In this document: one piece after another, positions 1 to 64,000 of the stretch | Position numbering within the stretch: position 1 is the first letter of the stretch | How the letters are laid out: each line of letters opens with the position of its first letter | Source: Ginglymostoma cirratum | Taxonomy: Eukaryota | Assembly: GCA_024137785.1 (NCBI GenBank) | Contig: JAHRHZ010000084.1 | Coordinates: 7,282,093-7,346,092, forward strand | Length of the DNA stretch: 64,000 nt | Reading direction: 5' to 3' | Made by a program: the position numbers and the translations under genes | Notes under the pieces: generated by a model | Seen by the model: only the letters and a program-made list of their open reading frames with translations | The model's database searches: none | Told to the model about the DNA's origin: nothing

Positions 1-55
1 CCCCACGCCTTGTTATCTCGGATTCTCCAGCATCTGCAGTACCTTTTATCTCTGA
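1..55 (+). mobile_element. Penelope-like element terminal fragment (truncated by window edge)
   Basis: ccttgttatctcggattctccagcatctgcagt is the reverse complement of the terminal sequence at about 47250-47290 and continues the motif at 44254. Confidence 0.6.
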
Positions 56-939
56 TCAGTGATGGGTATTCCTATGGACAACCCTAGTTTCTCTTAGTTT
101 TTTTTTAATGATGACTTACAATTATTGGAATGTTTAGACATTGGGATCTTTGTTGCATTCCAAAGCTACTGGCTGTTCTCTTTAAATCACACCATTCATT
201 GATTATCGTTAAGGACTGCTTGAATTCTATTGTCCATTGTAGGTGATTTTTTAAATCAAATTCCATTACATTTCTTTTTATAATTAAAAACGTTGATTCT
301 GTTATAAAAACAAACTCGCAATGTCAATAATAATTATATCTTTTAAAAATTATTTGTGCTGCTAATTTTTTTAGCTAATCAGGCAAGATATGCTTGGCAT
401 CTCTTTAACCTTTAATAATTACGTTGAAATCTATCGCTGTGATTATTTTAAGAATCTATAAGTAGAAAGTATTAATATTTTAAATAGTTTCATTGAGACA
501 GAAAATTTCTGCAAAATAACTTTAGCTGCTATTTTTATGGTTGAACACATTTTTTTCCTTGATGAGACTAGAATTAATCAAACATCACAGTTTAGTGATT
601 TTTCAAAGACTTTTTGACGAGTTACGATATCATTATTTCTTCGATGTTTGTTACAAATCTTTCAAATAGTCTTCTTTAAATCTCCTTATCGCTATCTTTC
701 TATTCCTTGGAATGTTTCCACTCAAATAACGCTTTCTTTTGCCTCGGAGAAAGCCCCTTCCCAAAGGCACTTTTTTTTTTACTGAAGTAGGCATTTTAAA
801 TTTTGGCCGTTTTGTGTCTCTACAAATAGGCAATTCAATCACCTTTTCTTTAAATTCCGACCATTTTGTGCCTCTTAAAAATAGGGGCATCTCCAACAAA
901 GTGGCAAGTAGTTGGAATCTCAGGGGACATTTTTGCAGG

Positions 940-2170
940 CAAGACATGGGTGATCCAGAAAGCAGTCACCCAGTTCACGTTTCTTTAGCCAATGTAAAGA
1001 AGACTGCACTGTGAGCAGCAAATGCAGTAGACTAAATTGAATGAAGTGCAGGTAAATCGCTGCTTCACCTGAAAAGTGTGACTGGGACCTTGGATAGTGC
1101 GGATGGAAGAAGTGTTGCACCTTCTGCAAATGCATGGCACAGGAATGTGGAATTGAAGGCGAGCGTTGGCAGTGGAGAATGAGTAGACAAGGGAGTCAAA
1201 ATGTTTACAAATGCGGAGAGATAAATGTATGTCGGGTGGTGGCATCCACTGGAAATGTTGGAAATCGTGACTTATGATGTTTCGATGCAGGAAGTGTGCA
1301 ATTGAGGACCACAGTCCCCTATCGGTATTGTGGGAGAGAAGAGTATGGGAAAATTGGTCAAAGTCTGAATATTGGGAGCAGGGAATCCTCGGTTGAGAAA
1401 AATAGTGGAAATTTCTGAGGCCCCTTACATATTATAGCATCATCATATCAGATACGATGTAGGAGAAGAAACTGAGAGAATTGAATTGAGTTTCTAACAG
1501 GATATGTGGTGTGATGGTGTATAGTCTTGATAAACGTCAGAGTCAGTGGGTTGTACTGAATACCCATGGCTGGCCTATGCCCAGAGTTGGAAACAGTAAT
1601 TTTGAGGAAGGAAAGGGAGGAGCCAGGAGAAGCTGACAGCAGGATGGAAATTGAAAGCGAAATAATAAGTAGTTCCGATTTTGGATGAGAGAGAGAAGCA
1701 GCAGCAATGAAGTCATCAATGAAACAGAAAAAGAAGTGTTAGACGGACCTGAGTCGGATTGGAACAAGGAATGTTTCACGTGTCTACAAAGAGACAGCTG
1801 TTCAAAGTGATGGCGTGACAGAGGAGGGTGATGGTGGATGGGAACTGTTCAGGCCTTATCTCCAGAATGAAGTGGGGAACCATAAAACCATTCCGATGGG
1901 GATGAACACATAAAACGATTGCACATTCATGGTGAAGATAAGGCGTTTGCTGCCCACAAACTGGAAATTCTGAAATTGATGTGAAGTGTCACATGAATCG
2001 TGAATGTCGGTGGGAATGGACCTGAGAAGGGAAGAAAACATTGAGTCATGGTAGGAAGAGATAAGGTCTGTGTGGCAGGAACAAGCAGAAATAATGTGTC
2101 TGCTCTGGCAGTCCTGTTGGTAGATTTGGGGAAGAAGGTAGAAACTGCTGGCAGACAATGAGTTTAAAGT
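940..2170 (-). mobile_element. Penelope-like retroelement relic (RT to GIY-YIG region)
   Basis: Minus ORF 985..1245 gives IQGPSHTFQVKQRFTCTSFNLVYCICCSQCSLLYIG (GIY-YIG-type VYCI..LYIG); degenerate RT-like sequence continues to about 2170. Confidence 0.8.
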
Positions 2171-2194
2171 CTGCAGAGGAGAGATTGCCAGATT

Positions 2195-2620
2195 CCCAGC
2201 CCACTTACTTCCTCCATCCTAGCTCTCCAAGTCACCAGACACACCTTCCAAATGAAGCTGCAATTTACCTACCGTTGCACTCAATCTGAACTGCGAGATT
2301 CACTGCAGATAATGTGTTCTCCTGTATACTAGGGAGACAAAACACAGACAGAGCACTGCTTCACAGGACACCTTCGTACCCTCCTTAAATATGACCTTGA
2401 TCTTCCAGTTGCCTGCCACTTCAACATACCACCATGATCTCTGGCCAACATTTCTGTCTCGGGCATGCCGTTGTGTTCCACCAATCCTCGGTTCATGCTT
2501 GAAGAACGGCATCTCATTTCCCGTTTGGGGATCCTGCTTCCTTCAGGTTTCAATATTGAGTTCCATAATTTTAGGATCTGAAAAACCTTCTTCCATTTCC
2601 TTTACCCACCCTGACACCCC
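2195..2620 (+). mobile_element. Penelope-like retroelement relic (GIY-YIG region)
   Basis: Similar to 5070-5450 (cacaccttccaaatgaag...ctgtatactagggagacaaaac...ggtttcaatattgagttc). Confidence 0.7.
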
Positions 2621-3539
2621 AGGTCCTGCCAATGACCTGAGAGGCTTTCAACATGGTCAACCCTTTTTCATGTAGGTATGGACCCCATTGTCAACTTTTC
2701 TTTCTTCCTGACGCGATGTCTTCCATCCCTTTTTCTTCCATCCCATAGAAATAATAGGGATAAGTTCCTGTTGACATTTATTTGATGCGATCATCCTGGA
2801 ATAATCCTTTGCAGATCGCGTCACCACCACCACCACCACGCCCCGCATCCCCTGTCTGATCCACGATTTTAAATGCCTAAATCTCAATGTGCTATGCAAT
2901 TTCATCTTCAAATGGTATTGATCCTGTCGGTAAAGATCTCAATTACCTGCTCATCTCTAGATGGGCAGGTAACATGCTGGTAATTTTACCGTTGATAACC
3001 ACTTGGACGAGTCTCGAGTTAAAGGCATCATCTGGTGAGAACTTTTGCTGTTTCGCTGAATATTTTTAGTTTCCAGGACCTATGATACTTGTTAGATGAC
3101 ATTAAGAGCAGATGAATAGTGAATAACTATAAAGGAATAGTTGGCACTTTCCTACATCCTTAAAGGATGAATTGATATCACAAGGCATAACATGATTAGC
3201 AGTTCAACATGATAATATAAACCGGATTTATTTCCTCCTCTCATTCGAACTCTTTACTCGTTTTATACCCGACCTCCCAGTTCTAAAATTACTAACGCGA
3301 GTGTATTCATTTTGAAATGACATCAGAGTCTCCAACCTGTTCCACTTTACTCCCAGATTGTCTTTTCAAAGTAATTTTGCAATGCAAAGTAGACTCCAAT
3401 TTACGATCCTACAAGAGGAAATGTTTCCTCTGTTGTGGGTAAAGCCAAGGCAGGGTTTGCAATGTTAATGTACTGCATACTGTGCTGTAAACCTTCGAAA
3501 TGCAGGTCATTGGTGTTTCTTAGTCAATTATTAACACAA

Positions 3540-4055
3540 GCATACAGATGAGTTAAAAGCACAAGTGGACGATTCAGCCCCTTCAGCATCTCCATCATTC
3601 AATAAGATAATGGCTGATCAGTTAGTGTTTGGAATTCCACATACCCAATTATCTCCATAAACCTTTCATTCCACTTACCTAAAAAGAATCCAATTACTTC
3701 TGTCTATAAAATATCCAATCATGCCACCACCACCATCTTCTGGAGCAGGGAGTTCCAAACTGGCACAATCTTCCGTGATTTAAAAAAAGGCCTCTTTTTC
3801 TCTGTCTATAAAAGACAATATCTTATTGGTAAACTGTATTCCCTGGGTCTGGATACATCTACATGAGAAAACATTCTTTCTATGTCCACCTGACAAATCG
3901 TTTAAAGTTTGCAATCTGCAACACACTGTAATCAAATCACCTTTTTCTCTTCCGAACTCCAGTGAAAGAAGTCTCGCTCATCCAACTTATCTTCCTATGA
4001 CAACCCAATCATTCCAGGTGTCAATTGACTGAAGTTCCTCTGAATCAGCGCCAAC
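3540..4055 (-). mobile_element. CR1-type LINE 3' end, degenerate
   Basis: Reverse-strand similarity to the CR1 3' ends elsewhere in the window (e.g. 56375-56670). Confidence 0.6.
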
Positions 4056-4128
4056 ATATTCATACATTTATTGTTATATTTGTATTTTAATAATTTACAA
4101 TCAATATCTTTTTTTTTCTTTCCTTTAG

Positions 4129-4172
4129 GTGGTATGAGGAATTCTGTGGAAGAGGGTGAATCTCAACAGCCA
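4129..4172 (+). CDS. Putative 44-nt internal exon (xGMRNSVEEGESQQP), probably cytoplasmic-tail exon of an upstream gene
   Basis: Strong acceptor tttttttctttcctttag|, donor |gtaagc, open phase 1 to phase 0, hydrophilic peptide, unique sequence between repeats. Confidence 0.5.
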
Positions 4173-4919
4173 GTAAGCTGACAATGTTTCTAAACAGAAA
4201 ACCAGTTAAGTAGGAATAGCAAGAAGCATTGCAATCATCTGACATAATTGCAATCCCTAGCAATTTATTTTTGCATTTTTTAAAGGAAGTCTCTCCTTCC
4301 TTTTTTAAATTTCATTTGACTCTGCTTCTGCTACATATTCTGGAAGTGCTTTCTGAAGTACATCAGAGAGCTCCATAAATTAAATACTCATCTTCCCATG
4401 ATTATTCTTTGGATCCTTTTGGATATTGACAGATCCACAATTGGAATCATACTTTCCATTTTTTTTTGAAACTTTTCATAACTGTGAATACCTTTAATAA
4501 ATCATCTCATCTTTCTCTGCCCTGAGCAAAACAATAATTAATTGTCTAGTCTAAACTGTGTAACTGAAGTTCTTCATTATTGATACCATTCCAATAAATC
4601 TCCTCTGCACTTGCTTCTGTCAGTTACATCCTTCCTATACATGGATACTGAATGAGGTAAACTCAGCACATACTTTCTTGCCCTACCCAAAGTTTAAAAA
4701 ATAATCACAGTGCTTTGCTGTGTTTTGGTAATTAACTAGGACATGCCTTAAGGCTGATCAATTGAAAAGGAGGAGAGATTTCCAATTCAGGACTTTCATA
4801 TTCAAATTGTTCAAAAAATTGCAGATTCCCAGATGCTTAGATGTTAAATTGAAGCACTTGTACAGAACAGCCTGGGAATGTATGATTACCAATGACGGGT
4901 CCCAACTACAATCAGACCC

Positions 4920-5745
4920 ACCACCTGGAACATCTACCACTCCCCAACCCCTTTGCCTTCTGCCAGGACCTTTCCCTTCACCCCTTAGTTCACGGCACAT
5001 TCCCCACCAACCACTCAAACTCCCTCAGTACCTTCCATTGTAACCACAAAACATGCAACACTTGCCCACACACTACCTCCCTCACCTCCATTCAGGGTCC
5101 TAAACAGTCCTTCCAGGTGAGACACAGCTTCACTTGTATCTCCCCCAACCTAGTCTACTGCATCCGGTGATCCTAGCGTCTTCTCCAAGTCGATGAGGCC
5201 AAACAGACTAGCTGACCAGTTTGCCAAACACCTTCACTTGGTGCATAGCTGTCAGCCTATCATCCCAGTCACTGCCCATTCCAAATTCTCGCCTCCCGCC
5301 CCACCCTGTCTCTGACACGCCCATCCTCAGCCTCCTCCAGTGTCATAGCAATTCAGAATGCAAAGTTGAGGAACAACACCTTATCTTCCATGTGTGCACT
5401 TTGCAGCCTGGAGGACTCAACACTGAGTTCTCTAATTTCAAGTAACATTCCCACCCATTCCCAGTACCCTTTCCAGCCCCACCTCCTCTCTTCCATTCTA
5501 CCTACTGACCCTCTCTTCCAGCTAACAATTGGATTCATCCCTCCCATCAACAAATCTGGTTGTACCTACTACCGGTGTCCACCTATAAGCACCATTCCGC
5601 TACCCCCTTCCCCTCCCCTCTTTATCTGCAGCTCTCCCTACCCCCACATCAATTCCTGAAGAAAGGTAATACCCAAAACGTTGACTTCTCCTTTCTTTCA
5701 GATGCAGCCTGGTTTGCCATGTTCTTCCAGCCTCCTGTTTGTCTG
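4920..5745 (+). mobile_element. Penelope-like element 3' part (GIY-YIG endonuclease plus terminal repeat)
   Basis: ORFs give CNHKTCNTCP..IQGPKQSFQVRHSFTCISPNLVYCIR and KVEEQHLIFHVCTLQPGGLNTEF; hammerhead-like relic at 5656. Confidence 0.88.
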
Positions 5746-5849
5746 CCATTACCATTGACAGCTGACACTGCCAAGTCCAAATTCAATGCTGCATGCTGAG
5801 CTCCAAGAAGAAGGATATCTTCTCATGACTGAGAAGAAACCTACAGTGG

Positions 5850-7460
5850 CAGGGGAGAATCTAGTTTTTGTGGGAGCTAATGACATATGTACAACAAGGA
5901 ATGATGGTCTGCTGCGAGGTAAATGCCGAAATTAAAAGTGAAGAAATTATCAGGTATTGTCAGGTATTGAGCCATGTGTCAATCGGAATAGCACACAGTA
6001 GGTTAGAGACTTCAACACACAGCGCAAACTGTGCTGTTGAGGAAAGGGATACTGTTTATTTAGGAAAAAGGAATCCATTTCATTTAGATGGCCACTACTA
6101 AAACTGAGTGGGACCAGTGTCCTGGGCAATTAAATAATGAGATCTGCATTCGGGTATTAAAAGTTTAGAGATGAATATGGTGAAGCAAGATTTAGCAATC
6201 GAAAGAAATAGGATAAGACATCAAGAGAATAGAAAAATACAGTGAAGTAGGTAACAAAGAAAAGCACCACGGGACTGTTAGTTGAGTATTAGTTCTGCAT
6301 CTACGAATAAAGTCAGTGTAGGAATGAGAAGTACAACAGTGAAATTAATGGTTGTTTACTTCTAAATACTTGAAAGATCTGCATTAAACGAGATGTGATA
6401 ATTACACAATTATGGGTACTGTAAACACTTTTGATTTCATCACTACTATTGGGACATGGCTAAAAGGTGATCAAGGTTGGTAAATAAATATTCCAGGGTA
6501 CACACATTTTAAAAGGAATTCAGAATTGTAAAAGAGGAGGGTGGCTCTGATAATACGGGATGATGCATTAACATAAGTAATAGAATCACAAAACAGAAGA
6601 CCACTCCATGGTAAATGGAAATACCAGGATTCAGAAAATGATAGCGGCATCAATTTGTAGGACACTTAACAGAAAGCCTATTATGGATCAAGCAATGAAA
6701 TAACACTTTCGAGCTTGTCACGGAGGAAATATATCAATCATGGGTGAATTTAACTTTCACATAGCTGTGTCAATAAAATTGTTAAGGATGATCTGGAAGA
6801 GAAATTTGTAGAATGTCTTTGATAGATTCAGGCAGCCGTACACTTTAACACTGCCTCTGAATGAAGTTATCGTAGATTTGATGTTGTAAAACGAGGTATT
6901 ATTAACTAGTAATGTCATAGTGCAAGGTGTGGTGGGAAATAGTGATCCTAAAACCATTGAAATCCATGCAAGGTTACAAAGTTTTGGTCACGAAGAAGAA
7001 TCGTAATGTTAAACAAAATCAATTACCTCAGTATGAAATGACAATAGGTTGGTTATATAATTAGACTAATATTATGACGATTATAAAATGCACAGTGGAA
7101 AGGAGATAAAGAGGCAATTCAAAATACCCAATAAAACTAAATCCTTTGAAAGATAAAATTTCAGTGAGAAATATCATCCATGGCTTTCACGGTAAGTTAA
7201 ATATAGTCTTAGATTTTAAAAAGAGTGTTTATTTTACAAAGAATGGAAATGAGACTTAGAACTGAGGGTACATCAAGAGTTAACAAAGAACCATCGAAAA
7301 GTTAATAAAATGGGAAAAAGAAAGTAAAATAGTTAAAAATATAAAGCATATTTTAAATGCATTATTATGTATACTAAAAGAAAGAAACCTGGGGACGTAA
7401 ATATTGGTAATGCAGAAGTAGAGATGACAGAAATTTCCACAGGAAATAAACATTTTCAAG
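5850..7460 (+). mobile_element. Old CR1 LINE relic (ORF1 esterase end / ORF2 APE endonuclease)
   Basis: VGANDI-like motif at about 5869; TWLKGDQGW*INIPGY and GVALII-like motifs at 6450-6560. Confidence 0.75.
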
Positions 7461-7547
7461 TAGTCAGTGTTGTGCAGTTGATAGAGTACTTGTGGATTGG
7501 GACGCAGGAAGTTAGAATTTGATGTTTATAAAATGATTGGGGGAATG

Positions 7548-8484
7548 CATTACATGGTCCCTTTAAAAGAACAGTTTTATTTTTCTGCGTTTAGATATTT
7601 AAAATGGAAGTCTGCACGCAGGTGCGTGAAAATTTGCCAGCACGCAGAGAGCAATCAAATTAACACATTTGTATCAAAAGACCTTACAGTTAGGACGCCA
7701 AGCAGCAGTTTTTATCAAAATAACAAGTTTTCTTTTTTTAAATTTAGCCAATCAATTTGAACCAGGCACTCAGATACCAAAAAACAATCCATTTTATGTC
7801 TAATGGTTTTGACAACAGAGGACCATGCTTACAGCAAAAAAAAAGATACTATCATCAAGGGTATGAAAAAGTGGGCATTTGGACAAAGACCCCAGAATGA
7901 ACTGCCATCCACCAGAGCTAGCAATTCTCAGCTCTCAAGAGAGAATCGTTGGCTCCCATAGCCTAATCTAAGCCTAAGGGAAAGCACCATCTAGATAACA
8001 ACGGTACCCAAGGCACAACCAGTTAACATTTCTGACAGAAGAATCAACAGCAAAGGCATTCCTGACCGAAGATTCGACAAAGAAGGCACAGACATTTTCG
8101 AAGAAAGGTAACCTGGCTGAAATATCAATAAACTAAATTCTATTATTTATATTGTATAAGTGGGACTTTTATTTATTGGAACAACATAACATTAGAATCT
8201 TGCTTTCTTTGAGAATAGTTATTCGTTAGAACTGATTTATTCACTTTGTAAATTGTTTAGTTAAATAGTTTTGTTCAATGCTACAGTTAGATAAATAAAT
8301 TTTTACTTGTTGATTTTAAAATGAGTGCCAGGGAATTGTGTTATTTAATCACTAGAAGTGGCAGAAAGGTAGGTTGCAGCACTTTTCACATGCCTTTTAC
8401 AGACTACTGGGCGAGGTGCTACTGTGTGAGGTGCTACTTTTGGTTTTAGTTCTCAGAGGGGTAAACCTCCACTTTGTAAAAACA
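7548..8484 (+). mobile_element. Probable solo LTR / LTR-like insertion (copy A only)
   Basis: Absent from copy B, ends in ...ACA, AATAAA near 8294; 5' boundary and TSD unclear. Confidence 0.4.
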
Positions 8485-9287
8485 GGCTGTCATTACTTCA
8501 AGCAAGAAAATTTGCTATGTGCAATCTATTTAAATTATTTAGATAAAAATACTGGGAGCAATATATCTACATTTTCTGATGTTGCAAAGCTAAATGAAAA
8601 GATGCACTGTCAGATTTAGTCCTCTTCAGTTGAATCTAGCCAGAATTCATAACAAGCTTGACACATTGGTCGTGTGAACACAAAGAAACAACTATCATAT
8701 GATACACATTACAGAGACGTGTTTGCGCAGTAACCAAGACTTGCTATCGAATGGTAAATGCTGCGTGATGTTACAATAGGATAACAACAAAGCAAAAGGA
8801 AATGTCATGGTTCTGTTAATAAATAAATGATCCGTACAGTCATGAGAAAATACATTTGGTCAGAAAATACATATTATAAAATTCTGTGGGTTGAGATAAG
8901 AAACAGCAAGGAGAAGAAAGCACAAGTGGAGGTAGTTTACAGTCCACAAATCTGCAGCTACTTTTAAAGCAATTAATACATAGAATGAGTGGTAAAAGAA
9001 AAGTAATGCAATAGTTGTGGGTGATTTTAATCTTAATAAAGAATGGACACAGAAAATTGGCAGATGTAAATGCTGAGGCTCAGAGAGACATAGGTGCATT
9101 TATGCAAGAAACACAGAAAGGCAGCATGCAGATAAAGCAAGTTGTTAGGAAGGTTAGTGACACATTGAATTTTATTCGGACAGACTTGGAGCAAAAGGAA
9201 TAAAGAAATCATGCTCTAATTCTGCCAGGCTTTGATGAGACAACCTTTGGAAATTGGGGTCACTTTACTTTCAATTTCAAGGAAGGA

Positions 9288-9455
9288 TGAAACCAAAACA
9301 GAAATTTCCAGTGAAACATTTCTGAAGAAGGTTCAATAAACCCAAAATGCTAACTCTTCTTTATCTTCACAAATTCTGCAGATCTGCTGAGTTTCTCCAG
9401 CAATTCCTGTTTTTATTTCGGATTGCAGCGCCTGTATTTTTTTGGGTTTTTTTTG
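9288..9455. mobile_element. Hairpin (inverted) Penelope-terminus mini-element
   Basis: Arms aaaacagaaatttccag / ccagcaattcctgtttt flank CTGAAGAAGG..CCCAAAA; orthologous copy at 29268-29420. Confidence 0.6.
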
Positions 9456-10282
9456 TTCAAGGAAGGATGTATTCATATTGGAGGCTGTATGGTTGACTTT
9501 CAATAAATTTGTCCCTCAGATGAGGTGGGTGTACAATAATGACAGGCTGTGTAATTTCAACATTTATCTCTGAAGTTGTAAAGAATGAGGGCTACTCCAC
9601 TTGAGAAGCAGTTCATAGGATATATTCATGACAACTTCTAAGAACAATATTTTGTGGAGCAGATTAATTTAGTACAGGTAATGTTGAATGTGAAAAGTTG
9701 TTTGACTATGTTACAATAATGCAAAGACGCAAATACAGAATTGGCTAAGTTGAACTGTGACTTCATCTCAAAAGCAAAGAATGTGAAAACCAGTGCTACA
9801 TATTTAAACTCTCAACGAAGATATATTCCATCGAGAATGAAAACTTCTACAAATAGTATGGACCAGCTGCAGCTAAGTAGAGAAATTCAAAGATCTATAT
9901 GAAATTCCTCTACCCGCTGATCTCATTTAAGCATTAACCTGCTTCTTTAAATGGGTTATATTAAGAGACAAACACCTTTTAGATCAATATTCAACCAGAC
10001 GACCACTAAAATATAAGGAGGGTGAAGTTGGAAACACTGAGAGAAACCAAACCAATGAAGTAAATCTGTAAATAAAGTATGTTTTTGATGCTGTACGTAA
10101 ATGACGTGGATATTGGAATACAGAATCAAATTTAAGAATTTGCTGATGAATACAAACTTGGAGTGGCAAACAGAAGATTATCTTAATGAATAATAACAGC
10201 GTGTAGTCTAGTGGGTGACAGGTGTAATTAAATAAAATGAAGATGATGAATTGTTGAGAATGTGTAAGGAGAAGCAACAAGG

Positions 10283-11305
10283 GTAAAGTTTTTGACAAGG
10301 TTCCACATGGTAGACTAACTAGTAAAGTTAAGTCACATGGAATTCAGGGTGAGTTTGCCAGTTGAATACATGATTGGCTTAACATCAGAGAAGAAGTGGT
10401 GATGGAGAATTGCTTTTCGAATTGTAAGCCTGTCGCCAGCTGTGTTCCACAGGGACCAGTTCTGGGTACTGTTTTGTTTGTCGTTTATATGTAGATTTGG
10501 ATATAAATGTAGAAGTCATGGTTAGTAAGTTTGTAGATAATACCAGAAAATGGTGGCATAGTAGACAGTGAAGAAGATTTTCTAAAATCACAAAGGTATC
10601 TTGATCAAAAGGGTGAATGGGCTAAGATGTGGTAGATGGAGTTCAATCCGGATAAATGCAATTTGATGCAACAAACAATGGTAGGGCCTACACAATTATT
10701 GGTGGGGCCTTGTTTGGTGTTATCGAATAGAGGGACCTAGGGGTGCAGGCACATATTTCTTTGAAGTTTGTGTCACATATGGATAGGGTGTTTAAAACAG
10801 CAATTGGCACGTTTGCCTTCATTACTCAGTCCTTTGAGTATAGGAGTTGGGAAGACATGTTGAGTTTATGCAGGACACTGGTGAGGCATCTTCTGGAAGA
10901 CGGTGTCAATTTCTGGTCGCCCAGTTACATAAAAGATACCATTAAGCTGGAGAGGGTTAAGAAGACATTTACCAGCATGTTGGTGGGTGTGTAAATTTTG
11001 AGTTATAAAGAAAGACTGGATAGGCTGGGACTTTTTTCACGGAAGTATAGGAGGTTGAGAGGTGACTTGGTTGAAGTTTATAAAATAATGAGAGGTACAG
11101 ATAGAGGTAGAGGACAGAGATTTATAAAAGAAATGTTACAATTGCAACGATTAAAGGACATTTGGATAAGTACATGAATAGGAAAGGTTTGAAGTTATAT
11201 GGGCCAGGAGCAGACAGTTGAGACTAGTTTAATTTGCGATTAAGTTCTGCACAGACTAGTTGGACAAAAGCGTATGCTGTATGATTCTATGATTCAATGA
11301 CTCTA
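10283..11305 (+). mobile_element. CR1 LINE 3' portion (RT C-terminus plus tail), copy A only
   Basis: FDKVPHGRL at about 10290, VPQGPVLG, KFVDNT (FADD-like), ORF 10743..10994; ends in (attctatg)n tail; absent at 30270 in copy B. Confidence 0.9.
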
Positions 11306-11899
11306 CAGCATAACATTATCAGCATGATTCTGAACAGTGTACAAGAGCAGAGGGGTGTTGATGGTACTAGTGAATTAATCTTTGAATGTGGCAGGACATA
11401 AAAAAAAATAGTTGTCAAACCTCACGTTTTCTTGAATTCATAAATGGAGACATTCACTACTAAAGTAGGGAAGTAATATTGAACCTTTATAGATCTGGTT
11501 AGATCCCAACAAGAATACTGAACCTAGTTCTGGTTATCACAGTCTAGGAAAAGTGGATCCTAGGGGGTGCACATGAGATACGCTACACTGGCTGTTGAGA
11601 TTGAAGAATGGCTTAGCATATTCAGCAGCAGCTAAAATTGATGCAGTCGTCAAGAAAGCTTTTAAGTTGTCAAATGTACTCAGACAGTTTTGCCCACTTA
11701 AATATATTGCTTTTCTTCCAGAAACTTGTCAAGGTAGACACTAAGTCCTGAAATTCAGAAGAATCTTCTCATAAAATCCATTTATTCATTCTCTATTCGT
11801 TCTGGTACGTTTGATGTTTCTACGTTTTTCTTTCATCATTCTAAATGATTCTCTGTTCTCACTATTATTTCTGTCTTTTACTATTTTCCTTATCTCATG

Positions 11900-12960
11900 T
11901 TCGTTGCCCTGGATACCACGGACTCTTCGCTTCTCAATTAGTCTTCCATGCGAGATCTTATCCAGCCTCTTGCTGAAGTGCATGCAGTCCACATCATCTG
12001 CACTACCCTCATTTACACACCTAGTCATGGCTTCAAAAAAGTTCCATAAATGTTGCTAGACATGGTTTCATCCAAATGAAGACATGCTGGATTTCTTTAA
12101 TTAATCCTTGTCTCCATACGTGGAATTAATTATTTTATTCAGCAATTTTTCCAATAATTTCCTGACCACATGTTAGGGTCGTTGGCCTGTAGTTTCCTGG
12201 TTTTTCCCATCCACCCTTTTTGACTAAAGGTACCACATTATCCAACCTCCAGTCCACTGGCCCACTTTGCTGTCAGAGAGGATTTGAATATTAATATTAG
12301 AACCCCGTAAATCTCTTACCTTGCCTCCTACAGTAGTTTTAGATATGTCTGGGCCTGGGGATTTATGTGCTTTCAAGCTCGCTAAAACTGCCAATACCTC
12401 CTTCCTCTCAATGTTATTTTGTTCAAGTATATCTTAGTTAATAAAAGTATCCTTTCCTCAGTCAAGAAATTTTATTTCCGGTCCATGTCTGTCCTTATCC
12501 GTAATTTATTTAAATCCTACTCTATTATGATCACTACCACTGAAATACTGCCCCACTGAGACATCTGCCGTTTGTTCAACTTTAATTCCTAAAATTAAGT
12601 CAAACACGCCATCAGCGCCCGACCCTGACCCCCGTACTATAGGACACCTTTGCAAAGAGGTACCCCATTTTTGTATCTAATTACTACCTATGTGGACACT
12701 TTTGAGGAACATTCTAAGACATTATCCCTCCTTACTGTTGTAATTGAATCTGATCAATATTGAGATGCCATCTGCTCTTTTGCAGGCCCTTCTTCTAATT
12801 CACTTAAAGATTCTGTACCCTGGAATATTTGAGTAGCTAGTCCAGGGCTTCCTTCAACCATGTCCCCAAGATTATGCTTTAATTGACACCTTCGACACAT
12901 CTGCCTTACTTTCAAGTCTCACTGCATTAAAATAAATGCCATCCAACCTCGCCATGCTTC
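11900..12960 (-). mobile_element. CR1 LINE ORF2 relic
   Basis: Minus ORF 11786..12028 VDCMHFSKRLDKISHGRLIEK (cf. DFSKAFDKVPHGRL); paralogous to 37130-38440. Confidence 0.8.
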
Positions 12961-13407
12961 CATGTGCATTTGATAGATTATATTCGCACGGCCTTCTCAA
13001 CCAATTCAATCATTCTCCTATACATTCCTGGACATCGTCCCACTGTATGTCGACTCCACAAAACCAGATAGAGACACTTGGAAGCTCCATGCATACGCAA
13101 GGCAAACGCACGTTTCCCATAGGAAAAGTGCACCTGTAACAGCTGTTACATACGTTGATTTTCATGCTCTTTTTACATGGGCATTATATTTTTTCAATGT
13201 ACTAATCATCTATACTACAAGTGATTCCATTCATCTAATCACGGTCCAATCTGATTTATGATGCTTGCGCAGTAAATTAGCACCAGGGCATATACACAGG
13301 AAGGAGTGGAAATAAACAGATGACCAACGACAATGTCTTCAAACTTGCTTCAATGGGACACTTTTTTTAACTTATTGGAACATCCTATCTGTTGGCTCAA
13401 TATCTTA

Positions 13408-14031
13408 CCTGGAATACACCTCCTTCCACCCACCTTCCTGCAAAAATGCCATCCCCTATTCCCAATTCCTTCGCCTCTGCCGCATCTGCTCCCAGGATGA
13501 GACATTCCACTCCCGTACATCTCAGATGTCCTCATTCTTCAAAAATCCCACTTTCTACAGACAAAGGGGGTGGCCAAGGGTACCTGCATGGGCCCAAGCT
13601 ATGCCTGACTCTTTGTAGGTTACGTGGAACAATCCTTCTTCCGTACCTACACTGGCCCTAAACCCCACCTCTTCCTCCGTCACATTGATGACTGCATCGG
13701 CGCCGCGTCGTGCTCCCACGAGGAGCTCAAACAGTTCATTCACTTCACCAACACCTTCCACCCCAACCTGAAGTTCACCTGGACCAGCTCCAACACTTCT
13801 CTCTCCTTCCTGGACCTCTCTGTCTCTATCTCGGGTAATCACCTAGAAACCGATGTCCATTTCAAGCCCACTGACTCCCACAGCTACCTGGAATACACCT
13901 CCTCTCACCCACCTTCCTGCAAAAATGCCATCCCCTATTCCCAATTCCTTCGCCTCCGCCGCATCTGCTCCCAGGATGAGACATTCCACTCCTGTACATC
14001 TCAGATGTCCTCATTCTTCATCTCTCATAAT
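13408..14031 (+). mobile_element. Penelope-like RT internal fragment, circularly permuted, with 12-bp flanking direct repeat (copy A only)
   Basis: FLQTKGVAKGTCMGPSYA*L..FLRHIDDCIG..SFLDLSV..FKPTDSHSYLEYTSSHP; ctcaatatctta at 13396-13407 and 14032-14043. Confidence 0.9.
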
Positions 14032-16187
14032 CTCAATATCTTAGCCTGATTCTTTTGACCTTCTTCTCATGGGAAAAGAGTCAATAGCTACGGGCCAAGC
14101 AATATTCAGATAGGAATATGATCATTTCCCTGTCCGATATGATTATTTATAATTCTGGTACATGACCAATTATTTTAATTCTTCCTCATCTGTTTCTTTC
14201 CTGTTTGTTCTGCTAATTTGTCTTTTCTAGAGCAATCTTAACAAGCTGCAATAATTCAACTGTTTGTCTGAAACGATATTACTTGCTTCAAATCATATCC
14301 TTCACAAGATTTATGAAAAGTTTATTATAACTGTTTTCTTCCCCATTCGCCTACTATACCTTGTCTTAGTCTAAAGCCTTCTTCCCATATGTTAACTTTA
14401 CTCTATCTCCCTTACCCTACTGTAGGCTTAATAATATTATTTTATTATATTGCTTCTAACTTACACTTATTTCTGTTGCTTAGTATCATAATTTACAGAT
14501 AGTCCCAAACATCCAATAAACTTACCTACGTTGTGTGATATTACCCTTGTTGTTTATCATTCGTTCTAGTTCTACCCTTTCTCCTCAATTATCTTGACAT
14601 TCCTCTGTTACCTTCGTAAAACTAATGACTTTTCAATCCCAACAATTGCTGTTCCTGCAACTTTGTTGTGGATTTGCATATTATCAATTTCCCGCAAGTA
14701 ACAGTAGGTATGTGATACCATAGGTGCCTGCCAGAACTGCTACTTATCAGATATTTGATACCTGATGCTCTTGTAAAGCAGTCGTGACTGTGGGCACATT
14801 GTTTTGGAATTGTTCCATAATTATGCTTTCCTTCGTGTTCTCAGAATTTTTCTCCAACTTCAAAGATCGAAACCACTTTACCCTCACAAATTCTACACCT
14901 ACCTGATTAGCTGCCTTTACTATCACAACAAAAAAAGTTGCACTGATACCGTCAAGACCATTTTGTACACATTTACTGTTCCTTTTCATTTTGAAGTTTC
15001 ATCATCTGCAGGTTGTTCTTTTTGCAATCTGATATACACATTCATACTTATGCATAACAAAATATCCAATAAAAGTCAGTCCAAACATCAATCATTACTT
15101 TATTTTCCAGGCTATTATTGCAAATCACGTTAAATATCCTTTCACTAGATGTTCTATAATAATAATGAACGTTTCAAACACAAACTAAGTTCAGTTCTGA
15201 AGAACGGTCACTGGCCAAAAGGTTAACTCGCTTTTTCCCCACAGATGCTGCTAGACCTGCTGAGCTTTTTCCAACAATTTCTGGGGGGTTTTCTGATTTC
15301 CAGCAGCCGCAGTTCTTTGGGGGATTTCATTTGTGTTACAAAATAATGTCATTTTCCTTATATTTTTACTTGTTCACTTGGGGATCAAACTGATTGATTG
15401 AGTGTCCTGTCCACCTACATCGCCAATTGTCCTTGTGCTAAACTGTAAGGCTTTACCCTGAAGATTGCAATGCGCCTCGATACCGTCAGGACAACCAAAA
15501 ACTGGAACTGGAATTCTATTAAACCCCGAGCCTCAAAGGCAAGTTAAAAGTTAAAACTGTTTTCCAGTGCTTATCATTCTGCAGCGGAGACATGTATGGC
15601 TACCAATTGTCACTCGTCAGACTCCAAAGTCAACCTCACTTATTTGACATTTTAAAAATATTTTAAACATGTTTCTTTATGAAAAGTTAGATGCGCAGTT
15701 AAGACCACCATACATCATTGTTTTGCCATAAATCAGTGAAGTTGTGTAAGAAGACAAAACACAACTTATAACTTGAAAGTAATAACATTCATCACCTATC
15801 AAGTCGTAAATGAGACAAGACATGGCATCCATTTCCACCGGTTACATCTAAAGATTGACATTATTTCGCAAGGAAATACTGAGCTTTTCTGGTCAGTCTG
15901 CTTCATGGAAATAAATAGGCCATACAATATTTCACGAGAAATAAAAGCCAAAGGAAATTTTCGAATTTATTACTTGACAGAAAAATTCCAACTGCCTTGA
16001 TATTCAACTAATGTTTCATTACAGAAAATTATACCCATATTGCGCCTTTCACACTTACTGGACTTCCCAAAGTGGTTTACAGTCAACTTCGAAAGTGTAG
16101 TCACAGTTGTGATGTCGAAGACTCCACAGTCAATTCGCGCGCATTGCAAACTTCCCGAATTAGCAACGCGGTAATATCCAGGTCAAT

Positions 16188-16189
16188 AG

Positions 16190-16221
<32 letters not shown>

Positions 16222-16256
16222 AGCGAGAAAGAGAAAGAGAGAGAGAGAAAGAGAGA
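16188..16256. repeat. (GT)n-(GA)n compound microsatellite
   Basis: Directly visible; paralogous to 41505-41620. Confidence 0.95.
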
Positions 16257-16339
16257 TCTTTATCAAATAGTAAAGATTGAAGACACTTACATTAACTCCT
16301 TAGCTCTACTTCAAGGGCGTGACCTTGGATCCTTCACAT

Positions 16340-16510
16340 TAACACAGGAGGGTAGATGGGGGCTGATCTTAATATCGCATTCAAAATGCACTGCTTCCGA
16401 CAGCAGGACTTTGGAAAGTCAGCCTAGATACTGCTGATCTCGTCTGGGAGTGGAATTCTAGCCAACCCGATCCTAATACAGGATTGAGGCTGCTACCATC
16501 TGATCAACGG
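16340..16510 (-). mobile_element. DeuSINE-like relic
   Basis: ttccgacagc..gtcagcctaga..gctaccatctga resembles the Deu domain/tRNA head as I recall it; similar copies at 41715-41870 and 60360-60525. Confidence 0.45.
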
Positions 16511-16929
16511 CGGCCTTTTAAATCAACTTGAAGAAGAATGAAAAGCTACGGGCGACCTGAGCAATCTAATTGGTATTATGAAAGGATCTGACTGGGTCGA
16601 TCATTCCAGAGAAAGTGTTTCCACGTGCAATAGAATACAAAACTAGACCACATAATCATTCACAATCATAGCTAAAACGAACAGAGAGTTCAATATGAAA
16701 ATCAAAACAAAACGTGACTAGATTACACAATGGGTTCACTAACATGTGCCAGATAAAGTAAGTTAACAGTACAATCATACCCCTTCATCAGACCGGGATA
16801 AATAAGAAAATGATGTTCAACGACAGCTTACATTTATATAAAGGGTTTGAAACTCAAAGATGTAGCAGTGTTTGCTGAGGATTAAACAAAACCACACGCT
16901 GTCAAAGAAATGTTGATAGAAAGCGACAG

Positions 16930-17415
16930 GGTCAGAAGTCACACGACACCAGGTTATAGTACAACAGGTTTATTTGAAAACACAAGCTTTCTGAGCCTCA
17001 CACCTTCTTCAGGTGACAATGAGACAGGTAGTATCAGATGTAGAATTTATAGGTAAAAGATCAAAGGGTCACATCTTTGATGAGGATGCATTATGCAAAT
17101 CTAAGATGCTGCTAAATCTTTAATTAGTGAGAAGGCTTTAATTGATTAATATGCATATGTAAAACCCTGAATTCCTTTCAAGTAAGCCCTGAGAGAACTA
17201 AAGGTTTTATCAGTGTAACGAGGAGGTAACATGTTAGGTCAGACAATGTATGTTAGGTGTGAGGCCTTGTTTAAAGTCTGTTTCTACTTTGGTTTGGAGT
17301 CGACTGGTTTTATTTCTTATGTAGGAATTTATAAAATGCCACATTAACTGACTATCTATAAAATGTGTGTCTTTTGAACAAAATAGAATGTATCTGCAAA
17401 TACAAATTCACCCTA
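16930..17415 (-). mobile_element. Penelope-derived terminal-repeat insertion (second family), copy A only
   Basis: cacacgacaccaggttatag..caggtttatttgaaaacacaagcttt is shared with 55900-55965; absent at 42410 in copy B. Confidence 0.65.
16983..17015 (-). ncRNA. Minimal type I hammerhead ribozyme-like motif
   Basis: Reverse complement reads CUGAAGA-aggugugaggcuca-GAAAGCUU; both core boxes intact, stem II degenerate. Confidence 0.45.
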
Positions 17416-20047
17416 AAGTTTCAAGTGTGTGTTAACGTTTGTGGGAGAGAGAGTTGGGGGAGCAGGGATAGAGAACGTATATTGAGATGGATTTAAAAAG
17501 AATTCTGTTTGAAAAAGAGGAATGGAGTAGCAGACAGTTTTGGGAGAGAGTTTTGGAGCATGAAATCTCGGCGATGGTGGCAAAGGACTGGGAGTATACA
17601 ATATTTGACAGATAGGAGAATAAGGAGGGGAATTGTTGACTGAAAGAATACTGAGGTAGAGGATGAGAAGGCCAAGAAGAAATTTAAATGAGTATGAGGA
17701 TTTTAAATTTGAGCCAATAGCGCATAGGAAACAACTGTTGGTCAAACAAGATTGGGAGATGAGTGAGCATGACTTGGTATGGGATAGCCAATGGGCAGCA
17801 GTGTTTTAAAAGGAATACATTTTCTGTGAATTGGAGGTTTTTGGTGGCACAGGGACAGCACATTGATGAAAACGGTTAAAATGTGACTTTTTTGGTGGTG
17901 TAACTTTGTCAAGAGTCAGTTTTTCTTTTTTTGCTCAGATTATTAATTTCTTTAAATTCTATTCGCTAATATTGGAATTTAGAGGACTGAGGCCAGATGA
18001 ATACAGGTAACAGGCAGATCGAAACAGTCTTTTCAATGAAGAGCATACAGAGCAGCCATCACAGAGAAAGTAATTTATCTACTTAATTGGGCTGTTGTGT
18101 ATGGATGGTAATCGGAATTGCCACACTGTTGCAGAACGACCTGGCATGAAATACATGGAATAGTGAAAGCAAAATAGCCACGTTGTATGAGAGAGGGAGT
18201 ATGATGGTCCCTGCATTCCCATTTTACACGTCATCATTGCTCGGTTTGCATGTACATGTGTATGAATAAGTGCATAACACTAAGTCATCTGTGACAGTCG
18301 CGAGGCAGAGGAAGGAGAAGGAAGCCAATACAGGGCTGCGAATCCTATTTCTCTTTGCAACAATGTGCTCCTATTGCGGAAAACAGAGTGAATCAGGAAT
18401 TGGGATTCTCACTCAGCTGAGGTCACACCTAACCTGACCGCCACCATCCTCGATTCTAAGGGGCTGTCCCCAGTGATGATGCGCGTTTCAACGTATCTGT
18501 ATGCAATGTCTATTGGTGTACATGTGCACATGAGTCTGCGTGTGCCTGTGAATTCGTGCACCATAACAGTGGCTTTATCTCATTGGTTTTCAAGTGGTTT
18601 GGAACATCCTGACTCTCATTGTCCGAAACACAAGTCCTTTTCTGTGTAAGTGTTTGTGAAATTGTTTTGTGTAGGTGTCTTTATCTTTATGTGAGTTTTT
18701 ATTTTAGTGCTTGCTAAAGTGCATGTATATACGTATAGCTCATCTCAAGACCAATTCAGTCATCGTTTCATATTCGTTGAGCCACATTGCTTTGTGATTC
18801 TGCACTGTCTTTCGTTTGAAATCCTCTTTCATATTTTAAATGCCTCCAAAACAGAACTTAATCTCTGCTCCAATTCTAATCTCTTGTCCACGTTCAATTT
18901 TCTCCATTCCACCTTTGGCGACTATTTATTGAACTGCATGGACTTTAATCTTCGGAAGCTCATATTGAATCAGGTCCGGTTTTGTCTCCTCTTTTAGAAC
19001 CTGCCTCATTGTCCAAACTGTTTTCAACAATAATTTCCTTTGTTCTGCCCATAATGTTCCCTGCCAATCACCTTGATATTTTACTACATTGCAGGCGCTG
19101 TATAAATTTGACTTAGCGTACGTGTATGTCTCTGCAGTTCTGTTTATGCGTGGGAGTGCCTTGGTTTCCATTTGTTCCCTTTATAAATGTTAGTTTCATT
19201 TGTAAACCATTCTGCATTGGTGGAGAGTTCTGACCAACCGGGCATCTATTATCAATCTATGCTTCGGATCAGCGATTATCGCTGCTCAAATTTGATTGTT
19301 TACAGCATATTTATTTCTAAAGTAAAGTTCCTTACAGTTGAGGAGAATGGAAACACCTGTGGTTAGATGTTGAGCCTGTCTCAGGGCGTACAAGTTTAGC
19401 AATGCTTGCATTTTCTCCTTTTAGTTCAAAACAGCGTAAATTTTAGAAGTATTTCAACTCTCGCAACTGCCAAACAAGCTTCTCTATATACTTTCTGCAA
19501 GTTTTGTGTCTAGCAATGTCCCAGGGCTCTAACTCTGAAAAACAGTGAAATATAAAGCAATCGTGTTGACATCACCTGTATTTGAACGCAACATATAACT
19601 AACTTTAGACATGGCTACCTCTTTGTCTGCGAACATCCTGTAGAAGCGAGCATGAGAAAGGCGGTAACCTCCATCAGTTACGGAAAGACATCATTCTGTG
19701 CATTGAACTCTCCGTTATTTTCAGCTGTACCATCCAACAAGTTATCATCGTGCATAAAGTCATCCAATGCATTCGATTATATATTTGAACTGAGAGATTT
19801 CCTTACTGTAGACTAGAAATAACACTGGCGCATTCGTGAACTGAAACAAAGATGCATTCGTGGTGAGAAAGCAGAGTTACCGTTTCTTCAGGTCAAAAAT
19901 GTATTTATATGGGTCATTTTATGACCTCTTGAGATTTCAATAAGATTTACAACCAGTTAAACACTTTACTTGTGCTGCCAGTATTCCCTTGTAAGAAACA
20001 ACGCAATCATGTTACTCGCAAAAAAGTCCCATAACAAACATCACAAT

Positions 20048-20250
20048 TAAAAACACAAAGAACTGAGGATGCTGGAAATCAGAAACAAAAACAGAAATTG
20101 CTGAAACGTCAGCAAGTGTTGCAGCATATGTGGAGAGAAAGCATAGCTGACGTTCTGAACAAGGGTCTCTGCACCCGAAATATCAACTCCACTTTCTCTC
20201 CACAGATGTTGCCAGACCTGTTGAGTGTTTCCAGAAATTTCTGGTTCTGA
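20048..20250. mobile_element. Hairpin (inverted) Penelope-terminus mini-element
   Basis: Left arm cagaaattgctg..tgtggagagaaag is the reverse complement of right arm ctttctctccacagatg..cagaaatttctg. Confidence 0.75.
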
Positions 20251-21409
20251 TTTGTAATTTGATTTTAGTGAAGTGGGTTGAGGGATGATCTCATGGATGA
20301 CGAGGCCAACAAGAATATGATGCTGGAACATGCCATGAGGAACCCATCCACTTGCTTATGTACACAGGTACTTTCAGAAAAATGAAACACGCAATTGGAA
20401 TTACCAATGTCCCCGTGTATCATGAGCGGATTCCACAGATCTGAAATGGCGAAGAATGATGTCAGATCAATGTGATCTTGTGACCACAAGGGGAACACCT
20501 AGCGATGATTCTAGACTCAAAGTTGAGTTGAAGCAAGCTGCCCTCAATCCTGAAGTACTGCCAGGGAAATGGGAATAACATTCCCTGCAAAATAACAGTT
20601 TAAAAGCACGTTCCGATATCAGCCTGCCACCGACCCATCATAATAACAGAAGCATATTGCATATCTAATTCCCGGACGTCCAGGAATATTTCCTAAATTC
20701 CGAATTTTCATAGAACTTGATGACCTTGTAGAACGCAAAGCAAACATTACATAAAACAATAGCTAATCTTGTTCACACCGTCTCACACTCTGTCGCCTAA
20801 TGTGTGGCAGCAATGCTAAAGTTGTCTTCGTGCGAACATAAAACCAGAGTGCTTATCATTGGCCGCCACCAACCCTCCTTCCTTCAAATTTGCATTGTTC
20901 TTCTCCCACACTCTCCCTTCCCCACAGCTGTGGGAAGAATGAAATTCAGGGGAAGTGGCTGGGCCATGTACTTCAGATGCATTTTTCTGGAAGCTGCATA
21001 ATGGTTAGAATGATAGATTTAAATGATCAAAGATGCGAGGACGCTCGAGAGGAACAAAAAATGGACTGTCTGCGCCATAAGATCTGTCTCTGCAACTTTG
21101 GATTTACACAAGAAAACACGATGATAGGTGAGAAAAAGCAGGAACATGTTTTTCATATTTGATAATTGTCCCTCAATTGAACGTTAAACCAACGGCAAAA
21201 ATGTAACCCTGATACAAACCTGCAATGAAATTTATCCCAACGGTAACCATGTAAATGCTGTCGATTGGCGTCAAAGAAAACAACGAATTATTTCCCAATC
21301 CAAAGGCCAGTTAAGAGTCAACCGCACTGCTTTGGGTGTGGAATCACGTATCGGCCAGACCAGATAAGGACAGTAGATTTCCTTTCCTAACGGACATTAG
21401 TGAACCACG

Positions 21410-22400
21410 CGGCACATCTGTGGTGTGAACGTTACTAAACACTTATCAGCCCAAGACTGAATGGAGTTTTGGTTTAGCTAACGTGTCCTAACTCAGTTTC
21501 GGAGCAGCTTTAACTGATGATGTGCAGTCATCGGTAAACACATACGCTTTTTAATTTTATGCCGGAGGGAAAGTCACTAAGAAGCAAGTGAGATGGTTGG
21601 GCCAGAACACGACCCTTCTGTTATCCTGCAGAAAGGCCCTTGTATCTGAAATGATTGACAGCCAAAAAAAAAAGTCTTCCTGTGGTAGATGTAAATTCAA
21701 CGAGTGGAAAGTTATATTTATTTCTATCCCTACTCTACGGTGTGTGGTTCCCATTGACTATGTTTTCTAGGTTTCCTTCGAACAATGCATGTACAATGGT
21801 TGCCGTTACATCAAGTGCAGTCATGCTCATCTCAACTGTAGCTCCTTGGTGATGCTTGGGACAAGGCTGCTATGTGCTCTGAGGAGGAGTAGATTTGGTG
21901 TAACTCACATTGAACGTTACTGAGCAGATTACCACTATGCAAATATCGCCTGATAGCACTGTCGACGACACCTTTCAGCCCTCTGCTGAAGATAACAGTA
22001 GAGTGATAGAAAGTTAATTGCCCAGGTTTGAAATCCCCTGTTTTTCTTTCAGTGGACAGGATGCTTAAGTGGACTACATTGCAATTTGTTGGTATGACGC
22101 CACTGATGTGGGTGAGTTGAAACAGTTTGGCGACAGTCCTTCCACTTTCTGGAACACACTCCCATGTCTTTCACGTTAATGTAAGGAGGTTGCCAAGCCC
22201 CATTACTTTTGCAGCAGCTGAGGCAAGGTACATTTCAAACAACCGAGTTAATCACACCCCTGCCTTGTGGAGAAGAATGTCTGTTCCAGGGATAAATATC
22301 ATGAGTTTCTTCCCAATTGTTTTCATGGAAGACCTTACTGAAGTTAACTGGTTTTTATGTATGGTGCACAGCTCGCCTGTTGTTAGGGTTCATTGAGGAG
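21410..22400 (-). mobile_element. CR1-clade LINE relic (second family)
   Basis: Paralogous to 48070-49070; reverse-strand DDCT (FADDCT-like) at about 21530. Confidence 0.65.
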
Positions 22401-24451
22401 TGAGGTGGAGGGCCATTTCAGGTCAGCAGTCATTCTTCATGAACAACCTGTCACGGAAATGTCACTTGTTCTGGAAAGAATCACCTCAAAACCACTGCAT
22501 CATCACACAACTCGCAAAAGCCTGAACTAGTATTCATGTTGTTATGCCAGAACAGCCCTTAGCGCGGTTTAATTCTACGGCATCCAACACTGTGTTGTTA
22601 ATTATTTCAGCTATCAGGACTTCTTTATTTATGCTTCCGAAACAGCTGCAGTCTTAACTAAACTTGGTGAAGATTAAACTGTGAGGAAAAACTGAAATAA
22701 TGAAAGTACTCGCATTTTACTATTGCAAGAAGATCGGAGATTTCAATGAAAGTAAAGAACTGCGGTGGATGCATATTTGTGAGGGTGGCAGAACAAATAA
22801 AAAGGTAACGCGGATTCTTAACAATATAAAGAGAGAGATGGTACATAAAGCAAGAAATTTGCACGAAACATTTGTTAAGAACTAATTAGGTCTCAGCTGG
22901 AGTGTTATATTCAAACCTGCCACCGCTCGTTAAGGAGAGTTTCACGAAAATGGAAACACCACAGAAGATGTTTGACAGAATGTAAACGATGTAGTGGGGC
23001 TTATCAATTTGGAGAAAATGGAGAAGCTAAGGTTTTTCACGTTACAGTAGAGAAGAATGAGGCAAATTGATGCTGGAGAGCAGAGGTCACAACAGTTTTA
23101 AAAGGAAAATTTAAAAAACTGTGACAAAAACAACAGTTTTTGGAAATCCGCAGCAGGTCTGGCAGCATCTGTGACAAAAAAAAATCAGAGTTTCGGGGCC
23201 AGCGACCCTTCCACCGAACGGAAACCAAATAGCAAAGAGTTAAGGCAATTGAAAAAATAACTAGAGGCTACTTAGAAGTAGAAGGGTACAATATAGTATG
23301 TCCCAACGTTCAAAATGTGCATAGTTCAAATGGACGGTGGTGACGAACAGAAGTCCTGAATGATTTACACCGATCGGTTGAGAACAAAACCAATAGAAGA
23401 CCAAACAAATTTGGAAACTACAAGCAGCTGAACAATATGAATAAGCAAAGACCCTCTTCGACTTGATAAACAGTCGAACTTTAAATGTTAACTTTGCTTT
23501 CTTCCCACTGATGCTGCCAGAACTTGAGTTTCTCCAGCAATTTCTGTTTTTGTTCCCGCTTGTATTGTTATCTTTTCTGTTAATTCCTATCAGAAAAATG
23601 TTGATCTCTTCGTTCTGCTTCTCCTCACATTCCATCTGGAAACGCCAACAAACAGCACCATGAATAATACTTTGGTTTTTTTCCAGACTGCTAGATTAAT
23701 AGCGCTAACTGTGAACAATGTGAACAGGGATCTAAATTTCACATCTGCCGTGAGTAAAACTAACATTACCATCGACAGCTCTGGGGCGGATTGGGACATT
23801 ATGCAGGATTACTAATTCTAACTTCGATTCCTGTGATTTATGCTTGAGATCGTATTGGATGTGGAGGTCACAGGCCTAAATAATTTCCAACTCTCGTTGT
23901 CTTGTATGTAGGTGAATACTTCAGGCGGGGTACTAGAGAAATGACCAAGTCTGCGAACTCAACCATTATTTTCCAAATGGGTCAAGGCTCGAACATTGTT
24001 GTTCATAAATTATTGTAAAGCAGGTAGAGTCAGAAAGACATTGGAACTGTTCATCTGACAGTGAGCAGGGAGCCTCCCACTTCCCAGACTTCTGGGACCC
24101 AATACTTGTCATGTGGTAGCTCGGTTCATGCTTATACGCTTGATAAAATTTTCCAATCAATCCATTCAGGACACCATCCTCATCGACAACAATGAACTAA
24201 TGAACTTTTCTTTTAAGTCTGAAATCTGTTCTTGACAGTTACAATACAATACATGACTCTACTTGGCATGAATTCATCAGGTCCGTTTGGATGCCACATA
24301 CTCCAATATCAAATCTATTATATCCTATTTGAGAAGATACTACAATGTCTCTGCATTGTGTAGGTAAACACTGTGATGTTCGTCTTTGGTTGCTAAAGTT
24401 TTCAATACTTCTTGCATTTTACATCGCTAAATTCTTTTTTCTATATCTGCC

Positions 24452-24597
24452 GTATTCTTATCAAGCAATGGGTTAAAACATTGTCAGGGTTAGGCTGGGA
24501 AGTGGATTTCAGACTACCATCAAAACAGAATTATTGAATAGCCGAGCACGCTTAAGTGACGGAGTAGCCTACTCTTGCTCTGTGTGGTATAAGTGAG
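24452..24597 (+). mobile_element. Short CR1 3'-end fragment inserted just upstream of the V pseudo-exon
   Basis: gaatagccgagcacgcttaagtgacggagtagcctactcttgctc matches the CR1 tail; interrupts homology with 55330-55360. Confidence 0.6.
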
Positions 24598-24635
24598 CCT
24601 GCAAATGTTGTCATCACACGTTGCTTTTCTGATAG

Positions 24636-25013
24636 CCGCTGAAGTAACTTTGAAGAAAGTGAAACAGTTCCCTAAATTTCTGAACGTTACCAGAGGTGGG
24701 TTTCCGTTCTTTGAAGAAACTCTTGATGTTTAGTGGTGGAGACGGGGTGAGGAGCTGTTTCTGGAAACAAGCAGCAGAGGGCAGTTCAATGCAAACAAGG
24801 GAATAAGTTGAGATAACAAGGTGTGGAGCTGGATGAACACAGCAGGCCTAGTAGCATCATAGGAGCAGGAAAGCTTGACGTTTCGGGCCTAGACCCTTCT
24901 GCTCTTTTTTTTTCTAAACGCCAGTTTTGCTGACACCAGACTGTATTTCTGTGAAGTAAAGCTCCAGTGAAGGTCGATTGAAGATGCAGCTGGCACACAG
25001 CTGACTGTTCATT
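24636..25013 (+). pseudogene. IgSF V-domain pseudo-exon, paralog of 55381-55689
   Basis: AEVTLKKVKQFPKFLNVTRG-[21-nt deletion]-FPFFEETLDV*WWRRGEELFLETSSRGQFNANKG-[PLE insert]-FFLNASFADTRLYFCEVKLQ*RSIEDAAGTQLTVH; stops at 24731 and 24968; donor reads ggaaga. Confidence 0.9.
24810..24900 (-). mobile_element. Penelope terminal fragment inserted in the V pseudo-exon
   Basis: Highly similar to 44254-44340 and 47274-47343 (gagataacaagg..cataggagcaggaaa..gacgtttcgggcct). Confidence 0.85.
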
Positions 25014-25869
25014 GGAAGAGGCTGCTTTTCAGTGTTATTGGATACGTGTAATTGTTTTATCGCTCGCCAAAGATTCTATGAATTGTTTTTCCTCGCTTAT
25101 ACTTTCTTTGTCACTGGGCTCGTGTTAAATAGCAATCGGTTCACTCTTGTAATTTGAACATATTTGTCCAAGACCAATTTCACTCGCTTGCTGTACTGAT
25201 ATTTGAAAGGGTTCGAGCTCCAACAGTTTTATTTTTGTCCAGTTGTAATTGTTATCATACCAAGATACTGAAACAGAATAAAAGTTTAAGTTTTAAATTG
25301 AAATGAATCAATGAGCTCAGAAGACAAGGTCCCTTCTCGCCCAAGTAACAGTCCTGATTTGCGACAACGGGAACAATTCTAACATCTCCTGGGTTATATC
25401 TTTCGCCCTCCTTAAGTAACACAAATCCAGGACTATAGAATGATAGAATTCTGAGTCTGGCTACGCACTTAATCCAGTTCTGTTGGCCATAAATGCTAAC
25501 GAAACTGGAAAATTGATAATGACTTTAATTTATATTAATTTATATTTCGAAAATTTCTGAAAAGTCTGAAGGCAAAGAAAACATCAAAATTGCAGTCAAT
25601 AATCTCACAAACAACAGAAAGTTAACAAGGTCCCATATATCAAGTTACATGACGCCTATACCTTGTGCAGACATGGATCTGGAGTGCACTGTCAAGACCC
25701 TGGTGCAATTGTGGTGTTAAAAAGGCAAATTTAAGAAAGGCATGAATCAATGTTGACTTCAAAAATTTTTGAGCCTGACTCCCCCGATGTGCTAGACCCC
25801 CAAAACAATAAAGCCTTTATAGAATTCCTACAGTTTGGAAACAGCCCCTTGGTCCCAACAAGTCCAAAC

Positions 25870-25928
25870 AAATCGAATCCAGGTCCTGGCGCTGTGAAGT
25901 AGCACCGCTCACCATTGAGCCACCATGC
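25870..25928 (-). mobile_element. tRNA-derived SINE head (HE1/V-SINE-like)
   Basis: Reverse complement ggcatggtggctcaatggtgagc..cacagcgccaggacctggattcgatt has A/B-box-like motifs. Confidence 0.55.
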
Positions 25929-25929
25929 C

Positions 25930-26275
25930 TTGTTATCTCATAAGCTGCCATTACACACTACCTAATGTTAACCACCAACAGTCTCCGTTAAAGCTAGTCA
26001 CCCCCCACCCCCAGACAAATTGTTACCAACTACTTTGTCTGACCAACTGTTCTCCTCTCTCTTCGGGCCGTATTCCCACCTATCGTTTACACTTTACCTA
26101 TACCGACCCCACCCCTGACCGGCCCCCAACCTATCTGCAGTATTTAAAACAACATTTGCCACGCTACCATCAATTCTGAGTAATGGGCACCAGCTCTAAA
26201 ACATTAACTTTGATTTCTCATCACAAATGCTACCAGGCCTGCTGAGCTTTTCCAGCAACTTCTGTTTTTGTTCCT
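25930..26275 (+). mobile_element. Penelope terminal-repeat fragment at the left boundary of copy B
   Basis: C-rich tract followed by a degenerate hammerhead and the caggcctgctgagcttttccagca arm, as at 5450-5745. Confidence 0.65.
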
Positions 26276-26459
26276 GCAAACATACTTGTTTACTTTATTG
26301 AAACTTTTCATTATTGTGAACAACTTTAACAAGCCATCCTTTGGCTTTCTCTGTCCTGTGCAAAACAATCTTAAATTGTCTATTCTACTCAGGGTAAATG
26401 AAGATCCTCATTCCTGATACTTTTCTTATAAATCTCAAGACATCAAGACAATAGAACAA

Positions 26460-28450
26460 TGCAGTGATATGGGTTAAAAGAAAAGCGCAATTGGACTGTG
26501 AGTTTAGCATTTGTTCTGCAACTGCGAATAAAGTCAATGCAGGAATGAGAAGTACAGCAGTGAAATTAAAGTCTCTTTTTCTTTTAAATGCATGTAGCAG
26601 CTTCATAAAATTGTGTTAATTATACAAATAGGTACAGTAAATAGTTCTGACTTGATCACGATTATTGAGATATGTCTACAAGTTAATCAAGGTTGGGAAA
26701 TAAACAATCCAGGGTACACAGATTTTAAAAGGAATTCAGAATTGTACAAGAGGAGGTTGATTTTGATAATAAGGAATGATGCAACCGCATAAGTAAGAAA
26801 ATCACAAAACAGAATCACTCTCCATAGTAAATGAAAGTATTGGAAATCAGAAAAAGGTAGCGGGCGCAGTTTGTAGGGTCCGTAACAGAAAGTAAACTGC
26901 GGACCAAGCAATGAACTAAGAGTTTGGAGCTGATCAAAAGGAACGATAACAAACATGGGTGAATTTAAGCTTCACAAAAGCTCCATCAATTAAATTGGTA
27001 AGGATGATCTGGAAAAGAAGTTTGTAGATTTTTTTTCTTGTAACAGTTCAACGCACCAATACATTTTACAGCTGCTGCTGACTGAAGATATCGTGGATTT
27101 AATGTTATATAATTAGATATTGTTATTTAATTATGTATGGTCTGCTATGAAGTAGTGATCTGAAAAGCATTGAATTCCAAGTAAGAATCATAAACATTAA
27201 CACAGGTGAGGCGATGACCTAGTGGTATTATCGCTGGACTGATATTCCAGAGACCTGCATAATATTCTGGGTGACCTGGATTCGAATCCCAACACGGCAG
27301 CTGGTGGAATTTGAATTCAATTAAAAAAATCTGGAATTAAGAATTTGATTATTACCATGAATCCATGGTCAATTGTCGGGAAAACCCACCTGGTTCACAA
27401 ATATCCTTGAAGGAAGCTGCTATCCTTACCTGGTCTGGCTGACATGTGACTGCGGCCCAACAGCAATGTGATTGATTCTGACCTGACCTCTGGGCAATTA
27501 GGGGTGGACAATAAATGCTGCCTAGCCAGCGATGTCGTCATCCCGTTAATGAGTAAAGAAAAACAATACAACTCATCAATATGAGGCGATACTATGTTAA
27601 TTATATCATTAGCCGGATCATTAAATGCACAGAACGAAGGGTTAAAGCGCACAAATTAAAATACCCATTAAATTTCAATTTGTTGAATATTAAAATCTCA
27701 GCAAGAAACATCACCCATGGCTCAGTCATTTAAAAAAATATGGTTTTAGATGTTAAAAAGAGGTTCATATCTTGCAAAGAATGTAAACAGGACTGAGAAA
27801 TTGGGGTGCCTCAAGAACTAAGAAGAAAGCATTGAAAAATTGATAGAGTGGGAAATAATGAAAGTAAAGCCGTTAAACATATAAAAACAGGTTGTAAGAT
27901 CATTATTCATTAACAAAAAGAAATACATTACCTAAAGTAAATATCGGTATCTCAGAAGTGGAAATAACAGAAATTTTCACAGCCAGTGAAGAAATCTATG
28001 ATATCTATGTTCTAACAAAATTCCTTATTTGCAAAAAACACTCACAGCAGATTGGGAGCTGGAAGATGTGAACTCAACTTCAAAGACAAAGAAAGAAAAA
28101 AGACAGAACCGAAGGGCAATTAGCCCAACATCATTCCTTATCAAAATTCTGCAACATCATCCTAGAAGAATGAACAATGCAGTTAGAAATGTGCAGCCTG
28201 ATTAACATAAGTCAACATAGTTTGACAAGATGGAAATCATGTTTGACACATATTTGAGAATGGTTGGAGACTTCATCTTGCAAGATAGTTAAAAGGGAAC
28301 CTACAAATATAGTGTGTCGGGGTTTCTAAAAGGCACTCAATAAGGGCAAGGGAAACCTGAGAACTGATAGAGTTCAGGTTATTATATTAACATCGATTGT
28401 CTAATGTACAAGACGCAAAGAGTTTGTGCAACTTAAAATTTTCAACTTGG
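26460..28450 (+). mobile_element. Old CR1 LINE relic (paralog of 6240-7460)
   Basis: ccagggtacaca.attttaaaaggaattcagaattgta is shared with copy A; degenerate RT-like sequence to about 28450. Confidence 0.75.
27205..27562 (+). mobile_element. tRNA-derived SINE, near full length, copy B only
   Basis: A box TGACCTAGTGG, B box GATTCGAATCC, LINE-like tail caataaatgctgcctagccagcgatg; same family as 61786 and 34335. Confidence 0.85.
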
Positions 28451-30667
28451 CAGGCTGTTCTTACTGCATTCAAGGATGTGTGCTACTTACAACCTATTTT
28501 TTTGTTTTTTTGCAGAATACGAGACATGAAGTATCGTAAATACGTTTCCTGATGATGCAAGCTAGGTGAAAAGGTACATAGTCAGACTAAGGGTTCTTCA
28601 GTTCAGTGTAGATAAAATTCGACAGAGGTTTCATGAGTTCGTGACATGAATACAAAACAACAACGATGATATGATAGACATTACGGGAAGATATGGCTGC
28701 AGGGTAAGCAAGACTAGATTTTGAATGTTAAAATGTGTGTGAAATTACACTAGAATAGCATCAAAACAAAAGGTTATGTGTTGGGTCTGTTAATAAATGA
28801 GTGATCTGTACAATCATGGCAAATCACCTCTGTCCAGAAAATAAATGTGCAATAATTGTGTGGGTGCACATAATAAATGGCAAAGAGAAGTTACAAGTAG
28901 AAGTAGCTAACTGCCCACCGATCATTAGCTACTTTTCAAAAAAAATTGTTGAAATACTGTGAATGGAAAGAAGAGTACTGCAATAGTTGGGGTGATTTTA
29001 ATATTAATACAGAACGGACACATCACATTTGCTGAAGTAAAACTGATGCCCAGACGGACATGGGTACATTTATGCAAGCGACACAGAAAGTTAGCATGCA
29101 GTTATAGCAATTTGTTAGGAAGTTTAATGACACATTAAATTTTATTCTGAGAAGCTTGGAGGAAAAGGAATAAAGAACTCTTGCTCCAATTGTACCAGGC
29201 TTTGGTGAGACAACCTCTTAAAATTTTGTGCTGTTTACTTTTAACATTTAAGGAAGGATGAAACAAAAAGAGAAATTGCTAGAGAAACATTTCTGAAGAA
29301 GGGTCACTCAAAACGCTAACTCTGCTTTCGTCTACAATGATGACAGATCTGCTAAATGTTCCCAGCCATTTCCGTTTGGTTACAGAAATCCAGCATCCAC
29401 GTTTATTGCATTTTTCTTTTCTGTCTCAGGTAGAATGCATTCAGATTGAAGAATGCAGAGTGAACTTTCAGTAAATTTATCATTGAGATAGGTTTGGTGT
29501 TCATTGTTGAGCGGCTGAGTAAATTCAGCCTTTATTCTCTGAAGTTTCAAAGAATGGTTGGCGGGGTGTCTCTTTCACTTGGGAAGCAGTTCATAGAGTG
29601 CTCTACGAACAATATTTTTTGGAACAGAATAATTTAGTACAGTCATTTGTTGAATGAGAATAGTTGTTGGATGATGTTGCAATCAACAAAGCCAGCAGGG
29701 AAAATAATCATAACTCAAAGGATTTTCACATTCTATGAGAAACTGAAAATCTTGGGTCTAAAAGAAGTGTCTAAAACTTAAATAAAAGACCACTTCAACG
29801 GTGCAGTAAAACACATTTAGACTCTTAACGAAGATATATTCCATCGGGAATGAATATGAACAGCTTTGACCAGCCACAGCTAGGTAAAGAAATGAATAGG
29901 TCTTTATGAAATTCTCCTGCTTACTATTTTATTTAAGCATTAACCTGCTTCTTTAAGTAGCTTACAATAGCAGACAAACACCTTTCTTGCCAAGATTCAA
30001 CCAGAACACCATCATAAAATAAAGAGGGAGAAGAACGAAATATTGAGAGAAACCAAACCAAAGAAGTAAATTAGAAAATAACGGGTGTTTTTCTTGTTAC
30101 TTGTAAACAACTTGAATACAGAATTAAATTTCAGATTTTGCAGATGAAGCCAAACTTGGAGTGGAAACAGAGGATGATAGTAATTTTTCATAAGAGTGTA
30201 TAAGCTAGTGAGTGGCGAGTGTAGTGTAGTAAAATGGAGATTATGAATTGTCTTGAATAAGTAAGGAGAGACAACATAGCCTTATTGGCGTCTTTCTGAA
30301 GAATATGCAAGAACAGACAAGCGCAGAAGGTGCTTTTGAATCAATCTTCGAATGTGGCAGGACATAATAAGAATATAGTTGTCAAACCTTATGTATTGTT
30401 AAAAATTGTCAATGGAGGCATTGTGTACTAGAGTAAGGAAGTAATGTTGAACCTTTATAGAACTGGTTACGTCACCACGAAAATATTGATTCTAGTTCTG
30501 GTCATCACAGTTCAGGAAAAGTCGGTCCTGGGGGTGATTTGTGTAAGATGTATCAGGAAAGTACTCGAGTTCGGAGATATTAGATATGTGATCCAGTTGG
30601 AAAGGCATGAGTGGTAGGCCTTGACGAAAGAAGATTGAGGGTATGACATAACAGAGTTGCACAAGAT

Positions 30668-30820
30668 TATAGAACATAGAACATAGAACGGTACAGCACA
30701 GTACAGGCCCTTCGGCCGACGAGGTTGTGCCAATCTATTATTCTACTAAAATCAAACTACCCTGCCTACCCTACATTTTACTATCCTCCGTGTGCCTATC
30801 AAACAGTCGCTTAAAAGTCT
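30668..30820 (-). mobile_element. Young CR1 3' end with (catagaa)n tail
   Basis: atagaacatagaacatagaacggtacagcacagtacaggcccttcggcc. Confidence 0.75.
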
Positions 30821-32029
30821 CTGCGGAAGGCTCAAATAAAGCAGTCAAGGAAAACTGTTCCCATTCATTGACAACACAAAATCTAAAGACGGTAGAGTTA
30901 AGGCGTTGGAAACGAAATGAAGAGGAAATGCAAAGAAGCATTGATTAATATGAGTGATATTGGCCTGGAAAATGCATTAGAGTGGTGGAAGCAGAGACCA
31001 TCGATGATTTCAAACGAGAAATCAATGGGCACATGAAGAAAGTAAACCTGCAGGGTGACAGTAATAAAACAAGGGAGTAGCACTGAGTTGCCTCAAGAAA
31101 ATCCTTCAGGCTCGATAAGCCATGTGCTGTCTTTAATATCTCTAAATTGCTCTAATTTAAAGTTATTTTCATGTATTCATTGATGGCAAACGGGTAGCAA
31201 CATACGAGGCCAACACTTCTTGTCTATCCTAATTGATCTTGAGGTGATGGTGAGTTGCCTTTTTGAACTATTGCATTCCATCTGGCATTGCACCCGTAAT
31301 GCTATTAGGAAAATGGTTTGATTACTTCGACAAGCAACAGCAAAACGACAGAGGTAAAATTCTATGACAGCATAGAAATGGTGACATCCCAAAATATGTA
31401 TTGCTCTTGATCTCCTGAGTGGTAGACGTCATAGGCTTACGAAACACTGGAAAATGGTGAGAGGAAATTTCACACCAGCATTTATTTGCAAGCTCGATTA
31501 TCTGAAGCAGTGAGTGACAATGGACTAACAGGTAATATTAAACATTACTTTCACAGACTGAACAAAATGGCGGAGATGATAAGCTGTCTTGTGCTACGTG
31601 AAGTTTGCTGATTTCAAAAAAAAAGTCATCAAAACCTATATAGCAAGACAAATGTACGGGAAATGCAGATGTAAAGCTGACAAGAGAGAAGCTGAGAATC
31701 CAGAAAAGCATCTGACATTGTATATTAATTATAGATGGAAGCCGAGGCTATCCCATCATATGCCATCAATTGGGTACCAATCACTATTCCATAGGTCAAT
31801 AAGGAATAATGATCTGGAACATTACAAGTAACTCATGTGAATGATGGGAAGAGAAGGTGAAATGTTAATTTTCACCTTCAGTGTTGAGTGTTATGTCCAA
31901 ACATAGTAGGTTGTCAAATACAGCTCTAGAGTTTACTATATAAGACTCTCTGTTCATCTGATTATTCTTAACTGGTATCTTCTCTCTTTCATGACTGACA
32001 TGAATCTCATTACAGCATATTTACCTCCA

Positions 32030-33995
32030 GTCTATGGGAGAACTATTCCAATATCAGAGCTTTTCATGAGAAGGAGGGCTGGGCTTTCAGGCAGAAATTC
32101 AAAATTTGCTGCAGGCCCTATATTCAACAAAAGGGTAATGTAGAGCATCAGTGCAAAAGACAAGGCTGATGCATTTAAGTCCATTTTCAACTAGAAGAGT
32201 CAAAAAATACATTGTTGACTCGTCCTGATATCCGCAGCATCACAGATGCCTGTCATCAATGAATATTATTTCATTTATGTGATATCAATAAACATAAGAA
32301 GGGAATGTCAAGAATCATACGAAGGCACCAGACGAAGACAACAATAAGCCAGCTGAAGATATCGAATCCAGACTAGATTTTTCATGGCCAACCTGTTCCA
32401 CCAGACACTACGCCACAGGCATCTGACTGGCAATATGCAAAATTGCCCAGGTATGTCCTCAAAAAGCAGGACACCTCCAGACATGCCAACTTCCACCATA
32501 TCAATCTACTTTGCACCATTAGAAAGGTTATGGAAGGGGGCAGTGTTATGAAAAGACACTTGCACAGCAGTAAATTGTTCACTGGGGCTCATTTAGGATT
32601 CTTCCAGAGACATTCAAGTCCGAACCGCATTTCAGATTATGTTCCAAACATGGACAAAAAGACATGAACTCCAGAGGTGAGGTGAGAGTGAGTGCCCTGA
32701 TCATCAAGCAAGAACTTGAACAAACATGGCTTCACGGGTACTCACAAGTCTGGAATTTGATGGTGCTCAGAGGGAAAAGATTCCGGGAAGTGGAGTCATA
32801 CTCAGCAGAAAGGATGATCTTTGTTGCTGTTGAAAATCAATCTGCTCAGCCCAAGTCCAATACAGTAGGATACCAAATAAAAACCAAAAGAACTGAAGAT
32901 GCTTTAAATCAGGAACAAAAATAGACGTAACTGGTAAAGCTCAGGAGGGGTCACCAGAACCGAAACGTTAACTCTAATCTAATATTCGCAGATGCACCCA
33001 GGCCTGCTAGAGCTTTTAGAGTCACTTCTGGTTTTGCTCCAATTAGGAGTTCCTCAGGGTAGTCTCTTAGTCAATCATCTTCAAATATTCCGATTACTTT
33101 GTCACCAAATAGCCAGAATTTAACGTATTTGTTGGTGATTGCTCAATGTCCACAATAACTCACAACTCATGTGTTCCTTGTCAAAATGGAGTAAGACCTG
33201 ACTGGTACTAGGCTTCGACTAGTAGATAGCAAATAACACTCGTGCCACAAGGCTGCCTGTCAATGGGAATCTCAAACAATAAAGAATTAAACATTGCCCT
33301 GCAGCATTTGTTGGCATCACCATCATTGAAAGCCCCATTTTCAAAATTCTGCAGTCGTTGTTGACCTGAAACTGAGCTCGAAGAATTAAATTAATACTGA
33401 CATTGCATGAACAGTTGAGGGCAAGGGTTTCTGCAGTGAATAGTTTGCCTCCAGACGTGCCAATGCCTTTCCACCATCTACAAGTCATCAGTCAGCAGCG
33501 TCATGGAATACTCTCCCATCGCCTGGATATGTGCAGATCTGAGAGCAACCTAGAAGCTGATCACCATCCAACGAAAAGCAGCCTATTTCACTCAAATTCA
33601 ATCCAACACATTCCACATTCAATTCATCCACACTTAAGATACGGGGAAAACAATGTGTACTGTCTGAAAGTCGCCCAGTCGCAAATCTCCAAGGCACCTC
33701 CAACAGCAACTTCCAATCTTGTGACGTCTACCATCTGGAAGGAAAAGGGCAGCAGATGTTGGGGTCATCTGCAAGTTCCTCTCCAAGACACATACCGTCC
33801 TGCTTTACATTTCTTATTGTGCACTCATTTGTTGCTGAATCAAAATCCTTGAACTTCCTCTGAACAAGAGTATGGAAGCGTTTACACACAAAGGACTGTC
33901 ACATTCAAAGGCCAGCTTAACACTATCATCAGGGTGATTTGGAATGCATAATATTTTAGAAAAATTAGCCAGTAATATCCATACACCATGAAGAA
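32030..33995 (+). mobile_element. CR1-clade LINE (RT to 3' tail), interrupted by a hairpin element at 32875-33040
   Basis: NSRGEVRVSALIIK, GVPQGSL, FVGDCS motifs; the element resumes after the insertion. Confidence 0.8.
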
Positions 33996-34334
33996 AGCAA
34001 GAGTGATTCGTTCTCAAACTTCTTGTCAAGAAGGAATTCAACTCATTTCCTGCATTGTGCGAAGTAAACGTCTCATGAACCATGTCCGACACCAATAGAA
34101 GGCACAAACTATCGAAACTTGTTTGTGATTCATTACTTTTCAGGACCATTTTTTTTACAAGTCAGTTCAACTCAATAGCTGAAGTCCAGATCAAATTGCA
34201 TATTTCCTTTGTAACTATAATGTTCTCAAATGCTTTTTGATATTATTTCAAGAATATGTGCATGTGACCTTATGACTGACTGCGAGTGAAATAACGGCTT
34301 ACCTATGTTTCCGTCAAATTGTATATATTTTCTT

Positions 34335-34654
34335 TTTATTCATTCATGGATGAGGGTGACATTGACCGGGCAAAATTTATTGCCCAGGCTGCAGTTCAGA
34401 CTCACCCCATTGCTGTATGTTTAGAGTCATGTGGGACAAAGTTAAGGGTGGCAGTTTCCTTCCCTAGATGACATTAGTGAACCAGATGGGTTTTTCTGTC
34501 AATTGATAATGCGGTCATGGTCATCATAGGACTCTTTTTGCTAGATTCAAATTCCACCACCTGCAATGGCGGGATTTGAATCCAGGTCACTGGAACGTTT
34601 TCTGGATCTCTGGACTAACAGTCCAGTGATAATACTACGAGTCCATTGCCTCCC
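34335..34654 (-). mobile_element. tRNA-derived SINE
   Basis: Reverse complement of the 27205/61786 family. Confidence 0.8.
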
Positions 34655-34844
34655 CTTGCTGATTACAATGTGGTCTTACTGCACTTGGAAAACTAATCAT
34701 GGAATGTTTGATGATTCTGTGGAATTCCTCCATTATGTCTGCAGTTTTGGTGTTTACTATGCCAAAATATTAAAGTCAAAAATGTAATTAATCTCCATTA
34801 ACTCGTCTTTCAAAGACCCCCACGGGAGGGAACATCCACTATCT

Positions 34845-35590
34845 CAGATGGCTGCAGAGTTCGACGCTCCCGACGGAGCTCCTCTGCTCTGCCTGTTCTT
34901 TTTCTTTCTCTTTCTTTTTTTGTCCTTCCCTCCACTCATCCACCCTCAGCGCCTGAGGCGAAAACCTGCATGTATCGGCAGGAAGTGCACGGAGCAGCAA
35001 ATCCTGGAGTTTGATCCCAGGGAACAAGTCGCAACACTGTGTGAAGTTGCGTGTCCTGGAGCAGCGTGGAGAATGAGCCACTGCGAGACTCGGAGCAACG
35101 CAGGACCTGCAAGCCCTGGAAGATGGCGTGGGCTGAAGCAGAACGGGGAGCAAGCCGCTGCACTGAGGGGAACAAGCAGGTACAGTGTGGGCTGCCAGCC
35201 TTGGAATATTGCATGGGGAATCCTAAGTACCGGTGTGGCGTGAGTGAGGCGAATCCCAGTAAAGCGCCGATTACCTTGTTGCTATTCAGTGCCAGTGACG
35301 CACAGAATGGAGGCTGGTGTGATGACGGACAATTGTTGCACTTGGGCCTGTAGCCACATGCTGAGCCGATGCTGTTTGGTACTCTTACCTGACTGTAATA
35401 TAAATCCTTACCTTTTAATCCTCTTGTATAATAACATTTTTCTTTTACTCTATAACATTTGTACTTCGGTAATTGTATCCAAGAGACCGCCATTAAAAGG
35501 CAGCATTAGTAAAGCCAAAGCCTTTTCACAGTACTCCTGTACTTTTCTGCTGGAGTATAGGTGACAATAAAGGATATTCTATTTTATTGG
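34845..35590 (+). mobile_element. Non-autonomous retroposon-like element, family unassigned
   Basis: GC-rich head (ggagctcctctgctc shared with 62311) and gtgacaataaa..attctattttatt tail. Confidence 0.5.
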
Positions 35591-37129
35591 TGGAAAGCTT
35601 TAGTAAACATCGATTCAGACTCACCTGTTCATTTCGGTGACAATGCATTTCCCAAATGTCATGGTTGAATGTGATCATATGCCACATCCTTTAATGCTAT
35701 GGTTGCACAGACATCTACGAATATCACATTCCAAAATAGTTGCCCTGTGAAGACTTTGACCTTCCGTCAACGACGGTTGACCACCTGATATCAAAACACC
35801 TGATACCTTACCCTGCTGTGTACGGCATCAATGACGCCACATCATTTAGATTTAAGTACAAGGGTTTAGTACAACGTTTTAGGATTGAGGATTAGTTTAA
35901 TAGAATTAATGTAAGTCTATTCAGGTTAGCACTTAGAGTGGTGTTTGGGGCCCGATGCTTTAGGAATAAGGATTGGGTCGATAGAATCAATGTAAGTCTG
36001 TTTAAGCTTGTAGGTAGCATTGAATTGGGGACATCTACTTGGGCTACTGTTACGATAGCAGCTGACAGTAATACTGTACAATTCAGATCTCAGAGTGAAG
36101 CCTGGCTTGATAGATCCTCAGTTTTATATTTGAATTTTCATAATCGAGATGGCCCCTCGACATAGGAGATGGCCAATGATCCTTTAACTAAAAAACATAA
36201 GTTTACTACAGAAAAAAAAACACCCAAAAGCATGAAAAGCAACATAGAAAGATCTTTACATAAACAGCAAAAGGAAAGTTTCAACTCTGTTCCATAAAAT
36301 ATCCTTTACAGTCAACCAATGCAGGCAAAGTATCACTCTAATCATAACGTAATTTTCTTAATTCACTGATGATGTCCAATGCATTTCTTTTTAGTGACTT
36401 TCACCAGATGTGATTCTACTCATTACAGTCACTGCAAGACACGTATAGACACTGGCTGCTTCATTGACACTTTTTATGTGAACTTTAAGAAAAGCCCTGC
36501 CTACTTAAACTACAAAACACTTTAACATTTACTTGCAACTTTGACAGCTTGGACTGATACAAACTAAACTAAATAACAGTTTTGCTGCTGGGAGAACTGT
36601 TCTTCTATGGAACTCAAGCTTGTAATAGACAATTGGTTTCTATTTTATAAAATTCAACTCAATTAAAGCCAAATACTTATTACGATTCAGAACAATAATA
36701 ATCAGTATGGTTGGATATCTATATTTCAAAATATTTTCTAGCTAAAACTAGGTTCAGTCTCTTTCCCACCATCCAACATTTCAATTGACGCATCATTAAA
36801 ATGACCAGAAAGTAAAATGGAAGCAAAGTGAAGTCACTGAGTTGAACAACCAGCTTGAATGTCTTAACATAATTCGGAGCAGGTAAAATTCGTGGGGTCA
36901 TTAATACAGCTTTTAGGTTGTGAAATGTACTCAAGCAGTGTTGTCCACTAGAAACATGTCAAAGTTGGCACTAAGTCTTGAAGTTCAGAAGAACCTTCTC
37001 ACGAAATCCATTCATTTATTCTCCATTCGTCCTGGTGTTTTTCACTTTGCTACTTGTTTCTTTCCTCATTCTAAATAATTGTCTTTTCTGACTATCGTTC
37101 CTGCCTTATGTTATTATTCTTATCTCATG

Positions 37130-39000
37130 TTAATTGCCCTGGATGCCAAGAACTCTTAGTTCCTCAACTAGTCTGCCATGTGAGAGCTTGTCAAACACCA
37201 TGCTGAAGTGCACAGAGAGGCCATCATCTATATTACTCTCATTCACACACCTAGTCACGATCTCGAAAAATTCAATCAAATTTGTTTAGACATGGTCTCC
37301 TCCAAATAAAACCCTGATGGCTTTCGTTAATTAATCCTTGCCTTTTTAATTGAAGATTAATTCTGTCATTCTGAATGCTTTTTTCCAAACTTCCCGGAAC
37401 ACATGTCGCTGGCCCAAAGTTTCCTGGTTTATCCCATCACCATTCTTGAATAAAGCCGCCCTCCAGTCCACTGACATAACTGTACTGGTAGAGCAGATTG
37501 AATATTAATGTCAGAGCCCCTGAAATCTCCTCGGTTGCCTCCCACAGCAGGTTTACATACATCTGGGCCTAGAGGTTAATCTGCTTTCAAGCCTGCTAAA
37601 CCTATTAATACCTTCTTCCTCTCAGTGTTAAGATGTGCAAGAATACCTTAATTAATACAATTGCCCTTCCCTCAGTTCAGAGCCTTTATTAACCGTCGTC
37701 TCTGTCCTTATCCACATTTTACTTAAATCTTTCTGAATTGTGGTCACTACCACTGAAATGCTGCCCATCTGCCACATCTACCATGGCCAGGTCTACCCAG
37801 TTTTGTTCCTGAAACTTAAGATAAACAAGCCAGCGGCAGACACCGCCCAACTCCCCAGTTCCCCACCCATCCCAACTCACTACGTGTTGGCTTAAAATGC
37901 TCTCATGAGCACACTTGAAGAATTCCACCTACTCTAAGCATTTTATGTTTTATCTACCCCAGCTAATAGTCAGAAAGTTGAAATCCCATACTTTTATTAC
38001 CCAAATACTTCTACAATTGTCTCAGATTTGGCTAATTCTCTCTCTTTCTGCCTCTCCCTGACTCATTAGGATCTACAGTTCAACCACGCAAAGAGATGTC
38101 CAGTTTTTTTTTTCTTTAAGTACTACCTAAATGGAGACATTTGTCTTTACTTATGACCTGTATGGAGAAATTTAGGAATGTTCTAAGACATCATCTTCCT
38201 TACTGCAGTAATGAACTCTGATTGATGTTGTGAAATCACATCTTCTTTAGCAGCCCCTTCCTGTACTTGGCTCGAAGATTCTGTGCCCTGGAATATTGAG
38301 TCGTTAGTCCCTTTCTTCCCTCAAAAATGTCTCCATAATACTAATGATACCGTATCCTCATGCCTTAATCAAAACGTCTACCTCATCTGCCTTACTCACA
38401 ACTCATTGCATTAAAATAAATGCCATCCAGCCTTTTCACGTTTCCATGCGCAATTACTTCATTATGTTTGTAGTGCCCTCTACACCAACTCGATTATTCT
38501 TCTACACTTGTCTGGGCATCCCCCAAGTGTACTTTCACTCCATACCTTGACCCCCTACCACATTAGCGTAAACAACCGTCAAACACACTAGTAAGCTGCC
38601 CTGGAAGTATGTTGGTCACGTTGTTGTTCATGTGACATTACTGACCCTCGCCCCAGGGAGACAACACATCATTTTAGAATCCGTGGTTGCAGAATTGCCT
38701 GTCTGAGGCTCTCACTATTGAATCTCCTATTACCATTGTACTCTCTGGGCACTGGTTGCACTCTCACCGTTTTCCAATACAGAAAATGCACTCTGGAGTG
38801 AGAAACACTCTGATGCTTCCCTGATCTACCGCCCTTCGTTTGACTGATGATCACCCATTGCCTCATTGATTGCATGTTTATAAGCTGTGCGGTGATCATG
38901 TCCCGAAGTGCTACCCATTTAACTCTCAGACTCACAGATGCGTTGTTTTGTCTCCAAAAAGTGGTGTTCAAGCTCATCAAACCAGTGGTAATTTCTGCAG
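37130..39000 (-). mobile_element. CR1 LINE relic (paralog of 11900-12960, less deleted)
   Basis: Collinear with copy A; reverse strand FSMVFDKLSHGRL. Confidence 0.75.
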
Positions 39001-41503
39001 ATGCTTTCATCCACATTGCCAGGAGCTTTCATTATTTTGCACACATTGCAAATAGTGTAACATACGGGACTGATTTCCCCTGATGAATTGGGAGTTTCCT
39101 TTTATTCACCACAACCCACAAAACCACATGTAGGCACTTGGAAGCTTCATGCCTGTGCAAGGAAGACAAACTCTTCCCATGCAAAAGGTGGATGTCGAAC
39201 TGCTGATAGAAACTTTGATTATCATACTGGTTCTAAGTGGGCATTAAATTATTTGAATGTACTGATTACCTGTAATACGTGTCATTCTACTCATCTAATC
39301 ACGGTCCAATTCCATCTCTGACGTTTGCATAGTAAAATAGCACCAGGGCATATGTACAGCAAGGAGGGGAGGTAAACGGATGCCAAACGACTATGTCATT
39401 AAGCTTGTTTAATTAATTATTAACAATTATTAACAATTAATCTTTATATTTTGGAAAATCCTATCTGTTGATTGCTCCAGTAGAATGGCTTCACATCTAA
39501 GTGTGACTCTTTTGGCCTTCTCCTCATGAGAAAGAGGCCATTTGATATGGGCCTAGCATCATTCACATCGAAAAGTTATCGGTTCACTGTCCTGTAGAAG
39601 TCGCCACAACTCTGGTTCACGACCCTTTATTTTAAATCTTTCTCCTCTGTTTGTGCCATGTTTGTTCTGCTAACCAGTCTGTTCTTGTGCAATCTTAACA
39701 TGCTGGATTAATTCAACTGTTTTTTGGAAGCTATTTTACTTGCTCCAAATAACATGGTCTTAAAGATGTAGTTTTTTTCGCAACTGATCTTCTCCCCACA
39801 CACATGCCATACCTTATCTCAGTCTTAAGCCTACTTCCCTTATTATACCATTAACTCATTCGTCATGTGCTTATAACCCTACAACAGTCTTAATACTATT
39901 ACTTAATTCCATTGCTTCTAACTTTCCCTGACTTCTGGTGCTTCATGACATGATGTACAGATGGTCCCTAACGACAAAATAAATTTACCCAATTTCTGTG
40001 GTATCACACTTGTTATTTATCATTCGTTCTACTTTTTTCAACTCCATTGTTTGCCATTGTTCTATTAGTTTTCTGAAACTGCTGCCTTTTCAATTCCAAC
40101 AATTTCTATTTCTCCAATTTCCTTGTGCATTTCTATATGATCAAATCCCCAGAATTAACTGGAGACTTGTGATATCATAGGTCCCTGCCAGAACTGCTGC
40201 TTCTCAGGTTTTTCAGACTTGATACTCTTTTAAATCAGTCTTAAGAGTTGGAATTCTTGCACATTTGTGATTTCCGTCATGCTGTCAGGGTTTTCCTCAA
40301 ACTTTAGAGATCAAAATCACTTCGCCCTTGCAAATTCTTCATATACCTACTTAGTTTTCTTTATTATCAATGAAATCTGCATTGATATCTTCAAGGCCAA
40401 GTTGTATGCATTTACTATTCCTTTTCATGTTGAAGTTTTATAGTCTGCATACGGTTATTTTTGAAAATTGATACACATGTGCATGGTTGTACATGTCGAA
40501 ACATCCTATAAAATTCCAATCCAAACGTCCTTCAACTGTTATATTTACTGGGATATATTCACAAAACAGGTTGAATATCCTTTCACTCAATTTTCCATAA
40601 TCATAATAATTAATAATAATTAACGTTTCAAACACAAAATAATTTCAGTTCTGAAGAGGTCACTGGACCACAAACGTTAACTAGCTTTTTCTACACAGAT
40701 GCTTCTAGTCCTGCTGAGCTTTTTCCAACAGTTTCTGTTTTTGTTTGATTTCCAACATCCGCAGTCCTTTTTTTGTTACAAAATAATTTCATTTTCCTTC
40801 ATAATTTGACCTATACGTCTCATGATTGACTTGATTGAGTGACTGTACAGTCTACTTACTTCACTAATTCTCCTGTGCAGAACAGTAAGGGTTTAACCTC
40901 AAAGATCTCAATGTGTTTCGATTGGGTAAGGACAACGCGAACGCTGGGAATAGGATATCTATTAAACAGCCCGCCTCGAAGGTAAGTTAAAAGTTAAAAT
41001 TGTTTTCCAGCGATTTTCATTCTGCGGCAGAGAGACAGACAGCTATCAATTGTCACTGTTCAGGCTCCAAAGTCAATATCATTTATTGGCTTTTTTAAAA
41101 TATGTTTAAGATGTCTATCGATTAAGCTCGAAAGTGGTGACATTTCCGCCGTCAGATGAACACCATCTTGCAAGGAAATAGTGACCTCGTCTGGTCAGTC
41201 GACTTTAGCATTGAGCGAAGAGGTTTCAAGAATTTCCAAGATTTAGGGAAATAATAAGATCACCATATTTCACTAGAAATAACAGTCAAAGGAAATTTTC
41301 GAACTTGCCTTGATGTCGGGATAACGTTTCCTTACAGAAAAATATATCCATAGCGCACCTTTCATACTCACTGGACTTCCCAAAGTGGTTACATCCAACT
41401 TTTTAAGATTGGTGACATCTGTGATGTAGGAGACGCCACAGCCAATTCGCAAGCTGCAAACTTCCCAAATTATCAATGTGAAAATGACCAGGTAAGCATT
41501 TGT

Positions 41504-41504
<1 letters not shown>

Positions 41505-41538
<34 letters not shown>

Positions 41539-41620
41539 TGTGCGTGTGTGCGCGCGCGCGCGCCTGTGTGTGTGTGCGAGAGAGAGAGACTGTGGGAGAG
41601 GGAGAGTGACAGAGAGAAAG
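41505..41620. repeat. (GT)n(GC)n(GA)n compound microsatellite
   Basis: Directly visible. Confidence 0.95.
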
Positions 41621-44253
41621 ACAGATGTTGCCAAAATGGTAAAATTTGAAGGCACTCGAATTAAATCCTTGGTTCTACTTCAAAGAGGTGGTCATGGACC
41701 CTTCACGTTCACACAGGAGGGTGGGTGGTGACTTACGTTAACGTCGCATGTGTAAAACAGTGCTTCCGACAGCGTGACTTGCTCAGTCCTGCCCTGGAAA
41801 GTCTTGAAGTGGGGCTATCGCCAAACTACTCCTTAGACGGAAGTGAGTGTGCTACCATCTAATAAACAGCTGGCATTCAAATCAATTTATGAGAATAAAT
41901 AGCTGCAGGTGACCTGATCAATGTAATTTGTATTACGAAAAGATCTGTCTGGATTGATCATTCAGAGAAAATGTTTCCACTTATGATCGAAAGATAAACT
42001 ATATGACGTACATTTAAATTGACATAGTCAAATTGAAAAAACGTTTATGCATACGAAACAGAAACAATCTAAAGGATATGCAAATTGCATCGTTCAAGTC
42101 TAGTAGGGAGCAGCAAAAATGACAAAATATATCAGATGATCTGAATGCTCTATGCCTATACGAGAATTGCATGTGTTTGTGAGTTATGAAAACAAAATAT
42201 GACCAGATCACACAATTGGCTGACCAACATATGCCAGGAAAACATAAATTAACGTTCAGTCATAGCCCTTCATCACACCTGGAAAAGTAAAAGCAAAGTC
42301 ATCTTAAACGACAATTTATATTTGTACAAATATTTTGAACACAAACATGTACCAGTGTATCCTGAAGGATTAAACAAAATCACGCTGTCAAAGCAATGTG
42401 GATAAAGATAGTGATGAAACATGGATTCTTGGTGTGGATTTAAAGAAGAATTGTGATTGAAAAGGAAGAATGGATGAGCAGAGACGCTTAGGATGGCAAT
42501 TTTGGAGCAGGTAAGCGAGGAAATGATGGCAAAGCACATATAGGATACAACATTCCACAGATATGACAATGGGGAGTGGAGTTACTGACAGGAGGCATAC
42601 TGAAGTCGGGAATGACAAGCTCAAAAGGAAACTTAAATGAGTATCAGAATTTTAAATTTGAGCCAATAAAGAATAGGAAATATTCGGAGGTCTACCAGAA
42701 CTGGGGAGATGGGTGAGCACGACTTTGTGCAGTATAGCGTATGGATGGCAGAGTTTTGGAAGCAATAACTTTGCTATAAATTCGAAGTTGGTGGCACAAT
42801 CACTGCATTTAGTGAAAACGGTTAAAATGTGGCTTGTGAGGCTATAGAACTTTGGCAACCGTCTGTTTTACTCTTTTTCTCCTTTAGATTATTGATTCCA
42901 TTAATTTCTATTTACTAATATGGGAACTTGAACGATTGAGGTGGGATGAATACAGATAATGTTGCAGACGTAGAAGGAAACAATGTTTGCAAAGAAGATA
43001 ATTCACGGTCTCCCCACAGAAGAAGCAATTGGTGAAGTTAATTGACACGCCGTGCTGGGATACAAAAAGGAATTACTCGACTGTTGCAGAAGGACCGAGC
43101 GTGAAATGAAGGGAACAGAAATGGAAAAATAGCCATATTGTATGAGCGAGGAAATACAACTGTCCCTGCATTCCCATTTCACATCTCAACGTAGCTCCAT
43201 TTGTATGTACATGTGTGTGAATGTGGCCACAGTACCAAGTCAAGACAGTCGAGAAGTGGAGCAGCTGTGGCAGAGGAAGGTAATCCAGGGCTGCAAATTC
43301 TATTTCTCTTTGCAACAAATAGCTCCCATTGCGGGAAACCGAGTGGATCCGGAATTAGGTTTCTCTGTAATCTGAGGTGACATGTTCGATTCCAAGAGAC
43401 TGCCCACAATGACGATGTGAGTGTCTACGGATCTGTATGCGATGTCTATTGGTGTATGTATGCATATGACTCTGCGTGTGCCTGTGATTTGTGCAACATA
43501 ATAGTGACCTTACCTCATTGGTTTTAAAGTGCTTTGACACCTCCTGACGACCATCGTTAAAAATACAAGTCACTTTACTTGTCAATGTGTGTGTATGCGT
43601 CTTTTTTATAAGTAATTTGTTTTTAGCCCATGCTAAAGTCGATGTATGTATAACTTATACCTAGACCAATTCAGTCATCGTTTCATATTTATTGAGCTAC
43701 ATTGATTCTGCAACTTCTTTCGTTTGAAATCCTCTTTACTATTTTAAATATTAGTATACAATATTTTTAATGCCTCCAGTACAAGACATTGTCTCTCTTC
43801 CAATTCTGATCACTTGTCCAAGTCAAATTTTCTCCATTCCGCCTTTGGCAACCATGTCTTGAACTAGACGGGTTCATATATCTGGAAGCTCATCATGAAC
43901 CAAGTCTGTTTCTGTCTTCTCTTTTAAAACCCGTCTCTTTGACAAAGCTGTTTACATCAATAAATTACTTCTGTCCGTCCGTAACATTCCTTGCCAAAAG
44001 CCTTCATATTTTACTGCTTTGTATGCGCAATACAAATGTAACTTGCTAAACGCCTGTGTCCTGTGGTTTTGCTTATGCGTGGGAGTGTCTCCATTACCAT
44101 TTGCTCCCTTCATTAATGCTAGTTTTATTTGTAACATATTCCGCTTTGAAGGAGAGTTCTGATCACGCAGGCAGTACTTTCGACTTATGCTTCGGATGAG
44201 CTATTATCGCTGCTCAAGTTTGAACTACTGCAACACATTTATGTTTCAAGAAA

Positions 44254-44690
44254 GAGATAACAAGCATGGGGCTGGATGAACACAGCAGGTCAAGCAGCAT
44301 CATAGGAGCAGGAAAACTTGACGTTTCGGGCCTAAACACTTCATCAGAAATGGGGGAGGGGAAGAGGGTTCTGAAATAAATAGGGAGAGAGGGGGAGGCG
44401 GATGAAGGATGGATAGAGGAGAGGATAGGTGGAGAGGAGGCGGACAAGTCGAAGAGGCGGGGATGGAGCCAGTAAAGGTGAGTGTAGTAGGGGGTTAGGG
44501 AGGAGATAGGTCAGTCCAGGGAGGACGGACAGGTCAAGGGGGCGGGATGATGTTAGTAGATAGGAGATGGGGGTGTGGCTTGAGGTGGGAGGAGGGGATA
44601 GGTGAGAGGAAAAACAGGTTCGGGAGGTGGAGATGAGCTGGGCTGGTTTTGGGATGCGGTTGGGGGAGGGGAGATTTTGAAGCTTGTGAA
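44254..44690 (-). mobile_element. Young Penelope terminal-repeat insertion, copy B only
   Basis: G-rich reverse of the PLE terminal repeat; absent at 19320 in copy A. Confidence 0.85.
44318..44350 (-). ncRNA. Minimal type I hammerhead ribozyme-like motif
   Basis: Reverse complement reads CUGAUGA-aguguuuaggccc-GAAACGUC; palindromic ACGU stem III and GUC triplet; stem II mismatched. Confidence 0.55.
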
Positions 44691-46853
44691 ATGTTTCAAG
44701 AAAGGTTCAGTATGGTTGAAGGGAATGGAAATACTTGTGGTTAGATGTTGAGCCCGTTTCAGTACCTGCAAGTTTAGCAATACTTGCGTTTACGCGTGAA
44801 GGTCTTTCTCTGAGAACGTCCAATTGAGGGGAGCATGAGAGAGGCGGTAATCTCTACAAATTACAGAACGACATCATTCACTGCATCGATCTCTTCATTA
44901 TTTTCAGCTGTATCATTCAGCAAGTTCTCATTGTGCACAAAGTCATCCACCACATTAAATTATATATTTGAACTGAGAGATGTCCTTACTGTACACTGGA
45001 AGCAACAATGGCGAATTAGTGAATTGAAACAAAATATGTATTTGTGGTGAGAAAGCAGAGTTACCGTTTCGAGTCCAGTTACCTTTCAGAACAGAAATGT
45101 ATTTATATGGGTCATTTCATGATTTCTTGAGATTCCAATAATCTTTACAACAAATGAAGCACTTCAGTTATGTTGCCAGTATTCTTATGCAGTCATGCAA
45201 CTCGCTTCAAAGTACCACAGCAGAAGCACCACAATTAGCAGCATTAAAAAATGGCACAGAGAACTGCGGATGCCGTAAATCAGTAACAGAGTAGAAATTG
45301 CTGTAGAAAAATCAGTGGTTCTGACACCATCTGTGGACAGAAGGCGCAGTTGACGTTCTGAACAAGGGTCACTGAACCCAAATTGTCAACTCCACTTTCC
45401 CTTCACAGATGCTCCACTTGGATTATGATAGTTGGGGGTGGCCAATGTAAATCCAGAACCAGGAATCTTCCAGAACCTAGAATCGTGGCTGGGATTTCCA
45501 CTTCTGCTTCTTGAGATCATATTGATCTGACATCACGATACACCATTTACAGGATTTATGGAAGCCAGTCATGATACAAAGCGACACTGACAGTTACAAA
45601 TGCTGAGTTCCTCCCTCAACCAACTTCATGAAAACCAAATTACAAATTACAAATCGGAATTTGCAATTGCTGGATAAACTCAGCAGGTCTGGCAACATCT
45701 ATGGAGAGGAAGCAGAGTTGACATGTTGGGTTCGGTGACCCTTGTTCAGAATCTTAACTGTGTTTCAAGTTTCAAGAAAAATGCTCTTTACCTCAGCAGA
45801 CGACCTACCTTTGGTGCGAGCATTGTGGCTAAAACCTGACATCGACCCCAATGTACAGTCACCATGACACTGACTCGTCATAACACCAAGATCATAATGT
45901 ATACATAACTCCCGGACGTCCAAGAATGCTTCCTCAATTCCAAAATGCATTACTTTTGCAGCTTTTCTCATATGCCACTTTGATGAAAGACTGGCCTATC
46001 TGGAATTCGTATGTATCACCTCATTCCCACCCTCATGAAAAGTTCCAAAGTTTGTCACATTGATTAGCACAGGAAAATGAGGAAGAAATCATGCTCACAA
46101 TATGCTCTATTCAGAAAAAGCACATATTGCTTTTTACTACCGCGAAACGCTCCAATATCCCTTCTTGAAGTGCTTTCCCTGTCACAACGCAGGGAAAGAC
46201 GGCAGGCAATTAGCAAACTGAAAGAAATGTCGCACAATTAGCAATGAAGTAACATTCTAAAACACCTGAAGGTTATTTACGCTTGTAAAAATTGGGCCAG
46301 ACACTAGGAGATTTTGGCATGGCAGTGCTCTAACTGAGAAGGCGGAGATCCATGGTATTTTATCTCTTGGTCAGAAGAACAAGTCCAGGGATATGCCTGT
46401 TCGGTGGATTAGCTATGGGAGGCGCAAGGTTATAGGAAAAGTGTAGAGGGGTGAGTCAGGGTGGGAGCTCTTCGGAGGATTGATGTTGACAAAAAGCCTA
46501 AATGGCCTTCTTCACCACTATAGGAAATTTATGGTTCTATGACATTTTCGTGTAACTTCATGACTTTGTGGGATACACAGCCAACATTACACGCAACAAA
46601 AGCTAACCGAGTTTACACAGTCTCACACTACTTCCAGTCATCAGGAAGTCGAGCTAAAACTGTCTTCTCTCGAAAATAAAGCCGCAGTATATTTCATTGG
46701 TCCGCACCATCTATTCTGCCAAACAATCCGGAACGTTTTTCTCCCCATCACCATCTACACCTTACTCCACGCCCCACAAATTCTCTTCTCCACTTGTGCG
46801 AATAATAAAACTCAGGGGTAGTTGCTGGAACAAAAAGCTTATATGCATTTACC

Positions 46854-47663
46854 TGTGAGATGTTATTGGGATAACATCTCATTGATTTCTATATTCCCTA
46901 TAATTTAATGCTCTTTACCTGCTTACACAGAGATATGCAGACACCGCCTTAAAACTTCCTGCCCGACTAGAATTAGATATAAACTTTGTAAATCTTTATC
47001 TTCCTGCACAGGGGTATGTGGAAACTGTCTCAAATAAGATTAGGTGGGAAGCGTTTGTAAAGGTGTGAGACTTCTGAAATCCTGTAAAGTATGTAACTTC
47101 TGTTTCTGCTAAAGGGGCCAGGGCACTGACTTTTGTTCAAGCCAGACACTTCGGCGGCTTGAAATTACATTCTGTCACTTCGGCAACTTCAGCCTCCTGC
47201 CGTTAGCAGTCACTTTGCGAGCAATCGATACTGTATCCTGGGATAAACGGTACTACAGATGCTCGAGAATCCGAGATAACAAGGCGTGGGGCTGGATGAA
47301 CACAGCAGGCCAAGCAGCATCATAGGAGCAGGAAAACTTGACGGCCTGCTTTCTTTATGTTCTCGATGTAGTAATTGTTTTTGTATCATGTCATTGTCCG
47401 ATGAAGTGATTGTTTCATGTATCATGCCATTGTGGGATGTAAAATTGCTTTCTGTATTATGCACTCGATAAGGTATAAAAAGCAGGGACTGTCCGCTGTT
47501 CAGGGAGAATCGCTTACTAAACTCTGCATTCTGCGCCCGGTTGAGTACAGTGATCCTCCACAGCTTGTACTTGCTTTGTAATAAAGGAATCGTGTTTTTC
47601 TAAACAGGTCAGTGCCTTGTTATTGCATCAAGTCCGTGAGGGTCTCCGAAAACGAACCTAACA
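46854..47663 (+). mobile_element. Solo LTR, copy B only, with nested Penelope terminal fragment (about 47250-47343)
   Basis: TGTGAG...CTAACA termini, TATAAAA at 47475, AATAAA at 47580; empty site at about 20985; TSD imperfect. Confidence 0.65.
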
Positions 47664-48069
47664 ACTGGAAGCTAGACAAAAGGTAGAATGATAGGTTTAG
47701 ATGAACAAAGATGCGAGGAATATCGAGAGAAACGAAGAAATGGGCACTGTTTGTACTAAAAGATCTGTCTCCATAATTTTGGTTTTAATCATCCATGAAA
47801 AAAATAACTTTTTTGTCATATTTGGTCATTGTCCCTCATTTGAAGGTTATCTACAACGAAAATATAACCCTGATACAAATCTGGAATGAAAAAAGAATCC
47901 CAACATCAACCATGCAAATGCTGTCGATTTTCATCAAAGCAAACAAGCAATATTCCCCATTCCAAAGGGCAGTTGAGAGTCGACCACATTGCTGTGAATC
48001 TGAAGTAACGTTTAGGCCATACCAGACAAAGCAAGCAGATTTCCTTCCCAAAAGAACATTAGAGAACCA

Positions 48070-49070
48070 CATTGTACTTCTGTGTTCTAAATGTTACTTG
48101 CCACTTATGAGTCCAAGACTGAGTGGTGTTTTGGTTTCGCTGCATTTGGATATGCTCAAATTCAGTTTCTGAGAAGTTGTAAATAATAATGAAGATTCTG
48201 CAGTTATCAGTAAACATGTGTACGTTTAACTTTATACTGCAGGGAAGATTATTAAGGAGGAGGTGGTATGGTTGGACCTGAACACTGCCCTATCCTGCAG
48301 CGATATCCTGGGCTCTGAAATGATTGCCAGACAAAAAGAAACACAATCATCTTCCCTGTGGCAGTTATAAATTCAATTCAGTGGAGAGTTACATTTACTT
48401 TTAACCCCACTCCACTGTGTCTTATTCCCACTGACCTTGATGTCTAGGCTTCCTCCAGACCATCCATGGTCAAAGGCTGCCTTCATATCAAGGGCAATCA
48501 CTCTCATCTCACCTCTGGCTCTAAGATGATACTTGGACCAAAGCTCAATTGTGCTCTGATGAAGAGTAGATTTGATGGAACTCATATTGAACTTCAGTGA
48601 GCAGAGTGTTGTTGTGCAAATTTCACTTGATAGCATTGCTGACGACACTTTTCAGCTCATTGCTGAAGACAAGGAGTAGGCTGATGAAGTGTTCTTTGTC
48701 CAGATTTGATTTCTCTCTGTTTTAGTTTTTGGACAGAGGATATTTAAGTAGGTTACCTTTCAGTTTGTTGGGTAGAAACTGCTGATGTGGACTTGTTCAA
48801 ACAGTTTGGCTCGGGCCCTTCCATATTCTGGAACACAAGTCTCTCATCGTACTGTAAGGGGGTTGCCAGACCGCAGCATTTTTTGCACTGCCTGTGGCAA
48901 GATACGCTTCAAATACCTGAGATACACCCAGACCGGCATTGGGGAATAGCAGCTCTGTTCCAAGATAAATATCATGAGCTTCTTCAATTTTTTCATGAAA
49001 ATCCCGAGGGAGAATAATTGATTTGTATATACGAAGCACAGCTGGCCACTTACTGGGGTTCATTGAGGAG
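48070..49070 (-). mobile_element. CR1-clade LINE relic
   Basis: Minus ORF 48373..48648 ARGEMRVIALDMKAAFDHGW (RT motif). Confidence 0.8.
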
Positions 49071-52000
49071 TCATGTCATGGTTGGGGCATTTGAGGTGGA
49101 CAATCATTCATCATGGTCAAAATGTCAGTGCACTGTCGCTTCTTCAGAATAAATTGTCTCAAATTCATTGCATTACTATACACTCCAGGAAAGCCTAAAC
49201 GTATATTCATAACGTTATCCAAGAACAGACCTGCGTGCAGTTTAATTCTATGACATGCAGCGCTGTGTTGTTAATTAGTTCAGATGTCGGGGTTTCTACA
49301 TTTATGCTTCCGAAAGAACTGCGGTTTCAAATACCTGTCTTGAAGATGACACTTGTGAGGAACATTTGAAATAATAGAATTACTCACATTTTATTATTGC
49401 AAGAAGATAGGAGATTTCAATGAAAGTAATGATCTGGGGTGTATGCACATCTTGTGAGGACAGCAGGACAAATGAAATGGCAACGTGGATTGATAATGGC
49501 AATGGCAACGTCATTGATAAAAAGATGGTGCATAAAGCAAGGAAGTTGCACAAACATATGTTAAGATATATTTAGGTCTCAGCTGGAGTGTTATGTAAAA
49601 ACCTGCCACCACCCTTGATGGGGAGTTACACGAAAATGGAAACACCGCAGTAGATGTTTGCCACAATGAAATGGGGTCGCGGGATTTACTCCTGTGGAGA
49701 GATAGGAGAAGCTAAGGCTTTTTCGCGTTAGAGTCGAGCAGGATGAGGTGCATGATTTTGCAATTCAGAGTTCACAACAGCTTTAAAAAGCAAATTAAAG
49801 AAATCTGTTCCTAGTTCGAGAATGTTCGGAAAACAAATGACAAAGATTAAGGCGATTGACAAAAGCACTGCAGGCTACTGAGAAGAAGTGGGTATAAAGC
49901 AGCACTGCCCTGTCGTTGTCCATTTTCAGAATGTGCATGGATCAAATGGACGGCAGTGACAAACAGAACTCCTGAATGACAGGCACCTACAGGTCTGGAG
50001 CAAGACCAAGAAAAGACTGAACAGATTTGAAAACTACAAGAAACAGGACACACTGAATAACCAAAGTCCCACTCCTGCTTGTTGGGGTTCTGATAACAGT
50101 CACAGAACTCGAAGACTGAACTCTGCTTTCTTTCCACAACATGCTGCCAGATCTTGAGTTTCTCCAGCAATTTCTGTTCTTGTTCCCACTTGCATTGTTA
50201 TCTTTTCTTTAAACTGTTAACAGCAAAATGATAATCGCTTTATTCGGCTTCTCCTTGTCCATCCATCTGGAAATGTCAACAAACAGCGTGAATAATATTT
50301 TCAGCCTTTCAGTCTGCTAGTTTAATAGCTGTAACTCTGAAACATGTGAACAGGGGTCTGGAATTTCACATCTGTCAAGAGTAAAACTAATATTGTCCTC
50401 GACAGCCCTGGACTGAAGAAATCGAAATAAGCAGGATTATTAATTCTAATTGCTGTTCCAGTGATTTCAGCTTGAGAACGTAATGCACTTGGAGCTCCCG
50501 ACCTAAATGTGTTCCCAAACTCACTGACCTGCATGTAAGTGAATGCTTCAGGCGAAGATCTGAAGACATGGCGATGCCTGCGATCTGAGTCATTATTTTC
50601 AGACCGAGTCAAGGTTGAAAATTGTTGCTGATAAATTATTCAAAAGCCGTGCGCCAGTAGTGTCAGAAACACATTGTGTTCGGACTGACGCTGTTCAACC
50701 AGCAGTGAGCAAGGAACCTCCCTCTTCCTGCACTTCTGAGACTCAATACCCATAATGTGATATCTCAGGTCATGGGCGTACGCTTGACAAAGTTTTCCAA
50801 ATAAACTACTCAGGACACCATCCTCGTTTACAACAGCAAACCAGGAACATTTTCTTTTTAGCTTGAGATGCAGTTCTGAGGAAATGTCTCCGGACCCAAA
50901 ATGTTAACTCTGTTGTTTCCTTCACTGATGCTGCCAGACATGCCGAGCATTTCCATCAATTTTGTTTTTGTTCCTGATTCACAGCATCCGCAGTTCATTC
51001 GGTTTTTATCATTACTGAGGACGTCCTCCAAAATATATATCATTAGACCCACCGACCCTGCTGAGGTGAGACATCACAGAAATAGGGTAAGATGCTGGAT
51101 GCAGCATTTTAAATTATGATTCCATGTGAATGATTATTTCAACATGTTGCTTGGCTAGTTAATTGGCCAGATCTACCCAAAATGGCTCCAAAATACGTTG
51201 TAAAGAGAACTTTGTAGTGTCTACAGCGCTGATATTGTCATTGCCCTTCATTTGGTGCCGAAGTTGATGCAGGTTGGTCCATCCATTTTTTCCCTTTTCT
51301 CAGAGTTTGTAAGGTGAGGTACAACCAATTGGCCTGCAAAGCCATTTCAAAGACTGGCAAACGCTATTTAATAATCAAAAATATCACTGGAAGACAGGCA
51401 AGGTTTGGAGGGTTTTCGTCCCATAAGGGAGTAATGAAGCAAATGCTGTTTTACAATAATTGAAAATGGTAGCATTTGACAAGCTTTTAATTCCAGGTTG
51501 AATTTAAGTAGAATACACTAACAGCTATGAGTTCAAGCTACTGTCCCAAAGCATTGATCCAGATCTTTGGGTTACGAGAGCAGTGACAATACAAAGCTCC
51601 ACTGCCTCCTCTTTGGTAGAGAAATGTCACGCAATATATTTTGGTTTGAAAAACAAGAAAAGTGGCGCAAACAGATGGAAGTCTTCAAAGATGGTACCGT
51701 AAATTGAGATAACTGTTGAAAGGCATAAAGGATCCTGGGCACTACAAATAAATTTTAGAGACAGAAACACGATAGGAATATTTCGAATTTGGGCATTACA
51801 TCTTTGGTTGTGATCTGCAGTACACCACCTAAAAGGATGTTGGAGGTAGATACATTTGTGGAATTCGAACTGCAATTTCATGGTGGTTTCACGTTAGCGT
51901 TAAAAAAAAAACATAAACTTGAGACCAGCTGAGTAGCTAGTGCGCCCGTAATGTCAGTTTGCGAGGACATTTTTTGTAGCGTATCCACTCTGGTGACACT

Positions 52001-53716
52001 TTAAGAACAGGCCAATCAGCGTATTAAGTCTCCTCCACCATTCAATGAACTCATGCTGATCTGATCATTCATAAAGTGATACCAATACAACACAGTCATG
52101 TTATGAAAAAGTGCCATTCCTTGCTTCTTCCATTCGAAAAGATTATTTGGCTAAAAAGATGCAGAATCCGAAACCTCTGGACAGTGACAATGTATAGAAT
52201 ATTCTAATGTAGGATTTCGAGCCTGTACCCGTGACGACATCTGGCTGGATTCTATATAAACATGAGACATGTTCTGGTTATGGGTGTCTTCTTTAATTTT
52301 ATTCGTAAAACAAGGTATCTTTTCAAATATTCGCAATATGACCTATTTGGAAATACGCACAACTTATTCAGTTCAGGAAAGACGTCATTATTTCAGTCGG
52401 GGTGCAGGGATTCGGTGACAGACAGGGGTCTACTTTCTCCAATAGATTGGTTCAAGAATCCGACAAAGTCTGAACCTAATACTGCTCCACGATCTCATTC
52501 AAAACATTATCCCTGCCTCGATTCATGTTACCAGGCCTGGGAAGTTCAATCTCGTTGATTATGGGTTCACATATTCTAACTATTTTGTCATGGGCATGAA
52601 ACACTTCAACACTAAAATTAAAAGATAGAGAGCATAAGTACTGTCATTGTATAAATGTCACAGCATCATGGATACCGTCAATGATGAAGTACTCTATAAA
52701 AGATATCACTATGCCCTTTCAAGCTCAGTAACAATTAGCTGATAGAAATTGTCGTGCAGCTTAGTTCTTCACCTTCGAAATTTCTGTAGCAATTCTGGGA
52801 CGAGTAACGAAAAAATCTGGCTCTCATTGCGCCTGTGGAAGGAAATTCATTTCTGCTCCAGTGATATCTATCTTTACTCCTTCGGAAGCTCTGTGTTGTA
52901 AGTCTGCGCAAGAATAATATTGTCATACTCACATGTGAATAACTCGTCAATTACTGGGATTTCATGAGAGGAAACAATTGAGATGATCAACCATTCTTCA
53001 GCAATCAAATTGCCAGCCGAAATCTGCTGCCTCGAATCGTGCCAAAATTAATTCCCCTTGTCGATTGCAATATTAAAGATCACACAGCTACGGGTAGATT
53101 TTATGATGGACTATTTATTAGTATAAGTTCCAGAACTCTGTCCAGAATTAGCTAAAATATTAGGTTACCTTGTGTTTCCGAGCAACACCTGTCACCTCAA
53201 GGGTTCTTGTGCTACAGTGTTACTGTCCCCACTTACGAGCCAACAGTCCACAGTCCAAATCCCAAATGTTCTTGTAATAGATCGTAGCATCTCTAAACGG
53301 ATTGATTAGAAAATATCAAGACCTGCCAGCTTTCCCACTCCACATAAAATGAACAACGAGGATTCCCTCAAGGGTAATTAGGGATGGACAACCATCCGTT
53401 CTTCCCTTAATCCTCATAACCTATTTTTAAAAGGCAAGCAGTGGGAGTGAATCGCATTTTAGCGATTACCAAGAGACGAGAGATTTAATTGAAAGTAAAG
53501 GTCTGGGGTGTGTCTACAATATTTTGGAGGTCGAGGTACAAGTGGGACATAAAATATAATGCAAGTAAATACTAAAAAACATGAACTATCCTCAGCCTTG
53601 AGTCTAATGCTCAAACTTGAGGGATGTCAAGACCTTGGATGATGTTTACTGAAATGATGTTGGGGCTGAGGCACTTCAGTCATGCGGAGAAAGTGATACT
53701 ATTCTCCTTAGCAGAT

Positions 53717-54108
53717 TCATAGACATAGAATTATACAGCACAGAAACACCCTTAAGCGCAACCAATCCAAGCCGAACATAATCTTAAACTGATGTAGTCC
53801 CACCTGCCCACAGCTGACCCATATCCCTCGAAACCTTGCATATTCATGTACTTATCCAAATATCTTTTACACATTGTAATTGTATCCACATCCAACACAT
53901 CCTCAGGAAGTTAATTCCGCAAGCAAACCAACCGCTGTGTAAAATAAAAAGTTGCCCCTCATGTCTTTTTTTTTAAATCCCTGTCCTGTCACCTTAATAA
54001 TGTGTGGCCCAGTTTGCAAATCTTCCATCCTAATGAATAGGCAAATACCATTAATTCTATCTGTTCTCTCATTATTTTATAAACTTCCATCACGTTGCCT
54101 CTCAATCA
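53717..54108 (-). mobile_element. CR1 LINE 3' end
   Basis: Reverse complement of the 11040-11300 tail family. Confidence 0.75.
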
Positions 54109-55217
54109 AGAGGTTAGTTACATGCATGATTGTGAAAAGTATTGATTGCATAAACTACTGAGATACCTGCGTCTTTTCAAAAGAGGCAGTTACTGGACAG
54201 ATTACTTAAAAACAAAACTTTTCAACTTCACAGTGGCAATGAGCTCCGGCTGAGCCATTTTTGCTTTTGAACGAATCCTCTGATGATGGTTACCACCGAG
54301 ATTCCTCAATACATTTTATCTATTAATTCAGATCAAATAACTTACTCACAAAACAAGCACAACAAACTGAGCGTTGATGAAATCTGCTCTTGCTTTCACA
54401 AAAGTTCCCTTTCTCCTTCCACTTGGTTAAATGGGCCTCTTCTAATCTTTTTTCTCCTCGCACTTCCACTTTCAGGTATCACCAAACACAATGCTGGGAA
54501 TATAACTTGTGTATTATGTGGACTAATAGCTTCAACTGAAAACGAATTGGAAATTTTTTTTTGCAATGTCCAGCTAAAATAAAATTTAAACTGCCCTTAT
54601 AAGCTCTGAAGTGGAGAATTAGAGATGAATATAATTATTAATCCAGTGGTTGCTGCTGGAAAATCGCGTGTTTGAAAGTTATTAAAGATGGCGGTGGCGT
54701 GAAACTCAGAGGTCCCAGGACAAAGAGTTGCTTACGTGAAGAGGAATGGTTTAGATAAAGGTGCTGGAGTACTGCAGCCTGAAGCGATACTTTCTGCAGT
54801 AAGCTAATAATAAAAGGTAAGTGTTGACAAAGAAGGTTTTTAGAACTGAGTGACCTTGTGGTGACTCTAAACAAAACAAAACCGTTAATCATCAGATGAA
54901 AACATTTCAGCAAGGAGTTAGGAGGGGCTCTCTGTCTAAAGAACTGTCACAGAATAGTACAAGCACATCGAATACGCCACATTTGTCATGTGGTGTTGCA
55001 TGTTATGGTCTCATGTTTAATATTTCTGCTTATACAACTCATTTGTTCCTCCCACCCAGCCACTCGGAATACTGCCCTCGTTTAAATCAAGGAGCCCACT
55101 CTTTTATCTCTTTTGCAAAATAATGTTGAGAGCAGCAATTCTAACCATGGTTATTCTGAGTACGGCTTGGTCAGATACTTTTAAACGTTATGAACTGCCC
55201 TTTTAAAATAACTTAGA

Positions 55218-55380
55218 ATGTATTTCTCATTTACAGCTACTATGCATTACAATGATGGACGCCCTGCTTGTCCAATTCAATGCACTTCATCGTTCTCGAT
55301 TCTTCTTGTATTTTATTCTGAAATTGCTTTTCCATGTCTGCTATCTGCGGCTAGTATCATGGTTTTTACTTTTTCTTCAG
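55218..55380 (+). CDS. Possible in-frame N-terminal hydrophobic leader contiguous with the V exon (alternatively intron)
   Basis: Open frame from ATG 55218/55242; FSILLVFY matches FSILLAFY at 24399; but a strong acceptor also lies at 55380. Confidence 0.35.
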
Positions 55381-55689
55381 TTGTCACTAAAGTAACTTCG
55401 AACAAAGTAGATCAGTTTCCCAAACTCTTGAAGGCGGCCAGGGGTGACAACTTTTCCATGTTCTGTACTTTTCCCATACTTGAAGATGTTCCTAAAGTAT
55501 TTTGGTGGAGGCACAACGAGGAATCGTTTCTCGAACCAGACAGCAGAAAATTTTTTCATGTCCAGAAAGGAAGGGGCTCACTTCATGTTCTCAATGTCAC
55601 TTTTCCAGACTCTGGAACGTATCATTGTAAGATAACATATCAGCAAACCACACTTGGAGCTGAAAGTGGATCATTGCTAACAGTGTGCG
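55381..55689 (+). CDS. IgSF V-set domain exon with J-like G strand (non-rearranging V-C1 receptor; SIRP/NCR3LG1/antigen-receptor-like)
   Basis: Acceptor ttttcttcag|, donor |gtaagt, phase 1-1; B-strand Cys (SMFC), C-strand Trp (VFWWR), DSGTYHC, ESGSLLTV. Confidence 0.92.
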
Positions 55690-55897
55690 GTAAGTGAAAC
55701 TGCATCAGATGCAGGCAAATTATGTGATCTGAGCTTTTATAATTAGAGGAAAATCCAGTGATACCCAATTCTTGTTGACCTCGCTGTACAATGGACATTG
55801 ATTTCCTTTTGGCATTTTGCGCCATTTCTCCGCATCTATTCCACGGCTCATTGTGATCATGATATGGAGGTTCCGGTGTTGGACGGGGGTGTACAAG

Positions 55898-56045
55898 GTC
55901 AGAAATCACACGACAACAGCTGATAGACCAACAGGTTTATTTGAAAACACAAGCTTTTGGAGCCTCAGTCTGAAGAAGAAATAAGGCTCCGAAAGCTTAA
56001 GACTTCAAATAAATCTTTTGGACTATAACCTGGTGTCATGCGATT
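55898..56045. mobile_element. Intronic hairpin Penelope-terminus mini-element with hammerhead-like core
   Basis: cacacgacaacagctgatagaccaacaggtttatttgaa vs ttcaaataaatcttttggactataacctggtgtcatgcg; CTGAAGA..GAAAGCTT at 55970. Confidence 0.75.
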
Positions 56046-56184
56046 TCTAACATTATCATTATGACCTTGTACTGTGTTGTTAATGTAATGATTGGCTTTT
56101 TGGTGCGGGAGCAGTTGACATTGCACCAAAAGAGTGAAAAAGGACAACTGTTGAAATCTTGGGATGAAGTTAATTCATGCAATA

Positions 56185-56720
56185 AGATAAAATAAAGAAC
56201 TGTCGATGCTGGAACCCTGAAGCAAAAATAGAAGTTGCCAGAGAAACTCAGCAAGTCCAGCAATATCTGTGTGATATCAGATTCAGCTGATCTTTAAAGT
56301 CCAGCGATCCTTCTTCAGAATGGTTCTGCAGAAAGGGCGCTAGACTCGAAACGTTAACTCACCTATTGCTTCATATATAGCCTCAAAATAAGAGGAAGAA
56401 GATTTAGGACGGAGGGATCTGGAGGAAATTCTTCACGCAAAGGGTTGTCATTCCGTGGAATTCCCTGTGCAGTGAAGCAATGGAGGCTATCTACCTCGTT
56501 GAATACTTTAAGGCAAAGATAGATAAATGTTTGAACAGTGAAGTCATTAAGGGTTATCGTGAGTGGGCGGGCAAGTGGAGCTGAGTCCACGAAAAGGTCA
56601 ACCATGATCGTACTGATTGGCAGAGCATGCTCGGCGGGTCAGTGACATACTGCTGCAACTACTTTTCATCTTCGAATGCTGTCAGACCTAATGAGTTTCC
56701 AGCAATTTCTGTCTTTGTGT
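56185..56720. mobile_element. Intronic hairpin mini-element split by a CR1 3' fragment (about 56375-56670)
   Basis: Left arm 56190-56270, back-to-back cores 56295-56360, right arm resumes at about 56676. Confidence 0.65.
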
Positions 56721-57021
56721 CGTGGTGCTCGATTTACATCTAACCAAAATGATGGTGCTAAAATGTGACAATGGAAACAATGTTGATACAAAAGCAATGT
56801 ACTAGAGCTATTGAAAATTTGGAATGCTAACAGAAATTACTTGAAACGTGTCTGAGCATCGACAGAGGTAATACTACATAAGAATTAGAAATAAGAATGG
56901 GCCTGCGCCCCTCAAGTTTACTCAGCTACTCAATTAAATTATGCCTAATCTGATTGTGGTATCAACTGCACGTTCCTGTACGCCTTGAAATTCTTGGACT
57001 TCCTCATTAATCAAACAGGCA

Positions 57022-57055
57022 ATTAACGTTTCAGGTCATAATCTTTCATCAGAAC
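57022..57055 (-). ncRNA. Minimal type I hammerhead ribozyme-like motif (intronic, antisense)
   Basis: Reverse complement reads guu-CUGAUGA-aagauuaugaccu-GAAACGUU-aau. Confidence 0.5.
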
Positions 57056-58503
57056 ATTTAAAATACCTCCTAAATCAATTATTTTAAACATGGTTGTATA
57101 GAACACTTAATAATTTCCAACAATGTGCATTGATTTTAGGTAAAGCTGAATGATAATATACCACAGCCATCAATATTCAACCATCACAAGGTAACATTTC
57201 GACCTCCAAATTGCCGATCAAAACATTCTGTAGTAAATCCTTCAAACTTTGAGATGGATATCAAGGAAAATTAATCCAGAGGCTCAGTGGAATAGAATAA
57301 AACTGGACAAAGGAAGTTCAGGTACAATTCAATCATAACCTAAGTGAATGATGGGGTAAGTTCAAGGACGCAATTGCATAGTGTTTTGGCTGTGCATTTT
57401 CCCAAGACTAACAAGCTTGAAACGCCAACGCTCTTCTAACAAACGAATCACATGATTCAGTGAGATGGCAAGTGTTGTTCTTGCTGTCACTGCTTGATTC
57501 TATCCCCAATCCAAAAGCTTTCAGGGCACTGAAGTTACCCCTTGGCCCTGTTTGACGCTCTGCCGTCTACCCACTGGATCGTTTCTTATGCAGGCAAAAC
57601 AGGCAAAGTGAAGGAAGGATAGTACCAAACATATCTAAAAAAAAACTTTGTATCCCTGCATTTGCAATTTATTAATTCGATGCAATGGGACTTTTGACTG
57701 GAGACCAAGATAATACTTTTCTTTCTCCACGAGAATTCTGTGATATCTGAAAGAGATCCTTGGGGAAAATGTAACATTTCTCAGCTTTTGCTGGCAATAA
57801 CCTTTAGCATAAATTTGGAAGTGGATCAAATATCTAATTTACTAATTCGGTCGCATTAAAAATTCAGAAGCCTTAAACGTGCCGAAAACAGTTGTTAAGG
57901 ATATTGATTCTAATAAACATCGGAACAATGCAAATCCATTTCTATTACCCTCAGCTAAGCACTGATTGCAGATTGAGAGGGCACAAGTTCACTTCAATAA
58001 ATAGTGAATTAGAATTGATATTTCAAATGGCGTAGGTTCAGACCAAGAAGGGAATGTGAATTGGGAACATAAATGACTCAGCAATGACCTTATTGAAGGT
58101 TGGATCAGTCTCAAAGGGTCGAATTGCCTACCCATTGGACGACCTACTCCAGCTTCCAATTCATATGTAAACAGGCAGAATCTGTTCCAGAAAAACAAAT
58201 GTTCAACAAAGCAATTTCTCTTACAGAAGGGTAAAAAGCCTGGGATTACGTAATACCTCCGCCTTATTAGAGATTTTCTACCCAGGTTCATCCTCCTTGT
58301 GCATCGTTTGCAAAATATCCCAACATTTCGCCATGCATTTCTTTAAAAATAAATGCATAGACAATGTTTAAAATACGATCACAACGAAAACTGCTGTCAC
58401 TTTAGGAATGGAACAGTATTGTTGCGGAAGGGGGTGGATTAGAAAGTTTGAAAGAAGAAAATTTTAATTATTCTTTTTTAAAATGTTTTACTTCCTGTTA
58501 CAG

Positions 58504-58800
58504 TTCCTCCGACCCTCCTGAAAATCATTTCCGTAGAAAGGATTTCAGGGAATTATTTGAAATTCGTGTGTAAAACGATTGCCTTTTATCCGGAGGATTT
58601 AGGAATCTCCTGGTTAAGAGATGGTGTCAAAATTCAGGCCGGAATAGAAACTGTGAAAAACAAGACTGTACATGGTCTTTATGCAGTTACCAGTTCGTTG
58701 GAAGATGCACAGCCTGTGCCGAACGGTGTCGTTTATACTTGCTTGGTATCTCATGCCTGTCTTAAGGTGCCCACAAGCGTCAGCTACACCTTTAATCGAG
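58504..58800 (+). CDS. IgSF C1-set domain exon
   Basis: Acceptor cttcctgttacag|, donor |gtaaga, phase 1-1; FVCKTIAFYPEDLGISWLRDG, GLYAVTSSL, YTCLVSH C1 hallmarks. Confidence 0.93.
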
Positions 58801-59399
58801 GTAAGATTGAAAATTGTCCAAGTAGAGAGTTGGGGGTTGAAGTGGGAATAAGATCCTCAATGCGTATTTCAAGACTTTGGACAGCTGTTCTAATTCAAGT
58901 ATAGTGCGTGAATGCGACAGTTGTTTATTCTCAAAGCCGCAGCGATGGAAACACTATAAAATATTCGAAGCTGTCTCGCAGGTGCAGGTTGGCGAATAGC
59001 TCCCTGCAATGACTGGAAATTGAATGTTCACGTGAAAGCTACTGAAAAGTTGAGGACTTGACAATTTTTGTTTTGCTAAATGAAGCGAATGTACTGATAA
59101 AATGGATTATTTCCGTCCAAGTAATTTATACGAGCTGTACATGTACATTGTTCATCCTATTCAGCTGATCTCAGCACAACAATGTCTTTAATCCACACTT
59201 CGAAAATTCTGCCCTCTCCATCTCCCACCGTGTCTTTCCTACTTTAAAACGCTTCTTGAACCTTATTTCTTTCTGTCCTAAGATCACTCAATTTTTGGAT
59301 GATAATGCTCTGTGAAGTGTCTGAGAATTATTTCAAGCCGGTTAAAGGCGCAATATAATTGCAAGTTATTCTTGTTATGTACACTAAAAGTTGCAGTAG

Positions 59400-59790
59400 G
59401 TGTTACCTGGGATGTCCGGAGAAAGGTGTCATTGAACGTACAAACCCATAAGTACTCTGCAGGGTAATGAGGGAAGGATGTTTCCAGCGGTGAAAGGTCT
59501 GGTACCAGAGAACCCAGTTTCGGAATAATGGGCAGGTCATTTAAGACTAAGTGAAGAGGAATTTCTTCAACCACAGGGTGGTGAATCTTTGGATTTCTCC
59601 AGCCCAGAATGCTGAGAAAAATCAGTGACTGAGAGTATGAAATTCTGCGATTAACAAATTCCCAGAGGTTATGTAAATAGTGCAGAAAATCGCACCGAGG
59701 AAGATCAGTCATAACCTAGTTGAATGGCGAAACATGCTCGAGGGTCCCAAAGTCTACCCCTGCTCCGTTTTATTACGATTCTTTGTAACA
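59400..59790 (+). mobile_element. CR1 LINE 3' end
   Basis: aggaatttcttcaaccacagggtggtgaatctttgg (RNFF..RVV..W) plus CR1 tail. Confidence 0.75.
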
Positions 59791-61785
59791 GCCGCTAGGA
59801 AGTGACAACTTTGCCAGATCTCGTAACTGTTGTACATCAGACTGGTTTAAGACAAAGAGTGAATAGGTGCACATTCCTTTAAAATAGCAAACAATGCTCG
59901 TAAGCTGACGGGAGTTTGCTGTGCCTTTAAATCATGAAATGCAATCACTCCATAAAATGCATTTCTGATCTTCAGTTGATGTCCTCTGATGCTCATTAAG
60001 GCACATATACAGCTGTTCCCGACGAAATTGAAATGGTCTAACCTAGCTAACAGACGAGTTATGCTGAGAGACAGCTTTGCAACTGATCGTGTTGCGCAAG
60101 AAGCTCTGCACATGTAACTCACTGTGTTCCACACTCATAGATGTATATCAGTCATAGCAACATGTGCATAAAATGCATCTAAGTAGCAGGTTTCCAGGAA
60201 TGTTCCGTAAATGAACAGGAGGTGTGGGCTCAATTCCTACTCTCTGCCAGATGTGTGTCATCTCATCTCTAAGCATGTTGATTAGAAAATATCAACGGAA
60301 GAATTATTGAACAGGAAGTAGAAGATAAGTCTCTCGTTGTCTGCTGGGATGGTCGTGAGGGTAGAGTGGGTTTTTATTGAATTTTTGCTCCAGAATGATA
60401 CAGCTTTCCTTCACGACTGCAGCAGAGCGTCGGTCTGGAAATATGTCATGAAGGCACTTCGGCGGGACTGGAGCCCATGTACTCCTACCTCACGAAAAGA
60501 GTGCTACCGCTGAACCAACGCTGACATATCTGTATTACTGTCATTATTTAAATATATATTGTACGAAGCCTGAGCCGAAAACTTTCTAATATAGCCAGAA
60601 TTCTTATCTCAAACATGAAGACTAAAGACAGCAGTTGTGGTGTCACTGTTTTATTCCCAGTTCTGAGTTTCATAGATGAAGAGTCAGAATTCATGCTGCA
60701 TCGTTCCTGTCAACGGAAGCATGTTTTGGCAATGCAACACGCGTAACCATTTCCAATCACTTCAGTAATAGACGATAAAGTTTTGCTAAAGAAAGTAAAT
60801 ATGTATTGCAACGCGATTTTACTTCATTTGTAATTGAGGGACAATGATGAAACACCATTATTGCCAGAGTCCTCCCAAAAGACACAAGCCTTTATAAAAG
60901 GACTTAAAATTCCCCTATTTTAACTGTTGTTTTGAGGTCAGCTGACAGAAAGCACTGATTGGGTTTCTGTGCTAAAAAATTATTGTTTGTCATGAACGGT
61001 TTCAAGATACTAGCAGACTATTGCGAATTGTCCACATGTGACTACTAGTTAAAACTGTAACTCCCTTGTAAAACTGCTCCGACACACCCATTCAGACAAC
61101 CAAAAGAAAGTATGGGTACACAGGTGGATGGAAAGACTGGGAAGACAGTTTATTGACTCCTGTCCACCTGCTGAAATGATCCTTTTGGCTTATCGGGCTT
61201 GGTGCTCTTCCATCTTCTTTCTTCAAGTACTTTCAGTTGCTTTCATGAGGCACAGGCCGAGTGACAATTCATAAAGGTTCTGACTTATTAGATTGGCACG
61301 AGAGATTACAACAACAAATGAGGGAAAGCACGCAGCTTTCTTCAGTTATGTACTGCTTTTCTAACGGTGAATAAAAGGGCAGCTCCCTCATTTCAGAGGT
61401 CTAATTGGTTCTCATCAAACATTCACTCCCACAAGCTGTTCAGCCACCTGGGAGACAAACCCACAGGCAGAGGCGATTGTCATCGACAACTGCTCACCAT
61501 TCCAGACTCTGTTCAGCCACTTGCTACCAGTTAACTGCCATTTGTACTCCAGTTGTCTGCAGCTGAACTTCCCCACTACAGACACCATGACAGCCAAAGG
61601 TGTGCACTAGTGTTTTGTTTTAGGGTGGCAGTCAGTTTTAGCACTGCTACCCAATGATTCATCTATCAAGGGTTAACAGCAGCAAGCTAAATAGTTTTGT
61701 TTTGTTTAATTTAATATTCGCTGCGTGGTATACAAAGTCATACGATTACAAAATTGCCTTAAAAGTCACTTTGCAGTCACTAGGC

Positions 61786-62078
61786 GGAGATGATGGCCTA
61801 GTGGTATTAGCGCTGGACTGTTAATCCAGAGACCTGGGCTCATATCCCAGACACATGGCAGAATTTGAATTCAATACATGTCTGGAATTAAGAATCTGTG
61901 AATCATTGTCGGTGGCGAGGAAGAACCCCATCTGGTTCACTAATGTCCTTTAAGGATGGAAACTGCTGACATGTGACTCCAGGCCCACAGCGATGTGGTT
62001 GACTCCGGACAATTGTGTGTGGTCAATAAATGCTGCCTAGCCAGCGATGCTCTCATCACGTTAATGAGTTTTTAAAAA
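61786..62078 (+). mobile_element. tRNA-derived SINE
   Basis: TGGCCTAGTGG A box; same body and tail as 27205-27562. Confidence 0.85.
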
Positions 62079-62669
62079 GCAAAGGTATTTGTTCGTGTTT
62101 TCTCAATCTGGTTGAGAAAAGCCACAGACGAAGCTCTTGTTTAAATGTTGAAACAATTAACTCTTTATATCCTTGCGAGTATTTTCTTTGATTTATGAAT
62201 TAAGTTGTTCATCTCACGAAAAAATCCAAAATTTCTAATACGTTATATTGAGCTTGGTTGTGTTAAGATACTCAGCTGCACAAGATAGCAACGGAGTAGA
62301 ATGATCCAGCTGGAGCTCCTCTGCTCCGCTCGGTCGTTTTTTCTTTTCCTTTTTATTTCTTCTTCTCTAATCCCTTCTCCCATCATCACACACCTGGCCT
62401 GGACGCCAAAGCGGCGTCGGTGGTCAGCAGAGATGCTAGCGGCCAGGGTAACAATGCCAGTGACCAGTGGTCACAGCGGGGACAAATGTCACCAGTGGCC
62501 CAAAGTAGGGACACCAGTGCTCAGCGGCTGCAGTGTGAACACCAGCAACTGGAGTGGCAACGCTGGTAAGCAGCAGCCAATGTCAGCACGCTGGCAACCA
62601 GTGACCAGAACAGGAATGCCAGCAAGCCCTTGTGCGAAGCAACGAAACCAGCGGCCAGAGTAGATGGCA

Positions 62670-63730
62670 TTTACTGCTGCCATGTCAATGTGTGGTGCAG
62701 TTGGTGAATATTTGAGGCTGTGAATTGGGATCAAATCAAGTGGGCTTCTTTGCCTCAGGTGTCGTCCAGCTTCTTGAGTGTCATTAAAAATGTATTCATT
62801 CAGGCAAATCATGAGTATCCCATCAAATTCCTCAAGTCTTCCCGGTAGGTAATGGATAGATTTTGAAGAAATAAGAGGCTGCAGAATTCGAAGCCTCCAT
62901 CTTAGTCAAGTATATGTCTAGCCCAATTCAGTTCCTGGTCAATGTAACCCTTGGTGCGTCAAATGTGGGAAATTCAGCAATCAGGTGCCAGTGATTGTAA
63001 AGAGAGATAGTTAGATTCTCTCTTGTTGGAAATGGTCATTGCCTGGTACTGGTGAGGTGTGAATGTTACTTGTCACTTTTCAGCTCAAGATGGGATTGTG
63101 CTTTGGTTTTCCTGCACTTGGTCAAGAACTTTTTCATTTTCTGAGAAGCTGCAAATGGTATTGAAAACTGTATGATCATGCACGCTGTTGAGTTTATGTT
63201 AGAGGCAAGTTCAGGAAGAAGCAGGCAAGGTGGTTGGGACAGGACACTGTTATGTTGTTGCATAGTAACATCCATTATTGAAATAATTGACATATAAAAA
63301 AGCAAATCGCCCTTTCTGCTCGATATGACTCCAACCAATGGTATGTTCTAACGAGCCTCATCACCACCAGCCCTTCACCTCCACATCCCACCCTATTCCC
63401 ATTGACTCCAGTTTCTCTAAGGCTCCTTAACACCATACTCGGTCAACTCCTTAGTCTTAAGGGCAGACACATTCACATCACATCTGGAGTTCAACTCTTC
63501 GATTGATGCTTGAACCAATACTACAATGCAGTCAGAAGTTCCTTCACTGTCACTTGGTCAAAATCCTGGAATTCCCTCCCTTACACTATTATTGCTCGGT
63601 CAAATCAATGCATATGGACTGCAGTGGTCCAAGAAGGCAACTCTCCATCACCTTCCCACAGGCAACTAGTGATGGACAATAAACACTGGACCGTTAGGGA
63701 TGCCCATGTCCCACAGGTGAGCAAAATAAG
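62670..63730. mobile_element. CR1-clade LINE relics (minus strand to about 63510, plus-strand 3' tail about 63530-63730)
   Basis: Reverse similarity to 32650-33550; tail similar to 33820-33995. Confidence 0.7.
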
Positions 63731-64000
63731 ACCTAGTGGAACTCAAATTGAACCTCAGTGTTTTTGTTATTGAAGTACAAGTTTCACCTGATGAAGCTGT
63801 CCCTGAACTTTCTATCTCTTTGTAGAAACTAAACAGTAGTGTAATGGGACGTTAATTGCCCAACGTTTCCTTTGGGTTGCTTTTTGTATATAGGCATACC
63901 TAGATCACTTTTCATTGCTGTGTGGACACCAGCATTGTAGCTTAGCACAAAAGGCTTGGTTAGGTTGCCTGCCTGGTTTGGGAAGACACATCTGCACTGT

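What the first reader, a model, noticed from the sequence alone, without database searches (positions are those of the whole stretch)
55381..58800. Non-rearranging VJ-C1 antigen-receptor-like gene in a multigene cluster
Seen: a single exon encodes the whole V domain including a J-like strand, no RSS was found, and a true C1 exon follows. It lacks the WYQQ and FGxG motifs typical of Ig/TCR. Established: C1-set domains are limited to Ig, TCR, MHC/B2M, tapasin, SIRP and some B7 members, and germline VJ-C1 genes (e.g. shark UrIg) are discussed as relatives of the pre-RAG receptor. Inference: this is a member of an expanded, fast-evolving cartilaginous-fish innate/NK-type receptor family that may be uncharacterised. 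It is the best candidate for a novel system here.
Basis: partly seen in the sequence, partly recalled or inferred. Interest (0 to 1): 0.8.

Follow-up and report, generated by a model that had tools for sequence, protein, structure and literature searches.

The report
Shark SIRP-like V-C1 receptor gene, outer half
These are the leader, variable-type and constant-type exons of one more copy of a large shark, ray and chimaera family of non-rearranging immune receptors; pipelines label the family "SIRP-alpha-like", no paper I could search describes it, and this copy has lost the normal splice signal after its leader exon.

Summary
Two phase-1 exons on the + strand, 55381-55689 and 58504-58800, have good splice sites. 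They encode a compact V-type domain with a J-like last strand and a true C1-set domain. There is no RSS.

The gene is not an orphan. Both exons fall inside a large family that I found only in cartilaginous fishes. NCBI pipelines name its members inconsistently, mostly "SIRP-alpha-like". Relatives are built signal peptide, V, one C1, membrane anchor, then either a four-tyrosine ITIM-type tail or an Arg-bearing anchor with a short tail.

New for this copy:
- The leader exon is 55123-55174. Its homologous splice donor reads AT, where a paralogous relic in the same window reads GT.
- Three near-invariant family residues are changed, including the second Gly of the J-type GxG.
- Its tree branches are about twice as long as those of its nearest relatives.
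- The V domain, by profile and by fold, resembles shark IgNAR V and TCR V-alpha more than SIRP V.

The membrane and tail exons lie beyond the window. Expression could not be tested, because no run was listed. This scan has met the same family many times elsewhere in this genome. SIRP orthology is unproven.

The parts
55123..55174 (+). Leader exon: ATG, 17 codons (MLRAAILTMVILSTAWS) and the first base of a split codon.
   Evidence: Translation. It matches family leaders (M at -7 and L at -4 from the Trp). It aligns without gaps to the leader of the paralogous relic. It lies 206 nt upstream of the V exon.
55175..55176 (+). Position of the homologous leader splice donor. It reads AT here (TCAG|ATACTT), where the paralogous relic reads GT (TCAG|GTCCGT). 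In-phase GT alternatives exist at 55160-61 and 55187-88.
   Evidence: The phase arithmetic was done on the sequence. There is no RNA evidence.
55381..55689 (+). V exon, phase 1: the last leader residues plus a compact V-type domain with a J-like G strand. It carries Cys28, Trp41, DSGTYHC, sequons NFS and NVT, and an extra Cys at the end.
   Evidence: Identity is up to 59% over the matched stretch to family V domains. AlphaFold2 pLDDT is 90.6.
55690..58503 (+). Intron between the V and C1 exons (2.8 kb), with no RSS next to the exon.
58504..58800 (+). C1-set exon, phase 1: PPTLLKI..., FYP, Trp 13 residues after the Cys, YTCLVSH, sequon NKT, and an extra Cys after SHA.
   Evidence: Identity is 65-68% to Heterodontus and Scyliorhinus family C1 domains. 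pLDDT is 84.7. The top fold matches are MHC class II beta-2 domains.
24232..24282 (+). Leader exon of a dead paralogue (LTVTIQYMTLLGMNSS plus G) with its donor GT intact at 24281-82.
   Evidence: tblastn; sequence; alignment.
24635..25009 (+). V pseudo-exon of the same dead paralogue. It has a 21-nt deletion that removes the B-strand Cys, an insertion of about 93 nt, several stop codons, and a lost donor.
   Evidence: (E 3e-21 to P0160).
31542..31595 (+). Weak relic of a cytoplasmic tyrosine-motif exon, with both tyrosines replaced.
   Evidence: tblastn, E 0.13 to P0161 residues 334-351. Weak.
2929..3036 (+). Relic of a family membrane-anchor exon followed by GT. It probably belongs to another upstream copy.
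   Evidence: tblastn (E 0.005, 53% over 36 residues to P0154 218-253); sequence.

Best explanation
The stretch holds the leader, V and C1 exons of one germline-fixed (non-rearranging) type I membrane receptor. It belongs to a family spread through sharks, rays, skates and chimaeras.

In the family (shown for relatives):
- A compact V-type domain with a J-like last strand sits on a single C1-set domain.
- This is followed by a membrane anchor.
- The tail is either a four-tyrosine tail with ITIM/ITSM-type motifs, or the anchor carries an Arg and the tail is short.

This is the layout of paired inhibitory/activating receptors such as SIRP-alpha/beta. By inference, the V domain binds a ligand at its membrane-distal loops. 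ITIM forms would recruit SH2 phosphatases. Arg forms would pair with an ITAM adaptor.

For this copy, the membrane and tail exons lie beyond the window.

Both Ig exons are intact, but the homologous leader donor is AT. I therefore read it as a gene that was functional for most of its history. Today it is either spliced from an in-phase cryptic donor 15 nt upstream or was disabled recently.
For: Exon structure, phases and open frames.

Domain types:
- Pfam V-set and C1-set are above their cut-offs.
- The C1 hallmarks of PMC2785349 are met (and the sequence).
- The AlphaFold2 models have pLDDT 90.6 and 84.7.
- C1 fold matches are MHC II beta-2 domains at TM about 0.8.

Family membership:
- All single-domain hits of an all-against-1.8-billion HMMER search with the V exon are family members, at 35-59% identity.
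- The window's C1 exon matches the same proteins at 35-66%.
- Every member I looked up is chondrichthyan, from 11 genera.
- In the trees, the window's V sits in a supported clade (SH-aLRT 96) with Heterodontus and Scyliorhinus members. Its C1 sits in a 15-row clade (SH-aLRT 98).

Family architecture and tails: alignment A1 and the sequences.

No RSS.

Leader donor G to A.

Long history as an open frame: 4.0% of random substitutions in these 200 codons would create a stop. About 100 neutral substitutions would leave the frame open with probability about 0.02 (my rough estimate of the number of substitutions comes from the branch lengths).
Against: - No RNA evidence: none was listed by the look-up of sequencing runs, so splicing and expression are unknown.
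- The membrane and tail exons were not seen. No anchor exon lies in 58801-64000.
- The leader donor lesion argues for relaxed constraint.
- So do three changes at positions conserved in at least 90% of relatives: Gly to Asn after the WW, the second Gly of GxG to Glu, and Pro to Leu in PPTPLK.
- So do terminal branches of 0.40 (V) and 0.34 (C1), against roughly 0.04-0.26 for clade mates.
- The window is littered with dead paralogue pieces.
- The A at 55175 could also be an assembly or individual variant.
Confidence: 0.85

Rival explanations
1. It is already a pseudogene: a decaying copy in a cluster full of relics. It makes no receptor.
For: The donor is AT where the paralogue has GT. Three near-invariant residues are replaced. 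Terminal branches are long. Dead V, leader, anchor and tail relics lie in the same window. Earlier notes s1-879489 and s1-879485 (unchecked) report a truncated Arg anchor exon just beyond the window.
Against: All 200 codons of the two Ig exons are open, and four of the five splice sites are good. Every core residue and all C1 hallmarks are kept. The open frame is unlikely if the long branch had been neutral. Two in-phase GT donors could rescue leader splicing; the one at 55160 would leave an 11-residue hydrophobic core. Arg anchors with short tails are a regular, presumably working form in other species (P0013, P0164, P0165, P0129).
Confidence: 0.4
2. The family is the cartilaginous-fish counterpart (co-orthologue) of the SIRP genes of bony vertebrates, so this is simply a shark SIRP.
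For: Most pipeline names are SIRP-alpha-like or SIRP-beta-like. The layout is V then C1, with ITIM-tailed forms and forms bearing a positively charged anchor residue, as described for SIRP-alpha/beta (PMC12975943; PMC2785349). The full-length family profile hits the SIRP-alpha ectodomain at 101 bits and SIRP-gamma at 90 bits. Lambda light chains score about 86 bits and UrIg2 122 bits.
Against: Relatives have one C1, not two. The V domain is about 12 residues shorter between the Trp and the second Cys. The model shows no C'' strand. A V-only family profile scores shark IgNAR V (48 bits) and TCR V-alpha (45-48 bits), while no SIRP V reaches the listed top 60, i.e. below 39.5 bits. The SIRP total sums two matched stretches, so its margin over light chains is not meaningful. 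A word search with a family tail found no bony-vertebrate SIRP (a weak test). Members without tails get B7-H6-, tapasin-, Ig-lambda- or TCR-beta-like names, so the SIRP label is not robust.
Confidence: 0.3
3. It is a germline-joined Ig light chain or TCR chain, or a member of the UrIg/UrIg2 lineage of non-rearranging antigen receptors.
For: It has a VJ-type single exon followed by a C1. The C1 exon's best single PDB domain hits include lambda C and C-mu. UrIg2 ranks high with the family profile.
Against: Relatives carry ITIM tails or Arg anchors, which Ig/TCR chains do not. UrIg and UrIg2 have several to nine or more C domains and a canonical VJ (PMC12227049). The UrIg2 score is a sum over three C domains, none above 19 bits for the window's C1. 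This copy has no RSS, no FGxG and no WYQQ (and the sequence).
Confidence: 0.04

Closest known systems
SIRP family (SIRP-alpha/PTPNS1, SIRP-beta, SIRP-gamma)
   Same: A non-rearranging V domain with a J-like strand, followed by true C1-set domain(s). Family members come as ITIM-tailed forms and as short-tailed forms with a positively charged anchor residue. It is the pipeline's usual label.
   Different: One C1 instead of two. A shorter V without a C'' strand, closer to IgNAR V and TCR V-alpha in profile and fold searches. Arg rather than the SIRP-beta type residue. CD47 binding is unknown. Orthology and synteny are untested.
Teleost novel immune-type receptors (NITR)
   Same: From my own knowledge, not tested here: germline V domains with J-like motifs, large fast-evolving clusters, and ITIM-bearing and charged-anchor members.
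   Different: The second NITR domain is of the I type, not C1. NITRs are known from bony fish only.
UrIg / UrIg2 (non-rearranging shark antigen-receptor-like genes; PMC12227049; PDB 9dmx)
   Same: A single-exon VJ with a split leader, followed by C1-set exons. Elasmobranch.
   Different: UrIg and UrIg2 have many C domains, are linked to the MHC or the antigen-receptor complex, and are single genes. This family has one C1, signalling tails and many copies.
IgNAR variable domain (VNAR) and TCR V-alpha
   Same: A compact V fold without a C'' strand. They are the top Foldseek hits (E about 3e-7, TM 0.75-0.80) and the best single-domain profile hits (48 and 45-48 bits).
   Different: Those are assembled by RAG from V, (D) and J segments. 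This one is one exon. On the Z scale they tie with the NCAM I-set domain (all about 14), so the resemblance is of shape and length, not proof of descent.
B7-H6 (NCR3LG1) and tapasin-related proteins
   Same: A V-type domain plus a C1-like domain. They are pipeline labels for several members. The B7-H6 C domain hits the window's C1 at 34 bits.
   Different: They have no J-like GxG strand, and they lack the ITIM/Arg-anchor pairing of this family. The labels go mostly, though not only, to members with short or missing tails.

Membership tests
Chondrichthyan SIRP-like V-C1 receptor family (pipeline-predicted, unnamed) | V exon with the family signature (QFP, C, WW, DSRK, DSGxYxC, G-x-G-S-x-L-T-V) | tested here: met
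   Identity is 35-59% to members. All core positions are kept except Gly to Asn after WW and the second Gly of GxG to Glu. The V sits in a supported clade with Heterodontus and Scyliorhinus members.
Chondrichthyan SIRP-like V-C1 receptor family (pipeline-predicted, unnamed) | A single C1 exon starting PPTPLKI, with FYP, Trp and YTCLVSH | tested here: met
   Identity is 65-68% to Heterodontus and Scyliorhinus members. The one deviation is PPTLLK.
Chondrichthyan SIRP-like V-C1 receptor family (pipeline-predicted, unnamed) | Membrane anchor followed by a four-tyrosine ITIM-type tail, or an Arg anchor with a short tail | not testable with these tools
   No anchor exon lies in 58801-64000.
SIRP (SIRP-alpha/beta/gamma) | Ectodomain of one V-set and two C1-set domains (PMC12975943, PMC2785349) | tested here: not met
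   Relatives go from one C1 straight to the anchor. One skate member has two C1 domains that look like its own duplication (P0140). Only one C1 exon was found in the window.
SIRP (SIRP-alpha/beta/gamma) | Full V-set D1 of the SIRP type | tested here: not met
   The model has no C'' strand. The V-only profile lists IgNAR V and TCR V-alpha but no SIRP V in its top 60. The window's V exon alone hits SIRP-alpha V at only E 0.009.
SIRP (SIRP-alpha/beta/gamma) | Orthology by phylogeny and synteny | not testable with these tools
   No SIRP, IgL or TCR reference sequences could be obtained. The window holds no other gene.
C1-set immunoglobulin domain | (F/Y)(F/Y/H)P at the BC loop, 13 residues from Cys to Trp, xVxH after the F-strand Cys (PMC2785349); Pfam PF07654; C1 fold | tested here: met
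   The exon has FYP, 13 residues and LVSH. Pfam gives 34.5 bits against a cut-off of 21. The top fold matches are MHC II beta-2 domains.
Rearranging or germline-joined Ig/TCR | RSS, or a footprint of joined V and J with WYQQ and FGxG, in an Ig/TCR-type gene | tested here: not met
   No RSS abuts the exon. The exon reads WWRH and LGAE. Relatives carry signalling tails.
UrIg / UrIg2 | A VJ exon followed by several C1 exons (PMC12227049) | tested here: not met
   There is one C1 in the relatives and in the window. No single UrIg2 domain scores above 19 bits against the window's C1.

The most novel reading that the evidence does not exclude
The compact VJ-type domain of this family is a surviving germline cousin of the V domains of IgNAR and TCR alpha/delta. 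It would be a second line, independent of UrIg, of never-split VJ-C1 receptors descended from the receptor that the RAG transposon invaded. Its signalling tails would then show what that ancestor did before rearrangement existed.
Probability: 0.07. Interest if true: 0.85.

Novelty: new variant of a known kind. Interest (0 to 1): 0.35.

Why it matters
C1-set domains are confined to antigen receptors, MHC and a few associates. Germline VJ-C1 genes are therefore the natural place to look for relatives of the receptor that existed before RAG. Cartilaginous fishes carry a large, fast-turning-over family of such genes with inhibitory and Arg-anchor forms. No paper in the held library describes it.

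This locus adds three things:
- The V domain is of the short IgNAR/TCR-V-alpha-like shape, not the SIRP shape.
- It is probably the missing outer half of an Arg-anchor copy noted in the next window.
- It shows how copies in the cluster are lost: a splice-donor hit while the Ig exons are still intact.

As a single gene it is ordinary. The family deserves a proper description.

Tried and rejected
- The word search with the V exon alone was blank, because it sees only proteins of 56-178 residues.
- A word search with a family cytoplasmic tail (P0176 residues 262-368), aimed at SIRP-alpha of bony vertebrates, found only chimaera and shark proteins among 42 candidates. This is a weak test and no evidence of absence.
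- The look-up of sequencing runs listed no run and its cap is one. Read laying was therefore not used and expression is untested.
There was therefore no DNA of relatives, no synteny, and no access to the exons beyond the window.
- I looked for an anchor exon in 58801-64000 by hydrophobicity and by tblastn with 40 family proteins. There was none.
- A C1-only family profile was not built. There were too few C1-only proteins, and I did not type cut-out pieces of stored proteins.
- Reference phylogenies against IgL, TCR, UrIg, NKp30, SIRP, B7-H6 and tapasin were not possible.
- Pfam on six other long open frames of the window found nothing.
- The spliced (joined) protein model was never searched or folded. 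The exons were handled one by one. The codons of both exons were pooled only inside one script, to count stop-creating substitutions.
Full report
**What is there.**
On the + strand, a pyrimidine tract and AG precede base 55381. An open frame then runs to 55689 and is followed by GTAAGT. A second open frame runs from 58504, again after a pyrimidine tract and AG, to 58800 and is followed by GTAAGA. Both exons are phase 1, meaning one base of the first codon comes from the exon before. Only that frame is open.

The first exon reads VTKVTSNKVDQFPKLL...FSMFC...VFWW...DSGTYHC...LGAESGSLLTVC. The second reads PPTLLKI...FVCKTIAFYPEDLGISW...YTCLVSHA...SYTFNR. Pfam calls them V-set (E 7.2e-9) and C1-set (E 2.6e-8), both above the curated cut-offs.

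**Leader exon.**
A 17-codon leader, MLRAAILTMVILSTAWS, plus one base lies at 55123-55174, 206 nt upstream of the V exon. It matches family leaders: the Met is 7 residues and the Leu 4 residues before the Trp, and the Trp falls at position 16-17.

**Non-rearranging.**
The V exon carries its own J-like G strand and runs straight into a splice donor. A scan for heptamer, 12/23 spacer and nonamer found nothing next to the exon. It found one match inside the intron on the other strand, against 60 such matches in the whole window.

**C1 is real.**
The exon has FYP, exactly 13 residues between the B-strand Cys and the Trp, and LVSH after the F-strand Cys. These are the three hallmarks given by Hatherley et al. 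(PMC2785349). The AlphaFold2 model (pLDDT 84.7) matches MHC class II beta-2 domains best, at TM about 0.8.

**The V domain is a short one.**
There are about 41 residues between the Trp and the second Cys. The model (pLDDT 90.6) has strands A, A', B, C, a one-residue C', D, E, F and G, and no C''.
- Foldseek ranks shark IgNAR V domains first (E about 3e-7, TM 0.75-0.80). TCR V-alpha, BTLA, NCAM and titin follow.
- A V-only profile of the family gives IgNAR V 48 bits and TCR V-alpha 45-48 bits as the best single-domain, full-length matches. No SIRP V is among the 60 listed.
- The window's exon alone hits IgNAR V at E 3e-4 and SIRP-alpha V at E 0.009.

**The family.**
The word search with the V exon was blank because of its length filter, so I ran the exhaustive HMMER search with that exon. 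Apart from giant multi-Ig proteins, whose scores are sums over many domains, every single-domain hit is a protein of 130-490 residues at 35-59% identity.

The members I looked up come from Scyliorhinus, Heterodontus, Heptranchias, Mustelus, Pristis, Hypanus, Mobula, Narcine, Amblyraja and Callorhinchus. No bony vertebrate appeared. I saw no annotated nurse shark protein.

NCBI's names for them are inconsistent:
- 'tyrosine-protein phosphatase non-receptor type substrate 1-like' (SIRP-alpha-like), the commonest label;
- 'signal-regulatory protein beta-1-like';
- 'natural cytotoxicity triggering receptor 3 ligand 1-like';
- 'tapasin-related protein-like';
- 'immunoglobulin lambda-1 light chain-like';
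- 'T cell receptor beta chain-like';
- 'HLA class II DO beta-like';
- 'uncharacterized'.

The window's C1 exon is 65-68% identical to the C1 of Heterodontus and Scyliorhinus members.

The alignment of 32 members (A1) shows the architecture:
- a signal peptide;
- a V domain ending in G-N-G-[ST]-G-S-x-L-T-V, with a full FGNG in several members;
- one C1 starting PPTPLKI;
- a membrane anchor;
- then one of two endings.

One ending is a tail with four tyrosines in a repeated pattern: x-Y-A-x-L-x-L, T-V-Y-A-Q-T, L-T-Y-A-A-L and x-Y-A-E-[VI]. Two of these fit the ITIM rule and one fits the ITSM rule. The other ending is an anchor with an Arg near its start, a D/E-H at its end, and a short tail (P0013, P0164, P0165, P0071, P0131, P0129).

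This is the logic of paired inhibitory and activating receptors, as described for SIRP-alpha and SIRP-beta (PMC12975943).

**Where this copy sits.**
In quick maximum-likelihood trees the window's V falls in a supported clade (SH-aLRT 96) with Heterodontus and Scyliorhinus members and one unnamed contig ORF. Heptranchias lies just outside. Its C1 falls in the matching 15-row clade (SH-aLRT 98). That clade holds both ITIM and Arg-anchor forms, so the ectodomain does not tell which type this copy is.

**What is odd about this copy.**
1. Leader donor. The donor expected by homology reads AT (TGG TCA G|ATACTT). The leader of a dead paralogue in the same window aligns without gaps and reads TCA TCA G|GTCCGT. 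Two GT dinucleotides in the same phase exist.
   - The one at 55160 would give a leader shorter by five residues, still with an 11-residue hydrophobic core.
   - The one at 55187 is a poor match to the donor consensus.
2. Replaced residues. Three positions that are the same in at least 90% of relatives are changed. The Gly after WW is Asn. The second Gly of the J-type GxG is Glu. The Pro of PPTPLK is Leu.
3. Long branches. The terminal branches are 0.40 (V) and 0.34 (C1). Clade mates have about 0.04-0.26 measured from the same node.

Against decay, the two Ig exons keep all 200 codons open. About 4.0% of random substitutions would make a stop. If the roughly 75 amino-acid changes of the terminal branch had been neutral, that would mean about 100 nucleotide changes by my rough estimate, and the frame would stay open with probability about 0.02.

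So the gene was under selection for most of that branch. Any inactivation is recent, or the base is a variant or an error.

**The rest of the gene.**
No anchor exon lies between 58801 and the window's end. Earlier notes of this scan (s1-879489, s1-879485) place an anchor exon with an Arg and an early stop 2.8 kb beyond the window's end. They describe it as 'the tail end of an activating partner whose outer part is not visible'. The exons studied here are most likely that outer part.

**Cluster.**
Within the window the only other family sequences are relics on the same strand:
- a leader at 24232-24280;
- a V pseudo-exon at 24635-25009, with a 21-nt deletion that removes the B-strand Cys, a 93-nt insertion, stops and a lost donor;
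- a weak tail-exon relic at 31542-31595;
- an anchor-exon relic at 2929-3036;
- a doubtful C1 trace near 48.8 kb.

Earlier notes report intact and broken members from 409 kb before the window's start to 96 kb beyond its end, and on other pieces of this genome. The scan has therefore met this family many times. Those notes are unchecked leads.

**Is it SIRP?**
For:
- the pipeline label;
- the V-C1 order;
- the ITIM and charged-anchor pairing;
- a full-length profile score of 101 bits for the SIRP-alpha ectodomain and 90 bits for SIRP-gamma.

Against:
- That score sums two matched stretches and is no better than what the same profile gives two-domain lambda light chains (about 86 bits) or UrIg2 (122 bits over three stretches).
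- Relatives have one C1, not two.
- The V is of a different, shorter type and does not favour SIRP V.
- The tail word search reached no bony-vertebrate SIRP (a weak test).

I could not bring reference sequences into the session, so the decisive trees and synteny remain undone. I therefore file it as working like a SIRP-type paired receptor, with SIRP membership not shown.

**Literature.**
Five searches of the held library found the UrIg/UrIg2 papers, the SIRP structure paper and reviews. None of the papers I opened describes this cartilaginous-fish family, and none of the listed titles suggests one. The library lacks most subscription journals, so this is not proof that the family is undescribed. 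UrIg and UrIg2 differ in having many C domains and in being single, MHC- or antigen-receptor-linked genes (PMC12227049).

**Limits.**
Expression was not tested: no run was listed and read laying was not used. The joined spliced model was deliberately never searched or folded, and each exon was treated alone.

Noticed in passing
window 55686-55688 and 58758-58760: This copy has two cysteines beyond the two domain disulfides. One is the last residue of the V exon (LLTVC). The other follows the C1 hallmark (VSHAC), where relatives have Ser. In Ig domains the N-terminal linker and the FG loop lie at the same end, so the two could be close. Chimaera members also have the first Cys but not the second.
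   Followed up: no
window 13316-14046 (+), 988-1431 (-), 4886-5167 (+): Repeated open-frame fragments share the stretch YLEYTS.HPPSCKNAIPYSQFLRL.RICSQDETFHS, and one nearby reads ...NLVYCI.CSQCSLLYIG. To my eye they look like retroelement debris (reverse transcriptase plus GIY-YIG-type end). Pfam found nothing for the two tested.
   Followed up: partly
window 16012-16434 (+) and 41276-41728 (both strands): Two (CA/TG)n microsatellites are each flanked by a similar open frame (…LLQGRDLGSFTLTQEGRWGL… and …LLQRGGHGPFTFTQEGGW…). This suggests two copies of one mobile element that carries the repeat.
   Followed up: no
window 34788-35505 and 62246-62905: Two G+C-richer stretches have long open frames on both strands and share a short motif (…AEQRSS…). 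They are probably copies of one repeat. Pfam found nothing in the two frames tested.
   Followed up: partly
window 48801-48884 (+): A very weak trace (E 0.6) of the start of a family C1 exon, including …CQTAAFF, broken by a stop. It may be a further relic between the dead paralogue and the gene studied.
   Followed up: no
relatives P0140 (Amblyraja) and P0031, P0125, P0137, P0144: The family varies in domain number. One skate protein has two nearly identical C1 domains in tandem. Several predicted proteins go from V straight to the anchor with no C1 (exon skipping, loss, or a prediction error).
   Followed up: no
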